This document shows, piece by piece, positions 1-32,000 of a stretch of 32,000 nucleotides of DNA. How positions within the stretch are numbered: the first letter of the stretch is position 1; every line of letters starts with the position of its first letter. Both the position numbers and the translations under genes were made by a program. Source of the stretch: Synechocystis sp. PCC 6803 substr. PCC-P (lineage in GTDB: Bacteria > Cyanobacteriota > Cyanobacteriia > Cyanobacteriales > Microcystaceae); NCBI RefSeq assembly GCF_000284455.1, contig NC_017039.1, positions 1,500,001 to 1,532,000 on the forward strand, written 5' to 3'. The notes beneath the pieces are model-generated. The model ran no database searches. It saw nothing but the letters and a program-made list of their open reading frames with translations, and was not told the DNA's origin.

Positions 1-3000
1 TTTGGCTAAGGGACCAAGGGGTAGTTGATGGAGTTGAATTTCTCCCTGTTGGCCCTGGGGTCCCAGTGACCCTGTTACCCGCAAAAATCGATCGCCACTT
101 CGTAGTTCCAGGGGAGCAAAGCTAAGATTATCCCCCTGCCAGCGCCCCGCCAATTGCAATTGCCCCAGCCCATGGTCGCCCCACTGCCAATCTTGGCCCC
201 AAAGGTTAAAGTTGGCCGCCAGGGGAGAGTCTTCCCGTTTCTCCACGGTAATTTTGCCCTGCAGTTGTCCCCGCAGTTGGTCTAAATCTGGTACAGGTTC
301 ATGATTGGTCTCCGTTGGGGCCAAGCTAGCTTCACTCTGGGCCAGTTGATTAAATTGAGTGGCCAGATCATCCAAGGCATTGCCCACACTAACCAGCGGT
401 GGCAAATTTTCTTGGTCTAAATCTTTGCCTATTTCACCGTATAAATCCTTAGCAGTACCGTAAATGGGGGGCTGAAAACCCCGGCCAAAATCTTCCCAGG
501 TGAACAGTTGCAGAGCCGTTAAAACATCTTCAATCCGGCTTTGACGGAAACTAATTTCCCCGCCCCACTGGGGTTGATCGCCTTGGAAATTGGCTTGCCC
601 CTGCACTAAAACTGTACTCTGGCCATGGCGCAAACGACCATTGTCCACCGTTAGTTGCCCCTGGCCGTAGCGAAAATTGCCGGTTAAATCCTGGGCGCTA
701 AAATTACCCCAACGGGGTTGCTTGATATTAACCCTAGTGGCGATCGCCGTTTTTTGGGCCAGGTCAAGCTGAAAATGCCCCGACAATTGTCCTCCCCAAG
801 GTTGGCTCTGGAGTTTGGCCAAGGAATCCGTTAAAGATTTGTCGCCATTGGGAACAAGGGTAAGGGCTAAGGGCAGACTATTTTGCAAAGCCTCTAGGGG
901 TAAGGAATGGGCTGTTAAAGACCATTGGTCAGCCTGTTTTTGCCCTGCCAGTTGCCATGGTCCCCGCTTAAATAACACCGCCGTTGGTTGGTGCTTGGGG
1001 TCTAAACTGAGGCGAATTTGTTCCCCTTCTCCCTGGAGAGCCAACTGTAATCCCTGCGGATCTTTTTCCGCCTCACCCCTTAAACGGGAGGCAAATTTAA
1101 ATTCCCCTAACTGCAAATGGTTCACTGCCAATTGCCCTTGCCATAAAGGTTGCCCACCGGAGCCAGTCACATCTCCCTTGAAATCTAAATTTCCCGCCAA
1201 CGGAGCCCCTGGGGGAGTGGGAATAATTTTGGCTAGGGGTAACCCAGTAGCCTCCACCTGGAGGTCCATAGCCTTGATTGCCGCTTGGAAATCAAAACCG
1301 GTTTTAACCCCAGCAATGGCAATTTGTAGATTTCCCCGGGCGTTTAAACCCTTGCTACGGAGTTGGCTTAACTTAAGCTGGGAGCCTTGCCAGTCAAAGG
1401 CGATCGCCACGGGGTCGGATAATAATTGCCAACCCTGGGAGCTAATTAAATTTCCTGTTAAGTTCGTCAACTGAGCCGTTTCCCCAGTCCACCGCCCGGT
1501 TAGACTCAATTTTCCCGCCACCTGCCCCGGTTGACCAATGCGCAAAGCCTGCCAATCTATGCCCTCCGAGTTGAGTTGGGCAGTGAAGTTTTCCTCCCCT
1601 ACACTGAATTTTTCAATGTTTACTGTCCCCTGGGGGGAATGCCATTGCCCAGCCCCGGCTAAATCCCATTGCGGCAGAGGTTGGTCTAGTTCTCCCTTGC
1701 CAGTCCAGTTCCCAGCCAAAGTTCCCGACCAGGATTGATCCATACCGGGCAGGGTTGCCAGGGAAATATTTTTCGCCACAAAAACCCCTTGCCATTGTTT
1801 ACCCTGGAGTTGAAATTGGTCGATCGCCACGGTGCCCTGGGGTAGAGTTACTTGCCCTTGACCCTGTAGCTGCAATGGTGACTGGTCTTGCTGATTGCCC
1901 TCAGCCCACACCTGGGCTTGCAATTTGCCCTGCTTGAAACTGTCTGGGATTGATGCCGTGTCGAAAGTGCTAAGGGATAAATTCTGCAGTTGAAAATTGC
2001 CTTGCCATTGCCCTCCCTGGTAGGCAAAATCGTTGGTTTTAACCAATCCCCCTGCGAGGGCAACATCAGCTTGGGCCTGGGCCTGCCAAGTAGGAGGTTC
2101 AGATAATTTTCCTGTGATTTGGGCTTGCCCTGATAGGGGTAAAACGGGTGGTAATTGGGCACTTAAATCCCCCTCTAACCAGGGTTGCACATCAACTTTG
2201 TCAGCCTGAATATGCAGTTGGAACGGTTGCCAATCCAGTTTATTTCCTTGTCTGTGGGCTTGAATTTGCCCCGATCCGGTTAGGTTACCGCCGCTGTGGG
2301 GTGAAGCCTGAAAATGTTTCACCACCACCCGATCGCCTTCTAGGTTGACGTTGGCTTGGAAATCATCTAGGGCTAAGTTTTCAATCTGGAGGGAATTTTT
2401 ACCTGCTTTTTGTAGGGCGACGTTAATTTGCGGATTTTCGAGAGGCCCTTGAATGGTGACCGTGGAACTTAATTGACCACTGATGGGCATGGTGGCCGGG
2501 GGAAACTGTAGCCCCTGGAAAATTTTGTTGACTTCCAACGGTGCGGTGGCGATCGCCAGGTTAAAGCCATCCTGCCAGTCAATGTGACCCTTGCTTTGGG
2601 CTTGAATTTCTCCCAATTGTCCTTTCACTTGTCCCAGTTGAATTTTGCGACCTTGGAAAGTTAGAGGGCCATTAATGGCAGTTAAGGGGCGGGCCAGTTG
2701 GGGCAGTTGCAAACTAGCTTGGTGTAAATCCACCTCCCCATCCAGGGAAGCCAGTTGTTGATCCTCAACGGCGATCGCCAAGTCACTGTCTAGGGTACCC
2801 CTTTGAAAATTCAGCGGTAGGGGCAAAATTTGCTTGAGGGCGGTGAGGGGTAAATGGCGACTTTTGACCTGGAGTTGCCAGCGTTCCTGGGCTGGGTCAA
2901 TCGTTCCCTCCAAATTTAGGTAACTGTGGCGCTCCACCAGGGGTAACAGTTGACCTTGGAGACGAAAACGGAAAAGCTCTTGGTTCGACCCTTGCCAAAA

Positions 3001-3576
3001 TTGGGCATCATTTAACCGTAATTGAATGGGTTGATTGAGAGCTTGGTGACCGTTGCGACTAACCACCGTGCCCCGACCCCGACGAACAATTAATTTTTCC
3101 AGTTGGAAGGGAAAATCTTCCGCTAATTGCCCCATCTCTGTATGCCACCACTGCCCTGATCGCCCCTGTTCAAAATAGGCTTGGGGTTCCATGGCGGTGA
3201 TGGTCAGCCCGAGATGTTCATCTTGGAGATATTGCCAGGGGTTATAGCTAATCTTTAAACTTTGGAGTTGTACCCAGTTGGGGTCGGTGGCTGTAGCCGG
3301 AATGCTAGTGGCACCAAATTCTAGATGGGTGAGGGAAACACTGGTTAATGGCCCCAACTCCACCGGACGATTCAAGAAATGTTCCACCGCTTGCCCCACC
3401 AAGGGAGACACATTTCGTTGCACCCAATAATGACCGTAGGTCACCCCCCCGGCGATCGCCACTACCACGCCACTGCTAAAGCCCACCACCATTGCCCAGG
3501 GGAAAACCGCCCTGGAATGCTCTGCTAACCGGGGCACCCCCAAGGGGGACTCAGACTTTTGGCGATCGGTGACCAT
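1..3576 (-). CDS. TamB/AsmA-like translocation-and-assembly-module protein, N-terminal ~1190 codons (3' end runs off the window)
   Basis: Hand translation from the ATG at 3576 (in-frame TGA 15 nt upstream) stays open to position 1. It is absent from the ORF track because there is no stop in the window. The N-terminus MVTDRQKSES... has one TM anchor (AVFPWAMVVGFSSGVVVAIAGGV), then ...LNRPVELGPLTSVSLTHLEFGATSIPATATDPNWVQL... and long Gly/Leu/Gln-rich beta-type repeats, as I recall for cyanobacterial TamB/Tic236 homologues. All + strand ORFs in this region are short shadows. Confidence 0.7.
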   Translation of the reverse strand, partial: MVTDRQKSESPLGVPRLAEHSRAVFPWAMVVGFSSGVVVAIAGGVTYGHYWVQRNVSPLVGQAVEHFLNRPVELGPLTSVSLTHLEFGATSIPATATDPNWVQLQSLKISYNPWQYLQDEHLGLTITAMEPQAYFEQGRSGQWWHTEMGQLAEDFPFQLEKLIVRRGRGTVVSRNGHQALNQPIQLRLNDAQFWQGSNQELFRFRLQGQLLPLVERHSYLNLEGTIDPAQERWQLQVKSRHLPLTALKQILPLPLNFQRGTLDSDLAIAVEDQQLASLDGEVDLHQASLQLPQLARPLTAINGPLTFQGRKIQLGQVKGQLGEIQAQSKGHIDWQDGFNLAIATAPLEVNKIFQGLQFPPATMPISGQLSSTVTIQGPLENPQINVALQKAGKNSLQIENLALDDFQANVNLEGDRVVVKHFQASPHSGGNLTGSGQIQAHRQGNKLDWQPFQLHIQADKVDVQPWLEGDLSAQLPPVLPLSGQAQITGKLSEPPTWQAQAQADVALAGGLVKTNDFAYQGGQWQGNFQLQNLSLSTFDTASIPDSFKQGKLQAQVWAEGNQQDQSPLQLQGQGQVTLPQGTVAIDQFQLQGKQWQGVFVAKNISLATLPGMDQSWSGTLAGNWTGKGELDQPLPQWDLAGAGQWHSPQGTVNIEKFSVGEENFTAQLNSEGIDWQALRIGQPGQVAGKLSLTGRWTGETAQLTNLTGNLISSQGWQLLSDPVAIAFDWQGSQLKLSQLRSKGLNARGNLQIAIAGVKTGFDFQAAIKAMDLQVEATGLPLAKIIPTPPGAPLAGNLDFKGDVTGSGGQPLWQGQLAVNHLQLGEFKFASRLRGEAEKDPQGLQLALQGEGEQIRLSLDPKHQPTAVLFKRGPWQLAGQKQADQWSLTAHSLPLEALQNSLPLALTLVPNGDKSLTDSLAKLQSQPWGGQLSGHFQLDLAQKTAIATRVNIKQPRWGNFSAQDLTGNFRYGQGQLTVDNGRLRHGQSTVLVQGQANFQGDQPQWGGEISFRQSRIEDVLTALQLFTWEDFGRGFQPPIYGTAKDLYGEIGKDLDQENLPPLVSVGNALDDLATQFNQLAQSEASLAPTETNHEPVPDLDQLRGQLQGKITVEKREDSPLAANFNLWGQDWQWGDHGLGQLQLAGRWQGDNLSFAPLELRSGDRFLRVTGSLGPQGQQGEIQLHQLPLGPLAK

Positions 3577-3845
3577 AATTTCAGGCGCTATTCATTCCCC
3601 ACAACCACCCTGTTAGGCTAACACTAGCCAGCAAAATCCTGGGCAAACCAGATCCAATTCATCTTAGTCATACCATCACCACCAGGGAGACGGAGTAGAA
3701 CCTTGCTCTTGTTCCTTTTACCCTAGTTTTTCTGCGCCGATATTGGCGCGGGAGAGTTGATCAATCCTGCTGATCAATCTGAATCAACAATGATTTCCCA
3801 CCATAAATAGTCCAGCACTGTTCTAGACCGAAGGCTAAACTAGGG

Positions 3846-5798
3846 CTAAATTTGCAAAATTCCCTCGGGCATCACCGTTAACAATTCCCGCCGTTGCAAA
3901 CCCTCTTGATGACAAATGGCGTTGGCTGATAATAGCCCACTGCTGATGGCCCGCTCCATCAAACCGCAGGGAAAGGGCATTTTCACCCAATCCCCAGCGA
4001 ACAAAAGATTGGCCACCGGAGTTTCCGTCTCCGGGCGATCGCCGTAGCTGTTGGGGGGAAAACCGGAGAAATTTTTCTGGTTAACCAATTCCCGGTGTAG
4101 GAGTTTTGCCGTAGCTAACGAGGGGACAATTTCGTACAATTCCTGCTCAAAGGTGGCTAACAAATCCCCCTGGGTGGGGAACTCTTTTTCTTTGTAGCAA
4201 TAGGCGTGTAACTCCACCACACTGCCCCCGGTGCGTTCCGCCCAGGCAATAAATTGATTTTGGATTCGGTGATAAAGGGTAATGCTATCGGTTAAACGGT
4301 AACCGGATAGGGAGGCGAAGTTACTGTGGGGCCATTCAAAATCTTGATCAAACCAAAACCGGGCCACTGCAAAGGGATCCGCCACCGCTAGGTTTTTCAC
4401 CTGTTGGACAAATTGGGGATTAACATCTCCCCCCAGGCGATCGGCCAGGTTTTTCATGCCCACTACATCCGCCGCCAGCACATAATAATCTGCTTTGAGG
4501 GTTTGCGCCGGTGGTTTGTCCTTGGTGCGGGACACCAACTGTACTTCCGTGGCACTACTTCCCGGTTTAACCGCAAACTTGGCTAAATTTCGCTTAGCTG
4601 GCCCTTGGATAACTTGACCATCCGCATCATACACAGCGCCATGGCAAGGACAGATAAATTGACCATTCTCCTGTTTGGCAACGGTGCAACCTTGATGGCT
4701 ACAGGTGAGGGATAGAGCTTCTTTTCCTTCTGGCTTAGCCCAATAAACCCGATCGCCAGCGCCATAGTAAACATTCCCCCCTGGGTTTGCCTGGGTAAGC
4801 AGATCATTGCGGGGCACAGTAAACGGCACATCGCTGACCGGATCATCCCCCTGCACATACTGGAGGGATTGGATTAAACCTTGGTCACAGTTAATCGCAC
4901 TAACGGTGGCTTCGGTGATGATTTGTCCGCCGTGGGCTTTGATGGATTCCACCATAGGCATGACCAAACTAGTCACCATATCGTCCTTGGTGCCATTAAA
5001 AGCTAGGCCTTCGGGATTACCGAAAAAGTAAAAATGGAAAAACTGCATCAATTCCCCCGCACTCAACACATCGGGGGCGTTCAAGCTAGATTTGGCAAAG
5101 GGTAGGAAGTAAAGATCGTACAAACCTTTGGGGAAACCCTTCGCCACCCAATCACTGACGGTGATGCTATCTAGTTGGTCATAGCTTTTGGGAATTTGAA
5201 AACCTGTAATGGCTCGAAAAACTTGCCAATGGGCAGGCTTGGTTAAATTAATGCCCCAGCGCAATCGGTTCGGGGAAGAAATGGTCAGATCGACAATATT
5301 CCAGGGAAAGGCGGAATGGCTAGGGCGAAACACCTCCGGCTCATAGCCCTCTTTAAAGACTAAAGAATAGAAATCAAGGGAACGAAAATTGTCGGCGATC
5401 GCCAATTCATTAACAATGCTTTTGAGGTTGTAATACTGGGGGAAAAAGCCGTGGAAACCGTGCTCCATCTGGAAAGTTTCTTCCCCCACCTGGATGGGCC
5501 AGCCCGCCACCTTGCCCCCTAAATTTGGCGATTTTTCCAAAAGGGTAACCTTAAAGCCCCGCTTGCTCAGTTCATAGGCTGAAGCTAAACCAGCTAAACC
5601 AGCTCCCACCACCACCACCGACTTTAGTTGGGACAAATATTGCGGCAAATCTAGGCGATCAGTATCGTACCGGGCCGGCTGGGGCTTAGCTAAACGGGAA
5701 TAACCAATGGCGCCCCCCAGGGTACCCACCCCTAAAAGCTTGAGCGCAGTACGACGGGAAACAACGGTGGAATTAGGATTGGGGGGTAATTCAGTCAT
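3846..5798 (-). CDS. FAD-dependent carotenoid-type desaturase/oxidoreductase with an embedded Rieske [2Fe-2S] domain and a Tat signal (sll0254-type; literature names CrtLdiox / CruE-CrtU-like)
   Basis: 650-aa ORF. Twin-arginine motif SRRTALKLLGVG at the N-terminus. Rossmann dinucleotide motif VVVVGAGLAGLASAYELSKRG. Rieske ligand boxes CSHQGC...CPCHG in the middle of the protein. The flanking sequence resembles amine-oxidase/phytoene-desaturase folds. Confidence 0.8.
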   Translation of the reverse strand: MTELPPNPNSTVVSRRTALKLLGVGTLGGAIGYSRLAKPQPARYDTDRLDLPQYLSQLKSVVVVGAGLAGLASAYELSKRGFKVTLLEKSPNLGGKVAGWPIQVGEETFQMEHGFHGFFPQYYNLKSIVNELAIADNFRSLDFYSLVFKEGYEPEVFRPSHSAFPWNIVDLTISSPNRLRWGINLTKPAHWQVFRAITGFQIPKSYDQLDSITVSDWVAKGFPKGLYDLYFLPFAKSSLNAPDVLSAGELMQFFHFYFFGNPEGLAFNGTKDDMVTSLVMPMVESIKAHGGQIITEATVSAINCDQGLIQSLQYVQGDDPVSDVPFTVPRNDLLTQANPGGNVYYGAGDRVYWAKPEGKEALSLTCSHQGCTVAKQENGQFICPCHGAVYDADGQVIQGPAKRNLAKFAVKPGSSATEVQLVSRTKDKPPAQTLKADYYVLAADVVGMKNLADRLGGDVNPQFVQQVKNLAVADPFAVARFWFDQDFEWPHSNFASLSGYRLTDSITLYHRIQNQFIAWAERTGGSVVELHAYCYKEKEFPTQGDLLATFEQELYEIVPSLATAKLLHRELVNQKNFSGFPPNSYGDRPETETPVANLLFAGDWVKMPFPCGLMERAISSGLLSANAICHQEGLQRRELLTVMPEGILQI

Positions 5799-5903
5799 GC
5801 AAAAGGCAGACGGTAAAAATAAGAGCTAGGGGGGCAGTAAATAGTTCAGCCCTGATTCTAATCGCTCTATCCCAAAACTTTCTACCCAAAACTCAATTTG
5901 AAT

Positions 5904-6347
5904 TTAGTCTTCGTCCTGGGGATTTTGATGGTCTTCGGCGGAATCGGGATCCAACTCCCAACGACGTTCATCCCTAGCCCCAAAGTTTCTCACTGTGGCC
6001 ACCGGCCTACCGTCCACACTGGCAATGCCCATGGATTGCAGTAATCCTTCCGTCACATTCTGATCGGGAGTAGGATTGTCGCCCCCCACGGCTTCTTCCC
6101 CTACCACTTCCGCTTGATACCAATTGTCATCGGGATCACCACCGCTGAGGTTGCCATTGTCCAGGTGGGGCATTCTCATTAATCTAACCACATGACCAAA
6201 ACCCGTATCTCGGTCAGTTAAACCATCAAAAAAAATGCCATCCTCTTCTGATCCTGTTAGATCTGCCAGCAAAAGTTGCTCAGAATTATCTTGTTCAGAA
6301 TCGAGATAATCATCACTACAATTGGCAAAATATTGATTGATATCCAT
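5904..6347 (-). CDS. Highly acidic hypothetical protein (~147 aa)
   Basis: The ORF is open up to 6443. A GAGGAGAG Shine-Dalgarno sits 8 nt upstream of the ATG at 6347 (MDINQYF...), and only 2 nt from the ATG at 6353, so 6347 is preferred. The protein is Asp/Glu-rich with no recognisable domain. Confidence 0.5.
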   Translation of the reverse strand: MDINQYFANCSDDYLDSEQDNSEQLLLADLTGSEEDGIFFDGLTDRDTGFGHVVRLMRMPHLDNGNLSGGDPDDNWYQAEVVGEEAVGGDNPTPDQNVTEGLLQSMGIASVDGRPVATVRNFGARDERRWELDPDSAEDHQNPQDED

Positions 6348-6508
6348 TTTCATCTCTCCTCTATTGCTAGAAGTTTTTCTAAAATATTGATTTTTTAATC
6401 TATTGTTATCGTAAATAAAAATGGGGATCATCGCAGTTTTCACAACAAATTCTTAACATTTGTCCCCCGTAAGAGTTACAATTTTTGCAGAAATTCTTAA
6501 CAGTTACC

Positions 6509-7120
6509 ATGGTCAATTCCCTGTCCGACGAGCAGTACAAAATTAAGATGCAAAAGCGCAAAGCTTTACAGGATGAGCGCATTGCCTCTGCTAAGGCAGA
6601 GAAAGGTCTGGTAATTGTTCACACCGGCAACGGCAAAGGAAAAACCACCGCCGCCCTGGGCATGGTGTTGCGGTCCCTGGGTCATGGTTATCGGGTAGGA
6701 ATTATTCAATTCATCAAAGGGGCCTGGGAACCGGCGGAAAAAGCGGCCTTTACCCCTTGGCAAGACCAATTAACTTTTTTGGCCCTGGGAGAAGGTTTTA
6801 CCTGGGAAACTCAAGACCGGCAACGGGACCAGGCGATCGCCCATGCAGCGTGGCAAAAAGCCCTGGAGTATATCCGCAATCCCGATTACCAACTAGTCCT
6901 ACTGGATGAGGTAAATGTGGCGTTAAAGCTGGGCTATCTGGACGTGGAAACAGTACTAGCCGGCCTGCAAGGGAAGCCGGAATCTAATCACGTTATTTTG
7001 ACAGGCCGGGGAGCACCCCAACCATTGATTGACCGGGCCGATTTAGTCACAGAAATGACCCTGATCAAACATCCTTTCCGGGAGCAAAATGTTAAGGCCC
7101 AACCCGGCATTGAGTTTTAG
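6509..7120 (+). CDS. cobO: Cob(I)yrinic acid a,c-diamide / cob(I)alamin adenosyltransferase (CobO/BtuR type)
   Basis: P-loop HTGNGKGKTTAALG, then IQFIKG...LLDE...TGR..., typical of the CobA/CobO/BtuR family. The ORF track begins at a TTG (6485); the first ATG is 6509. Confidence 0.85.
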   Translation: MVNSLSDEQYKIKMQKRKALQDERIASAKAEKGLVIVHTGNGKGKTTAALGMVLRSLGHGYRVGIIQFIKGAWEPAEKAAFTPWQDQLTFLALGEGFTWETQDRQRDQAIAHAAWQKALEYIRNPDYQLVLLDEVNVALKLGYLDVETVLAGLQGKPESNHVILTGRGAPQPLIDRADLVTEMTLIKHPFREQNVKAQPGIEF

Positions 7121-7198
7121 TCCCTGTACAGGAAGAATAGCGCCCTAACCCCTAGGGTAACCACTGAAAAAACTATTGAGGCAAGGGTTTAGGAAAAA

Positions 7199-7414
7199 CT
7201 AACTCAACTCTTCGGTGGAGCGACTAAGCATTGTTTCTTCCACATGCTTTTCCTGTTGCCGTTCCTCTGCTAACAATTCCCTGGCTTTCTCATCCAAGTC
7301 TTCCGCTACGGTTAGTTCGGTTTCCGCCGCCCGAGCCGCCATATTTTCATGAAGTTGCTGTTCGTTTTGACGCTCTTTGGCCAGAAGTTCACGGGCTTTA
7401 TCTTGGGTGCTCAT
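7199..7414 (-). CDS. Small charged coiled-coil protein (71 aa) with an internal repeat
   Basis: KARELLAKERQNEQQ / KARELLAEERQQEKH is duplicated within the ORF. Charged helical composition, no Shine-Dalgarno. A same-size antisense ORF on the + strand looks like a shadow. Confidence 0.45.
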   Translation of the reverse strand: MSTQDKARELLAKERQNEQQLHENMAARAAETELTVAEDLDEKARELLAEERQQEKHVEETMLSRSTEELS

Positions 7415-7509
7415 AGTTTTGCTGGGGGTGAGAAAACTGGAATAAGAAAATTGATTAGTAACTGCCTATACTTTATCGCCAAAACGGAAGCATCCGGGAA
7501 AGTAATCGC

Positions 7510-8694
7510 TCAGTTTTTTAACACTACCCGAGCCACTTCCACCCCAGGATAGTAACGATTGAGAATTTGCTGATAGTTATAACCCTGACGGGCTAGGTCG
7601 TAGGCTCCATACTGGCTCATGCCCCTCCCCTTATGTACCCGGGCCACAATTTCATCCGTAGAAGCATAGAGGGATTCCACCACACCACCGTTATGGCTCA
7701 ACACCTGGCCGAGGGTGGAAGTAACAGCATTGTGGGAAGGGCCCTGCTCACTGCCGATGCCCTTATAAACTTGCCATCTTTGGGTATCCCCCAGGTCAAA
7801 CCACTGGCTGGCGGGGCGTACCATATGGACCAGGGCATAGGAACGGGCGGCGATCGCCTGGGCTTTGAGGGCTTCGGTGGGGGCGGTGGAGTGCATTTCG
7901 CTACCGACTACACTGGTTAGATAATGTTCTAAGTTGACGTAGTTGACTGCCAAAACCTTGTCGCCCCTGGGCACTAACAACACCCGTCCCCGGTACCAAC
8001 GATCGCCTACGGCCAGGTAACCATTGGCGTCGGCCGTAAACCAGACTACGCCGGGAACAGAACGACCGTTAATCAGGAGACTGTTACCTTGGGCAGTGAC
8101 GTTAATTCCTTGGCCAGCATTGAGACTCATCAGCCCTTGGCCTTGGCGGTCCTGGAGATATCCTTGACTGGAAACGGCGATCGCCACACTGGGTACATCT
8201 CTTTGAATGCCGACCCGAATTTCCAACGGTGGGGGAGTGTAGTCCACTGGACTGGCCATGGGGGGCGGTGCTGGAGCTGTTTGGGGACTACCGGAGGCTG
8301 GGGATTGCGGGGCAGATGGAACCGAAGCGGTATTGGTATTTTGAACAGGGGCGCTGTTCCCAAGTGCCGGGAATGTAACAGCACGATTTGAAATATTACC
8401 CGCTGGCCCAGTGGGGGTTGCCGGGGCACTTTTCGCTAAATTTTCGGCAGTGATGGGACGGGGACTTTTTAAGCCCGAAGCCGGAGAACCAGGAGGGGAG
8501 GGAATTTGGCTCAGGGGCGGCAGGGTTTTAATCAATTCTTCCCCGGCCATGTCGGCCATTACTTCGGTACCGCTATTAGTTTTGCCATTGGCGATGGCAT
8601 TGGGGTCTTCCCCATAACCACTCCAAGCCAACAACAGAGGAATAGTACCAATGGAAGCGAGGGGAATTAGCATTAATGCCCATTTACGGGACAT
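7510..8694 (-). CDS. SpoIID/LytB-domain protein (cell-wall amidase enhancer / lytic transglycosylase family), secreted
   Basis: C-terminal SpoIID-type region (...EALKAQAIAARSYAL...VYKG...SHNGGVVESLYASTD...GMSQYGA). Signal/TM peptide MSRKWALMLIPLASIGTIPLLLAW follows the ATG at 8694, then a Pro/Ser/Ala-rich linker. The ORF is also open to the ATG at 8796 and to 8856, so the start is uncertain. Confidence 0.8.
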   Translation of the reverse strand: MSRKWALMLIPLASIGTIPLLLAWSGYGEDPNAIANGKTNSGTEVMADMAGEELIKTLPPLSQIPSPPGSPASGLKSPRPITAENLAKSAPATPTGPAGNISNRAVTFPALGNSAPVQNTNTASVPSAPQSPASGSPQTAPAPPPMASPVDYTPPPLEIRVGIQRDVPSVAIAVSSQGYLQDRQGQGLMSLNAGQGINVTAQGNSLLINGRSVPGVVWFTADANGYLAVGDRWYRGRVLLVPRGDKVLAVNYVNLEHYLTSVVGSEMHSTAPTEALKAQAIAARSYALVHMVRPASQWFDLGDTQRWQVYKGIGSEQGPSHNAVTSTLGQVLSHNGGVVESLYASTDEIVARVHKGRGMSQYGAYDLARQGYNYQQILNRYYPGVEVARVVLKN

Positions 8695-9017
8695 CGGCCA
8701 ACGGCCGGCGATCGCCTGAAAAGAAAAACTTTTAGAAGACTTAAGAGATTTGAATAACTTGAATAAAGGGAAGGGAAAGGACGTTAATTTTTTCATGCCA
8801 CCAGAAAAATTTTTCAAACCACACCCCGCTCCAGCCCATTGGAAGCAAAACAACAAAACTTTGAATATTGTAGGCCGGTTTCCCCCAAAAGGCCGGCGGG
8901 GATCACCAAAGAGCAGTAATGCCGCCTTGCCTCCCCAATGGCCATGCCATATGATTTGCTAAAGAGATTTTCTCATTAAAACCACACCACATCTCTGCCG
9001 ATAGCAGTTAACCGGGT

Positions 9018-10202
9018 ATGACCAAGATTGAAACCAGAACCGAACCAATGGTGCTCAACATGGGGCCCCATCACCCGTCTATGCACGGGGTGTTACGTTT
9101 GATTGTGACCCTGGATGGGGAGGACGTGGTGGACTGTGAACCGGTGATTGGTTATCTGCATCGGGGCATGGAAAAGATCGCTGAAAGTCGTACCAATATT
9201 ATGTACGTTCCCTACGTTAGTCGTTGGGACTACGCCGCCGGTATGTTCAACGAAGCTATTACCGTCAATGCTCCAGAAAAGCTAGCCGACATTGAAGTTC
9301 CTAAGCGGGCCCAGTATATCCGGGTGATCATGCTGGAACTGAACCGCATCGCCAACCATTTACTTTGGCTTGGTCCCTTTATGGCGGACGTGGGGGCCCA
9401 AACTCCCTTCTTTTATATTTTCCGGGAACGGGAAATGATTTATGATCTGTGGGAAGCTGCTTCTGGCATGCGGTTGATCAACAATAATTATTTCCGCGTT
9501 GGTGGGGTAGCTGTGGATTTGCCCTACGGTTGGAATGATAAATGCGAGGACTTTTGTGACTACTTTTTGCCCAAGGTTGACGAGTACGAAAAACTAATTA
9601 CCAACAACCCCATTTTCCGTCGCCGGGTGGAGGGGGTGGGCACTGTGACCAGGGAAGAAGCCATTAACTGGGGATTATCGGGCCCCATGCTCCGAGGTTC
9701 CGGGGTGAAATGGGACCTGCGTAAGGTGGATCATTACGAGTGCTACGACGAGCTTGATTGGGAAGTGCAGTACGAAACCGCTGGGGACTGTTTTGCCCGT
9801 TACCTAGTCAGAATTCGGGAAATGCGGGAGTCGGTTAAGATCATTCGTCAGGCCCTCAAAGCCATGCCTGGTGGCCCCTACGAAAATCTGGAAGCTAAAC
9901 GACTCCAAGAAGGCAAAAAATCCGAATGGAATGATTTCCAATACCAGTATATTGCCAAAAAAGTTGCTCCCACCTTTAAGATTCCTGCCGGCGAACATTA
10001 CGTGCGCTTGGAAAGCGGTAAGGGAGAATTGGGTATTTTCATTCAAGGCAATGACGATGTGTTCCCCTGGCGTTGGAAAATCCGTTCTGCGGACTTCAAC
10101 AACCTGCAAATTCTGCCCCACATCCTCAAGGGGGTGAAGGTGGCAGACATCATGGCGATCCTCGGTAGTATCGATATTATCATGGGATCGGTGGACCGCT
10201 AG
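9018..10202 (+). CDS. ndhH: NAD(P)H-quinone oxidoreductase (NDH-1) subunit H
   Basis: 394 aa. [38 protein letters not shown]...[11 protein letters not shown] is the classic NdhH / 49-kDa (NuoD) subunit sequence. Confidence 0.97.
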
Positions 10203-10244
10203 GTGACGTTGCCCAGTTCTAATTAAATTTTTCTCCCTTTTCCC

Positions 10245-10649
10245 ATGGCTAATGAGGTCGTTAAAGCTAAGCGTCGCTCTAAATTCAATTTTGGTGATTT
10301 TGTCTTCAGTCCCCTAGCCCTTTTCCTAGCGGTGTTGGCTGGCATGGGGGCTACGGCCTTTATTAGCTATAAATTGGGGGATGCGGCCCTGGAGGGGGTT
10401 GTGCAACCGCCCAGTAACCCCATGGAGCAGTTCATTATTCCGCCTGGGGATGAGCCAGGGGAAAAACCCACAGATGGGTCGGAATCCGGTGCCAAGTTTG
10501 AGCCCGTCAATATTCAACAGGTGGCGAAAGAAACTAGGGCATATATTAAGAAACAACAGAAACTACCCAAGGGGGAAACCAACTCTGCCAACGCAGACCA
10601 GGGACAAGAAAAGTCTGAAGTGGAGACGGAGACGGAAAAAAAGTCTTAG
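10245..10649 (+). CDS. Hypothetical membrane-anchored protein with a low-complexity charged tail
   Basis: 134-aa ORF starting 42 bp after ndhH. One TM (FVFSPLALFLAVLAGMGATAFISY), then a Pro/Glu/Lys-rich tail. No recognisable domain. Confidence 0.5.
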   Translation: MANEVVKAKRRSKFNFGDFVFSPLALFLAVLAGMGATAFISYKLGDAALEGVVQPPSNPMEQFIIPPGDEPGEKPTDGSESGAKFEPVNIQQVAKETRAYIKKQQKLPKGETNSANADQGQEKSEVETETEKKS

Positions 10650-10699
10650 ATTCTAATGCTGCAAGCCCCCTAGTCAGCGACGAAAATCAAGGGGTCTTG

Positions 10700-11005
10700 A
10701 TGCGGGTAGAGAATATTACCCAAGATCGCCGTACACTGCAGTTGGCGGTGAGCTTACAAAATAATGGCTCGGAGGAAGTGGAGTTTTTGTATAGTTTTTT
10801 GGAAGTCAGGGACCAGGATAATAATTTATTGAGTTCCTTTACTGATTCTTTGCCTCCTTCCTTACCCGGCGATCGCCAAGCGTATAAAGGCACCATCGAG
10901 TTATTTGGCCCGCTGCCGGATTCGGTGCGCAGTGTGTCGATCCGTTTAGCCAGCTATCCCGACGAAAAGGTTAAATTACAGATTGATGCCATTCCCATTC
11001 CTTAG
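10700..11005 (+). CDS. Hypothetical protein (~101 aa)
   Basis: ORF with ATG at 10700 (the track starts one codon earlier, at a TTG). No recognisable motif. Confidence 0.45.
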   Translation: MRVENITQDRRTLQLAVSLQNNGSEEVEFLYSFLEVRDQDNNLLSSFTDSLPPSLPGDRQAYKGTIELFGPLPDSVRSVSIRLASYPDEKVKLQIDAIPIP

Positions 11006-11043
11006 CGGGTTGGATTGCATAGCCCTTAACTAAACTTCAATTT

Positions 11044-12153
11044 ATGCGATCGCCTTTGTTGGCCCCGTCCGAAAAGTGTCAAGCTTGGCCCCGGTTTACT
11101 CCCCCTTGGTATCTATCATCGGGCTTGGCCATGACTCTCTACACTGCCTTTGTGGCCAATCAACGTTGCTTAAACTCAGCCCGGACGAGGGAACCTGAAT
11201 ACATCAGCCAGGTAATGACCGGCTCCCAAGGAGTGCCCCTCCATGTTTGGCGATCGCCCATTCCTTCCCAAGCTAAGGGGACATTAATTGCCACCTATGG
11301 CATCACTGGCTCCCTGGAAGATCAAGGCTTTTTGCGACAATGGGGACGCTGGGCCTATGAACGGCACTATGACGTAATTTTGTTTGACTGGCGCGCCCAC
11401 GGTAAAACGGCGGAACTCTCCCCTACCCTCACCTCCGACGGTTTATATGAAGGGGAAGATTTTGTTTATTTAGCCGCCCAAGCAAAGGCTTTGGGTTACC
11501 CCGGCCCCTTTTGGTTTGGGGGTTATTCCCTGGGGGGTCAGCTTTCTCTCTGGGGGGTTTATAAGGGTCAAACTTTGGCAGATTGGGGTAACAACGACGC
11601 AATGCTAACTTCCTTTTCTCCCACAGACATTGGGGGAGCCATGGCCATTTGCCCTAGCCTTGATTCCCAGCGCTCCCTCAATTATTTAACCAGCCATCCA
11701 GTGGGACGATATTTGGAAAAGGCGATCGCCAACAAGCTGAAGGAATTGGCTTGGCAATTGCATCGTCACCATCCGGGGGAATTTGATTCCCAAGCCATTG
11801 AACGGGCTAATACTATTTGGGGCTTTGACCACAATTTGGTGATCGATCGCCTCGGATTGGCCTCTGTGGAAGATTATTACGAAGTCAGCAGTGCCTTGCC
11901 CCTGTTGAGCAAAATTGTTAAACCAACCCTATTGCTCTACGCCGCCGATGATCCCATGTTCCATCCCGCCATAGTAGAAGAATTACCCGGCTTGCAAAAC
12001 CAACTTACCGGTGTGGATTTACAGATAACCCCCAAGGGTGGCCATGTGGGCTACATTGCCAATGGTCCCTGTCAGCAGGCTAGCAACGACCCGGACGAAA
12101 ATTGGGCGATTCACCGCACCCTAGATTGGTTAGATCAAAAATCTTTGGCCTAA
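11044..12153 (+). CDS. Alpha/beta-fold hydrolase (YheT-like)
   Basis: 369 aa. Nucleophile elbow GGYSLGG. Later ...YAADDPMF... and ...GGHVGY... are consistent with the Asp and His of the catalytic triad. Confidence 0.75.
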   Translation: MRSPLLAPSEKCQAWPRFTPPWYLSSGLAMTLYTAFVANQRCLNSARTREPEYISQVMTGSQGVPLHVWRSPIPSQAKGTLIATYGITGSLEDQGFLRQWGRWAYERHYDVILFDWRAHGKTAELSPTLTSDGLYEGEDFVYLAAQAKALGYPGPFWFGGYSLGGQLSLWGVYKGQTLADWGNNDAMLTSFSPTDIGGAMAICPSLDSQRSLNYLTSHPVGRYLEKAIANKLKELAWQLHRHHPGEFDSQAIERANTIWGFDHNLVIDRLGLASVEDYYEVSSALPLLSKIVKPTLLLYAADDPMFHPAIVEELPGLQNQLTGVDLQITPKGGHVGYIANGPCQQASNDPDENWAIHRTLDWLDQKSLA

Positions 12154-12167
12154 TGGATCATTCACAA

Positions 12168-12182
12168 TTTTCAAATCCGTTC
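12168..12182. repeat. Left copy of a perfect 15-bp direct repeat TTTTCAAATCCGTTC (IS-end-like)
   Basis: Identical 15-mer at 13155-13169. The sequence also resembles the IS right terminal repeat (CTTTTCAAACACTTTC). Confidence 0.8.
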
Positions 12183-12185
12183 TAA

Positions 12186-13056
12186 GAGCGTGTTTGAAAA
12201 GTAGGGTGAAGAATGGAAAATGGTGAAAAGAATAAAATTTTCACCATAATTAATGATAATTCGAGAATTTTACAGCACGGACATCACAGATAGCCAGTGG
12301 CAATTGGTAGAACCCCATTTACCCAAAGCAAAAACTGGGGGAAGAAAACGGAAAACTAGTCTGCGGGAGATACTCAATGCTATTTTTTACATGCTCAGAA
12401 CGGGGTGTGCCTGGCGACTTCTGCCCCATGATTTTCCTAAATGGCGAACGGTCTATGGTTATTTCCAGCAATGGCACGAAGATGGTACCTGGAAAAAATT
12501 AAACCGTATCTTCCGTGAGAAAGTTCGGCTCAAAGCTGGAAGAAATACTCACCCTAGTGCCGGTTGTTTAGATTCACAGTCACTTAAAAAGGCTGGAACT
12601 GGCCAAGAAACTGGCTATGACGGCGGAAAAAAGGTCAATGGTCGTAAACGCACAATCCTCGTGGATACCATGGGATTACTTCTCGATGTTGTGGTTCACA
12701 GCGCTCATCGCTCTGACCATCAGGGTCTGATTCTACTTGCTACCTGGTTTGCTCCCCTTTGGCAGTGCCTGCAAGTTATATGGACTGACAGCACCTTTGG
12801 CGGAAAGGATTTTATTTTCTGGGTGGAGCATACTTTTGGTTGGACCTTGAATGTGGTCAGCAAAAAGCAGGGACAAAAAGGCTTTGAAGTCCTACCCCGC
12901 CGTTGGGTAGTCGAGCGCACTTTTGCTTGGTTTGGTCGTTATCGTCGTTTAAGCAAGGATTATGAATATTTACCTACCACCAGTGAGACCATGCTCTATG
13001 GTGCCATGGTTCATCTCATCCTTCAAAGGCTTGCTTAAAACTTTTCAAACACTTTC
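12186..13056 (+). mobile_element. IS5-family insertion sequence (IS1031-like group; possibly the element catalogued as ISY523 in Synechocystis), 871 bp
   Basis: 17-bp terminal inverted repeats: GAGCGTGTTTGAAAAGT at 12186-12202 and its complement-like ACTTTTCAAACACTTTC at 13040-13056 (15/17 match). TAA lies on both flanks (12183-12185 and 13057-13059), as expected for a 3-bp target duplication. A single DDE transposase ORF sits inside. Confidence 0.85.
12253..13038 (+). CDS. IS5-family DDE transposase
   Basis: 261 aa. N-terminal ...SQWQLVEPHLP...GRKRK...REILNAIFYMLRTGCAWRLLP... (insertion-element DUF4096-type HTH). DDE region ...ILVDTMGLLL..., ...IWTDSTFGG..., ...VVERTFAWFGRYRRLSKDYE. Confidence 0.92.
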   Translation: MIIREFYSTDITDSQWQLVEPHLPKAKTGGRKRKTSLREILNAIFYMLRTGCAWRLLPHDFPKWRTVYGYFQQWHEDGTWKKLNRIFREKVRLKAGRNTHPSAGCLDSQSLKKAGTGQETGYDGGKKVNGRKRTILVDTMGLLLDVVVHSAHRSDHQGLILLATWFAPLWQCLQVIWTDSTFGGKDFIFWVEHTFGWTLNVVSKKQGQKGFEVLPRRWVVERTFAWFGRYRRLSKDYEYLPTTSETMLYGAMVHLILQRLA

Positions 13057-13126
13057 TAAGAGCCTGTTTGCAAAGTCTTATTTTGCCCCCTAAATCCCTC
13101 AATACTGGGGGACTTTGACTGTGTTT

Positions 13127-13144
13127 CCCCCCAAATTTGGGGGG
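13127..13144. terminator. Perfect GC-clamped palindrome CCCCCCAAATTTGGGGGG, a possible bidirectional terminator/hairpin downstream of coaBC
   Basis: 18-nt perfect palindrome 14 nt past the coaBC stop. A second C5/G5 hairpin lies at about 13086-13111. There is no clean U-tract, so function is uncertain. Confidence 0.35.
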
Positions 13145-13154
13145 TCAGGGGGGC

Positions 13155-13169
13155 TTTTCAAATCCGTTC
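13155..13169. repeat. Right copy of the 15-bp direct repeat; overlaps the stop codon and last three codons of coaBC
   Basis: Identical to 12168-12182. Positions 13158-13169 encode ...E R I stop of the minus-strand coaBC. Confidence 0.8.
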
Positions 13170-14366
13170 CAACAGATATTGCCAAATGCGGTGGGCCATG
13201 GCCAGCTTTGAACAAGGGGCGATCGCCGTTTGGGAACCGTGGCGGTCAATAATTACCGCTTGATTACTGTCGGTGCCAAAGCCTGATTGGGGCTGATCAA
13301 TGGGATTGGCAACAATTACATCTAGATTTTTCCTCTGCAACTTTTCTTTGGCTGGGGTAACAATATCTCCCGCTTGGGCAGCAAAACCTACTAGCAATTG
13401 ATGGGGCCGTTTTTGTTTGCTCACCTGGGCAATTAAATCCGGTACCGGAGCCAACGGCAAACTGTCGGGTAAATCCTGTTTAGCTATTTTGCCTGTCCAT
13501 GTTTGAGCCGGTTTAACATCGGCCACAGCGGCGGCCATCACAATCCAATCCGCCAAGGGAGCTTGTTGGGCCAAGGCTTGCTCCATTTGCTCGGCGTTGA
13601 CCACCGCCATACTGATTACTCCCATGGGTATGGGCAAATCCCCTATGGGGCCATGGATGAGAGTCACCCTTGCCCCCCGATCGCCGGCCGACTGGGCCAG
13701 AGCTAAACCCATTTTTCCGGTGGACGGATTACCAATAAACCGCACTGCATCGAGATATTCCTGGGTGCCCCCAGCGGTGATAAGAATCCTTTTACCCCGT
13801 AAATCTTCCTGACCTCCGGTGAACAGCAGTGCTTGCAGTCGATGCATAATTTGCGCCGGTTCCGCCAAACGCCCCACTCCCCGCCGGTCACAGGCCAACA
13901 GTCCCCCATTGGGGGCTAACAGATGATAACGGCGATCGCCCAGCAATTGTTGTAAATTCCTTTGCACCGCTTCCTGCTCCCACATATCCGTATTCATGGC
14001 GGGGGCTAAAAGGATCGGACAACTGGAGGCTAACACCGTATTGCTGAGTAGATCATCGGCAAAACCATGGCCTAGTTTCGCCAAAGTGTGGGCCGTGAGG
14101 GGAGCAATCAGGAAAATATCCGCCCATTCCCCCAGGTCAATATGGAGGGGACGGTGATGTATGGGCTGCCAAAAATCTGCGTCGCCGTAAGCGGGATGGC
14201 GAGCCAGGGTGGTAAAGGTCAAGGGAGTAACAAATTTTTCGGCTTCGGCAGTGAGGATTACCCGCACCTCCGCCCCTTGCTGGAATAGTTGGGACACCAC
14301 CTCACAGATTTTATAGGCCGCAATGCCGCCACCCACCCCGATTAGGATGCGTTTCCCCTTTACCAT
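13158..14366 (-). CDS. coaBC: Bifunctional phosphopantothenoylcysteine decarboxylase / phosphopantothenate-cysteine ligase
   Basis: 402 aa. N-terminal flavoprotein motif [14 protein letters not shown]...PAMN..MW. C-terminal CoaB half ...ITAGGT.E.LD.VR.I.N.S.GKMG...AAAVADVKP. Confidence 0.93.
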
Positions 14367-14378
14367 GGGCGATTAAAT

Positions 14379-14591
14379 TTAAGCTTCGTCATAGGTCTCA
14401 TTATCCAGCAGGTAAAGATAGGGTTCCGCCAAGTCTTCCCGCTGAAAGGCGATCGCCCGTAGGAGATGCCAATCCCTCAGCCCTTCAAAAGCATCGGTGT
14501 AATCATCGTTTTCCAGCCGTTGGGCCAATTGGGCCACATCCTCGGCAGTGAGTGCAGCTACATCTTGTTTGCTCAGGTTTTGGACGGACAT
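14379..14591 (-). CDS. Small conserved-looking hypothetical protein (70 aa) immediately upstream of coaBC
   Basis: ATG at 14591 preceded by AGGAG (MSVQNLSKQDVAALTAEDV...). Its stop is 12 nt before the coaBC start. The ORF-track version adds 13 upstream codons from a non-ATG start. Confidence 0.6.
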   Translation of the reverse strand: MSVQNLSKQDVAALTAEDVAQLAQRLENDDYTDAFEGLRDWHLLRAIAFQREDLAEPYLYLLDNETYDEA

Positions 14592-14696
14592 GGACAATAC
14601 TCCTGAAGTTGACAACCGTCGGCAACTCACATTTTATAGTCTCTGCGTTGGTTGCAACCAAGAGAATAGAGCAAACCGGGGCTAAACTGGGCCAAC

Positions 14697-15452
14697 CTAA
14701 GCCAGCAAAGAAGTGGAAGAAGAGGCTTCCTGCCCTTGGAGCGATCGCCAAAATTGTTGTAGTTGAAATGCGGTTATCTCTGGATGCTCAAACTGAAAAA
14801 AGTATTTTCCTTCAGGACATAACCAAAGGCGATCGCCAGGCTTTTTCCAGCGTTGCCAACCATTAAATAAACTGGTGTCAATGATGCCATCTGTTTCTCC
14901 CACCGCCACCAAGAGGGGCACAGCAATGTGGTTGGGCAAAATAATTAATTGCTTATACAAACTATGGGGAGAAATGGAAGTTAATAGATCATTTTCCAAA
15001 ATATTAACAATGGTTTGGGTTTGACGTAGGGAACGACAATTAAATAGATGGTGGGCCATTTGACCAAGGAGCAAATGACGGCTGTAACGCATGGCATCAA
15101 ATTGGCTGTAATAATGGGCTTGCCAGTCGAGGGCAGGATATACACCAACGGAGAGTAGGGAGAGGGAACGGACTTTTTCGGGACATTGTCGGGCGTACAA
15201 TAAAGCTAACAATCCACTGGTGCTATGACCAATTAAATGGACAGGTTGGTGAAAATTTTCCAGGTATTCTCCGATTAAATCTAATCCCACTGTTAGACAA
15301 TTGGGTTCGTCAGCAGTTTGATGATAATCCCATTGCAAAATAGCCTGACTTTTGCCTAATTGTCGTAGTAGAGGACGATCAAAACGCCGCAGAGCAGGAC
15401 TAAAATTAAGCCAAATGATAGGTGTTTCCGGGGGCATATTCTGGTTTGTCAT
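14697..15452 (-). CDS. Alpha/beta-fold hydrolase downstream of isiB (isiC-type position in the iron-stress operon)
   Basis: 251 aa. Nucleophile-elbow-like HLIGHSTSG (a GxSxS variant of GxSxG), plus later Asp and His candidates. Same strand as isiAB. Confidence 0.7.
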   Translation of the reverse strand: MTNQNMPPETPIIWLNFSPALRRFDRPLLRQLGKSQAILQWDYHQTADEPNCLTVGLDLIGEYLENFHQPVHLIGHSTSGLLALLYARQCPEKVRSLSLLSVGVYPALDWQAHYYSQFDAMRYSRHLLLGQMAHHLFNCRSLRQTQTIVNILENDLLTSISPHSLYKQLIILPNHIAVPLLVAVGETDGIIDTSLFNGWQRWKKPGDRLWLCPEGKYFFQFEHPEITAFQLQQFWRSLQGQEASSSTSLLA

Positions 15453-15686
15453 GGTAGGAGTCCGGCTGGGGGGAGATTCTTAGACAAAAAATTAAATGAA
15501 GTGAGGAGTAGCAAGTAAATTATTCGAGTCAGCATTATTTGCAGGTTGATCAAAACCGGGCAGAGCTAGAAACAACCCTGACAAAAGATCAGATTTTCAA
15601 GATAAGTTCAAGCAACATTAATTATTGCCAGTGTCAATGAACTATTGGGATCTTGGTAGTGATCAGCCGGCAAAAGCTTAGGTTAC

Positions 15687-16199
15687 CTAGGATTGCAAAA
15701 TTGGTTTAATTTCACTTACCCATGTCTTTACTCTTAATTCTGTTAACTCTGGCTGATTATCTTCGTCCAAAGCTAAACCAACAAATTTCCCATTTTTCAC
15801 CGCTTTTGATTCGTCAAAATCATAGCCAGCGGTGGGCCAAAACCCCACTGTTTTACCGCCTAATCCACTGATTTTTTCTTCTAAAATGCCCATGGCGTCT
15901 TGAAAATTATCTGCATAACCAACCTGATCGCCAGCACCAAAATAGGCTACTTTTTTGCCATTAAAATCAATTTCGTCTAATTGGTCATAAAAGCCTTCCC
16001 AATCACTCTGGAGTTCCCCCACATTCCAGGTGGGACAACCGATAATCAGGCAACTATATTGCCTAAAATCATCAACATCAGCCTGGGATATATCCATCAT
16101 ATCGACCACACTATCGCCGCCCATTTCTTTTTGAATCAGTTCAGCAATGGTTTCAGTGTTGCCGGTTTGAGTACCGTAAAAAAGTCCAATTTTTGTCAT
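15687..16199 (-). CDS. isiB: Long-chain flavodoxin
   Basis: 170 aa. MTKIGLFYGTQTGNTETIAE...GCPTWN.GELQSDW... are classic flavodoxin FMN-binding motifs. Lies downstream of isiA. Confidence 0.97.
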   Translation of the reverse strand: MTKIGLFYGTQTGNTETIAELIQKEMGGDSVVDMMDISQADVDDFRQYSCLIIGCPTWNVGELQSDWEGFYDQLDEIDFNGKKVAYFGAGDQVGYADNFQDAMGILEEKISGLGGKTVGFWPTAGYDFDESKAVKNGKFVGLALDEDNQPELTELRVKTWVSEIKPILQS

Positions 16200-16257
16200 G
16201 ATTACTGGAAAGTTACTAAGCTTAATTTGTTTTCGTGGAAATAATTTTGGGAAACCC

Positions 16258-16437
16258 TTAACCGTTAAGTAGGGCTTGGTTTAGTAGTTCCGAAGTGTTG
16301 AAGGAAAGGGGACTGATGCCATCGTTGGCGATCGCCTGCATCTGGCGACACTGACAGCAATACCAAACTAAATTTCCTTGGTGTAAATGCCGCAAAAGAC
16401 AATGGCAACAGCACAAACAAGTGTGAGGATGATCCAT
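16258..16437 (-). CDS. Candidate 59-aa Cys/His-rich micro-protein in the isiA-isiB spacer
   Basis: Hand-translated: MDHPHTCLCCCHCLLRHLHQGNLVWYCCQCRQMQAIANDGISPLSFNTSELLNQALLNG, then TAA at 16258-16260. It has 8 Cys and 5 His in the first 31 residues. One codon below the 60-aa track cutoff. Same strand as isiA/isiB. No Shine-Dalgarno. Confidence 0.35.
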   Translation of the reverse strand: MDHPHTCLCCCHCLLRHLHQGNLVWYCCQCRQMQAIANDGISPLSFNTSELLNQALLNG

Positions 16438-16486
16438 AATTTTTTAGGCAATGGGAGAGTGAAAATTCATTAACTTAGGCAAGGTA

Positions 16487-16563
16487 ATAAAAAGAAAAGA
16501 GGTTTACCGTTACTTAGCAATGGAGTCTTAATTTCAGGCTGGCAGAGCTAGGCAAAGTAAACC
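16487..16563 (-). terminator. Stem-loop plus U-rich tract downstream of isiA (possible partial terminator)
   Basis: On the minus strand, GGTTTAC (16563-16557) pairs with GTAAACC (16507-16501) across a ~49-nt loop that has some internal pairing. It is followed by UCUUUUCUUUUUAUUA. Confidence 0.35.
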
Positions 16564-16603
16564 CCGATGCTTGCTTAAGAGAGGAAAAGCTGATGGCTAA
16601 TGA

Positions 16604-17632
16604 CTAGGTTTGCAAGGAATCAAACGCTTGTTCGACCCGTTTGAAGTCAAAACCCAAAGCCCGCAGTGCGTGCCAGAGGTGGCCTTGGAGGAAGAAAAAG
16701 GCCAGGAAGAAGTGAGCGTTGGCTAACCAAGCCCGGCTGGTGTGGGCATGCATGGGCAGTTCCACCGTATCGGCAAAATAGGGAAAAATGCCCAATTTAA
16801 TTGCCAAAGGCGGGCCGTAAAATTCTGGCGGATAGGCCAGGGTGTTGACTGCACAGAAATAGGCCGCCACAAATCCAGCTAGGGCAATGCCCCCCAGGGA
16901 ATAGGACAAAATGGCTTCCCCGGAAAAGAGCAGAACTTTTTTAGCCCAACCCAGAGGGGGCACCAGAATGTGCCAAATGCCTCCACCGATGAGCAGAAAA
17001 CCGACAAAAATATGTCCCCCCACCAGATCTTCTAGGCTACTGATGCTGGCAAAATGGGTTTGATAACCATAAATAACCAAAGGATCTAATGTTGGCTGAC
17101 TGACTAGGCGCACCGTTTGGGTGGTGGCGTCGTACAATCCCCCCCAATACATGGCTTTGCCTGCCAACAGTAGAGCTCCGGCCCCCAGGAACAGGAGATG
17201 ATGACCCAAAATTATCCCTAGTTGCTGGGGGTTTTCCCACGTGAAATGGAATTTTTTGCCCTGGCCCTTAAGGGTACTGAGGTCAGCGGGGGCCCGCAGG
17301 GTATGAAACAAAGCCCCAGCCCCCAGTACCGCTGAAGCAATCAGGTGAATACTACCAATGACAAAGTAGGGATAGGTATCCACAATTTGTCCGCCATCGC
17401 CCACACCCCAACCGAGGGTAGCCAAATGGGGCAGTAGAATTAATCCCTGGTCTCCCATGGCCTGGGTGGGATCAAATCGGGAAATTTCAAACAGGGTAAA
17501 GGCTCCGGCCCAAAATGCTGTTAAAGCCGCCTGGGCCACATGGGCCGCAATAAAAAGCCCAGACTGATCAGCGAAACGGGCATTGCCGGCCCACCATTCG
17601 TACTGAACGGTGTCGTTGCCATAGGTTTGCAC
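16604..17632 (-). CDS. isiA: Iron-stress-induced chlorophyll-binding protein IsiA (CP43')
   Basis: 342 aa. [37 protein letters not shown]... is CP43-like but lacks the large lumenal loop. The start is GTG at 17632, with AAGGAGG 7 nt upstream. Confidence 0.97.
17080..17260 (+). ncRNA. isrR: Approximate position of the IsrR-type cis-antisense RNA to isiA (boundaries are a guess)
   Basis: A ~177-nt antisense RNA from the non-coding strand of the central part of isiA is documented for Synechocystis 6803. On the + strand I see only weak support: TTGATA at 17060-17065, a TCTAAT -10-like hexamer about 19 nt later, and a T6 run at 17251-17256. Exact ends cannot be derived from the sequence alone. 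Confidence 0.3.
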
Positions 17633-17851
17633 AGAATTGCCTCCTTAATTGAGACGACAAATAATAAATTATGGCAATAAGTGCCGAGAAACCTAGGTGG
17701 GATGCCGCCATGGAGGCAAAGAATAAAGCGTTCTCTGTCCACCCGAGACCTATTCTGGCTTAACCACAACGGCGATCGCCAATCTTTCCCTAGGACTAAG
17801 CTCAAACCACTGATGGAGCAGTTGAGAATCTTTAGCACTTACTCCCGAATT

Positions 17852-17878
17852 ATTATAGGGGCATAAATGAGAATTTAT
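17852..17878 (-). promoter_or_regulatory. isiA promoter -10 (TATAAT) with an adjacent Fur-box-like palindrome
   Basis: Minus strand reads ...CTATAAATTCTCATTTATGCCCCTATAATAATTCGGG... A perfect 6-4-6 palindrome ATAAAT-TCTC-ATTTAT (17863-17878) sits immediately upstream of TATAAT (17852-17857), about 220 nt upstream of the isiA start. It is AT-rich like Fur operators. Confidence 0.5.
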
Positions 17879-18141
17879 AGCAACTAAAATTATTAAGAAA
17901 TGTTAAGCAGGGTTGAACCCATGGCCAGGTGAGGATTTGCCTCCAGGGATGCTAGAGGGGAATTTTGTTGATGAGGTTGATTGCAGTAGCGGTGTAAAAG
18001 ATCTTATTTAGAATTGGTGTATATATGCTGATTTTTGGCGATCGCCCAAGGGTAACGTAACTTCCGACGGGGATGTGGCAAGCTGTTATGGGTGGGAGCG
18101 TGGCCTCCGGAAGCCCTCGTCAGTAAAAAAGTGAACAACTC

Positions 18142-18981
18142 ATGGCTTTAATCCAATGGTATCCCGGGCACATTGCCAAAGCGGAAAGACAACTCCGGGA
18201 GCAGTTAAACAAAGTTGACGTGGTGCTGGAAGTAATTGATGCCCGCATTCCACTAGCGTCCCAGCATCCCGATGTGCCCCTCTGGGTGGGAGAAAAGCCC
18301 AAATTAATCATTCTCAACCGGGTGGACATGATCACGCCGGAGTTGCAAGAGCAGTGGTTAACGTGGTTCCGCCAGCAAAATCAAACGGTGTATTACGCCA
18401 ATGCCAAGCAGGGCACCGGGGTTAAGGCCATTAGTAAAGCGGCCCAGCAAGCTGGTAAGGCGGTTAATGAAAGAAGGCAACGACGGGGTATGCAACCACG
18501 GCCAGTGCGAGCAGTGGTGATGGGCTTCCCTAACGTAGGTAAATCTGCATTAATTAACCGACTTTTAGGGCGTAAGGTGGTAGAGAGTGCCCGACGGGCG
18601 GGGGTGACCAGACAGTTACGGTGGATTCGCATTTCCGACAGTTTGGAATTGCTTGATTCCCCTGGGGTCATTCCCCTCAAGCTGGAAAATCAGGCCAATG
18701 CCCTCAAGCTGGCCATTTGTGAAGATATTGGTGAGGCGGCCTACGAAAATCAGGCGGTGGCGATCGCCATGGTGGATCTGTTGCTAGATTTATCCCTGGG
18801 GGAGGCGTTGACGCAACGTTACCAAGTGCCGCCGGAAGCTATGAATGGGGATTTATATTTAATCGCCCTAGCTGATGCCCGTCATAACGGCGATCGGGAA
18901 AGGGCCGCAGTACAATTGCTGAACGATTTCCGCAAAGGACTACTGGGCCCCCTGCCATTGGAATTGCCCCCAGAGGTTTAG
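18142..18981 (+). CDS. rbgA: Ribosome biogenesis GTPase A (YlqF/RbgA, circularly permuted GTPase)
   Basis: 279 aa. MALIQWYPGHIAKAERQL..., with G4-like LNRVD preceding the G1 motif GFPNVGKSALINRL and then DSPG. This order is diagnostic of the permuted YlqF family. Confidence 0.9.
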   Translation: MALIQWYPGHIAKAERQLREQLNKVDVVLEVIDARIPLASQHPDVPLWVGEKPKLIILNRVDMITPELQEQWLTWFRQQNQTVYYANAKQGTGVKAISKAAQQAGKAVNERRQRRGMQPRPVRAVVMGFPNVGKSALINRLLGRKVVESARRAGVTRQLRWIRISDSLELLDSPGVIPLKLENQANALKLAICEDIGEAAYENQAVAIAMVDLLLDLSLGEALTQRYQVPPEAMNGDLYLIALADARHNGDRERAAVQLLNDFRKGLLGPLPLELPPEV

Positions 18982-19036
18982 ACCAGAATCGGCCTAGGGA
19001 TAGGATTAATGTTTTCCTCGGATAACCTTCACTACT

Positions 19037-20128
19037 TTAAACGTTGAAGCGGAAGAGCAGCACATCCCCCTCCTGTACCACATATTCTTTGCCTTCACTG
19101 CGGACTAATCCCTTTTCCTTGGCTCCCTGCATACTGCCACAGCTAATTAAATCTTCATAGGCCACGGTTTCCGCTCGGATAAAACCCCGTTCAAAATCGG
19201 TGTGAATTACCCCGGCCGCTTGGGGAGCTTTCATGCCGCTGATGATGGTCCAGGCTCGGGTTTCCTGGGGGCCCGTGGTCAGGTAAGTGCGTAGCCCCAG
19301 TAATTCATAGGTAGCTCGAATAAGGGATTTCAATCCCCCTTCCGTCACGCCTAAGCTAGCCAAAAAGTCCTGCCGCTCCTCCTCCGGTAATTCAACCAGT
19401 TCCGATTCCACCTGGGCCGAAATCACCACCACTTTGGCTTCATCCTTAGCGGCGATCGCCTTGACCTGTTCCACCCAATCATTGCCCCCGGCCAAATCAT
19501 CCTCTGTGACATTGGTGGCATAGATAATCGGTTTAAGGGTCAGTAAACCCAGGGACTTGATTAATTCCTGTTCTTCGGCTGTTAATCCTACCCGTCGGGC
19601 TGGAATACCCTCATTGAGGGCGGCGACCAATCTTTCCAAAATGGCCACTTCTTCCAACAAATCCTTATTGCCCCGGGCTTGCTTGCGACTGCGTTCTAAA
19701 CGTTTTTCCACCTGGGCTAAATCCGCCAGCACCAACTCCAAATCAATTACTTCCACATCCCGCACCGGGTCGACAGAACCTGACACATGGATAATGTCAT
19801 CGTCATCAAAACAGCGCACCACATGGACAATGGCATCCACTTCCCGGATATTGGCCAAGAATTGGTTTCCCAGGCCTTCCCCTTTGCTGGCCCCTGCCAC
19901 CAAACCGGCAATATCGACAAATTCCATCCGGGTGGGCACTACCTTGACCGATTGGGAAATCTCCGCCAATTTCCCTAGGCGATCGTCCGGCACAGACACC
20001 ACCCCCACATTGGGTTCAATGGTGCAGAAGGGAAAGTTGGCCGCTTCAGCCTTGGCATTGGCCACCAGGGCGTTAAAGAGGGTAGATTTTCCCACATTGG
20101 GCAGACCAACAATTCCAGCTCTAAGCAT
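19037..20128 (-). CDS. ychF: Redox-regulated ATPase YchF (Obg-like)
   Basis: 363 aa. GIVGLPNVGKSTLFNALV...FPFCTIEPN.G...DIAGLV.GAS.GEGLGN.FL..IR, with a C-terminal TGS-like ...AG.IH.DFE.GFI.AE... region. Confidence 0.95.
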   Translation of the reverse strand: MLRAGIVGLPNVGKSTLFNALVANAKAEAANFPFCTIEPNVGVVSVPDDRLGKLAEISQSVKVVPTRMEFVDIAGLVAGASKGEGLGNQFLANIREVDAIVHVVRCFDDDDIIHVSGSVDPVRDVEVIDLELVLADLAQVEKRLERSRKQARGNKDLLEEVAILERLVAALNEGIPARRVGLTAEEQELIKSLGLLTLKPIIYATNVTEDDLAGGNDWVEQVKAIAAKDEAKVVVISAQVESELVELPEEERQDFLASLGVTEGGLKSLIRATYELLGLRTYLTTGPQETRAWTIISGMKAPQAAGVIHTDFERGFIRAETVAYEDLISCGSMQGAKEKGLVRSEGKEYVVQEGDVLLFRFNV

Positions 20129-20237
20129 AATGTCTAACTATTTTGAGGATGATTAGGGGGGCAAAACAGTCTCCCATCGTACCAAAATCAGGTGGGCACC
20201 ACATCACACTGGCTTTATCCTGCGGTTTTCAAACTCT

Positions 20238-21254
20238 TCAAATTTTATTGCTTTTTTTGTAATCTCCATGGCGCCTTTGGTGCCACTGCCAGGCATGGTC
20301 AATGATGGTATGTAAGTCAGGGTACTGGGGATTCCAGCCAAGGATTTCCCGCGCTTTAGCACTACTACCGACCAGGATGGGGGCATCACCGGGACGGCGG
20401 GGACATAGCTGATAGGGAATATCTAATCCCGTCACCGCTTTGGCAACTTCAATTACTTGACGCACGGAAAAGCCGTTGCCATTACCGAGGTTAAAGATAT
20501 TGCTTTCCCCTCCTTCTAGCAGGTATTGCAAGCCTAATACATGGGCGATCGCCAGGTCACAGACATGGATGTAATCCCGTAAGGCGGTGCCGTCGAGGGT
20601 GTCATAATCAGTACCAAAAACGGAAAGTTGGGGACGTTGTTTCAAAGCTGTCAACAGGGCCAGGGGAATTAGATGGGTTTCGGGGTTATGGTCTTCTCCT
20701 AAGCGTCCTTGGGGGTCTGCGCCGGAAGCATTAAAGTAGCGAAAAATAACTGATTTGAAGCCGTAAGCTTGGTCAAAGTCAGCCAAAATTTGTTCCACCA
20801 TGCGTTTGCTGGCGGCATAGGGACTGAGGGGATCAATGGGATGGCTTTCCGTCATGGGAATTTCCTTCGGCATGCCATAGACCGCACAGGTGGAGGAAAA
20901 GACAAATTTCTTAATGCCCGCCGCTAGCATGGCTTCCAGGAGGGTGAGAGTACCCACTACGTTGTTTTGGTAATAAATGTCCGGCTTTTGCACCGATTCT
21001 CCCACGGCGATGAAGGCGGCAAAATGCATGACAGCAGCAATATTCCTAGTGGCAAAAAGTTGGTCTAGTTTTTGGCGATCGCCAGTATGGCCGACTACCA
21101 ATTCCACCCCCAGGGGTTGCACTAGTTCCTTGTGACCGTAGCTGAGGTTATCGTAGATAAGGACGTCAAAGCCCGCCTGTTGTAGGGCAAGCACCCCATG
21201 GGAGCCGATGTAACCCGCCCCTCCGGTGACCAAAATTGTTTGTTGCGTGGCCAT
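20238..21254 (-). CDS. galE: UDP-glucose 4-epimerase
   Basis: 338 aa. VTGGAGYIGSH Rossmann motif, SPYAASK (YxxxK), ...RYFN..GA.P.G..GE....NL.P..., typical GalE. Confidence 0.92.
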   Translation of the reverse strand: MATQQTILVTGGAGYIGSHGVLALQQAGFDVLIYDNLSYGHKELVQPLGVELVVGHTGDRQKLDQLFATRNIAAVMHFAAFIAVGESVQKPDIYYQNNVVGTLTLLEAMLAAGIKKFVFSSTCAVYGMPKEIPMTESHPIDPLSPYAASKRMVEQILADFDQAYGFKSVIFRYFNASGADPQGRLGEDHNPETHLIPLALLTALKQRPQLSVFGTDYDTLDGTALRDYIHVCDLAIAHVLGLQYLLEGGESNIFNLGNGNGFSVRQVIEVAKAVTGLDIPYQLCPRRPGDAPILVGSSAKAREILGWNPQYPDLHTIIDHAWQWHQRRHGDYKKSNKI

Positions 21255-21327
21255 TGTCGACTATTAACCCAAGCTGTTGCCTCGCCTAGAGCATACCATT
21301 CTTAACCTTGCTTGACCTTAGCTTTTT

Positions 21328-21927
21328 ATGCCATCTACTTTTTCCCAACCATCCCCCTCTAATGCCCTTGTTAATGACCGCCGGGACGTATTTCCCCTTT
21401 CTCCCCTGATTAAAATCACCCTGGTCAATCTCTACCTAGCTCTGACAGTTCCCCTGCCCATTTTGGCCCAACTCACCCAAGGAAATGCATTACTTACCCT
21501 ATTGTTAACCGTTGGACTGATGGGAGGCTTAGTTGCTTTAGTAGCTGCCTTGGCGGAACAGGTGGTGCTGAATGGAGAGGGAATTGCGGTGCGTTATCCC
21601 CGCTGGGTACCCAAATTTTTTCGGTCCGGTTGGCAATTATCTTGGGCAGATGTCACCGCATTGAAATGTCGCACCACAGGCCAGGGGGGCTTGGTTTACT
21701 ATTTCCTCACAGAGTCGAAAGATAGGGCCTATCTGCTACCCATGCGGGTGGCGGGCTTTAATCGGCTAACTCAACTGGTGAGCGACCATACGGGCATTGA
21801 CACCCAGGATGTGCGCCCCCTTTCCCAACCCTGGATGTATTTATTACTACTCCTATTTACCTTCTTACTTTGGGGCAGTCAGTTGGCGATCGTCCTATTG
21901 CTTTGGAGTAGCCCTCCCCTGGCATAA
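21328..21927 (+). CDS. Hypothetical integral membrane protein (199 aa)
   Basis: Several hydrophobic segments (LIKITLVNLYLALTVPLPILA, LLTLLLTVGLMGGLVALVAALA, MYLLLLLFTFLLWGSQLAIVLLLW). Divergent from galE. Confidence 0.6.
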   Translation: MPSTFSQPSPSNALVNDRRDVFPLSPLIKITLVNLYLALTVPLPILAQLTQGNALLTLLLTVGLMGGLVALVAALAEQVVLNGEGIAVRYPRWVPKFFRSGWQLSWADVTALKCRTTGQGGLVYYFLTESKDRAYLLPMRVAGFNRLTQLVSDHTGIDTQDVRPLSQPWMYLLLLLFTFLLWGSQLAIVLLLWSSPPLA

Positions 21928-22017
21928 TCTGAACAATTCCGGTTAAAATATAAACAAATGTAAAGAATATTCTCAGAAAACTTTATTTAACATTTGACTA
22001 AGACTAGTTTCACTACC

Positions 22018-22338
22018 ATGATCAATCCCCAACCAGACGAAAAAGAACTGCTCAAAACTATCTTAGAGCCCCTGTTGGGAGATTTTGAGCACTGGTTTAG
22101 CCGCTCCTGCCAGCTACTAGAAAGCCAGCGTTTAGTCTTTTTCACCCCAGAGCAACAACAAGAGTTACTGGACCGGGTACGACAGGCACGGGATGAAGTA
22201 AAGTGTACTAAATTAATGTTCCAAGCCACCGGGGAACAGGTGGGGGTTGAGTTTAGTGTCCTGGTCCCCTGGCACAATTTGGTGACGGAATGTTGGCAGG
22301 TAGCCCAGCGCCATCGCCAGATGCAGGCTGCCCGCTAG
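22018..22338 (+). CDS. Hypothetical small protein (~106 aa)
   Basis: ORF with first ATG at 22018 ([27 protein letters not shown]...); the track starts at a TTG at 21994. Looks like a cyanobacteria-specific conserved protein. No function inferable. Confidence 0.55.
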
Positions 22339-22554
22339 AAAGGAAAGAGAGAGGAAAGCAATAAAAACGAATGACAGTGGGTAACAACATACAATCAACT
22401 GTGAGGAGTAGGGGTTGTTGATTTTCGATAATTGTTGACAGTCATCGTCAATGATTAAGATGCTCTCTGGCCGGTCAAGCAAGGTGGTCAGATCGTTTAA
22501 TTTTGTCGAAGGTTTCCGTTAGAGCCTTGCTTGATGCCTAAACCTAGAGTTGTG

Positions 22555-22737
22555 CTAGGGGAGGAGTGAATTTTTCATCAAATCCCGGATCAGGTTATCC
22601 CGCACCATGATTTGTTGCATGGTTTCTAGTAAATAGTTAACGGTCTGCTCCCGGTCTAGTTCTTGATATTCCTGTTGCAAACACTGCAGTTGAAATTTCT
22701 GCTCTAAGGATAGGTTAAAGGCTTCGTTGTTGATCAT
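22555..22737 (-). CDS. nblA2: Phycobilisome degradation protein NblA (second copy)
   Basis: 60 aa. MINNEAFNLSLEQKFQLQCLQQ...MVRDNLIRDLMKNSLLP shows the NblA helix-loop-helix signature. Paralogous to the adjacent ORF. Confidence 0.92.
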   Translation of the reverse strand: MINNEAFNLSLEQKFQLQCLQQEYQELDREQTVNYLLETMQQIMVRDNLIRDLMKNSLLP

Positions 22738-22823
22738 GGCGATCGCACTCCTGAAAAAATGGGGCGGTCAAAAATTGTAACTAATGGCTAAGACAGCAAG
22801 CTAATTTTTTTGCCTGCCTGTGC

Positions 22824-23012
22824 TTAACCTAGGGGCTCCAGGGGAGCCTGGCGCATTAAGTCCCGGATGACGTTGGATTTAATCATCAACAGTCGAGAGG
22901 CTTGGACCAAAAGTTCCAGGGCTTGCTCCTGGCTGATGTTGGCGGTGGCATCCTGCATGCGACGGAACTCAAACATTTGTTCAATGGTGAGATCGAAGGA
23001 TTCAGGTTTCAT
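22824..23012 (-). CDS. nblA1: Phycobilisome degradation protein NblA (first copy)
   Basis: 62 aa. MKPESFDLTIEQMFEFRRMQDA...MIKSNVIRDLMRQAPLEPLG. GGAGGG lies 9 nt upstream of the ATG. Confidence 0.92.
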   Translation of the reverse strand: MKPESFDLTIEQMFEFRRMQDATANISQEQALELLVQASRLLMIKSNVIRDLMRQAPLEPLG

Positions 23013-23043
23013 AGCTGTTGCCCTCCAAGGCGACTACCTTTCA

Positions 23044-23075
23044 ATTGTAAACAATCAATTGTAAATAAATGTAAC
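23044..23075 (-). promoter_or_regulatory. HLR1-type element (RpaB-binding direct repeats) upstream of nblA1
   Basis: Minus strand reads GTTACATT-TA-TTTACAAT (23075-23058). This matches the published HLR1 consensus (G/T)TTACA(T/A)(T/A)-N2-(G/T)TTACA(T/A)(T/A) exactly. A third TTTACAAT octamer lies at 23051-23044. The octamers also contain TACAAT -10-like hexamers. The element lies 32-63 nt upstream of the nblA1 ATG. Confidence 0.55.
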
Positions 23076-23595
23076 AAAAAGTTGACCCAATTAACAGTAT
23101 CTGCTTATACAAGCTTGCCCAAAACGGGGGGCAAACCTAGCAACCCAGGGAAAAAATAGGTTTTAAGTCCGCTGAATTTAGTCAACATCGGGGACACCCT
23201 GCACATGTGGTTTGTTTTAGCAAGGGCTTTTAGAAAAAAATGCTCAATCTGAACATCTCCCATGACATTTCGCTTGGCGATCGCCGAGGAGGAGGAGGCT
23301 AAACTGTTCGTCTTTTTGGCTTTCACCACGTAGATAACAGTACGAGTTATTGGGTCATTGAATTATTAACAATATAACTATTTGCTGATTTTTATACTTG
23401 CAAATTTTAGATCTAATTGTATTAGTCTTCTATAGTAGAAATATAAGGAAATCAAATTTTCAAATTTTCATCTTGAAAAACATAAAATTTATTCATTATT
23501 TGTTAATCGTTGCCCCATCAATTTGTCGTTAAAATGGTTAATAGGGCTAGAAGAGCGAAGTATTTGTATTTGCCGAAAATTTCAGGAGCAAAACA

Positions 23596-24114
23596 ATGCG
23601 AATCAACCATAAGCCTCTATTAATTGCCACTGCCTTACTAACTCTCGTGCCCAATGTTGTTTGGTCTTCTCCCTTTGATGAAGATCAGGAGATTTGTCCC
23701 CAGTGGGAATGCGATCAGGCGGGAAATTGCCGCAAACTTGATCTTACCTGCGGTTCTTCCCCAGATTCTTCTGGTGCTCAGGGCTATCAATTATATTTTG
23801 ATGGGGAATTAGTGTCTGGCCCCGACGCCCAGGGTTATACATCCCAACAAGCGAAAGAAAATTGTACTTGGAATATGCAAACTAAACCGCAAATGCATAT
23901 CCGCTGTCTCTACAATGGCCAGGTCTTCGGTGATCGCCCTCCTAGTAACTCTCCTGGGTATGAACTATATTTTGATGGGGAATTAGTGTCTGGCGCCGAC
24001 GCCCAAGGTTATACGTTCCAACAAGCGGAAGAAAATTGCATTTGGAATATGCAAACCAAACCGCAAATTCACATTCGCTGTCTTTACAATGGCCAGGTCT
24101 TTAGGGAGCGGTGA
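23596..24114 (+). CDS. Secreted Cys-containing protein built from a tandem-duplicated ~58-aa domain
   Basis: 172 aa. AGGAG lies 7 nt upstream of the ATG. Signal peptide [24 protein letters not shown], then a Cys-rich stretch ([19 protein letters not shown]). Two copies follow of [43 protein letters not shown]. No family recognised. Confidence 0.75.
23782..24102 (+). repeat. 174-bp tandem duplication inside the secreted-protein gene
   Basis: Unit cores at 23782-23928 and 23956-24102 align without gaps at a 174-bp (58-codon) offset. By eye they show about 17 mismatches in ~148 nt. Confidence 0.9.
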
Positions 24115-24232
24115 CCAACGACCAAATAATTTAATTTTTCCAATTATTTTGATAGTTATTTGGGGAACATGGACGAATAAAATTCGGATAAAAAGTTAAA
24201 TTTTTCTAATTCTATAGTCGGGGTTTTCACCT

Positions 24233-25210
24233 ATGACTACTCCCGTTTTTTGTACTAATTGTGGCAACCGCCTTAGCCCCCAGGTTCGTTTCTGTGAATC
24301 CTGTGGATGTCCCGTTGCCTTGACGTCGGAGCCACCTTCCTTTTCTGGACCACCATTGTCCCCATTGCCTCCTCCCCCTCCCACCTTTAATGTCGATGAA
24401 GTTCCATCCCATAAAAGAGGGGTAACTCCTTGGATTCCTTTTTTCCTGTTATTTAGTTCTGTCGTTGTATTAGGGGGACTTTGGTGGTTGGGAGCGTTCA
24501 ATCTGCCCCAATGGAATCAATGGCTAGTAAAAATTTTGCCCACCAATACCAGTTCCCCCGTTGTTACTTCCCCTACTCCGACGGTGGCTCCCGTTGATGC
24601 CAATGCCGTAAGTTTAGAAGATTTTGTTGGCGTCTGGATGGTCATGGAAGGGGCGCCGGGGGAAGGCGGGGAAGCTATTTTTACCATGAGCTTGGAAGGA
24701 AATGTCATTGTTGTTGAGGCTGAAGGCGATCGCGTGGAATTCCCTACACTCAATGGCCGAAAACTAGAGGGCAGTGTAGTTGAAGACGGTGTAACTATCC
24801 CGATAACAGTGGAACTAAATCAGAATAAAGACCAGATTATTGTTACTGTTCTTCCCCCCAACAGTGAACTACAAGTGGGAGTGGGGCAGAGGGTAAAAGG
24901 AATTGATGATTTGGATAGTCCATCTAACTCAAGGGATAATTCCCTTAACATAGATGAAAATGTTTTAACGGAACGGCAAGCCTTAGAGCTTTTGATTGCT
25001 TGGCCGGAGATTGCGGATTGGATGCAGAGAGTTCAACAGGAAGCCCCACAGAATCAGACTCTTCTAGAAATTGTGGAAACCACCCCGCAACAATACCTAA
25101 TTCGGGCTTATGAATCTGTTAATAACCCTGGAGAACCGGGTCATACAGCTACGTTTGGTTGGTATAACGTCGATCGCCAAACCGGGGAGGTGACTCAAAG
25201 TATTCCCTAG
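24233..25210 (+). CDS. N-terminal zinc-ribbon, single-pass membrane protein with a C-terminal extracytoplasmic domain
   Basis: 325 aa. Ribbon CTNCGNRLSPQVRFCESCG, Pro-rich linker, TM (WIPFFLLFSSVVVLGGLWWLGAF), Thr/Ser/Pro linker, then a ~200-aa domain ending ...YLIRAYESVNNPGEPGHTATFGWYNVDRQTGEV (PepSY-like flavour; not verified). No Shine-Dalgarno. Confidence 0.7.
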   Translation: MTTPVFCTNCGNRLSPQVRFCESCGCPVALTSEPPSFSGPPLSPLPPPPPTFNVDEVPSHKRGVTPWIPFFLLFSSVVVLGGLWWLGAFNLPQWNQWLVKILPTNTSSPVVTSPTPTVAPVDANAVSLEDFVGVWMVMEGAPGEGGEAIFTMSLEGNVIVVEAEGDRVEFPTLNGRKLEGSVVEDGVTIPITVELNQNKDQIIVTVLPPNSELQVGVGQRVKGIDDLDSPSNSRDNSLNIDENVLTERQALELLIAWPEIADWMQRVQQEAPQNQTLLEIVETTPQQYLIRAYESVNNPGEPGHTATFGWYNVDRQTGEVTQSIP

Positions 25211-25251
25211 GGGAAGCTTAGGGTTAGGAGCCGAAAGTAAGGAGAGAGAGC

Positions 25252-26202
25252 ATGCCCAAAAATATGTCACCAATCTGTCCCGTTTGCGGACAAGAAAATG
25301 ATGCCGCAAATCGCTATTGTTCCTTTTGCGGTACTCGGTTTAATTCATCCTTGCCATCGATGGATCTTTTTCAGGCTCAAACAGTGCAAGCCCCAGCCCC
25401 AGAGCAAATGGTCTTCTCTGGCAATGGGCAAGATTTACCCAGTTTGACCAATCATCCTTTTTGGGGCGCAATTCCTGTGCTTGGATTGCTGACGGTTCTG
25501 CCCCTGGGACTTTTTATCTTCGGCATGGCCATTGATGCCAACGATTGGCCCTATGCGGCCCTACTGGTTTTTCTGCTATTTTTATTCACATTGCTAATTT
25601 TTCTTGGACAGCTTTGGGGCAATGTATCCCAGGCGAGGGAATTTATCCTTAGTGAGCGGCCATTGATCCTTTGGCGTTATAGCCCCGATGAATGGCAACA
25701 GCTTCGACAGGCTCAATTCAGTGAATCCGCCGAGGATATGCAAGAAATGGCCGGCTGTGCAGTCCCCTTTTTTGCTGGGGTGGGAACTTTGCTCGGTACT
25801 GTCCTTGGTTCTGTGGAAGGCTTTGTGGGGGCCGTGCCAGGGGCGGCGATCGGTGCCATGGCCGGATACATTTTTGGCAAAATATTGGTTCCCATAGCCA
25901 CTGGTTTGAACCAATCTACCAACCGGGAATTGTATCGAACCGATTTGCCTGTTTGGGTGGTGCTAGCTCCAGGGGAAATTTATTATAACCGTCAATATTT
26001 TCGAGCTGATACCATTGGCGATCGCCTTGAAGGGATTACCCTAGATGAAGGTGCTCTGACCTGGTTGCGTATCGAAACCTTCGCCCCCCGGGGTAGCATC
26101 ACAGCTAGTTTTGACGGCAACATTTTAGTCCCCCATCGTATGTTAGCAACCGTTAAAGCAGTTTTACCGCAATTGCAGCAATTCATCTCCGGGGAAGATT
26201 AG
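25252..26202 (+). CDS. N-terminal zinc-ribbon membrane protein with a glycine-zipper segment and a PH-like C-terminal region
   Basis: 316 aa. AAGGAG lies 7 nt upstream. Ribbon CPVCGQENDAANRYCSFCG. Two TM helices (about residues 70-120). Gly-zipper AGVGTLLGTVLGSVEGFVGAVPGAAIGAMAGYIFG. The C-terminal ~90 aa is possibly bacterial-PH-like (unverified). Confidence 0.7.
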   Translation: MPKNMSPICPVCGQENDAANRYCSFCGTRFNSSLPSMDLFQAQTVQAPAPEQMVFSGNGQDLPSLTNHPFWGAIPVLGLLTVLPLGLFIFGMAIDANDWPYAALLVFLLFLFTLLIFLGQLWGNVSQAREFILSERPLILWRYSPDEWQQLRQAQFSESAEDMQEMAGCAVPFFAGVGTLLGTVLGSVEGFVGAVPGAAIGAMAGYIFGKILVPIATGLNQSTNRELYRTDLPVWVVLAPGEIYYNRQYFRADTIGDRLEGITLDEGALTWLRIETFAPRGSITASFDGNILVPHRMLATVKAVLPQLQQFISGED

Positions 26203-27449
26203 GATTTGACCCCCAAAACAAAGCCACAATTGCCACAGAACTTCGCTCCGGCGGTAGGAGTATGGCCACATTGGGGACAGATTTGGGGTTTTGGCGGTTC
26301 CATTACCGCAACGGACGTACCGCAATGGGTACAGAATTTATCTCCTTCCTGTAAAGATTGATGACAAGCTTGGCAATAGTTGGGGGTTGAGGCTCCAGGC
26401 AAAGGCTCGAGAGATGAAGATGTAGTCTGTGTTCCTAATGATTGAGAATAAGAATCTATTTGTGGTTTTCCTACAGGAGTAAAAATCTCATCTAAAAGCT
26501 CATAGGCTTTATCAAGGCTAATACTGACTACAGAGACTAAACCATTGGGAGAAGGATCAATATCAAAAAACCATAATGAGTTTTCGGCACGAATTAACAA
26601 AGCCCCTTGCCTACCAAGTAGATTTGTTTCATTATACCCAAGAAGATCGATGGCCAGTATACAAAGACGTCGATGTAAAGATGAAATGAGAAATAGCCCA
26701 CTTTCTGTCCAAGCTATTTTGTCGCCATCACTTTCAATTAATTGACGTTGAGTCAATCTTTTGATTGTATTTAAAAAAGTGCTTTGGTCAATTGTTTGTA
26801 GTTCTTGAGGAAGGAAATGAATAATTGACCAAAATAAATAGCGCTGATCTTCATACTCTGTTACGTTGTCATAAGCCTGCAGTAAATCCTCAATTGAAAT
26901 TGACAAGGGAACTGGTTGATGCAGGATCAATGAAGCGTACTGAATACGACTATATATATCAACTAAAGCAACCAATACAGAAAACTCAGTGAGAGTACAC
27001 TGAAACGAAACATCCGTCTCCCATATGGGTGATCCAGGCTCAATATAAGCGAAGAGTGAGTTAACGAGAACATCACGCCCCTCAACGGGTTGAATTTTGT
27101 AATCTTGGCCGTCATTGACTGGGGCAATAAATAACCAAGGGGCATCATCCTCAATTTTTCCTGTCAATGCCCAAGTCCGCAGTTGACTTATCTGATGGTA
27201 ATAAATGCGAATATCAGCTAATAACAATGGATTGGCAAGAAAAGAAATCCAGTTGATGATTTCTTGATCTAATGGGGATGAAGAATTGATCCACTGATCA
27301 ACACTTGTGTCGTCTTGATTTATATTTTCTTCAGTCTCTACAAATACCTTGCCAAGGATACTTAAAGGTAGACGAAAATGTGATATTAAAAGATTTATAG
27401 ATTTTCTTGGTATAAGTAATGATTCTTTTTTTTTAATAAAATCAATCAT
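26199..27449 (-). CDS. AT-rich gene for a 416-aa protein with a C-terminal double zinc ribbon
   Basis: GGGAG lies 9 nt upstream of the ATG. The N-terminal ~340 aa has no recognisable motif. The C-terminus carries CQACHQSLQEGDKFCTHCG and CPQCGHTPTAGAKFCGNCG. Sampled 60-nt lines are about 30-37% G+C, and there is no HIP1. Confidence 0.75.
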   Translation of the reverse strand: MIDFIKKKESLLIPRKSINLLISHFRLPLSILGKVFVETEENINQDDTSVDQWINSSSPLDQEIINWISFLANPLLLADIRIYYHQISQLRTWALTGKIEDDAPWLFIAPVNDGQDYKIQPVEGRDVLVNSLFAYIEPGSPIWETDVSFQCTLTEFSVLVALVDIYSRIQYASLILHQPVPLSISIEDLLQAYDNVTEYEDQRYLFWSIIHFLPQELQTIDQSTFLNTIKRLTQRQLIESDGDKIAWTESGLFLISSLHRRLCILAIDLLGYNETNLLGRQGALLIRAENSLWFFDIDPSPNGLVSVVSISLDKAYELLDEIFTPVGKPQIDSYSQSLGTQTTSSSLEPLPGASTPNYCQACHQSLQEGDKFCTHCGTSVAVMEPPKPQICPQCGHTPTAGAKFCGNCGFVLGVKS

Positions 27450-27499
27450 AATTTATAGCTCCCAATAAATAGGTTAAATCCGTAAAAACAACAAAGAGC

Positions 27500-30289
27500 T
27501 CAAGTCAATCGCCCAGCTTGAAGATCAACAAGTATTCTATTTTTCATTGCTGCAATTTGTTCTGGTTTTAAGATTTTATCTCCTGCCGAATAAATAACAA
27601 TATCTTGCGCAACAATATCATTTGGAGATTTATTTTTAGGGTAGGTGAACAAAGTTTCTTTTTTGCCAATTTTGTCCCAAGCTCCTGCCTCATTAAAGTT
27701 AATTTCAGCATGGTTACCATTGGGTCGGTACTTACAAACATTTATTTGCTCTTTACGACTAAGCTCCTCCATTGAAGTCATAGCAACATCATCATGACCA
27801 CCTTGACCTTCAACTGGTCTGCCTTCTAACTGTGGTTTAACTTTGTTCTTGATTGCATTGTATTCAGCCTCAGTTATTTTGTTTGCTTTTTTTAAATTGC
27901 TAGCAATCTCTAAACGTTGCTCAGGACTCAAATTTTCTGTTTCATTGAGAATTTTATTGACTACATTCTGCCGAATTTGATATTTCGGAATAGTTGAGTT
28001 AGTTTGCTGGGGCGTAGTTGCTGTTTTAGTAGGGGTTTGCTGAGGGGGAGGCGTTGATTTAGCTGGAGTTTGCTGGGGCGTGGTTGCTGTTTTAGTAGGG
28101 GTTTGCTGAGGGGGAGGCGTTGATTTAGCTGGAGTTCGCTGGGGCGTAGTTGCTGTTTTAGTAGGGGTTTGCTTGGGCGTGATTATTGATTTAGCCGGAG
28201 TTCGCTGGGGCGTGATTGTTGGTTTAGTGGGAGCTTGTTGAGGAGGATGAGCCAGCTTACCAGAAATAATTGGTTTTATAGCTCTTATGGTTCGATTCAA
28301 AATTTCCCCCATATACAATGATGTGGCGGCGGTTTCCATTGCTCTACGACTTCCTTCTATGATGCTGTCTCCTCCTTGAGCCACATATTCTTTGGAGCTA
28401 ATAATTGCCTGAGTTGGAATCAAAATAGCTTCTGAAGCTCCACCTGTTAAGTAAGCAGCGCCAATTCTACCGGCCAGTCTTAACCAAGAAAATTGTCCGT
28501 CTTCTCCCCTAACAGTGGCAAGCTGTTTTGTTGTTTCCATCGCCGCATCAACTGTAGAGTCAAACCAAATATCAGGTTGTGGTATTTGATTGGCAGTGAG
28601 TATTCGACCAGAAATTTTATCTGAATAAAGTTTTCCCAAAGCCTGTAATTTTTGCCTATCAATTGGATCACCAGAGGCAATTTGCTCTCCTAATCGAGAT
28701 AGTTGTGCCATAACGTCTCCTGGTTGTCCAGGATTCATCAAATCTCCTAATCCCATTTTTCCTTCGAATATATCCTTTTCCATCTGGCTGATTCTATTGA
28801 GTAGGTGTTGTCGTTCTTCATAGTCAGCTTTAATCGCCTGCAATGCTTGACTTTGAGCATCTTGGCCCGTTGTTTCTAGGTATTCGTTGCGGCGACGCCA
28901 ATCTTCAGTTTGCTGATGGGTGCTCAGATTATTTTGATGCCAAGCATTGATTTCATTTGGGTCAATTAATCCTCCGGTGAGGATGTTGATGTAGCCTCCC
29001 TTTTCGGGATCATAGACAAGGGTGGTGTGCCGTCCATCGGGATAGGTATATTCAATGTCTTGGGGAAACGTTGTTGCACCAGGAGTGGTGGAAATAACAC
29101 CAGAGCTTGCCATGGAAGCTGAGGGAATTTGTAAACCCCCTAAAATCCATCCGAGCCAAATTGCCAAACCAGCTAAACCACTATTTAAAATAGCTTGGTC
29201 AGTTCCTCCACATTGAATCCAAGTTTGCAGGCTCTGACCACATTCAGCCCAACCGCCGTCATCGGCCCAGACCGGTTCCATTTGCCCTAATGTCAAACTC
29301 CCCGCAGTGAAGATAATAAATAGGGAGAGAGCAGAAGTTGTTGACCGCTTTCCGCTAAAGAATTGCCACAACGTAACGGCGATCGCCGCGATGAAGAATA
29401 GTCGCAGTAGGGAGGGAGCCAGCCAGAGAAGGAGAGCCGCTAGGCCAAAACCCACAGCCATACCAGAGAGAAGTTGTTGGCACTGGTCAGAGGTCAGAGG
29501 GTGGAGAGATTTACCCTTGCGGATCAGTTTTTGGGCATCTTGCCAACTAAGTTTGAGCACTAAGCGGAGAAAGTGAGTGGATTCCTGGAGTGCCACTAGG
29601 GTAAATAACAGAATCTGGAGACTGACCAGAAGATTGCCAAACAACAAAGCAAATACCAACGCCCCGGAAAAGCCCAACCATAGAATAGGAGCTTTGAACT
29701 GGCTACTCTGTTGGCAAAAACTGACGACTGTAGCAGGGAAAGACGTGATCGCTTTAAGATATTGCCCCAGGGTACCGTGTATTAATTGGGACAATAGTAT
29801 TCCCGTGAAAATCCAGAATAAACTACCTGCAATCACCTCACCGCCTAATACTAAAACGGAATCGAACCAGGGATTGGTACCAGTGAGATTAAACCCGTCA
29901 TTGACGACAACGAGTAGAAAAAGATGAAGCAGCCAAACAATAACAATGAGAAAAATTCCTAAAACTATTTGCTTGGGAATTCCTTTGAGTACCGAACCGG
30001 CGAGCCAGCCGAGGAGTTGTCCCAAGTTTTGGGGTTCTTTCATTTGTTGGGTTAATGCTGTTCCTGGCGGTGAATCGGTTGCTTCTTTAGGTGGATTCTT
30101 GCGTTCCCAAGCTTGGCCATTCCAACAGAGCCACATACCACCGGGATGTTCAATGTGCCACCAGTTCCCCTGGGCATCCTGCACCCGAAGACGGTCTAAC
30201 CAAGCAGTAAATTCTGTTGCTGAAATATGACGCTCATGCAACTGCTGACACCAATCATAATACATTTGCTCGGCTTCGACAAAGTCCAT
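27500..30289 (-). CDS. 929-aa polytopic membrane protein with a Pro/Thr-rich repeat linker and an AT-rich C-terminal module
   Basis: AGGAGA lies 9 nt upstream of the ATG, inside the 3' end of the preceding gene. The N-terminal ~100 aa is Trp-rich (..DAQGNWWHIEHPGGMWLCWNGQAWERKNPP). About 8 hydrophobic helices span residues ~105-400, followed by a ~280-aa soluble region. Seven-plus copies of an 11-aa unit (QTPTKTATTPQ / QTPAKSTPPPQ) come next, then a ~165-aa C-terminal module. No family recognised. Confidence 0.8.
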   Translation of the reverse strand: MDFVEAEQMYYDWCQQLHERHISATEFTAWLDRLRVQDAQGNWWHIEHPGGMWLCWNGQAWERKNPPKEATDSPPGTALTQQMKEPQNLGQLLGWLAGSVLKGIPKQIVLGIFLIVIVWLLHLFLLVVVNDGFNLTGTNPWFDSVLVLGGEVIAGSLFWIFTGILLSQLIHGTLGQYLKAITSFPATVVSFCQQSSQFKAPILWLGFSGALVFALLFGNLLVSLQILLFTLVALQESTHFLRLVLKLSWQDAQKLIRKGKSLHPLTSDQCQQLLSGMAVGFGLAALLLWLAPSLLRLFFIAAIAVTLWQFFSGKRSTTSALSLFIIFTAGSLTLGQMEPVWADDGGWAECGQSLQTWIQCGGTDQAILNSGLAGLAIWLGWILGGLQIPSASMASSGVISTTPGATTFPQDIEYTYPDGRHTTLVYDPEKGGYINILTGGLIDPNEINAWHQNNLSTHQQTEDWRRRNEYLETTGQDAQSQALQAIKADYEERQHLLNRISQMEKDIFEGKMGLGDLMNPGQPGDVMAQLSRLGEQIASGDPIDRQKLQALGKLYSDKISGRILTANQIPQPDIWFDSTVDAAMETTKQLATVRGEDGQFSWLRLAGRIGAAYLTGGASEAILIPTQAIISSKEYVAQGGDSIIEGSRRAMETAATSLYMGEILNRTIRAIKPIISGKLAHPPQQAPTKPTITPQRTPAKSIITPKQTPTKTATTPQRTPAKSTPPPQQTPTKTATTPQQTPAKSTPPPQQTPTKTATTPQQTNSTIPKYQIRQNVVNKILNETENLSPEQRLEIASNLKKANKITEAEYNAIKNKVKPQLEGRPVEGQGGHDDVAMTSMEELSRKEQINVCKYRPNGNHAEINFNEAGAWDKIGKKETLFTYPKNKSPNDIVAQDIVIYSAGDKILKPEQIAAMKNRILVDLQAGRLT
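28003..28246 (-). repeat. 33/66-bp in-frame tandem repeat array encoding the Pro/Thr/Gln-rich linker
   Basis: 66-bp units begin at 28005, 28071, 28137 and 28203. Units 28005-28070 and 28071-28136 differ at a single base. Each 66-mer consists of two related 33-mers. Confidence 0.92.
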
Positions 30290-30291
30290 GG

Positions 30292-31314
30292 TTACTTGTC
30301 TCCTAATTTCAGCAGTTGTTCAGCAGGAATATAGTTAACGCCGTCCTTGGTACCAATCCAAAAGTTGCCCGCCTGATCTTCCAGCATGACTTTTACCTCT
30401 TGGTTGGCTAACCCATCTGCTTCCGTCAGGGTTAACCAGTTTTCTCCTGCTAAACGAGCTAGGCCGTCATTTTCTGAGCCGAGCCAAAGCACCCCTTGGC
30501 GGTCTTGGTAAATGGAGCGTACTTTGGCCCCGGCCAATCCGTTTGCCGCTGTTAAGGTTTTTCGGACTACCCAGCCAGAGTTATTGGCTTCCAGTTGGGC
30601 CGCTCCGCCTCGGTCAAAGAAACCAGTTCCGACCCAAACCTTATTGCTGTCCTTGATCCAGAGGCTCGTAATATTATTATGGGGCAGTCCATTGCTGGTA
30701 GAGAATTTTTGACAGGTTTTCTTAAGACAATAATTGAGGCCACCCCGGGGAGCCACAGAGGAACCGAACCACATCCCCCCCTGAGAGTCTTGGGCAATGA
30801 GATTAATCATTAAATCTGGTAAACCATCAGCCATTCCTAACCAACGCCATCCCGCTTTTTCTTTCACCGCCGCCCCCTGCCAAGTGCCAATCCACAACTG
30901 CCCCTGGCGATCGAGATAGAGGGTATTGATGGGTTCACGGAAGCGGGAATCATCCGATTGATAAGCTTGGCAACGTTGACCGTCGTAATAGCTCAGTCCT
31001 TTGTTATGGGCAATCCAGAGCCAGTTTTGTCGATCAAGAACTAAAGCCTGGACAAAATTAACCGGGGGATCGCAGGTGATGGTTTTAACAATTTCTCGCT
31101 TTTGGATATCAATACCCACCACGCCATCTTTTCCCCCAGACCAAAGTATTTGATTCTGTAAAACCAGAGCTGACACTTCGTGGGGGGGACGAATTATTTG
31201 CCAACCAGGGCGTCTTTTGGATTGGAAATTGCGCCGCATTAAACCCAATAACTCCACAGAGAGGATCACAAAAATGCCCAATAGCAACAGAAAACGCCAT
31301 GGTTTCATTTTCAC
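30292..31314 (-). CDS. Membrane-anchored 7-bladed beta-propeller protein (two-component-regulator-propeller / Reg_prop-type repeats)
   Basis: 340 aa. N-terminal anchor WRFLLLLGIFVILSVELLGL. Seven repeats of the type LW.G...G (LWSGGKDGV, LWIAHNKGL, LWIGTWQGA, MWFGSSVAP, VWVGTGFFD, LWLGSENDG, FWIGTKDGV). AGGAGG lies upstream. The track start is GTG at 31314, but the ATG at 31308 has better SD spacing. The TAA stop lies 2 nt before the next gene's ATG. Confidence 0.75.
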   Translation of the reverse strand: MKMKPWRFLLLLGIFVILSVELLGLMRRNFQSKRRPGWQIIRPPHEVSALVLQNQILWSGGKDGVVGIDIQKREIVKTITCDPPVNFVQALVLDRQNWLWIAHNKGLSYYDGQRCQAYQSDDSRFREPINTLYLDRQGQLWIGTWQGAAVKEKAGWRWLGMADGLPDLMINLIAQDSQGGMWFGSSVAPRGGLNYCLKKTCQKFSTSNGLPHNNITSLWIKDSNKVWVGTGFFDRGGAAQLEANNSGWVVRKTLTAANGLAGAKVRSIYQDRQGVLWLGSENDGLARLAGENWLTLTEADGLANQEVKVMLEDQAGNFWIGTKDGVNYIPAEQLLKLGDK

Positions 31315-31328
31315 AAAGCCTCCTGGGC

Positions 31329-31985
31329 TCAGGGATTGGAATGGGGGACTAATTGACCGTCCCGGAGAAGCTGAATATCCGAGGTTAGAAATTGGGCTTC
31401 AGCTAAATCATGGGTGACGTAGAGGGTACAAGCCTGGGTGAAGTCTAAGTAATCCTGAAGATAGGTTAGTAGCTCTTCTTTTAAACCTTGATCAAGGTTG
31501 GAAAGGGGTTCATCCAACAGTAAAAAAGGCGGCCGGGGAGCTAGGGTACGGGCAAAGGCTACCCGTTTAGCTTCTCCTCCCGATAGTTGGTGGGGATAGC
31601 GATCTATCAGGGGGGCAATAGCTAATCGTGCTAACAATGGCTCAATGCGTTCTTGTTGCTCTGTTTTGCTAAGGTGGGCGAGGCCAAAAGCGATGTTTTG
31701 CTGGACAGTGAGATGGGGCCAGAGAGCCGGAGATTGAAAAACAAAACCAATACCCCTTTGGTGGGGCGGTAGATAATGCTGGGGACAACTAACCTGGCGA
31801 TCGCCAAGGTAAATTTCTCCTCCATCCAGGCGATCGAGACCAGCAATCAGTCGCAGGAGGGTGGTTTTACCGCTACCGGAACGGCCAAGAATGGCAGTTT
31901 TTCCCCCTGGAGGAATAGTTAGACATAGTTGCCGTAACACCGCCACGGAACCATAGGTTTTGCTCACCTGTTCAACTCTGATCAT
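31329..31985 (-). CDS. ABC transporter ATP-binding subunit (short, 218 aa)
   Basis: Walker A GRSGSGKTT, signature LSGGEAKR, Walker B FLLLDEP, H-loop YVTHD. Resembles importer-type (Fe3+/polyamine/sulfate class) ATPases but lacks the C-terminal regulatory domain. Any partner permease would lie beyond the window. Confidence 0.9.
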   Translation of the reverse strand: MIRVEQVSKTYGSVAVLRQLCLTIPPGGKTAILGRSGSGKTTLLRLIAGLDRLDGGEIYLGDRQVSCPQHYLPPHQRGIGFVFQSPALWPHLTVQQNIAFGLAHLSKTEQQERIEPLLARLAIAPLIDRYPHQLSGGEAKRVAFARTLAPRPPFLLLDEPLSNLDQGLKEELLTYLQDYLDFTQACTLYVTHDLAEAQFLTSDIQLLRDGQLVPHSNP

Positions 31986-32000
31986 ACTTTTTCCCCCGGC

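Follow-up and report, generated by a model that had tools for sequence, protein, structure and literature searches.

EspG chaperones of the mycobacterial ESX systems bind PE-PPE heterodimers, and in polymorphic toxins such as those of the CDI, Rhs and LXG systems the N-terminal region stays constant, the C-terminal one is replaced between close strains, and a downstream immunity gene co-varies. Very many bacterial membrane proteins have Zn_Ribbon_1 as an N-terminal module, for which we know of no general function; nor, to our knowledge, has any partner been assigned to a ribbon of the Zn_Ribbon_1/DZR type. A functional analogy is offered by ZitP of Caulobacter, in which an N-terminal zinc finger of a different family binds the hub protein PopZ. 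We found that the four zinc ribbons encoded in the window (the whole 32-kb stretch of Synechocystis sp. PCC 6803 DNA analysed) belong to an undescribed gene module of several bacterial phyla, and that the strongest link of the 416-aa Sll0243 is to the upstream gene sll0242, encoding 929 aa, and not to the two plus-strand genes, a connection overlooked by the initial annotation.

That annotation had recognised four ribbons of the form CxxC-N8-10-[FY]CxxCG in three adjacent genes, and these were recovered exactly as quoted (Table 1). Six-frame translation of the window gave the strict motif exactly four times, always within positions 24251-26375, and it was absent from 200 residue shuffles. ORFs and hydropathy agreed with the earlier placement of the ribbons, N-terminal and ahead of transmembrane (TM) helices in slr0272 and slr0273 and C-terminal in Sll0243. 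As in other ribbon-TM proteins of the Zn_Ribbon_1/DZR type, the ribbons would lie at the cytoplasmic end of otherwise unrelated bodies, all four having a pair of CxxC knuckles with about 8-12 residues between them; unlike in the usual ribbon-TM proteins, the ribbon is here also present on a soluble partner, in one to five copies. All four matched Pfam Zn_Ribbon_1/DZR (PF13240, PF12773) and form one family, as had been proposed, with the Sll0243 ribbons scoring 42 bits (Zn_Ribbon_1) and 38 bits (DZR), both over the cut-offs, and those of slr0272 and slr0273 scoring 22.9 bits (E = 7e-5) and 24.1 bits (E = 3e-5), just under the Pfam cut-off of 25 bits. The bodies of the three proteins, described earlier as lacking obvious similarity, indeed showed none to one another in BLASTP (low-complexity filter on, E <= 1e-3), in which ribbon matches were with proteins of other loci only. 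In the annotation of the B. subtilis BEST7613 chimera, ORFs of 240 and 280 aa are given instead, and both N-terminal ribbons are left out. The ribbons are, however, the best-conserved N-terminal stretch among orthologues of slr0272 and slr0273, and that of slr0272 is kept in a Picosynechococcus homologue, indicating that these N-terminal sequences are coding.

Table 1. Features of the ribbon locus, with positions counted from the first nucleotide of the window
Feature	Position	Strand	Description
slr0272 (P1)	24233..25210	+	325 aa; N-terminal zinc ribbon, one TM helix, predicted extracytoplasmic domain
Ribbon of slr0272	24251-24307	+	CTNCGNRLSPQVRFCESCG
slr0273 (P2)	25252..26202	+	316 aa; N-terminal zinc ribbon, two TM helices, glycine-zipper segment
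Ribbon of slr0273	25276-25332	+	CPVCGQENDAANRYCSFCG
Glycine-rich segment of slr0273	about 25750-25899	+	aa 167-216
sll0243 (P3)	26199..27449	-	416 aa, soluble; predicted EspG-like N-domain, C-terminal double zinc ribbon
Ribbon of sll0243	26319-26375	-	CQACHQSLQEGDKFCTHCG
Ribbon of sll0243	26223-26279	-	CPQCGHTPTAGAKFCGNCG
EspG-like N-domain of sll0243 (predicted)	about 26460-27266	-	
Strain-variable cassette	26409..28841	-	Sll0242 aa ~483-929, intergenic spacer and Sll0243 aa 1-347
sll0242 (P4)	27500..30289	-	929 aa; SHOCT-like and WW-like module at aa 1-66, about 8 TM helices at aa ~105-390
Tandem repeat	28001..28247	-	Period 33/66 nt; codes for the PT-rich linker of Sll0242
sll0241	30292..31314	-	Reg_prop beta-propeller protein with a membrane anchor; upstream of sll0242 by 2 nt
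sll0240	31329..31985	-	ATPase of an SBP-dependent ABC importer; permease and binding-protein genes past the window end

Hydropathy predicted one TM helix in slr0272 (aa 68-86) and two in slr0273 (aa 76-94 and 101-119). The glycine zipper proposed earlier for slr0273 found support in a match of aa 161-213 to DUF6861 (PF21724) at 31 bits, over the cut-off of 28, which covers profile positions 33-85 (53 of 194) and corresponds to the glycine-rich stretch; the Gly-zipper families scored 16-20 bits, under their cut-offs. DUF6861 has been described as a glycine-zipper membrane domain on toxins (bioRxiv 10.1101/2022.08.23.504947). In such toxin-bearing proteins the domain is N-terminal, whereas the segment in slr0273 is internal and is followed by no toxin domain.

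The N-domain of Sll0243 has, in a model of moderate confidence, a fold like that of EspG, the type VII secretion chaperone. The AF2 model, built on 11 sequences only, had a pLDDT of 71 overall and of about 85-90 across aa 130-330, and its region aa ~62-330 matches the EspG fold, in which there are two alpha/beta subdomains. In a Foldseek search of the PDB, the best 16 matches were exclusively EspG1, EspG3 and EspG5 chains (E = 3.5e-7 to 4.5e-5, probability 1.0), and the first match after these had E > 5e-3; the TM-scores were modest (0.45-0.49 on target length, rmsd 7-10 A). At the sequence level, kinship with EspG is indicated solely by matches of the Sll0243 family profile to EspG3 and EspG1 PDB chains (E = 0.002-0.007). 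Like EspG, Sll0243 appears to be soluble and cytoplasmic, with no TM helix detected by hydropathy. Unlike EspG, it has no Pfam EspG match, nor any Pfam match outside the ribbons at E <= 0.1; EspG was likewise absent from the 25 families with the most matches in 121 members of the Sll0243 family, among which no Pfam model covered the N-domain. A zinc-ribbon tail, which EspG does not have, is a further difference. The N-domain profile recovered 745 clusters at 50% identity, and one to five C-terminal ribbons were present on 120 of its 143 top matches; Zn_Ribbon_1/DZR was matched by 100 of the 121 members. In other lineages, the ribbon position is occupied by SH3b-like repeats, TM anchors or a SHOCT/WW-like module. 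The hosts belong mostly to diderm phyla, in which we know of no type VII system, and, again unlike the situation of EspG, neither an EccC-type or other FtsK-like ATPase nor other ESX/type VII core genes were found in the flanks of the window and of four other loci (L016, L019, L020 and L021), which contained the ABC importer, the Reg_prop protein and housekeeping genes. The PADLOC anti-phage models matched no system, giving only a weak winged-helix match in Sll0243 (E = 0.0012).

As in the EspG/PE-PPE arrangement, the gene next to sll0243 encodes a helical partner that has low-complexity linkers and varies in its C-terminal extension. In Sll0242, the TM region is followed by a long C-terminal arm, which leads from a coiled coil and Gly-rich helical domain through a PT-repeat linker to a strain-dependent terminal domain; the arm gave no usable model (pLDDT 41), and the length of the protein varies even among PCC 6803 substrains. 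We found that a 2.4-kb cassette, with a GC content of 39% and no HIP1 site, is exchanged as a single block among Synechocystis strains, with the double ribbon lying outside it and remaining constant. For example, in Synechocystis CACIAM 05 the flanking genes are 94-100% identical to those of PCC 6803, but Sll0242 has no detectable similarity beyond aa 483 and Sll0243 aa 1-347 is only about 20% identical, identity resuming exactly at the first Sll0243 ribbon. The same breakpoints were found in three further allele types. In S. salina, the terminal domain of Sll0242 is unrelated to that of PCC 6803, but the overall identity of Sll0243 is 79% and divergence is confined to its first ~70 aa, suggesting that most of Sll0243 follows the helical domain and not the terminal one.

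Sll0242 thus resembles the polymorphic toxins in having a constant N-terminal half and a C-terminal part that is replaced by recombination at fixed breakpoints in close strains, with a co-varying downstream gene, and sll0242/sll0243 could be a classical toxin-immunity pair, in which the swapped C-terminal part would be an exported toxin neutralised by Sll0243, the ribbons, slr0272 and slr0273 being incidental. In favour of such a pair, terminal domains are common to distant lineages (that of S. salina is 31% identical to one in the metagenome locus L023), other terminal domains contain Cys/His and HExxH motifs, the base composition of the variable part is atypical, and slr0273 matches the toxin-associated DUF6861. 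However, Sll0243 co-varies with the helical mid-region of Sll0242, the first ~70 aa alone diverging along with the terminal domain, and the EspG-like domain comes from one large conserved family, unlike the small and diverse proteins that usually confer immunity. No secretion/trafficking domain was found in Sll0242 or its homologues, and the terminal domains gave no significant Pfam match and belonged to no known toxin family, with only weak papain-like matches (Peptidase_C70 and C39_2, E = 0.035-0.075) in L019 and L021. This explanation, which we consider unlikely, also leaves the constant ribbon tail and the recurrent ribbon-bearing neighbours unaccounted for.

The pairing of the two genes extends well beyond cyanobacteria. 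In all 11 non-cyanobacterial loci with upstream sequence (from named genomes of Verrucomicrobia, Acidimicrobiia, Desulfuromonadales and Thiorhodococcus, the remainder being metagenome contigs), a same-strand ORF of 305-1438 aa, some of these cut by the contig end, lies directly upstream of the Sll0243-family gene. Nine of these ORFs matched the Sll0242 family by BLAST or alignment; of the other two, that of L023 matched only the S. salina terminal domain and that of L027 had no match. In Cyanobacteria, Desulfuromonadales and Thiorhodococcus, the conserved unit comprises the ABC importer, the Reg_prop protein, Sll0242 and Sll0243, with an sll0241-type gene kept beside the pair in Desulfuromonadales, Thiorhodococcus and Picosynechococcus, and half of this unit is the strain-variable cassette; the pair alone reaches further, and ABC and Reg_prop genes were absent from the Verrucomicrobia and Acidimicrobiia loci. 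On the Picosynechococcus plasmids, the Gly-rich helical domain is missing from the Sll0242 homologue and the EspG-like domain from the downstream gene, which has kept three ribbons. Ribbon-bearing neighbours of the pair include a DZR-TM protein (L014), a cohesin-TM-ribbon-SHOCT protein (L016), a YajC-ribbon protein (L019), a ribbon-4TM protein (L021) and a TM-ribbon-TM protein (L022). In four loci, ribbon ORFs made up 4 of the 24 ORFs within three genes of the pair, compared with 0 of 36 farther off (p = 0.022), an enrichment that comes from few loci, of which L016 and L022 are related. In Acidimicrobiia, the partners have SH3b-like repeats or TM anchors in place of ribbons, and no neighbour bears a ribbon.

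These neighbourhoods bear on whether the adjacency of the three ribbon genes has any functional meaning. The ribbon being a common prefix, slr0272 and slr0273 might simply lie in a fast-evolving island, in an arrangement preserved by within-genus synteny. Their homologues are almost confined to Synechocystis and near kin, where all loci are syntenic; their bodies are unrelated to one another and to sll0243; they are convergent to sll0243 and thus outside its operon; and one slr0272 homologue, 48% identical, sits apart from the module. Of the two genes, only slr0272 had a homologue in another genus. On plasmid pAQ7 of PCC 7002, an slr0272 homologue (39% identical) with an intact ribbon, at 26.2 bits over the Zn_Ribbon_1 cut-off of 25, lies beside the same module, and on five Picosynechococcus plasmids such a homologue is 7-10 kb from that of Sll0242, in a different gene order. 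Conversely, in the single unlinked copy (L012) the ribbon no longer has its first CxxC, and slr0273 is represented by a pseudogene, a case of one genome with about 10 kb of context only. These observations, the lack of the strict motif elsewhere in the window, and the presence of ribbon-tagged membrane proteins with unrelated bodies beside Sll0243-family genes in independent phyla uphold the earlier view that the adjacency is not due to chance, and make a meaningless arrangement distinctly unlikely. It is also quite improbable that the locus is an accessory of nutrient sensing or uptake, in which the Reg_prop protein and ABC importer would sense or import a periplasmic compound, Sll0242 would transduce the signal, Sll0243 would be a cytoplasmic adaptor and the ribbons would bind nucleic acid or the ribosome: the retention of both genes with the pair in Synechocystis, Picosynechococcus, Desulfuromonadales and Thiorhodococcus, the listing of sll0238 and sll0240 among iron-related targets of IutR (PMC11221513), the weak winged-helix match (Sll0243 aa 220-257) and weak PDB matches of the family's ribbon region (E about 7e-4 to 2e-2), including ribosomal and RNA-binding zinc-ribbon proteins, would fit, but near-identical strains do not usually differ by wholesale replacement of a housekeeping sensor, the pair occurs without these genes in two lineages, no substrate could be assigned to the importer, all NCBIfam matches being far under the cut-offs, and TM anchors or SH3b-like repeats can replace the ribbons, which argues against a nucleic-acid role.

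The data may be better explained, with a chance we put at about even, if the ribbons serve as tags for assembly or tethering in a membrane complex centred on the polymorphic arm and its EspG-like partner. The three ribbon genes stand at the edge of the conserved membrane module, ordered on the minus strand as the ABC importer, sll0241 (its propeller presumably in the periplasm), sll0242 and sll0243. Sll0242 would be a polytopic inner-membrane protein with its long C-terminal arm in the cytoplasm, as hydropathy and the positive-inside rule suggest; PT-rich linkers and swapped terminal domains are, however, more typical of exported proteins. The small terminal domain is exchanged across strains and lineages, and the EspG-like domain of Sll0243 may bind the helical part of the arm, as its co-variation and joint absence with the helical domain indirectly suggest and as EspG in the cytosol binds PE/PPE substrates at their helical tip, with the difference that this putative client belongs to a polytopic membrane protein and is not a soluble heterodimer. 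The double ribbon of Sll0243, as a constant tail, and the ribbons of slr0272 and slr0273 would most likely be small cytoplasmic tags that, by touching one another or a partner in common, keep the soluble partner and the accessory membrane proteins together at one membrane complex, and the whole locus would behave like a polymorphic effector locus for inter-strain conflict. A broader proposal, which is tentative and which we regard as somewhat unlikely, is that a membrane system widespread in diderms, and so far unrecognised, has the pair as its core, joined in some lineages by the Reg_prop protein and the ABC importer, and that in this system EspG-like chaperones, kin of the type VII one, handle the polymorphic arm for release, export or regulated activation without type VII machinery, and the ribbons act as homotypic address tags recruiting a changing set of accessory membrane proteins.

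EspG chaperones have been seen as particular to type VII secretion in actinobacteria; the same fold in at least 745 clusters, spread over cyanobacteria, proteobacteria, Verrucomicrobia and other groups and with flanks that, where examined, contained no type VII genes, would alter the view of the origin and clients of this chaperone. The locus could also help to explain what Zn_Ribbon_1/DZR ribbons, so common and yet functionally opaque, do on membrane proteins. Synechocystis PCC 6803 is genetically easy, making the locus a tractable model, and the neighbouring slr0271 is already in use as a neutral integration site. Finally, the swapping of cassettes at the strain level suggests that cyanobacterial strains compete with one another, or recognise self, at a level that has yet to be studied.

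The initial annotation had reported four copies of one zinc ribbon in three adjacent genes, N-terminal and ahead of transmembrane (TM) helices in two of the products, and a glycine-rich segment in the second protein. All of this stands: the four quoted ribbon strings were exact, and the strict motif C..C-N8-10-[FY]C..CG was recovered four times in a six-frame translation of the whole 32 kb, which come from the Synechocystis sp. PCC 6803 chromosome, and not once in 200 shuffles. Hydropathy placed one TM helix after the ribbon in Slr0272, two in Slr0273, which carries the glycine-rich segment besides, and none in Sll0243. Zn_Ribbon_1/DZR is the common Pfam match of all four ribbons, with Sll0243 scoring above the curated cut-off and the other two proteins slightly under it (22.9 and 24.1 bits vs 25). 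The four ribbons are one ribbon family; an origin by recent duplication was ruled out, because they have only the motif positions in common.

Features of the locus and of related loci
Feature	Record	Position	Strand	Remark
nblA1 and nblA2	window	22555-23012	-	phycobilisome degradation; ~1.2 kb 5' of the ribbon genes
slr0271	window	23596-24114	+	172 aa; signal-peptide-like start; two internal ~50-aa repeats; directly 5' of slr0272
slr0272	window	24233-25210	+	ORF call
slr0273	window	25252-26202	+	ORF call
sll0243	window	26199-27449	-	ORF call
Strict ribbon motif	window	24251-26375		range of all occurrences
33/66-nt tandem repeat	window	28001-28247		PT-rich linker of Sll0242
SHOCT-like and WW-like module	window	30092-30289		Sll0242 N-terminus
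slr0273	L002 (B. subtilis BEST7613 chimera, AP012495.1)	11248-12090		280 aa
slr0272	L002 (AP012495.1)	12240-12962		240 aa
Ribbon and SHOCT domain in one protein	L016 (Verrucomicrobia)	12607-13521		neighbour of the pair
Sll0242 homologue	L019 (Desulfuromonadales)	6664-9960		Cys...His...Asp pattern in last ~180 aa
Sll0242 homologue	L021 (Thiorhodococcus)	6502-9927		Cys...His...Asp pattern in last ~180 aa
Membrane protein	L028 (PCC 7002 pAQ7)	404-1165		253 aa; adjoins the slr0272 homologue; ribbon-less
Ribbon protein, then three prepilin-type / type II secretion pseudopilin-like genes	L029 (PCC 7003 plasmid)	14605-17490		after the Sll0242 homologue

The N-terminal ribbons are the best-conserved N-terminal stretch among orthologues, and that of Slr0272 is retained in a second genus. 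In the BEST7613 record, the slr0272 and slr0273 starts fall 3' of the ribbons and the N-terminal ribbons are dropped; the start codon chosen therefore determines if database entries show the ribbons. Word-indexed homology searches with the three proteins gave small sets of relatives (12, 4 and 6), and a PDB sequence search gave no match for Slr0272 and, for Slr0273, only an insignificant ribbon match (E = 0.39).

Among Synechocystis strains, relatives of Sll0243 have a near-identical C-terminal double ribbon and N-domains that are just 16-40% identical. The AF2 model of Sll0243 had a pLDDT of 71 (~85-90 across aa 130-330), and its best 16 PDB matches by Foldseek were EspG1, EspG3 or EspG5 throughout (E = 3.5e-7 to 4.5e-5), the first non-EspG match coming at E > 5e-3, with modest TM-scores against EspG of 0.45-0.49 (target length). 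EspG1, EspG3 and EspG5 are substrate chaperones in mycobacterial type VII secretion. A profile of 150 family members also matched EspG3 and EspG1 chains by sequence (E = 0.002-0.007). We therefore call this predicted domain EspG-like; it lies outside the curated EspG family. A profile of the N-domain only, run against 1.84 billion representatives, found 745 clusters at 50% identity, of which 287 had E <= 1e-10, and one to five C-terminal ribbons were present in 120 of the top 143 matches. When 121 members were scanned against Pfam, 100 matched Zn_Ribbon_1/DZR and no Pfam family covered the N-domain. One family member, P0079, has between its ribbons (aa ~420-480) a SHOCT-like and WW-like hairpin module of the same kind as the Sll0242 N-terminus, and a ribbon and a SHOCT domain occur in one protein at the Verrucomicrobia locus; such small modules seem to be exchanged inside the system.

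In Synechocystis, sll0243 is preceded by sll0242 (929 aa) with a gap of 50 nt, and 5' of the latter, in the same direction, lie sll0241 (Reg_prop propeller with a TM anchor), sll0240 (ATPase of an ABC system) and the genes for a fused permease and a binding protein. Intergenic gaps in this module are 2-50 nt where the window covers them; a promoter and terminator scan found terminators no more often than in shuffled sequence and was uninformative on operon structure. A search for related loci with a seven-sequence subfamily gave six from genomes and six from metagenomes, and the EspG-like loci sampled came from a Verrucomicrobia MAG, Acidimicrobiia MAGs, a Desulfuromonadales MAG, Thiorhodococcus minor and seven metagenome contigs. 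All 11 loci in which upstream sequence is retained have an ORF directly 5' on the same strand, 305-1438 aa in length (some cut by contig ends). Nine of these 11 are related to Sll0242 through one or more of three regions, namely the N-terminal SHOCT-like and WW-like module, the TM block with a conserved 'DGG(W/L)xE' loop motif, and the post-membrane coiled coil with a Gly-rich helical domain; the partial ORF of locus L023 matches the S. salina protein in the terminal domain only, and that of L027 has no match. Homologues of sll0241 are present in the Desulfuromonadales (36% identity) and Thiorhodococcus (30%) loci together with all three ABC importer genes, as they are in five Picosynechococcus plasmids, and the genes flanking this conserved block are unrelated housekeeping genes. 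The Sll0242/Sll0243-type pair is an obligate gene pair, and the module is conserved. No type VII core genes were found around the block in the flanks examined, and NCBIfam assigned no substrate to the importer. PDB searches with the Sll0242 sequence and with a Gly-rich helical domain profile gave no match and nothing significant, respectively; the single-sequence AF2 model of the Sll0242 arm (aa 393-929) had a pLDDT of 41, so it was left out of the fold search.

We found that one block of the locus differs sharply between strains. In Synechocystis CACIAM 05, all flanking genes are 94-100% identical to those of PCC 6803, including slr0272 (97.5%) and slr0273 (98.4%), whereas the Sll0242 match ends at ~aa 483-536 and Sll0243 is ~20% identical up to the first ribbon, DNA similarity being lost at ~28841 and regained at ~26409 of the window. 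Breakpoints of this cassette lie within ~30 nt of each other in three other allele types, and types A (PCC 6803), B (CACIAM 05) and C (locus L011) have no mutual BLAST similarity over their C-terminal halves. The cassette has 39% GC, compared with about 50% elsewhere, and contains none of the 33 HIP1 sites of the window. S. salina is type A as far as the PT repeats and then has an unrelated terminal domain, 31% identical to one from an unrelated metagenome contig, and its Sll0243 diverges only in the first ~70 aa. In Picosynechococcus, the Sll0242 homologue lacks the Gly-rich helical domain and has repeats and a HEVKH-motif domain in its place, and the downstream gene lacks the EspG-like domain (profile E = 1.7) and keeps three ribbons. 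From these patterns, the EspG-like domain goes with the arm's helical domain, and the ribbon tail with what is constant in the system.

A plain toxin-immunity pair is one rival explanation. PADLOC found no defence-system match, and Pfam gave nothing significant for the Sll0242 C-terminal types or the terminal domains of other lineages. The Desulfuromonadales and Thiorhodococcus terminal domains share a Cys...His...Asp pattern and have weak papain-like peptidase matches (Peptidase_C70, E = 0.035; C39_2, E = 0.075), and the HEVKH motif is found in the PCC 7002 homologue. Sll0242 is 929, 885, 841, 778, 725, 715, 698 or 686 aa long across PCC 6803 substrain records, a spread that suggests either differing repeat numbers in laboratory strains or collapse during assembly.

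A second rival is that the adjacency has no meaning, and a third is a nutrient-sensing accessory. Five loci encode, no more than three genes from the pair, ribbon-tagged membrane proteins whose bodies are unrelated: a DZR-TM protein of 366 aa (L014), a cohesin-TM-ribbon-SHOCT protein (L016), a YajC-ribbon protein (L019), a ribbon-4TM protein (L021) and a TM-ribbon-TM protein (L022). Across the four loci with long flanks, 4 of the 24 near ORFs carried a ribbon and none of the 36 distant ORFs did (p = 0.022, one-sided Fisher test). In Acidimicrobiia, SH3b-like repeats or TM anchors replace the ribbons of the partners, and these loci have no ribbon-bearing neighbours. An slr0272 homologue (39% identical, ribbon intact) is separated by 7-10 kb from that of Sll0242 in all five Picosynechococcus plasmids, where gene order differs from that of Synechocystis; slr0273 had no match in plasmids. 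In the single genome with an slr0272 homologue (48% identical) away from the module, the first CxxC is gone and the neighbouring slr0273 homologue is a pseudogene with stop codons within the ribbon. The ribbon-less PCC 7002 protein is laid out like Slr0273, with two TM helices, a 'W-Y-x-P-x-EW' stretch and further hydrophobic segments, and may be its relative, a kinship left unproven by a 63-aa local match of 35%. The pseudopilin-like genes of PCC 7003 are missing from the PCC 7002 and PCC 8807 loci.

With nblA1 and nblA2 nearby, and isiA and isiB farther out, nutrient-stress genes therefore surround the region. The gene slr0271 is fast-evolving (49-68% identity vs 88-100% for housekeeping neighbours), serves as a neutral integration site (PMC8272380) and is reported to be strongly down-regulated by three nutrient deprivations (PMC12589917).

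In the literature searched, sll0242, sll0243, slr0272 and slr0273 were named in no paper's main text and EspG and zinc ribbons occurred together in no paper; source labels are just 'hypothetical' or 'zinc ribbon domain-containing protein'. Taken singly, the parts are similar to known kinds (EspG chaperones, polymorphic C-terminal domains and Zn ribbons), and their combination and taxonomic range appear undescribed. Cassette replacement, interchangeable tails and recurrent ribbon-bearing neighbours are demonstrated, and we list with them the EspG-like fold predicted by the Sll0243 model; every functional statement is a computational inference. Judging from hydropathy and lysine/arginine-rich loops, Sll0242 would have ~8 TM helices and both ends in the cytoplasm. 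The EspG-like domain would bind the helical part of the arm, the ribbons would act as tethers that hold accessory membrane proteins and the soluble partner in a single membrane complex, and the swapped terminal domains may have a role in inter-strain conflict.

Follow-up and report, generated by a model that had tools for sequence, protein, structure and literature searches.

In the window, the 32,000-nt stretch of a Synechocystis-type cyanobacterium analysed here to which all coordinates refer, the tail of a 929-aa polytopic membrane protein and the body of the 416-aa protein encoded downstream are swapped between strains as matched AT-rich cassettes, with two nested exchange units. The best explanation of the whole, which we hold to be somewhat probable, is that the products of the two genes bind each other as cognates within a multi-gene membrane system that is rare and uncharacterised. 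The pair is polymorphic and has a polymorphic-toxin-like layout; its belonging to that kind is unproven. Both same-strand ORFs and the 50-bp spacer between them are confirmed. The features of the locus are as follows.

23596–24114, plus strand: 172-aa secreted protein with two ~50-aa Cys-containing repeat copies (internal duplication, homologues).
24233–25210, plus strand: 325-aa convergent neighbour, having a zinc ribbon at its N-terminus and a TM segment (Pfam Zn_Ribbon_1).
25252–26202, plus strand: 316-aa protein carrying a zinc ribbon at its N-terminus, a glycine zipper (DUF6861), and TM segments (Pfam, synteny).
26199–27449, minus strand: 416-aa partner gene (ORF, AF2, Foldseek, Pfam).
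26199–26408, minus strand: zinc-ribbon tail of the partner, residues 348–416, right homology arm of the outer cassette (resumed identity, GC3, Pfam DZR).
26409–28841, minus strand: outer exchange cassette, 2.43 kb, GC 0.390 (no blastn similarity between conserved flanks).
27243–28000, minus strand: inner exchange cassette, 758 bp, GC 0.332 (comparison with S. salina).
27500–30289, minus strand: 929-aa polytopic membrane protein gene (ORF, hydropathy and positive-inside rule, homologues).
27500–27997, minus strand: orphan terminal module, residues 765–929 (sequence searches, AF2).
28001–28247, minus strand: Pro/Thr-rich tandem-repeat linker, left breakpoint of the inner cassette (TRF).
28248–28841, minus strand: class-A mid-domain, residues 484–681, predicted all-helical (homologue comparison, AF2 secondary structure).
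28842–30289, minus strand: conserved body, residues 1–483, left homology arm of the outer cassette (nucleotide identity, junction alignment).
30292–31314, minus strand: 340-aa membrane-anchored Reg_prop beta-propeller gene (Pfam Reg_prop 5.9e-31).

The 929-aa protein is composed of an N-terminal soluble domain of ~100 aa, about eight TM segments, an acidic Cys-pair loop, a conserved core (DIEYTYPDGR...GGYINILTGG...TGQDAQSQAL), and a variable tail. Residues 1–100 are conserved in loci L001–L005 and in one Nitrospirae paralogue, which supports the assigned start. Loops rich in Lys and Arg alternate with loops free of them, fitting an N-in, 8-TM, C-in arrangement; by hydropathy and the positive-inside rule, the variable tail is predicted to be cytoplasmic. 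In two relatives (P0006 and P0008), a signal peptide, a Cys-rich ectodomain, and one TM segment precede the same core. Gly-rich amphipathic stretches are present in every tail class.

The outer cassette comprises residues 484–929 of the membrane protein, the spacer, and residues 1–347 of the partner. Identity to Synechocystis CACIAM 05 is 97.4% as far as position 28842, undetectable to 26408, and 97.2% thereafter. Blastn finds no similarity between the outer cassette and loci L001, L002, L005, and L006, though the flanks are conserved. Nucleotide identity in the conserved body is 97.4% for CACIAM 05, 83% for L002, 88% for L005, and 81% for L006; the alignments all stop at 28820–28847, and identity restarts at 26408 in L001 (97%) and at 26375–26408 in L002, L005, and L006. 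The breakpoints are sharp and common to four independent loci with flanks 81–97% identical, and two loci beyond CACIAM 05 bear other alleles broken at the same two points. The four loci bear three further allele classes, one of which is common to L001 and L005, and there are at least four classes. Between alleles, the tails are 15–25% and the partner bodies 18–24% identical, compared with 72–98% for the N-terminal body. The zinc ribbons are the conserved flank, outside the cassette.

The inner cassette contains the terminal module, the spacer, and partner residues 1–69. The repeat linker that forms its left breakpoint, previously placed at 28003–28246 and found at 28001–28247, has a period of 66/33 bp (66 bp × 3.7, giving 22-aa units) and varies in copy number: an 885-aa form is short by 44 aa, and S. 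salina has one more 11-aa unit. Blastn identity to S. salina stops at 28001, the exact end of the repeat array. Identity is 35–41% (random level) over 27900–27505 and 52–62% where the partner gene begins, versus 85–96% in the surrounding flanks. The S. salina terminal module is unrelated to that of the window, and the partner body is nevertheless 95–97% identical, indicating that the partner as a whole does not co-vary with the terminal module and that its first ~70 residues alone do so.

These comparisons bear out the earlier proposal that the C-terminal region was exchanged separately from the conserved multi-TM body, since identity breaks against CACIAM 05, further loci, and S. salina; the collapse of identity among orthologues and the alternative cassettes for which it suggested looking are both found. 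The position of the break was correct in part. The repeat linker is the boundary of the inner cassette (28001, S. salina), but the main exchange point follows ...TGQDAQSQAL (residue 483), 280 residues upstream of the linker. A unit made of the last 165 aa and the whole downstream gene matches neither 27243–28000 nor ~26409–28841.

The base composition of the cassette departs from that of its surroundings. GC3 is 0.25–0.30 in the cassette and 0.51 ± 0.06 in the other genes of the window, and all cassette pieces lie below every one of 227 control windows of 165 codons from those genes (0.513 ± 0.060, minimum 0.345; z −3.6 to −4.4), so the AT-rich break that had been noted is real. The terminal module has a GC of 0.354 and a GC3 of 0.248, and partner residues 1–340 have 0.362 and 0.271; overall GC is 0.483 in the window, and the outer cassette has 0.390 versus 0.490 in the remainder. 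The drop had been described as coinciding with the linker. It does occur, yet not as a single step, for GC3 declines gradually along the gene: 0.455 (residues 1–400), 0.324 (401–681), 0.361 (repeat), and 0.248 (terminal module). Likewise, the foreign composition ascribed to the downstream gene holds for residues 1–340 and not for the zinc-ribbon tail (26199–26408, 209 bp), which is normal (GC 0.51, GC3 0.449). The cassettes of other alleles are also GC-poor (0.39–0.44 versus 0.48). The HIP1 sites at 26018 and 29379 enclose no other, as had been seen, but this 3361-bp gap is not significant alone: with 33 sites placed at random in 32 kb, the largest gap has P = 0.66. The absence is meaningful only when pooled: HIP1 is absent from the cassettes of all five alleles, ~7 kb of non-redundant sequence in which, by our own arithmetic, ~7 sites are expected.

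The partner begins with a variable N-terminal arm (residues 1–69), followed by a body (residues ~70–330) into which a winged-helix-like element is inserted; a linker then leads to the double zinc ribbon (residues 358–412). It has eight zinc-binding Cys residues and lacks a signal peptide. The two C-terminal zinc ribbons are confirmed by Pfam (DZR 1.8e-9, Zn_Ribbon_1 7e-11); the last 60 aa match DZR (PF12773), Zn_Ribbon_1, and Zn_ribbon_3 above the cut-offs, though DZR is a generic small module that is uninformative on the 340-aa body, a region outside every Pfam, NCBIfam, PADLOC, and PHROG model. The AF2 model, built from a 12-sequence alignment, is of medium confidence, with a pLDDT of 73 (mostly >85 for residues 130–330) and a pTM of 0.65. 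In a Foldseek search of the PDB, its top 16 matches are all EspG1/3/5 (E 2e-7 to 6e-6; next, 6e-3), with TM-scores of only 0.43–0.51 normalised by target and rmsd of 7–11 Å. EspG being the sole significant structural match, the partner body is predicted to fold like an EspG secretion chaperone; sequence comparison, including Pfam ESX-1_EspG, gives no support for this relationship.

EspG shields the hydrophobic helical tip of cognate PE-PPE substrates in mycobacterial type VII secretion, and the EspG-like EsaE serves the toxin EsaD in T7SSb (PMC12478183). The likeness extends beyond the predicted fold: in both EspG/PE-PPE and the present system, a cytoplasmic protein is paired, class by class, with a helical client that bears a linker and a highly variable C-terminal domain. 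Unlike in EspG systems, the client here is an integral membrane protein, the partner adds the winged-helix-like insert and the double zinc ribbon, and the hosts include diderm cyanobacteria and Nitrospirae. In addition, no EccC/FtsK-type ATPase, other ESX gene, or other export machinery is present near any locus examined, leaving the chaperone analogy with no known destination.

Of the 13 loci whose sequence continues downstream of the large gene, 11 have a partner relative after it; the sources include Nitrospirae and Anaerolineaceae MAGs and metagenomes. A partner-body HMM detects the gene downstream of the large gene in L003, L007, L008, L009, and L011 (E 5e-69 to 9e-9), L013 also has a partner gene, and throughout it is one conserved family of 360–490 aa. 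For the window partner, the bit score is 223 (39%) with L003, a locus of 64% GC, and 192 with L007 from Nitrospirae, but only 30 with L001 and 19 with L002, both of the same genus; the L002 partner reaches 132 bits with L009 (71% GC). By these scores, partner similarity goes with tail class, not with organism. Since only adjacent genes show the co-variation, it could arise from linkage and block transfer alone. The class-A mid-domain is common to S. salina (~90%), L003 (43% over 166 aa), Nitrospirae L007 (34%), and L011, and we propose it as the putative binding site for the partner body. Its AF2 secondary structure is of long helices at low confidence. The AF2 model of the tail is poor (pLDDT 42), so "helical stalk" is a statement about secondary structure only.

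The 929-aa protein would be anchored by about eight TM helices and would present to the cytoplasm a conserved small beta-domain and a helix ending in ...TGQDAQSQAL, followed by the helical stalk (residues 484–681), the Pro/Thr repeat linker, and the exchangeable terminal module (residues 765–929). The 416-aa protein would be the conserved cytoplasmic adaptor of the system, its EspG-chaperone-like body gripping the helical stalk of its own class, its N-terminal arm of ~70 aa pairing with the terminal module, and its double zinc ribbon docking elsewhere. Binding of tail and partner in the cytoplasm is what we infer from the class matching and the topology. Strains would differ through replacement of whole matched units by homologous recombination. 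For tail plus adaptor body, the homology arms would be the conserved body and the stretch coding for the zinc ribbons; for terminal module plus adaptor arm, they would be the repeat linker and the body of the class-A adaptor. The AT-richness and lack of HIP1 may stem from a pool of ancient allele classes shared by horizontal transfer. The polymorphism may be driven by conflict, the variable terminal module then serving as an effector or bait that the adaptor restrains or presents.

The first-pass annotation proposed a polymorphic toxin/immunity pair; in the classical form of this reading, the tail or terminal module would be an exported antibacterial toxin and the 416-aa protein its cognate immunity protein. 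The locus shares several features with CdiA-CT/CdiI, Rhs-CT/RhsI, and PrsW-fused toxins (Zhang et al. 2012, PMC3482391): a conserved N-terminal part, a hypervariable C-terminal part recombined among close relatives, a short conserved junction motif (compare VENN or PxxxxDPxGL), and a next gene that varies in step. PrsW provides a computational precedent for an 8-TM N-terminal scaffold with fused polymorphic toxins, immunity proteins are mostly cytoplasmic binders (PMC3482391), and Gly-rich amphipathic stretches like those of all tail classes occur in some membrane-active toxins. We nevertheless consider this reading unlikely, finding no positive evidence for it. None of the about eight tail types matches a toxin family; domain searches detect neither PrsW nor any domain of the trafficking, secretion, repeat (FHA/RHS), or releasing-peptidase kind; the ORF survey of the window reveals no downstream orphan cassettes; and the variable part is predicted to remain cytoplasmic and tethered. 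In polymorphic toxin systems the downstream protein is small and its family changes with the toxin, whereas the partner is a single family everywhere, with a predicted chaperone-like fold and zinc ribbons, and the right-hand recombination arm lies inside its gene. Moreover, the swap that separates the window from S. salina affects the module and leaves the partner body in place; if the body were the immunity determinant, the new toxin would be unneutralised.

The winged-helix-like insert and the two zinc ribbons raise a different prospect, that the partner binds nucleic acid and is held at the membrane by the tail, to be released when the propeller protein and/or the neighbouring ABC importer senses a signal; the polymorphism would then be incidental. 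Several independent winged-helix matches fall in residues 208–265 (PADLOC WH_III-A 0.0012, HemN_C 0.023, and profiles of ScaR, SloR, HxlR, and CggR), and an H-H-H-beta-beta element is visible in the model; all the matches are weak and sub-threshold, however, and the whole-protein structural match is a chaperone, not a transcription factor. The Synechocystis gene order (SBP, permease, ATPase, propeller, large gene, partner) fits such a regulator, as do the ABC trio adjoining distant L003 and the propeller in L003 and L007, but the trio is missing from L007, L010, and L011, the remaining distant loci of sufficient length for a verdict. At least four unalignable alleles amid 97% identical flanks are unexpected for a housekeeping regulator, and we regard this account as improbable. 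Less likely still, the region may be a dispensable, fast-evolving mosaic of recombined AT-rich foreign DNA, with the terminal module as a functionless orphan extension. The module has only its self-match in phmmer against 1.84 billion representative proteins, no match in a word-indexed search or the PDB, and nothing in Pfam except SHOCT at E 0.084. Its GC3 is very low, its AF2 model is poor (pLDDT 54–70 for three helices at residues ~775–820, <45 elsewhere), and N-terminally shortened gene calls in several complete genomes might mean disruption. Yet its frame is open through 165 codons at 35% GC, for which the chance calculated from base frequencies is ~5e-6; the allele classes are ancient and common to several phyla, with matched partners; the breakpoints repeat at the same sites; and the partner body, at 95–96% nucleotide identity to S. 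salina, exceeds the flank average of 86%, indicating constraint.

The preferred reading, a cognate pair within a multi-gene system, extends to neighbouring genes. The propeller gene stops 2 bp ahead of the start of the 929-aa gene and has homologues directly upstream of the large gene in L003 (40%) and Nitrospirae L007 (48%); by this synteny it is a conserved companion of the system. The link of the 316-aa protein is uncertain: its gene, whose 3′ end overlaps the partner gene by 4 bp, is syntenic in L001, L004, and L005. The 325-aa zinc-ribbon/TM protein is probably a further component; L007 has a homologue, and in L010 and L011 the homologues adjoin the partner gene. So, probably, is the 172-aa secreted protein, whose repeat is ~50% identical to products encoded directly upstream of the large gene in L010 and L011.

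The gene of the 929-aa polytopic membrane protein (hereafter the big protein) and that of the 416-aa double-zinc-ribbon protein (the partner) lie in a stretch of 48.3% G+C with 33 HIP1 octamers. Other genes in the window include isiA-like, flavodoxin and nblA-like genes, and the window is 97% identical to Synechocystis sp. CACIAM 05 across 12 kb. The features discussed are as follows.

31329–31985, minus strand, ABC ATPase gene, first in minus-strand order
30292–31314, minus strand, gene of a 340-aa membrane-anchored Reg_prop beta-propeller, upstream of the 929-aa gene
27500–30289, minus strand, 929-aa gene, starting 2 bp past the propeller stop
28001–28247, tandem repeat, 66 bp x 3.7: the repeat linker noticed by the first-pass annotation
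26199–27449, minus strand, 416-aa partner gene, 50 bp beyond the 929-aa gene, with a C-terminal double zinc ribbon (DZR, 1.8e-9)
~26409–28841, minus strand, outer cassette: tail of the big protein (aa 484–929), spacer and partner aa 1–347
22555–22737 and 22824–23012, minus strand, nblA-like genes

In complete ~3.57-Mb genomes, the gene at 27500–30289 is called as 929, 841, 778, 725, 715, 698 or 686 aa. Compared with the 929-aa call, the shorter ones only lack N-terminal sequence, beginning at alternative starts; this may reflect how the gene was annotated or, in some substrains, a disrupted 5' end.

The tail and most of the partner are exchanged between loci as one block. Identity to CACIAM 05 (L001) is 97.4% over 32000–28842, undetectable to 26408 and 97.2% thereafter. 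The same two breaks occur in L002 (a Logan contig), L005 (a JGI contig) and L006 (an ENA contig); the segment between them is the CACIAM 05 allele in L005 and different sequence in L002 and in L006. When the junctions are aligned, the breaks map after QSQAL (~28841) and to EPLPG (~26418). Together, the shared breaks and the junction alignments define the outer cassette. Among Synechocystis-type loci, the N-terminal part of the big protein is 72–98% identical, and the part past ...TGQDAQSQAL (aa 483) is unalignable (15–25% identity). The partner bodies (aa ~70–330) are 18–24% identical between loci, and the last 70 residues, which form the zinc ribbons, 67–87%. Completely different C-terminal regions thus stand behind a conserved N-terminus, with sharp breakpoints, among close relatives, as in polymorphic toxins. 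The orthologue alignment that the first-pass annotation had proposed therefore gives the outcome it anticipated: identity collapses and alternative alleles are present (L001/L005, L002 and L006).

A smaller cassette is nested in the outer one. S. salina LEGE 06155 (L004) and the window share the body of the big protein, its mid-domain (aa 484–681, ~90%) and the repeat linker. Identity drops to the random level exactly at 28001 and returns at 27242, delimiting an inner cassette at 27243–28000. The S. salina terminal module is unrelated to that of the window (aa 765–929). In the partner, the first ~70 residues (the N-arm) are 40% identical, and residues 91–210 are 97–100% identical. The AT-rich unit had been drawn at 26199–28000; its boundary at 28000 is right for the inner cassette, but that at 26199 is wrong, the inner end being 27243. 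Within the partner body, 26909–27208 has 95–96% nucleotide identity to S. salina versus ~86% in the flanks, which suggests strong constraint or recent exchange. The repeat linker varies in copy number: an 885-aa form of the big protein (42 short-read contigs), which may be real or an assembly collapse, lacks two 22-aa units, and S. salina has one additional 11-aa unit. In Pfam, the S. salina terminal module (L004 5501–5950) matches chalcone-flavanone isomerase below threshold (E 1.6e-4; 21.6 bits, cut-off 27).

The cassettes differ in composition from the rest of the window. The control set, 227 windows of 165 codons from other window genes, has a GC3 of 0.513 +/- 0.060 with a minimum of 0.345.

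GC3 along the big protein and the partner
Big protein aa 1–400: 0.455
Big protein aa 401–681: 0.324
Repeat linker: 0.361
Terminal module, aa 765–929: 0.248
Partner aa 1–340: 0.271
Zinc-ribbon tail of the partner: 0.434

The cassette pieces fall under all 227 control windows (z -3.6 to -4.4), bearing out the aberrant composition noted by the first-pass annotation, and the zinc-ribbon tail is ordinary. The break is not at the linker, as had been thought; GC3 falls gradually, with an onset well before the linker (0.324 in aa 401–681). Nor does the AT-rich interval reach 26199, the last 209 bp (the zinc-ribbon tail) being normal in composition. The reported HIP1 gap is real, with no octamer from 26018 to 29379, but it does not serve as evidence, because 33 randomly placed sites leave a maximum gap this long in 66% of cases (P = 0.66). 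HIP1 is missing from the equivalent segment in all five alleles, and only this pooled absence is informative, not the window gap alone. No relatives that could be a source of the AT-rich DNA were found in viral contigs, plasmids or phages. Elsewhere in the window, an intergenic stretch at 23150–23700, between the nblA-like genes and a 172-aa gene, is AT-rich (GC 0.29–0.32). Two more low-GC3 genes at 14697–16199, encoding a 251-aa protein without a Pfam match (GC3 0.38) and flavodoxin (0.35), adjoin the isiA-like gene (16604–17632). An IS4/IS5-family transposase gene (DUF4096 + DDE_Tnp_1) lies at 12253–13038.

Partner genes are found far outside Synechocystis. Using a partner-body HMM, we detected one downstream of the big gene in L003 (64%-GC metagenome contig; E 5e-69), L007 (Nitrospirae MAG; 7e-62), L009 (71%-GC contig; 1e-24), L011 (4e-18) and L008 (Anaerolineaceae MAG; 9e-9, gene cut by the contig end). 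L013 holds a more distant pair. The partner is therefore a conserved component of the system and a single family, not a variable immunity family. The family is rare: 185,579 species genomes yielded two loci and a metagenome scan one.

Tails fall into classes. The class A mid-domain is present in the window, S. salina, L003, L007 and L011; class B comprises L001 and L005; class C comprises L002, L008 and L009; L006, L010 with the relative P0008, and L012 have other tails. Partner similarity goes with tail class, not with organism: the window partner scores 223 bits against L003 and 192 against L007, versus 30 and 19 against L001 and L002 of the same genus, and the L002 partner scores 132 bits against L009. 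No mismatched tail/partner pair occurs among the 11 loci compared. This pattern is expected of a cognate interacting pair, although block transfer of adjacent genes could also give it. Between the big gene and the partner gene, L003 (4325–5122) and L007 (9855–10646) carry an extra gene of ~264 aa (DUF8367 in precomputed annotation), the two being 38% identical. These loci also have in common a third, larger terminal region, for which the ~264-aa gene product is a candidate third component.

The partner is predicted to adopt an EspG-like fold. Its AlphaFold2 model (12-sequence alignment; pLDDT 73, pTM 0.65, residues 130–330 mostly >85) consists of two four-stranded sheets and helices, with a helix-helix-helix-hairpin element in between. 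In a Foldseek search of the PDB, the top 16 matches are all EspG1/3/5 (probability 1.00, E 2e-7 to 6e-6; TM 0.43–0.51 normalised by target, 0.30–0.32 for two longer EspG1 chains), and the first non-EspG match has an E of 6e-3. The sequence does not match Pfam ESX-1_EspG, and no EspG chain appears among PDB sequences in a profile search run to E = 10. Nothing significant was found among viral structures. Several sub-threshold matches suggest that the central element is winged-helix-like. A profile match to 9SFA (E 1e-5), a Bdellovibrio cyclic-nucleotide-binding protein (PMC12750041), spans the linker and zinc ribbon only and is irrelevant to the body. EspG binds cognate PE-PPE substrates at their hydrophobic helical tip and maintains their solubility, and the same fold is predicted for EsaE, which assists the T7SSb toxin EsaD (PMC12478183). 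The EspG system (T7SSa) comes with T7SS core genes (EccC-type FtsK ATPase etc.) and PE/PPE or WXG substrates; no FtsK/EccC ATPase, PE/PPE, WXG or other known secretion genes were found in the gene-listed loci, the scanned L007 ORFs or the rest of the window.

Hydropathy, charge and inspection predict that the big protein is N-in with ~8 TM segments; its acidic Cys-pair loop (aa 338–365) would lie outside and its C-terminal 540 residues inside. The relatives P0006 and P0008 have a signal peptide, a Cys-rich ectodomain and one TM segment followed by the same core, an architecture that lends independent support to a cytoplasmic C-terminus. The partner has no signal peptide. With the predicted N-in/C-in topology, the cytoplasm is thus where tail and partner would be expected to meet. 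The AlphaFold2 model of aa 400–929 is poor (pLDDT 42) and gives no Foldseek match; its only parts with some confidence are the conserved core (short strands and a long helix, pLDDT 73–80) and three helices at aa ~775–820 (54–70). For the mid-domain this low-confidence model predicts long helices.

Neither the big protein nor the partner body nor any allelic tail has a significant match in Pfam, NCBIfam, PADLOC or PHROGs. Searches of 1.84 billion representative proteins, the PDB and family libraries give no relative for the terminal module. For the P0004 and P0006 tails, PDB sequence searches give only a lectin-repeat match and TPR-like noise. The P0004 tail seemed to us to resemble ExoY/CyaA-type nucleotidyl-cyclase motifs, a reading dropped because no search supports it. 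Likewise, YTYPDGR, which we took to resemble a YD/RHS repeat, has no RHS_repeat match, and the PT-TG pre-toxin domain has none.

The first-pass annotation had likened the locus to polymorphic toxin-immunity systems. The layout is indeed of that kind and the exchange is real; a toxin domain, a trafficking domain and orphan cassettes were looked for and not found. Searches of Pfam, NCBIfam, PADLOC and PDB sequences find no toxin family in any tail type. No trafficking, secretion or releasing-peptidase domain (T2SS, TPS, PAAR/VgrG, WXG/LXG, PrsW, HINT etc.) matches the window protein or seven relatives in Pfam at E <= 0.1. In PrsW-fused toxins the peptidase has 8 TM segments, as is predicted approximately for the big protein, but neither it nor its relatives match PrsW protease. 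No tail-like or partner-like fragments lie elsewhere in the window; the partner gene is directly followed by convergent, conserved genes. The nearest encodes a 316-aa protein (25252–26202) with a zinc ribbon and a glycine zipper (DUF6861); it overlaps the partner gene by 4 bp, leaving no intergenic terminator between them. The downstream gene changes with tail class, yet belongs to a single conserved family of EspG-like fold, and its body is nearly unchanged when the terminal module is swapped relative to S. salina, which argues against the body as the immunity determinant of the module. A classical exported toxin with an immunity protein is one of three rival readings considered; the others are a membrane-tethered regulator linked to the ABC importer, and neutral mosaicism. 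In PADLOC-DB, the big protein, the propeller and the neighbours match no defence model, and the partner gives only a sub-threshold match to WH_III-A.

A class-specific client/adaptor pair is the best-supported reading. The EspG-like partner body would bind the helical stalk of the tail, the terminal module would be paired with the N-arm, and each of these two pairs would be replaced together via recombination arms inside coding sequence. We infer that conflict drives the polymorphism. It is possible, though less likely than not, that the locus is an undescribed conflict system, in which a membrane protein bears exchangeable effector modules on its cytoplasmic tail and a cognate EspG-like chaperone with zinc ribbons holds, neutralises or passes on these modules. 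Such a system would apply type-VII-style substrate/chaperone logic without the type VII machine, as a new delivery route or a membrane-triggered suicide/defence switch. Its companions would be the propeller, a Yip1-like protein, zinc-ribbon TM proteins and small secreted proteins, and its spread would be sparse but wide (Cyanobacteria, Nitrospirae, Chloroflexi and unassigned metagenomic lineages, 37–71% GC).

The polymorphic-cassette theme is known; the big protein and the partner body are covered by no database family. We found no paper describing either protein, including under sll0241–sll0243, our guess at the locus tags. If the pair is a conflict module, it adds a polymorphic system to the cyanobacteria, extends the EspG-type chaperone fold beyond type VII secretion and gives a function to several proteins outside all family databases. 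Polymorphic toxin systems are reported to be relatively rare in cyanobacteria (PMC3482391). Function aside, the nested class-matched cassettes offer a clean example from nature of recombination arms in coding sequence, by which two putatively interacting proteins are jointly replaced. The host is a PCC 6803-type Synechocystis, a genetically tractable model, so the predictions (binding specificity, topology, toxicity and deletion or allele-swap phenotype) are directly testable.

Several neighbours recur at distant loci. In L003 (40%) and L007 (48%), a propeller homologue immediately precedes the big gene. In L010 and L011, the gene in that position shares ~50% identity with the repeat of the 172-aa secreted protein (23596–24114), whose gene contains an internal duplication of ~146 bp (23782–23927 and 23956–24101). 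The 325-aa zinc-ribbon TM protein (24233–25210) has similar counterparts next to the partner gene in L010 and L011 and one in L007, and the Yip1-like membrane protein is also present in loci of the second architecture. L007 (SCQH01000002.1) contains two side-by-side sub-systems.

1288–6028: propeller, 864-aa protein paralogous to the N-domain and TM body but lacking the DIEYTYPDG core, 327-aa DZR protein
6119–12022: Yip1-like protein, 166-aa protein, 880-aa big protein, 263-aa protein, 492-aa DZR partner
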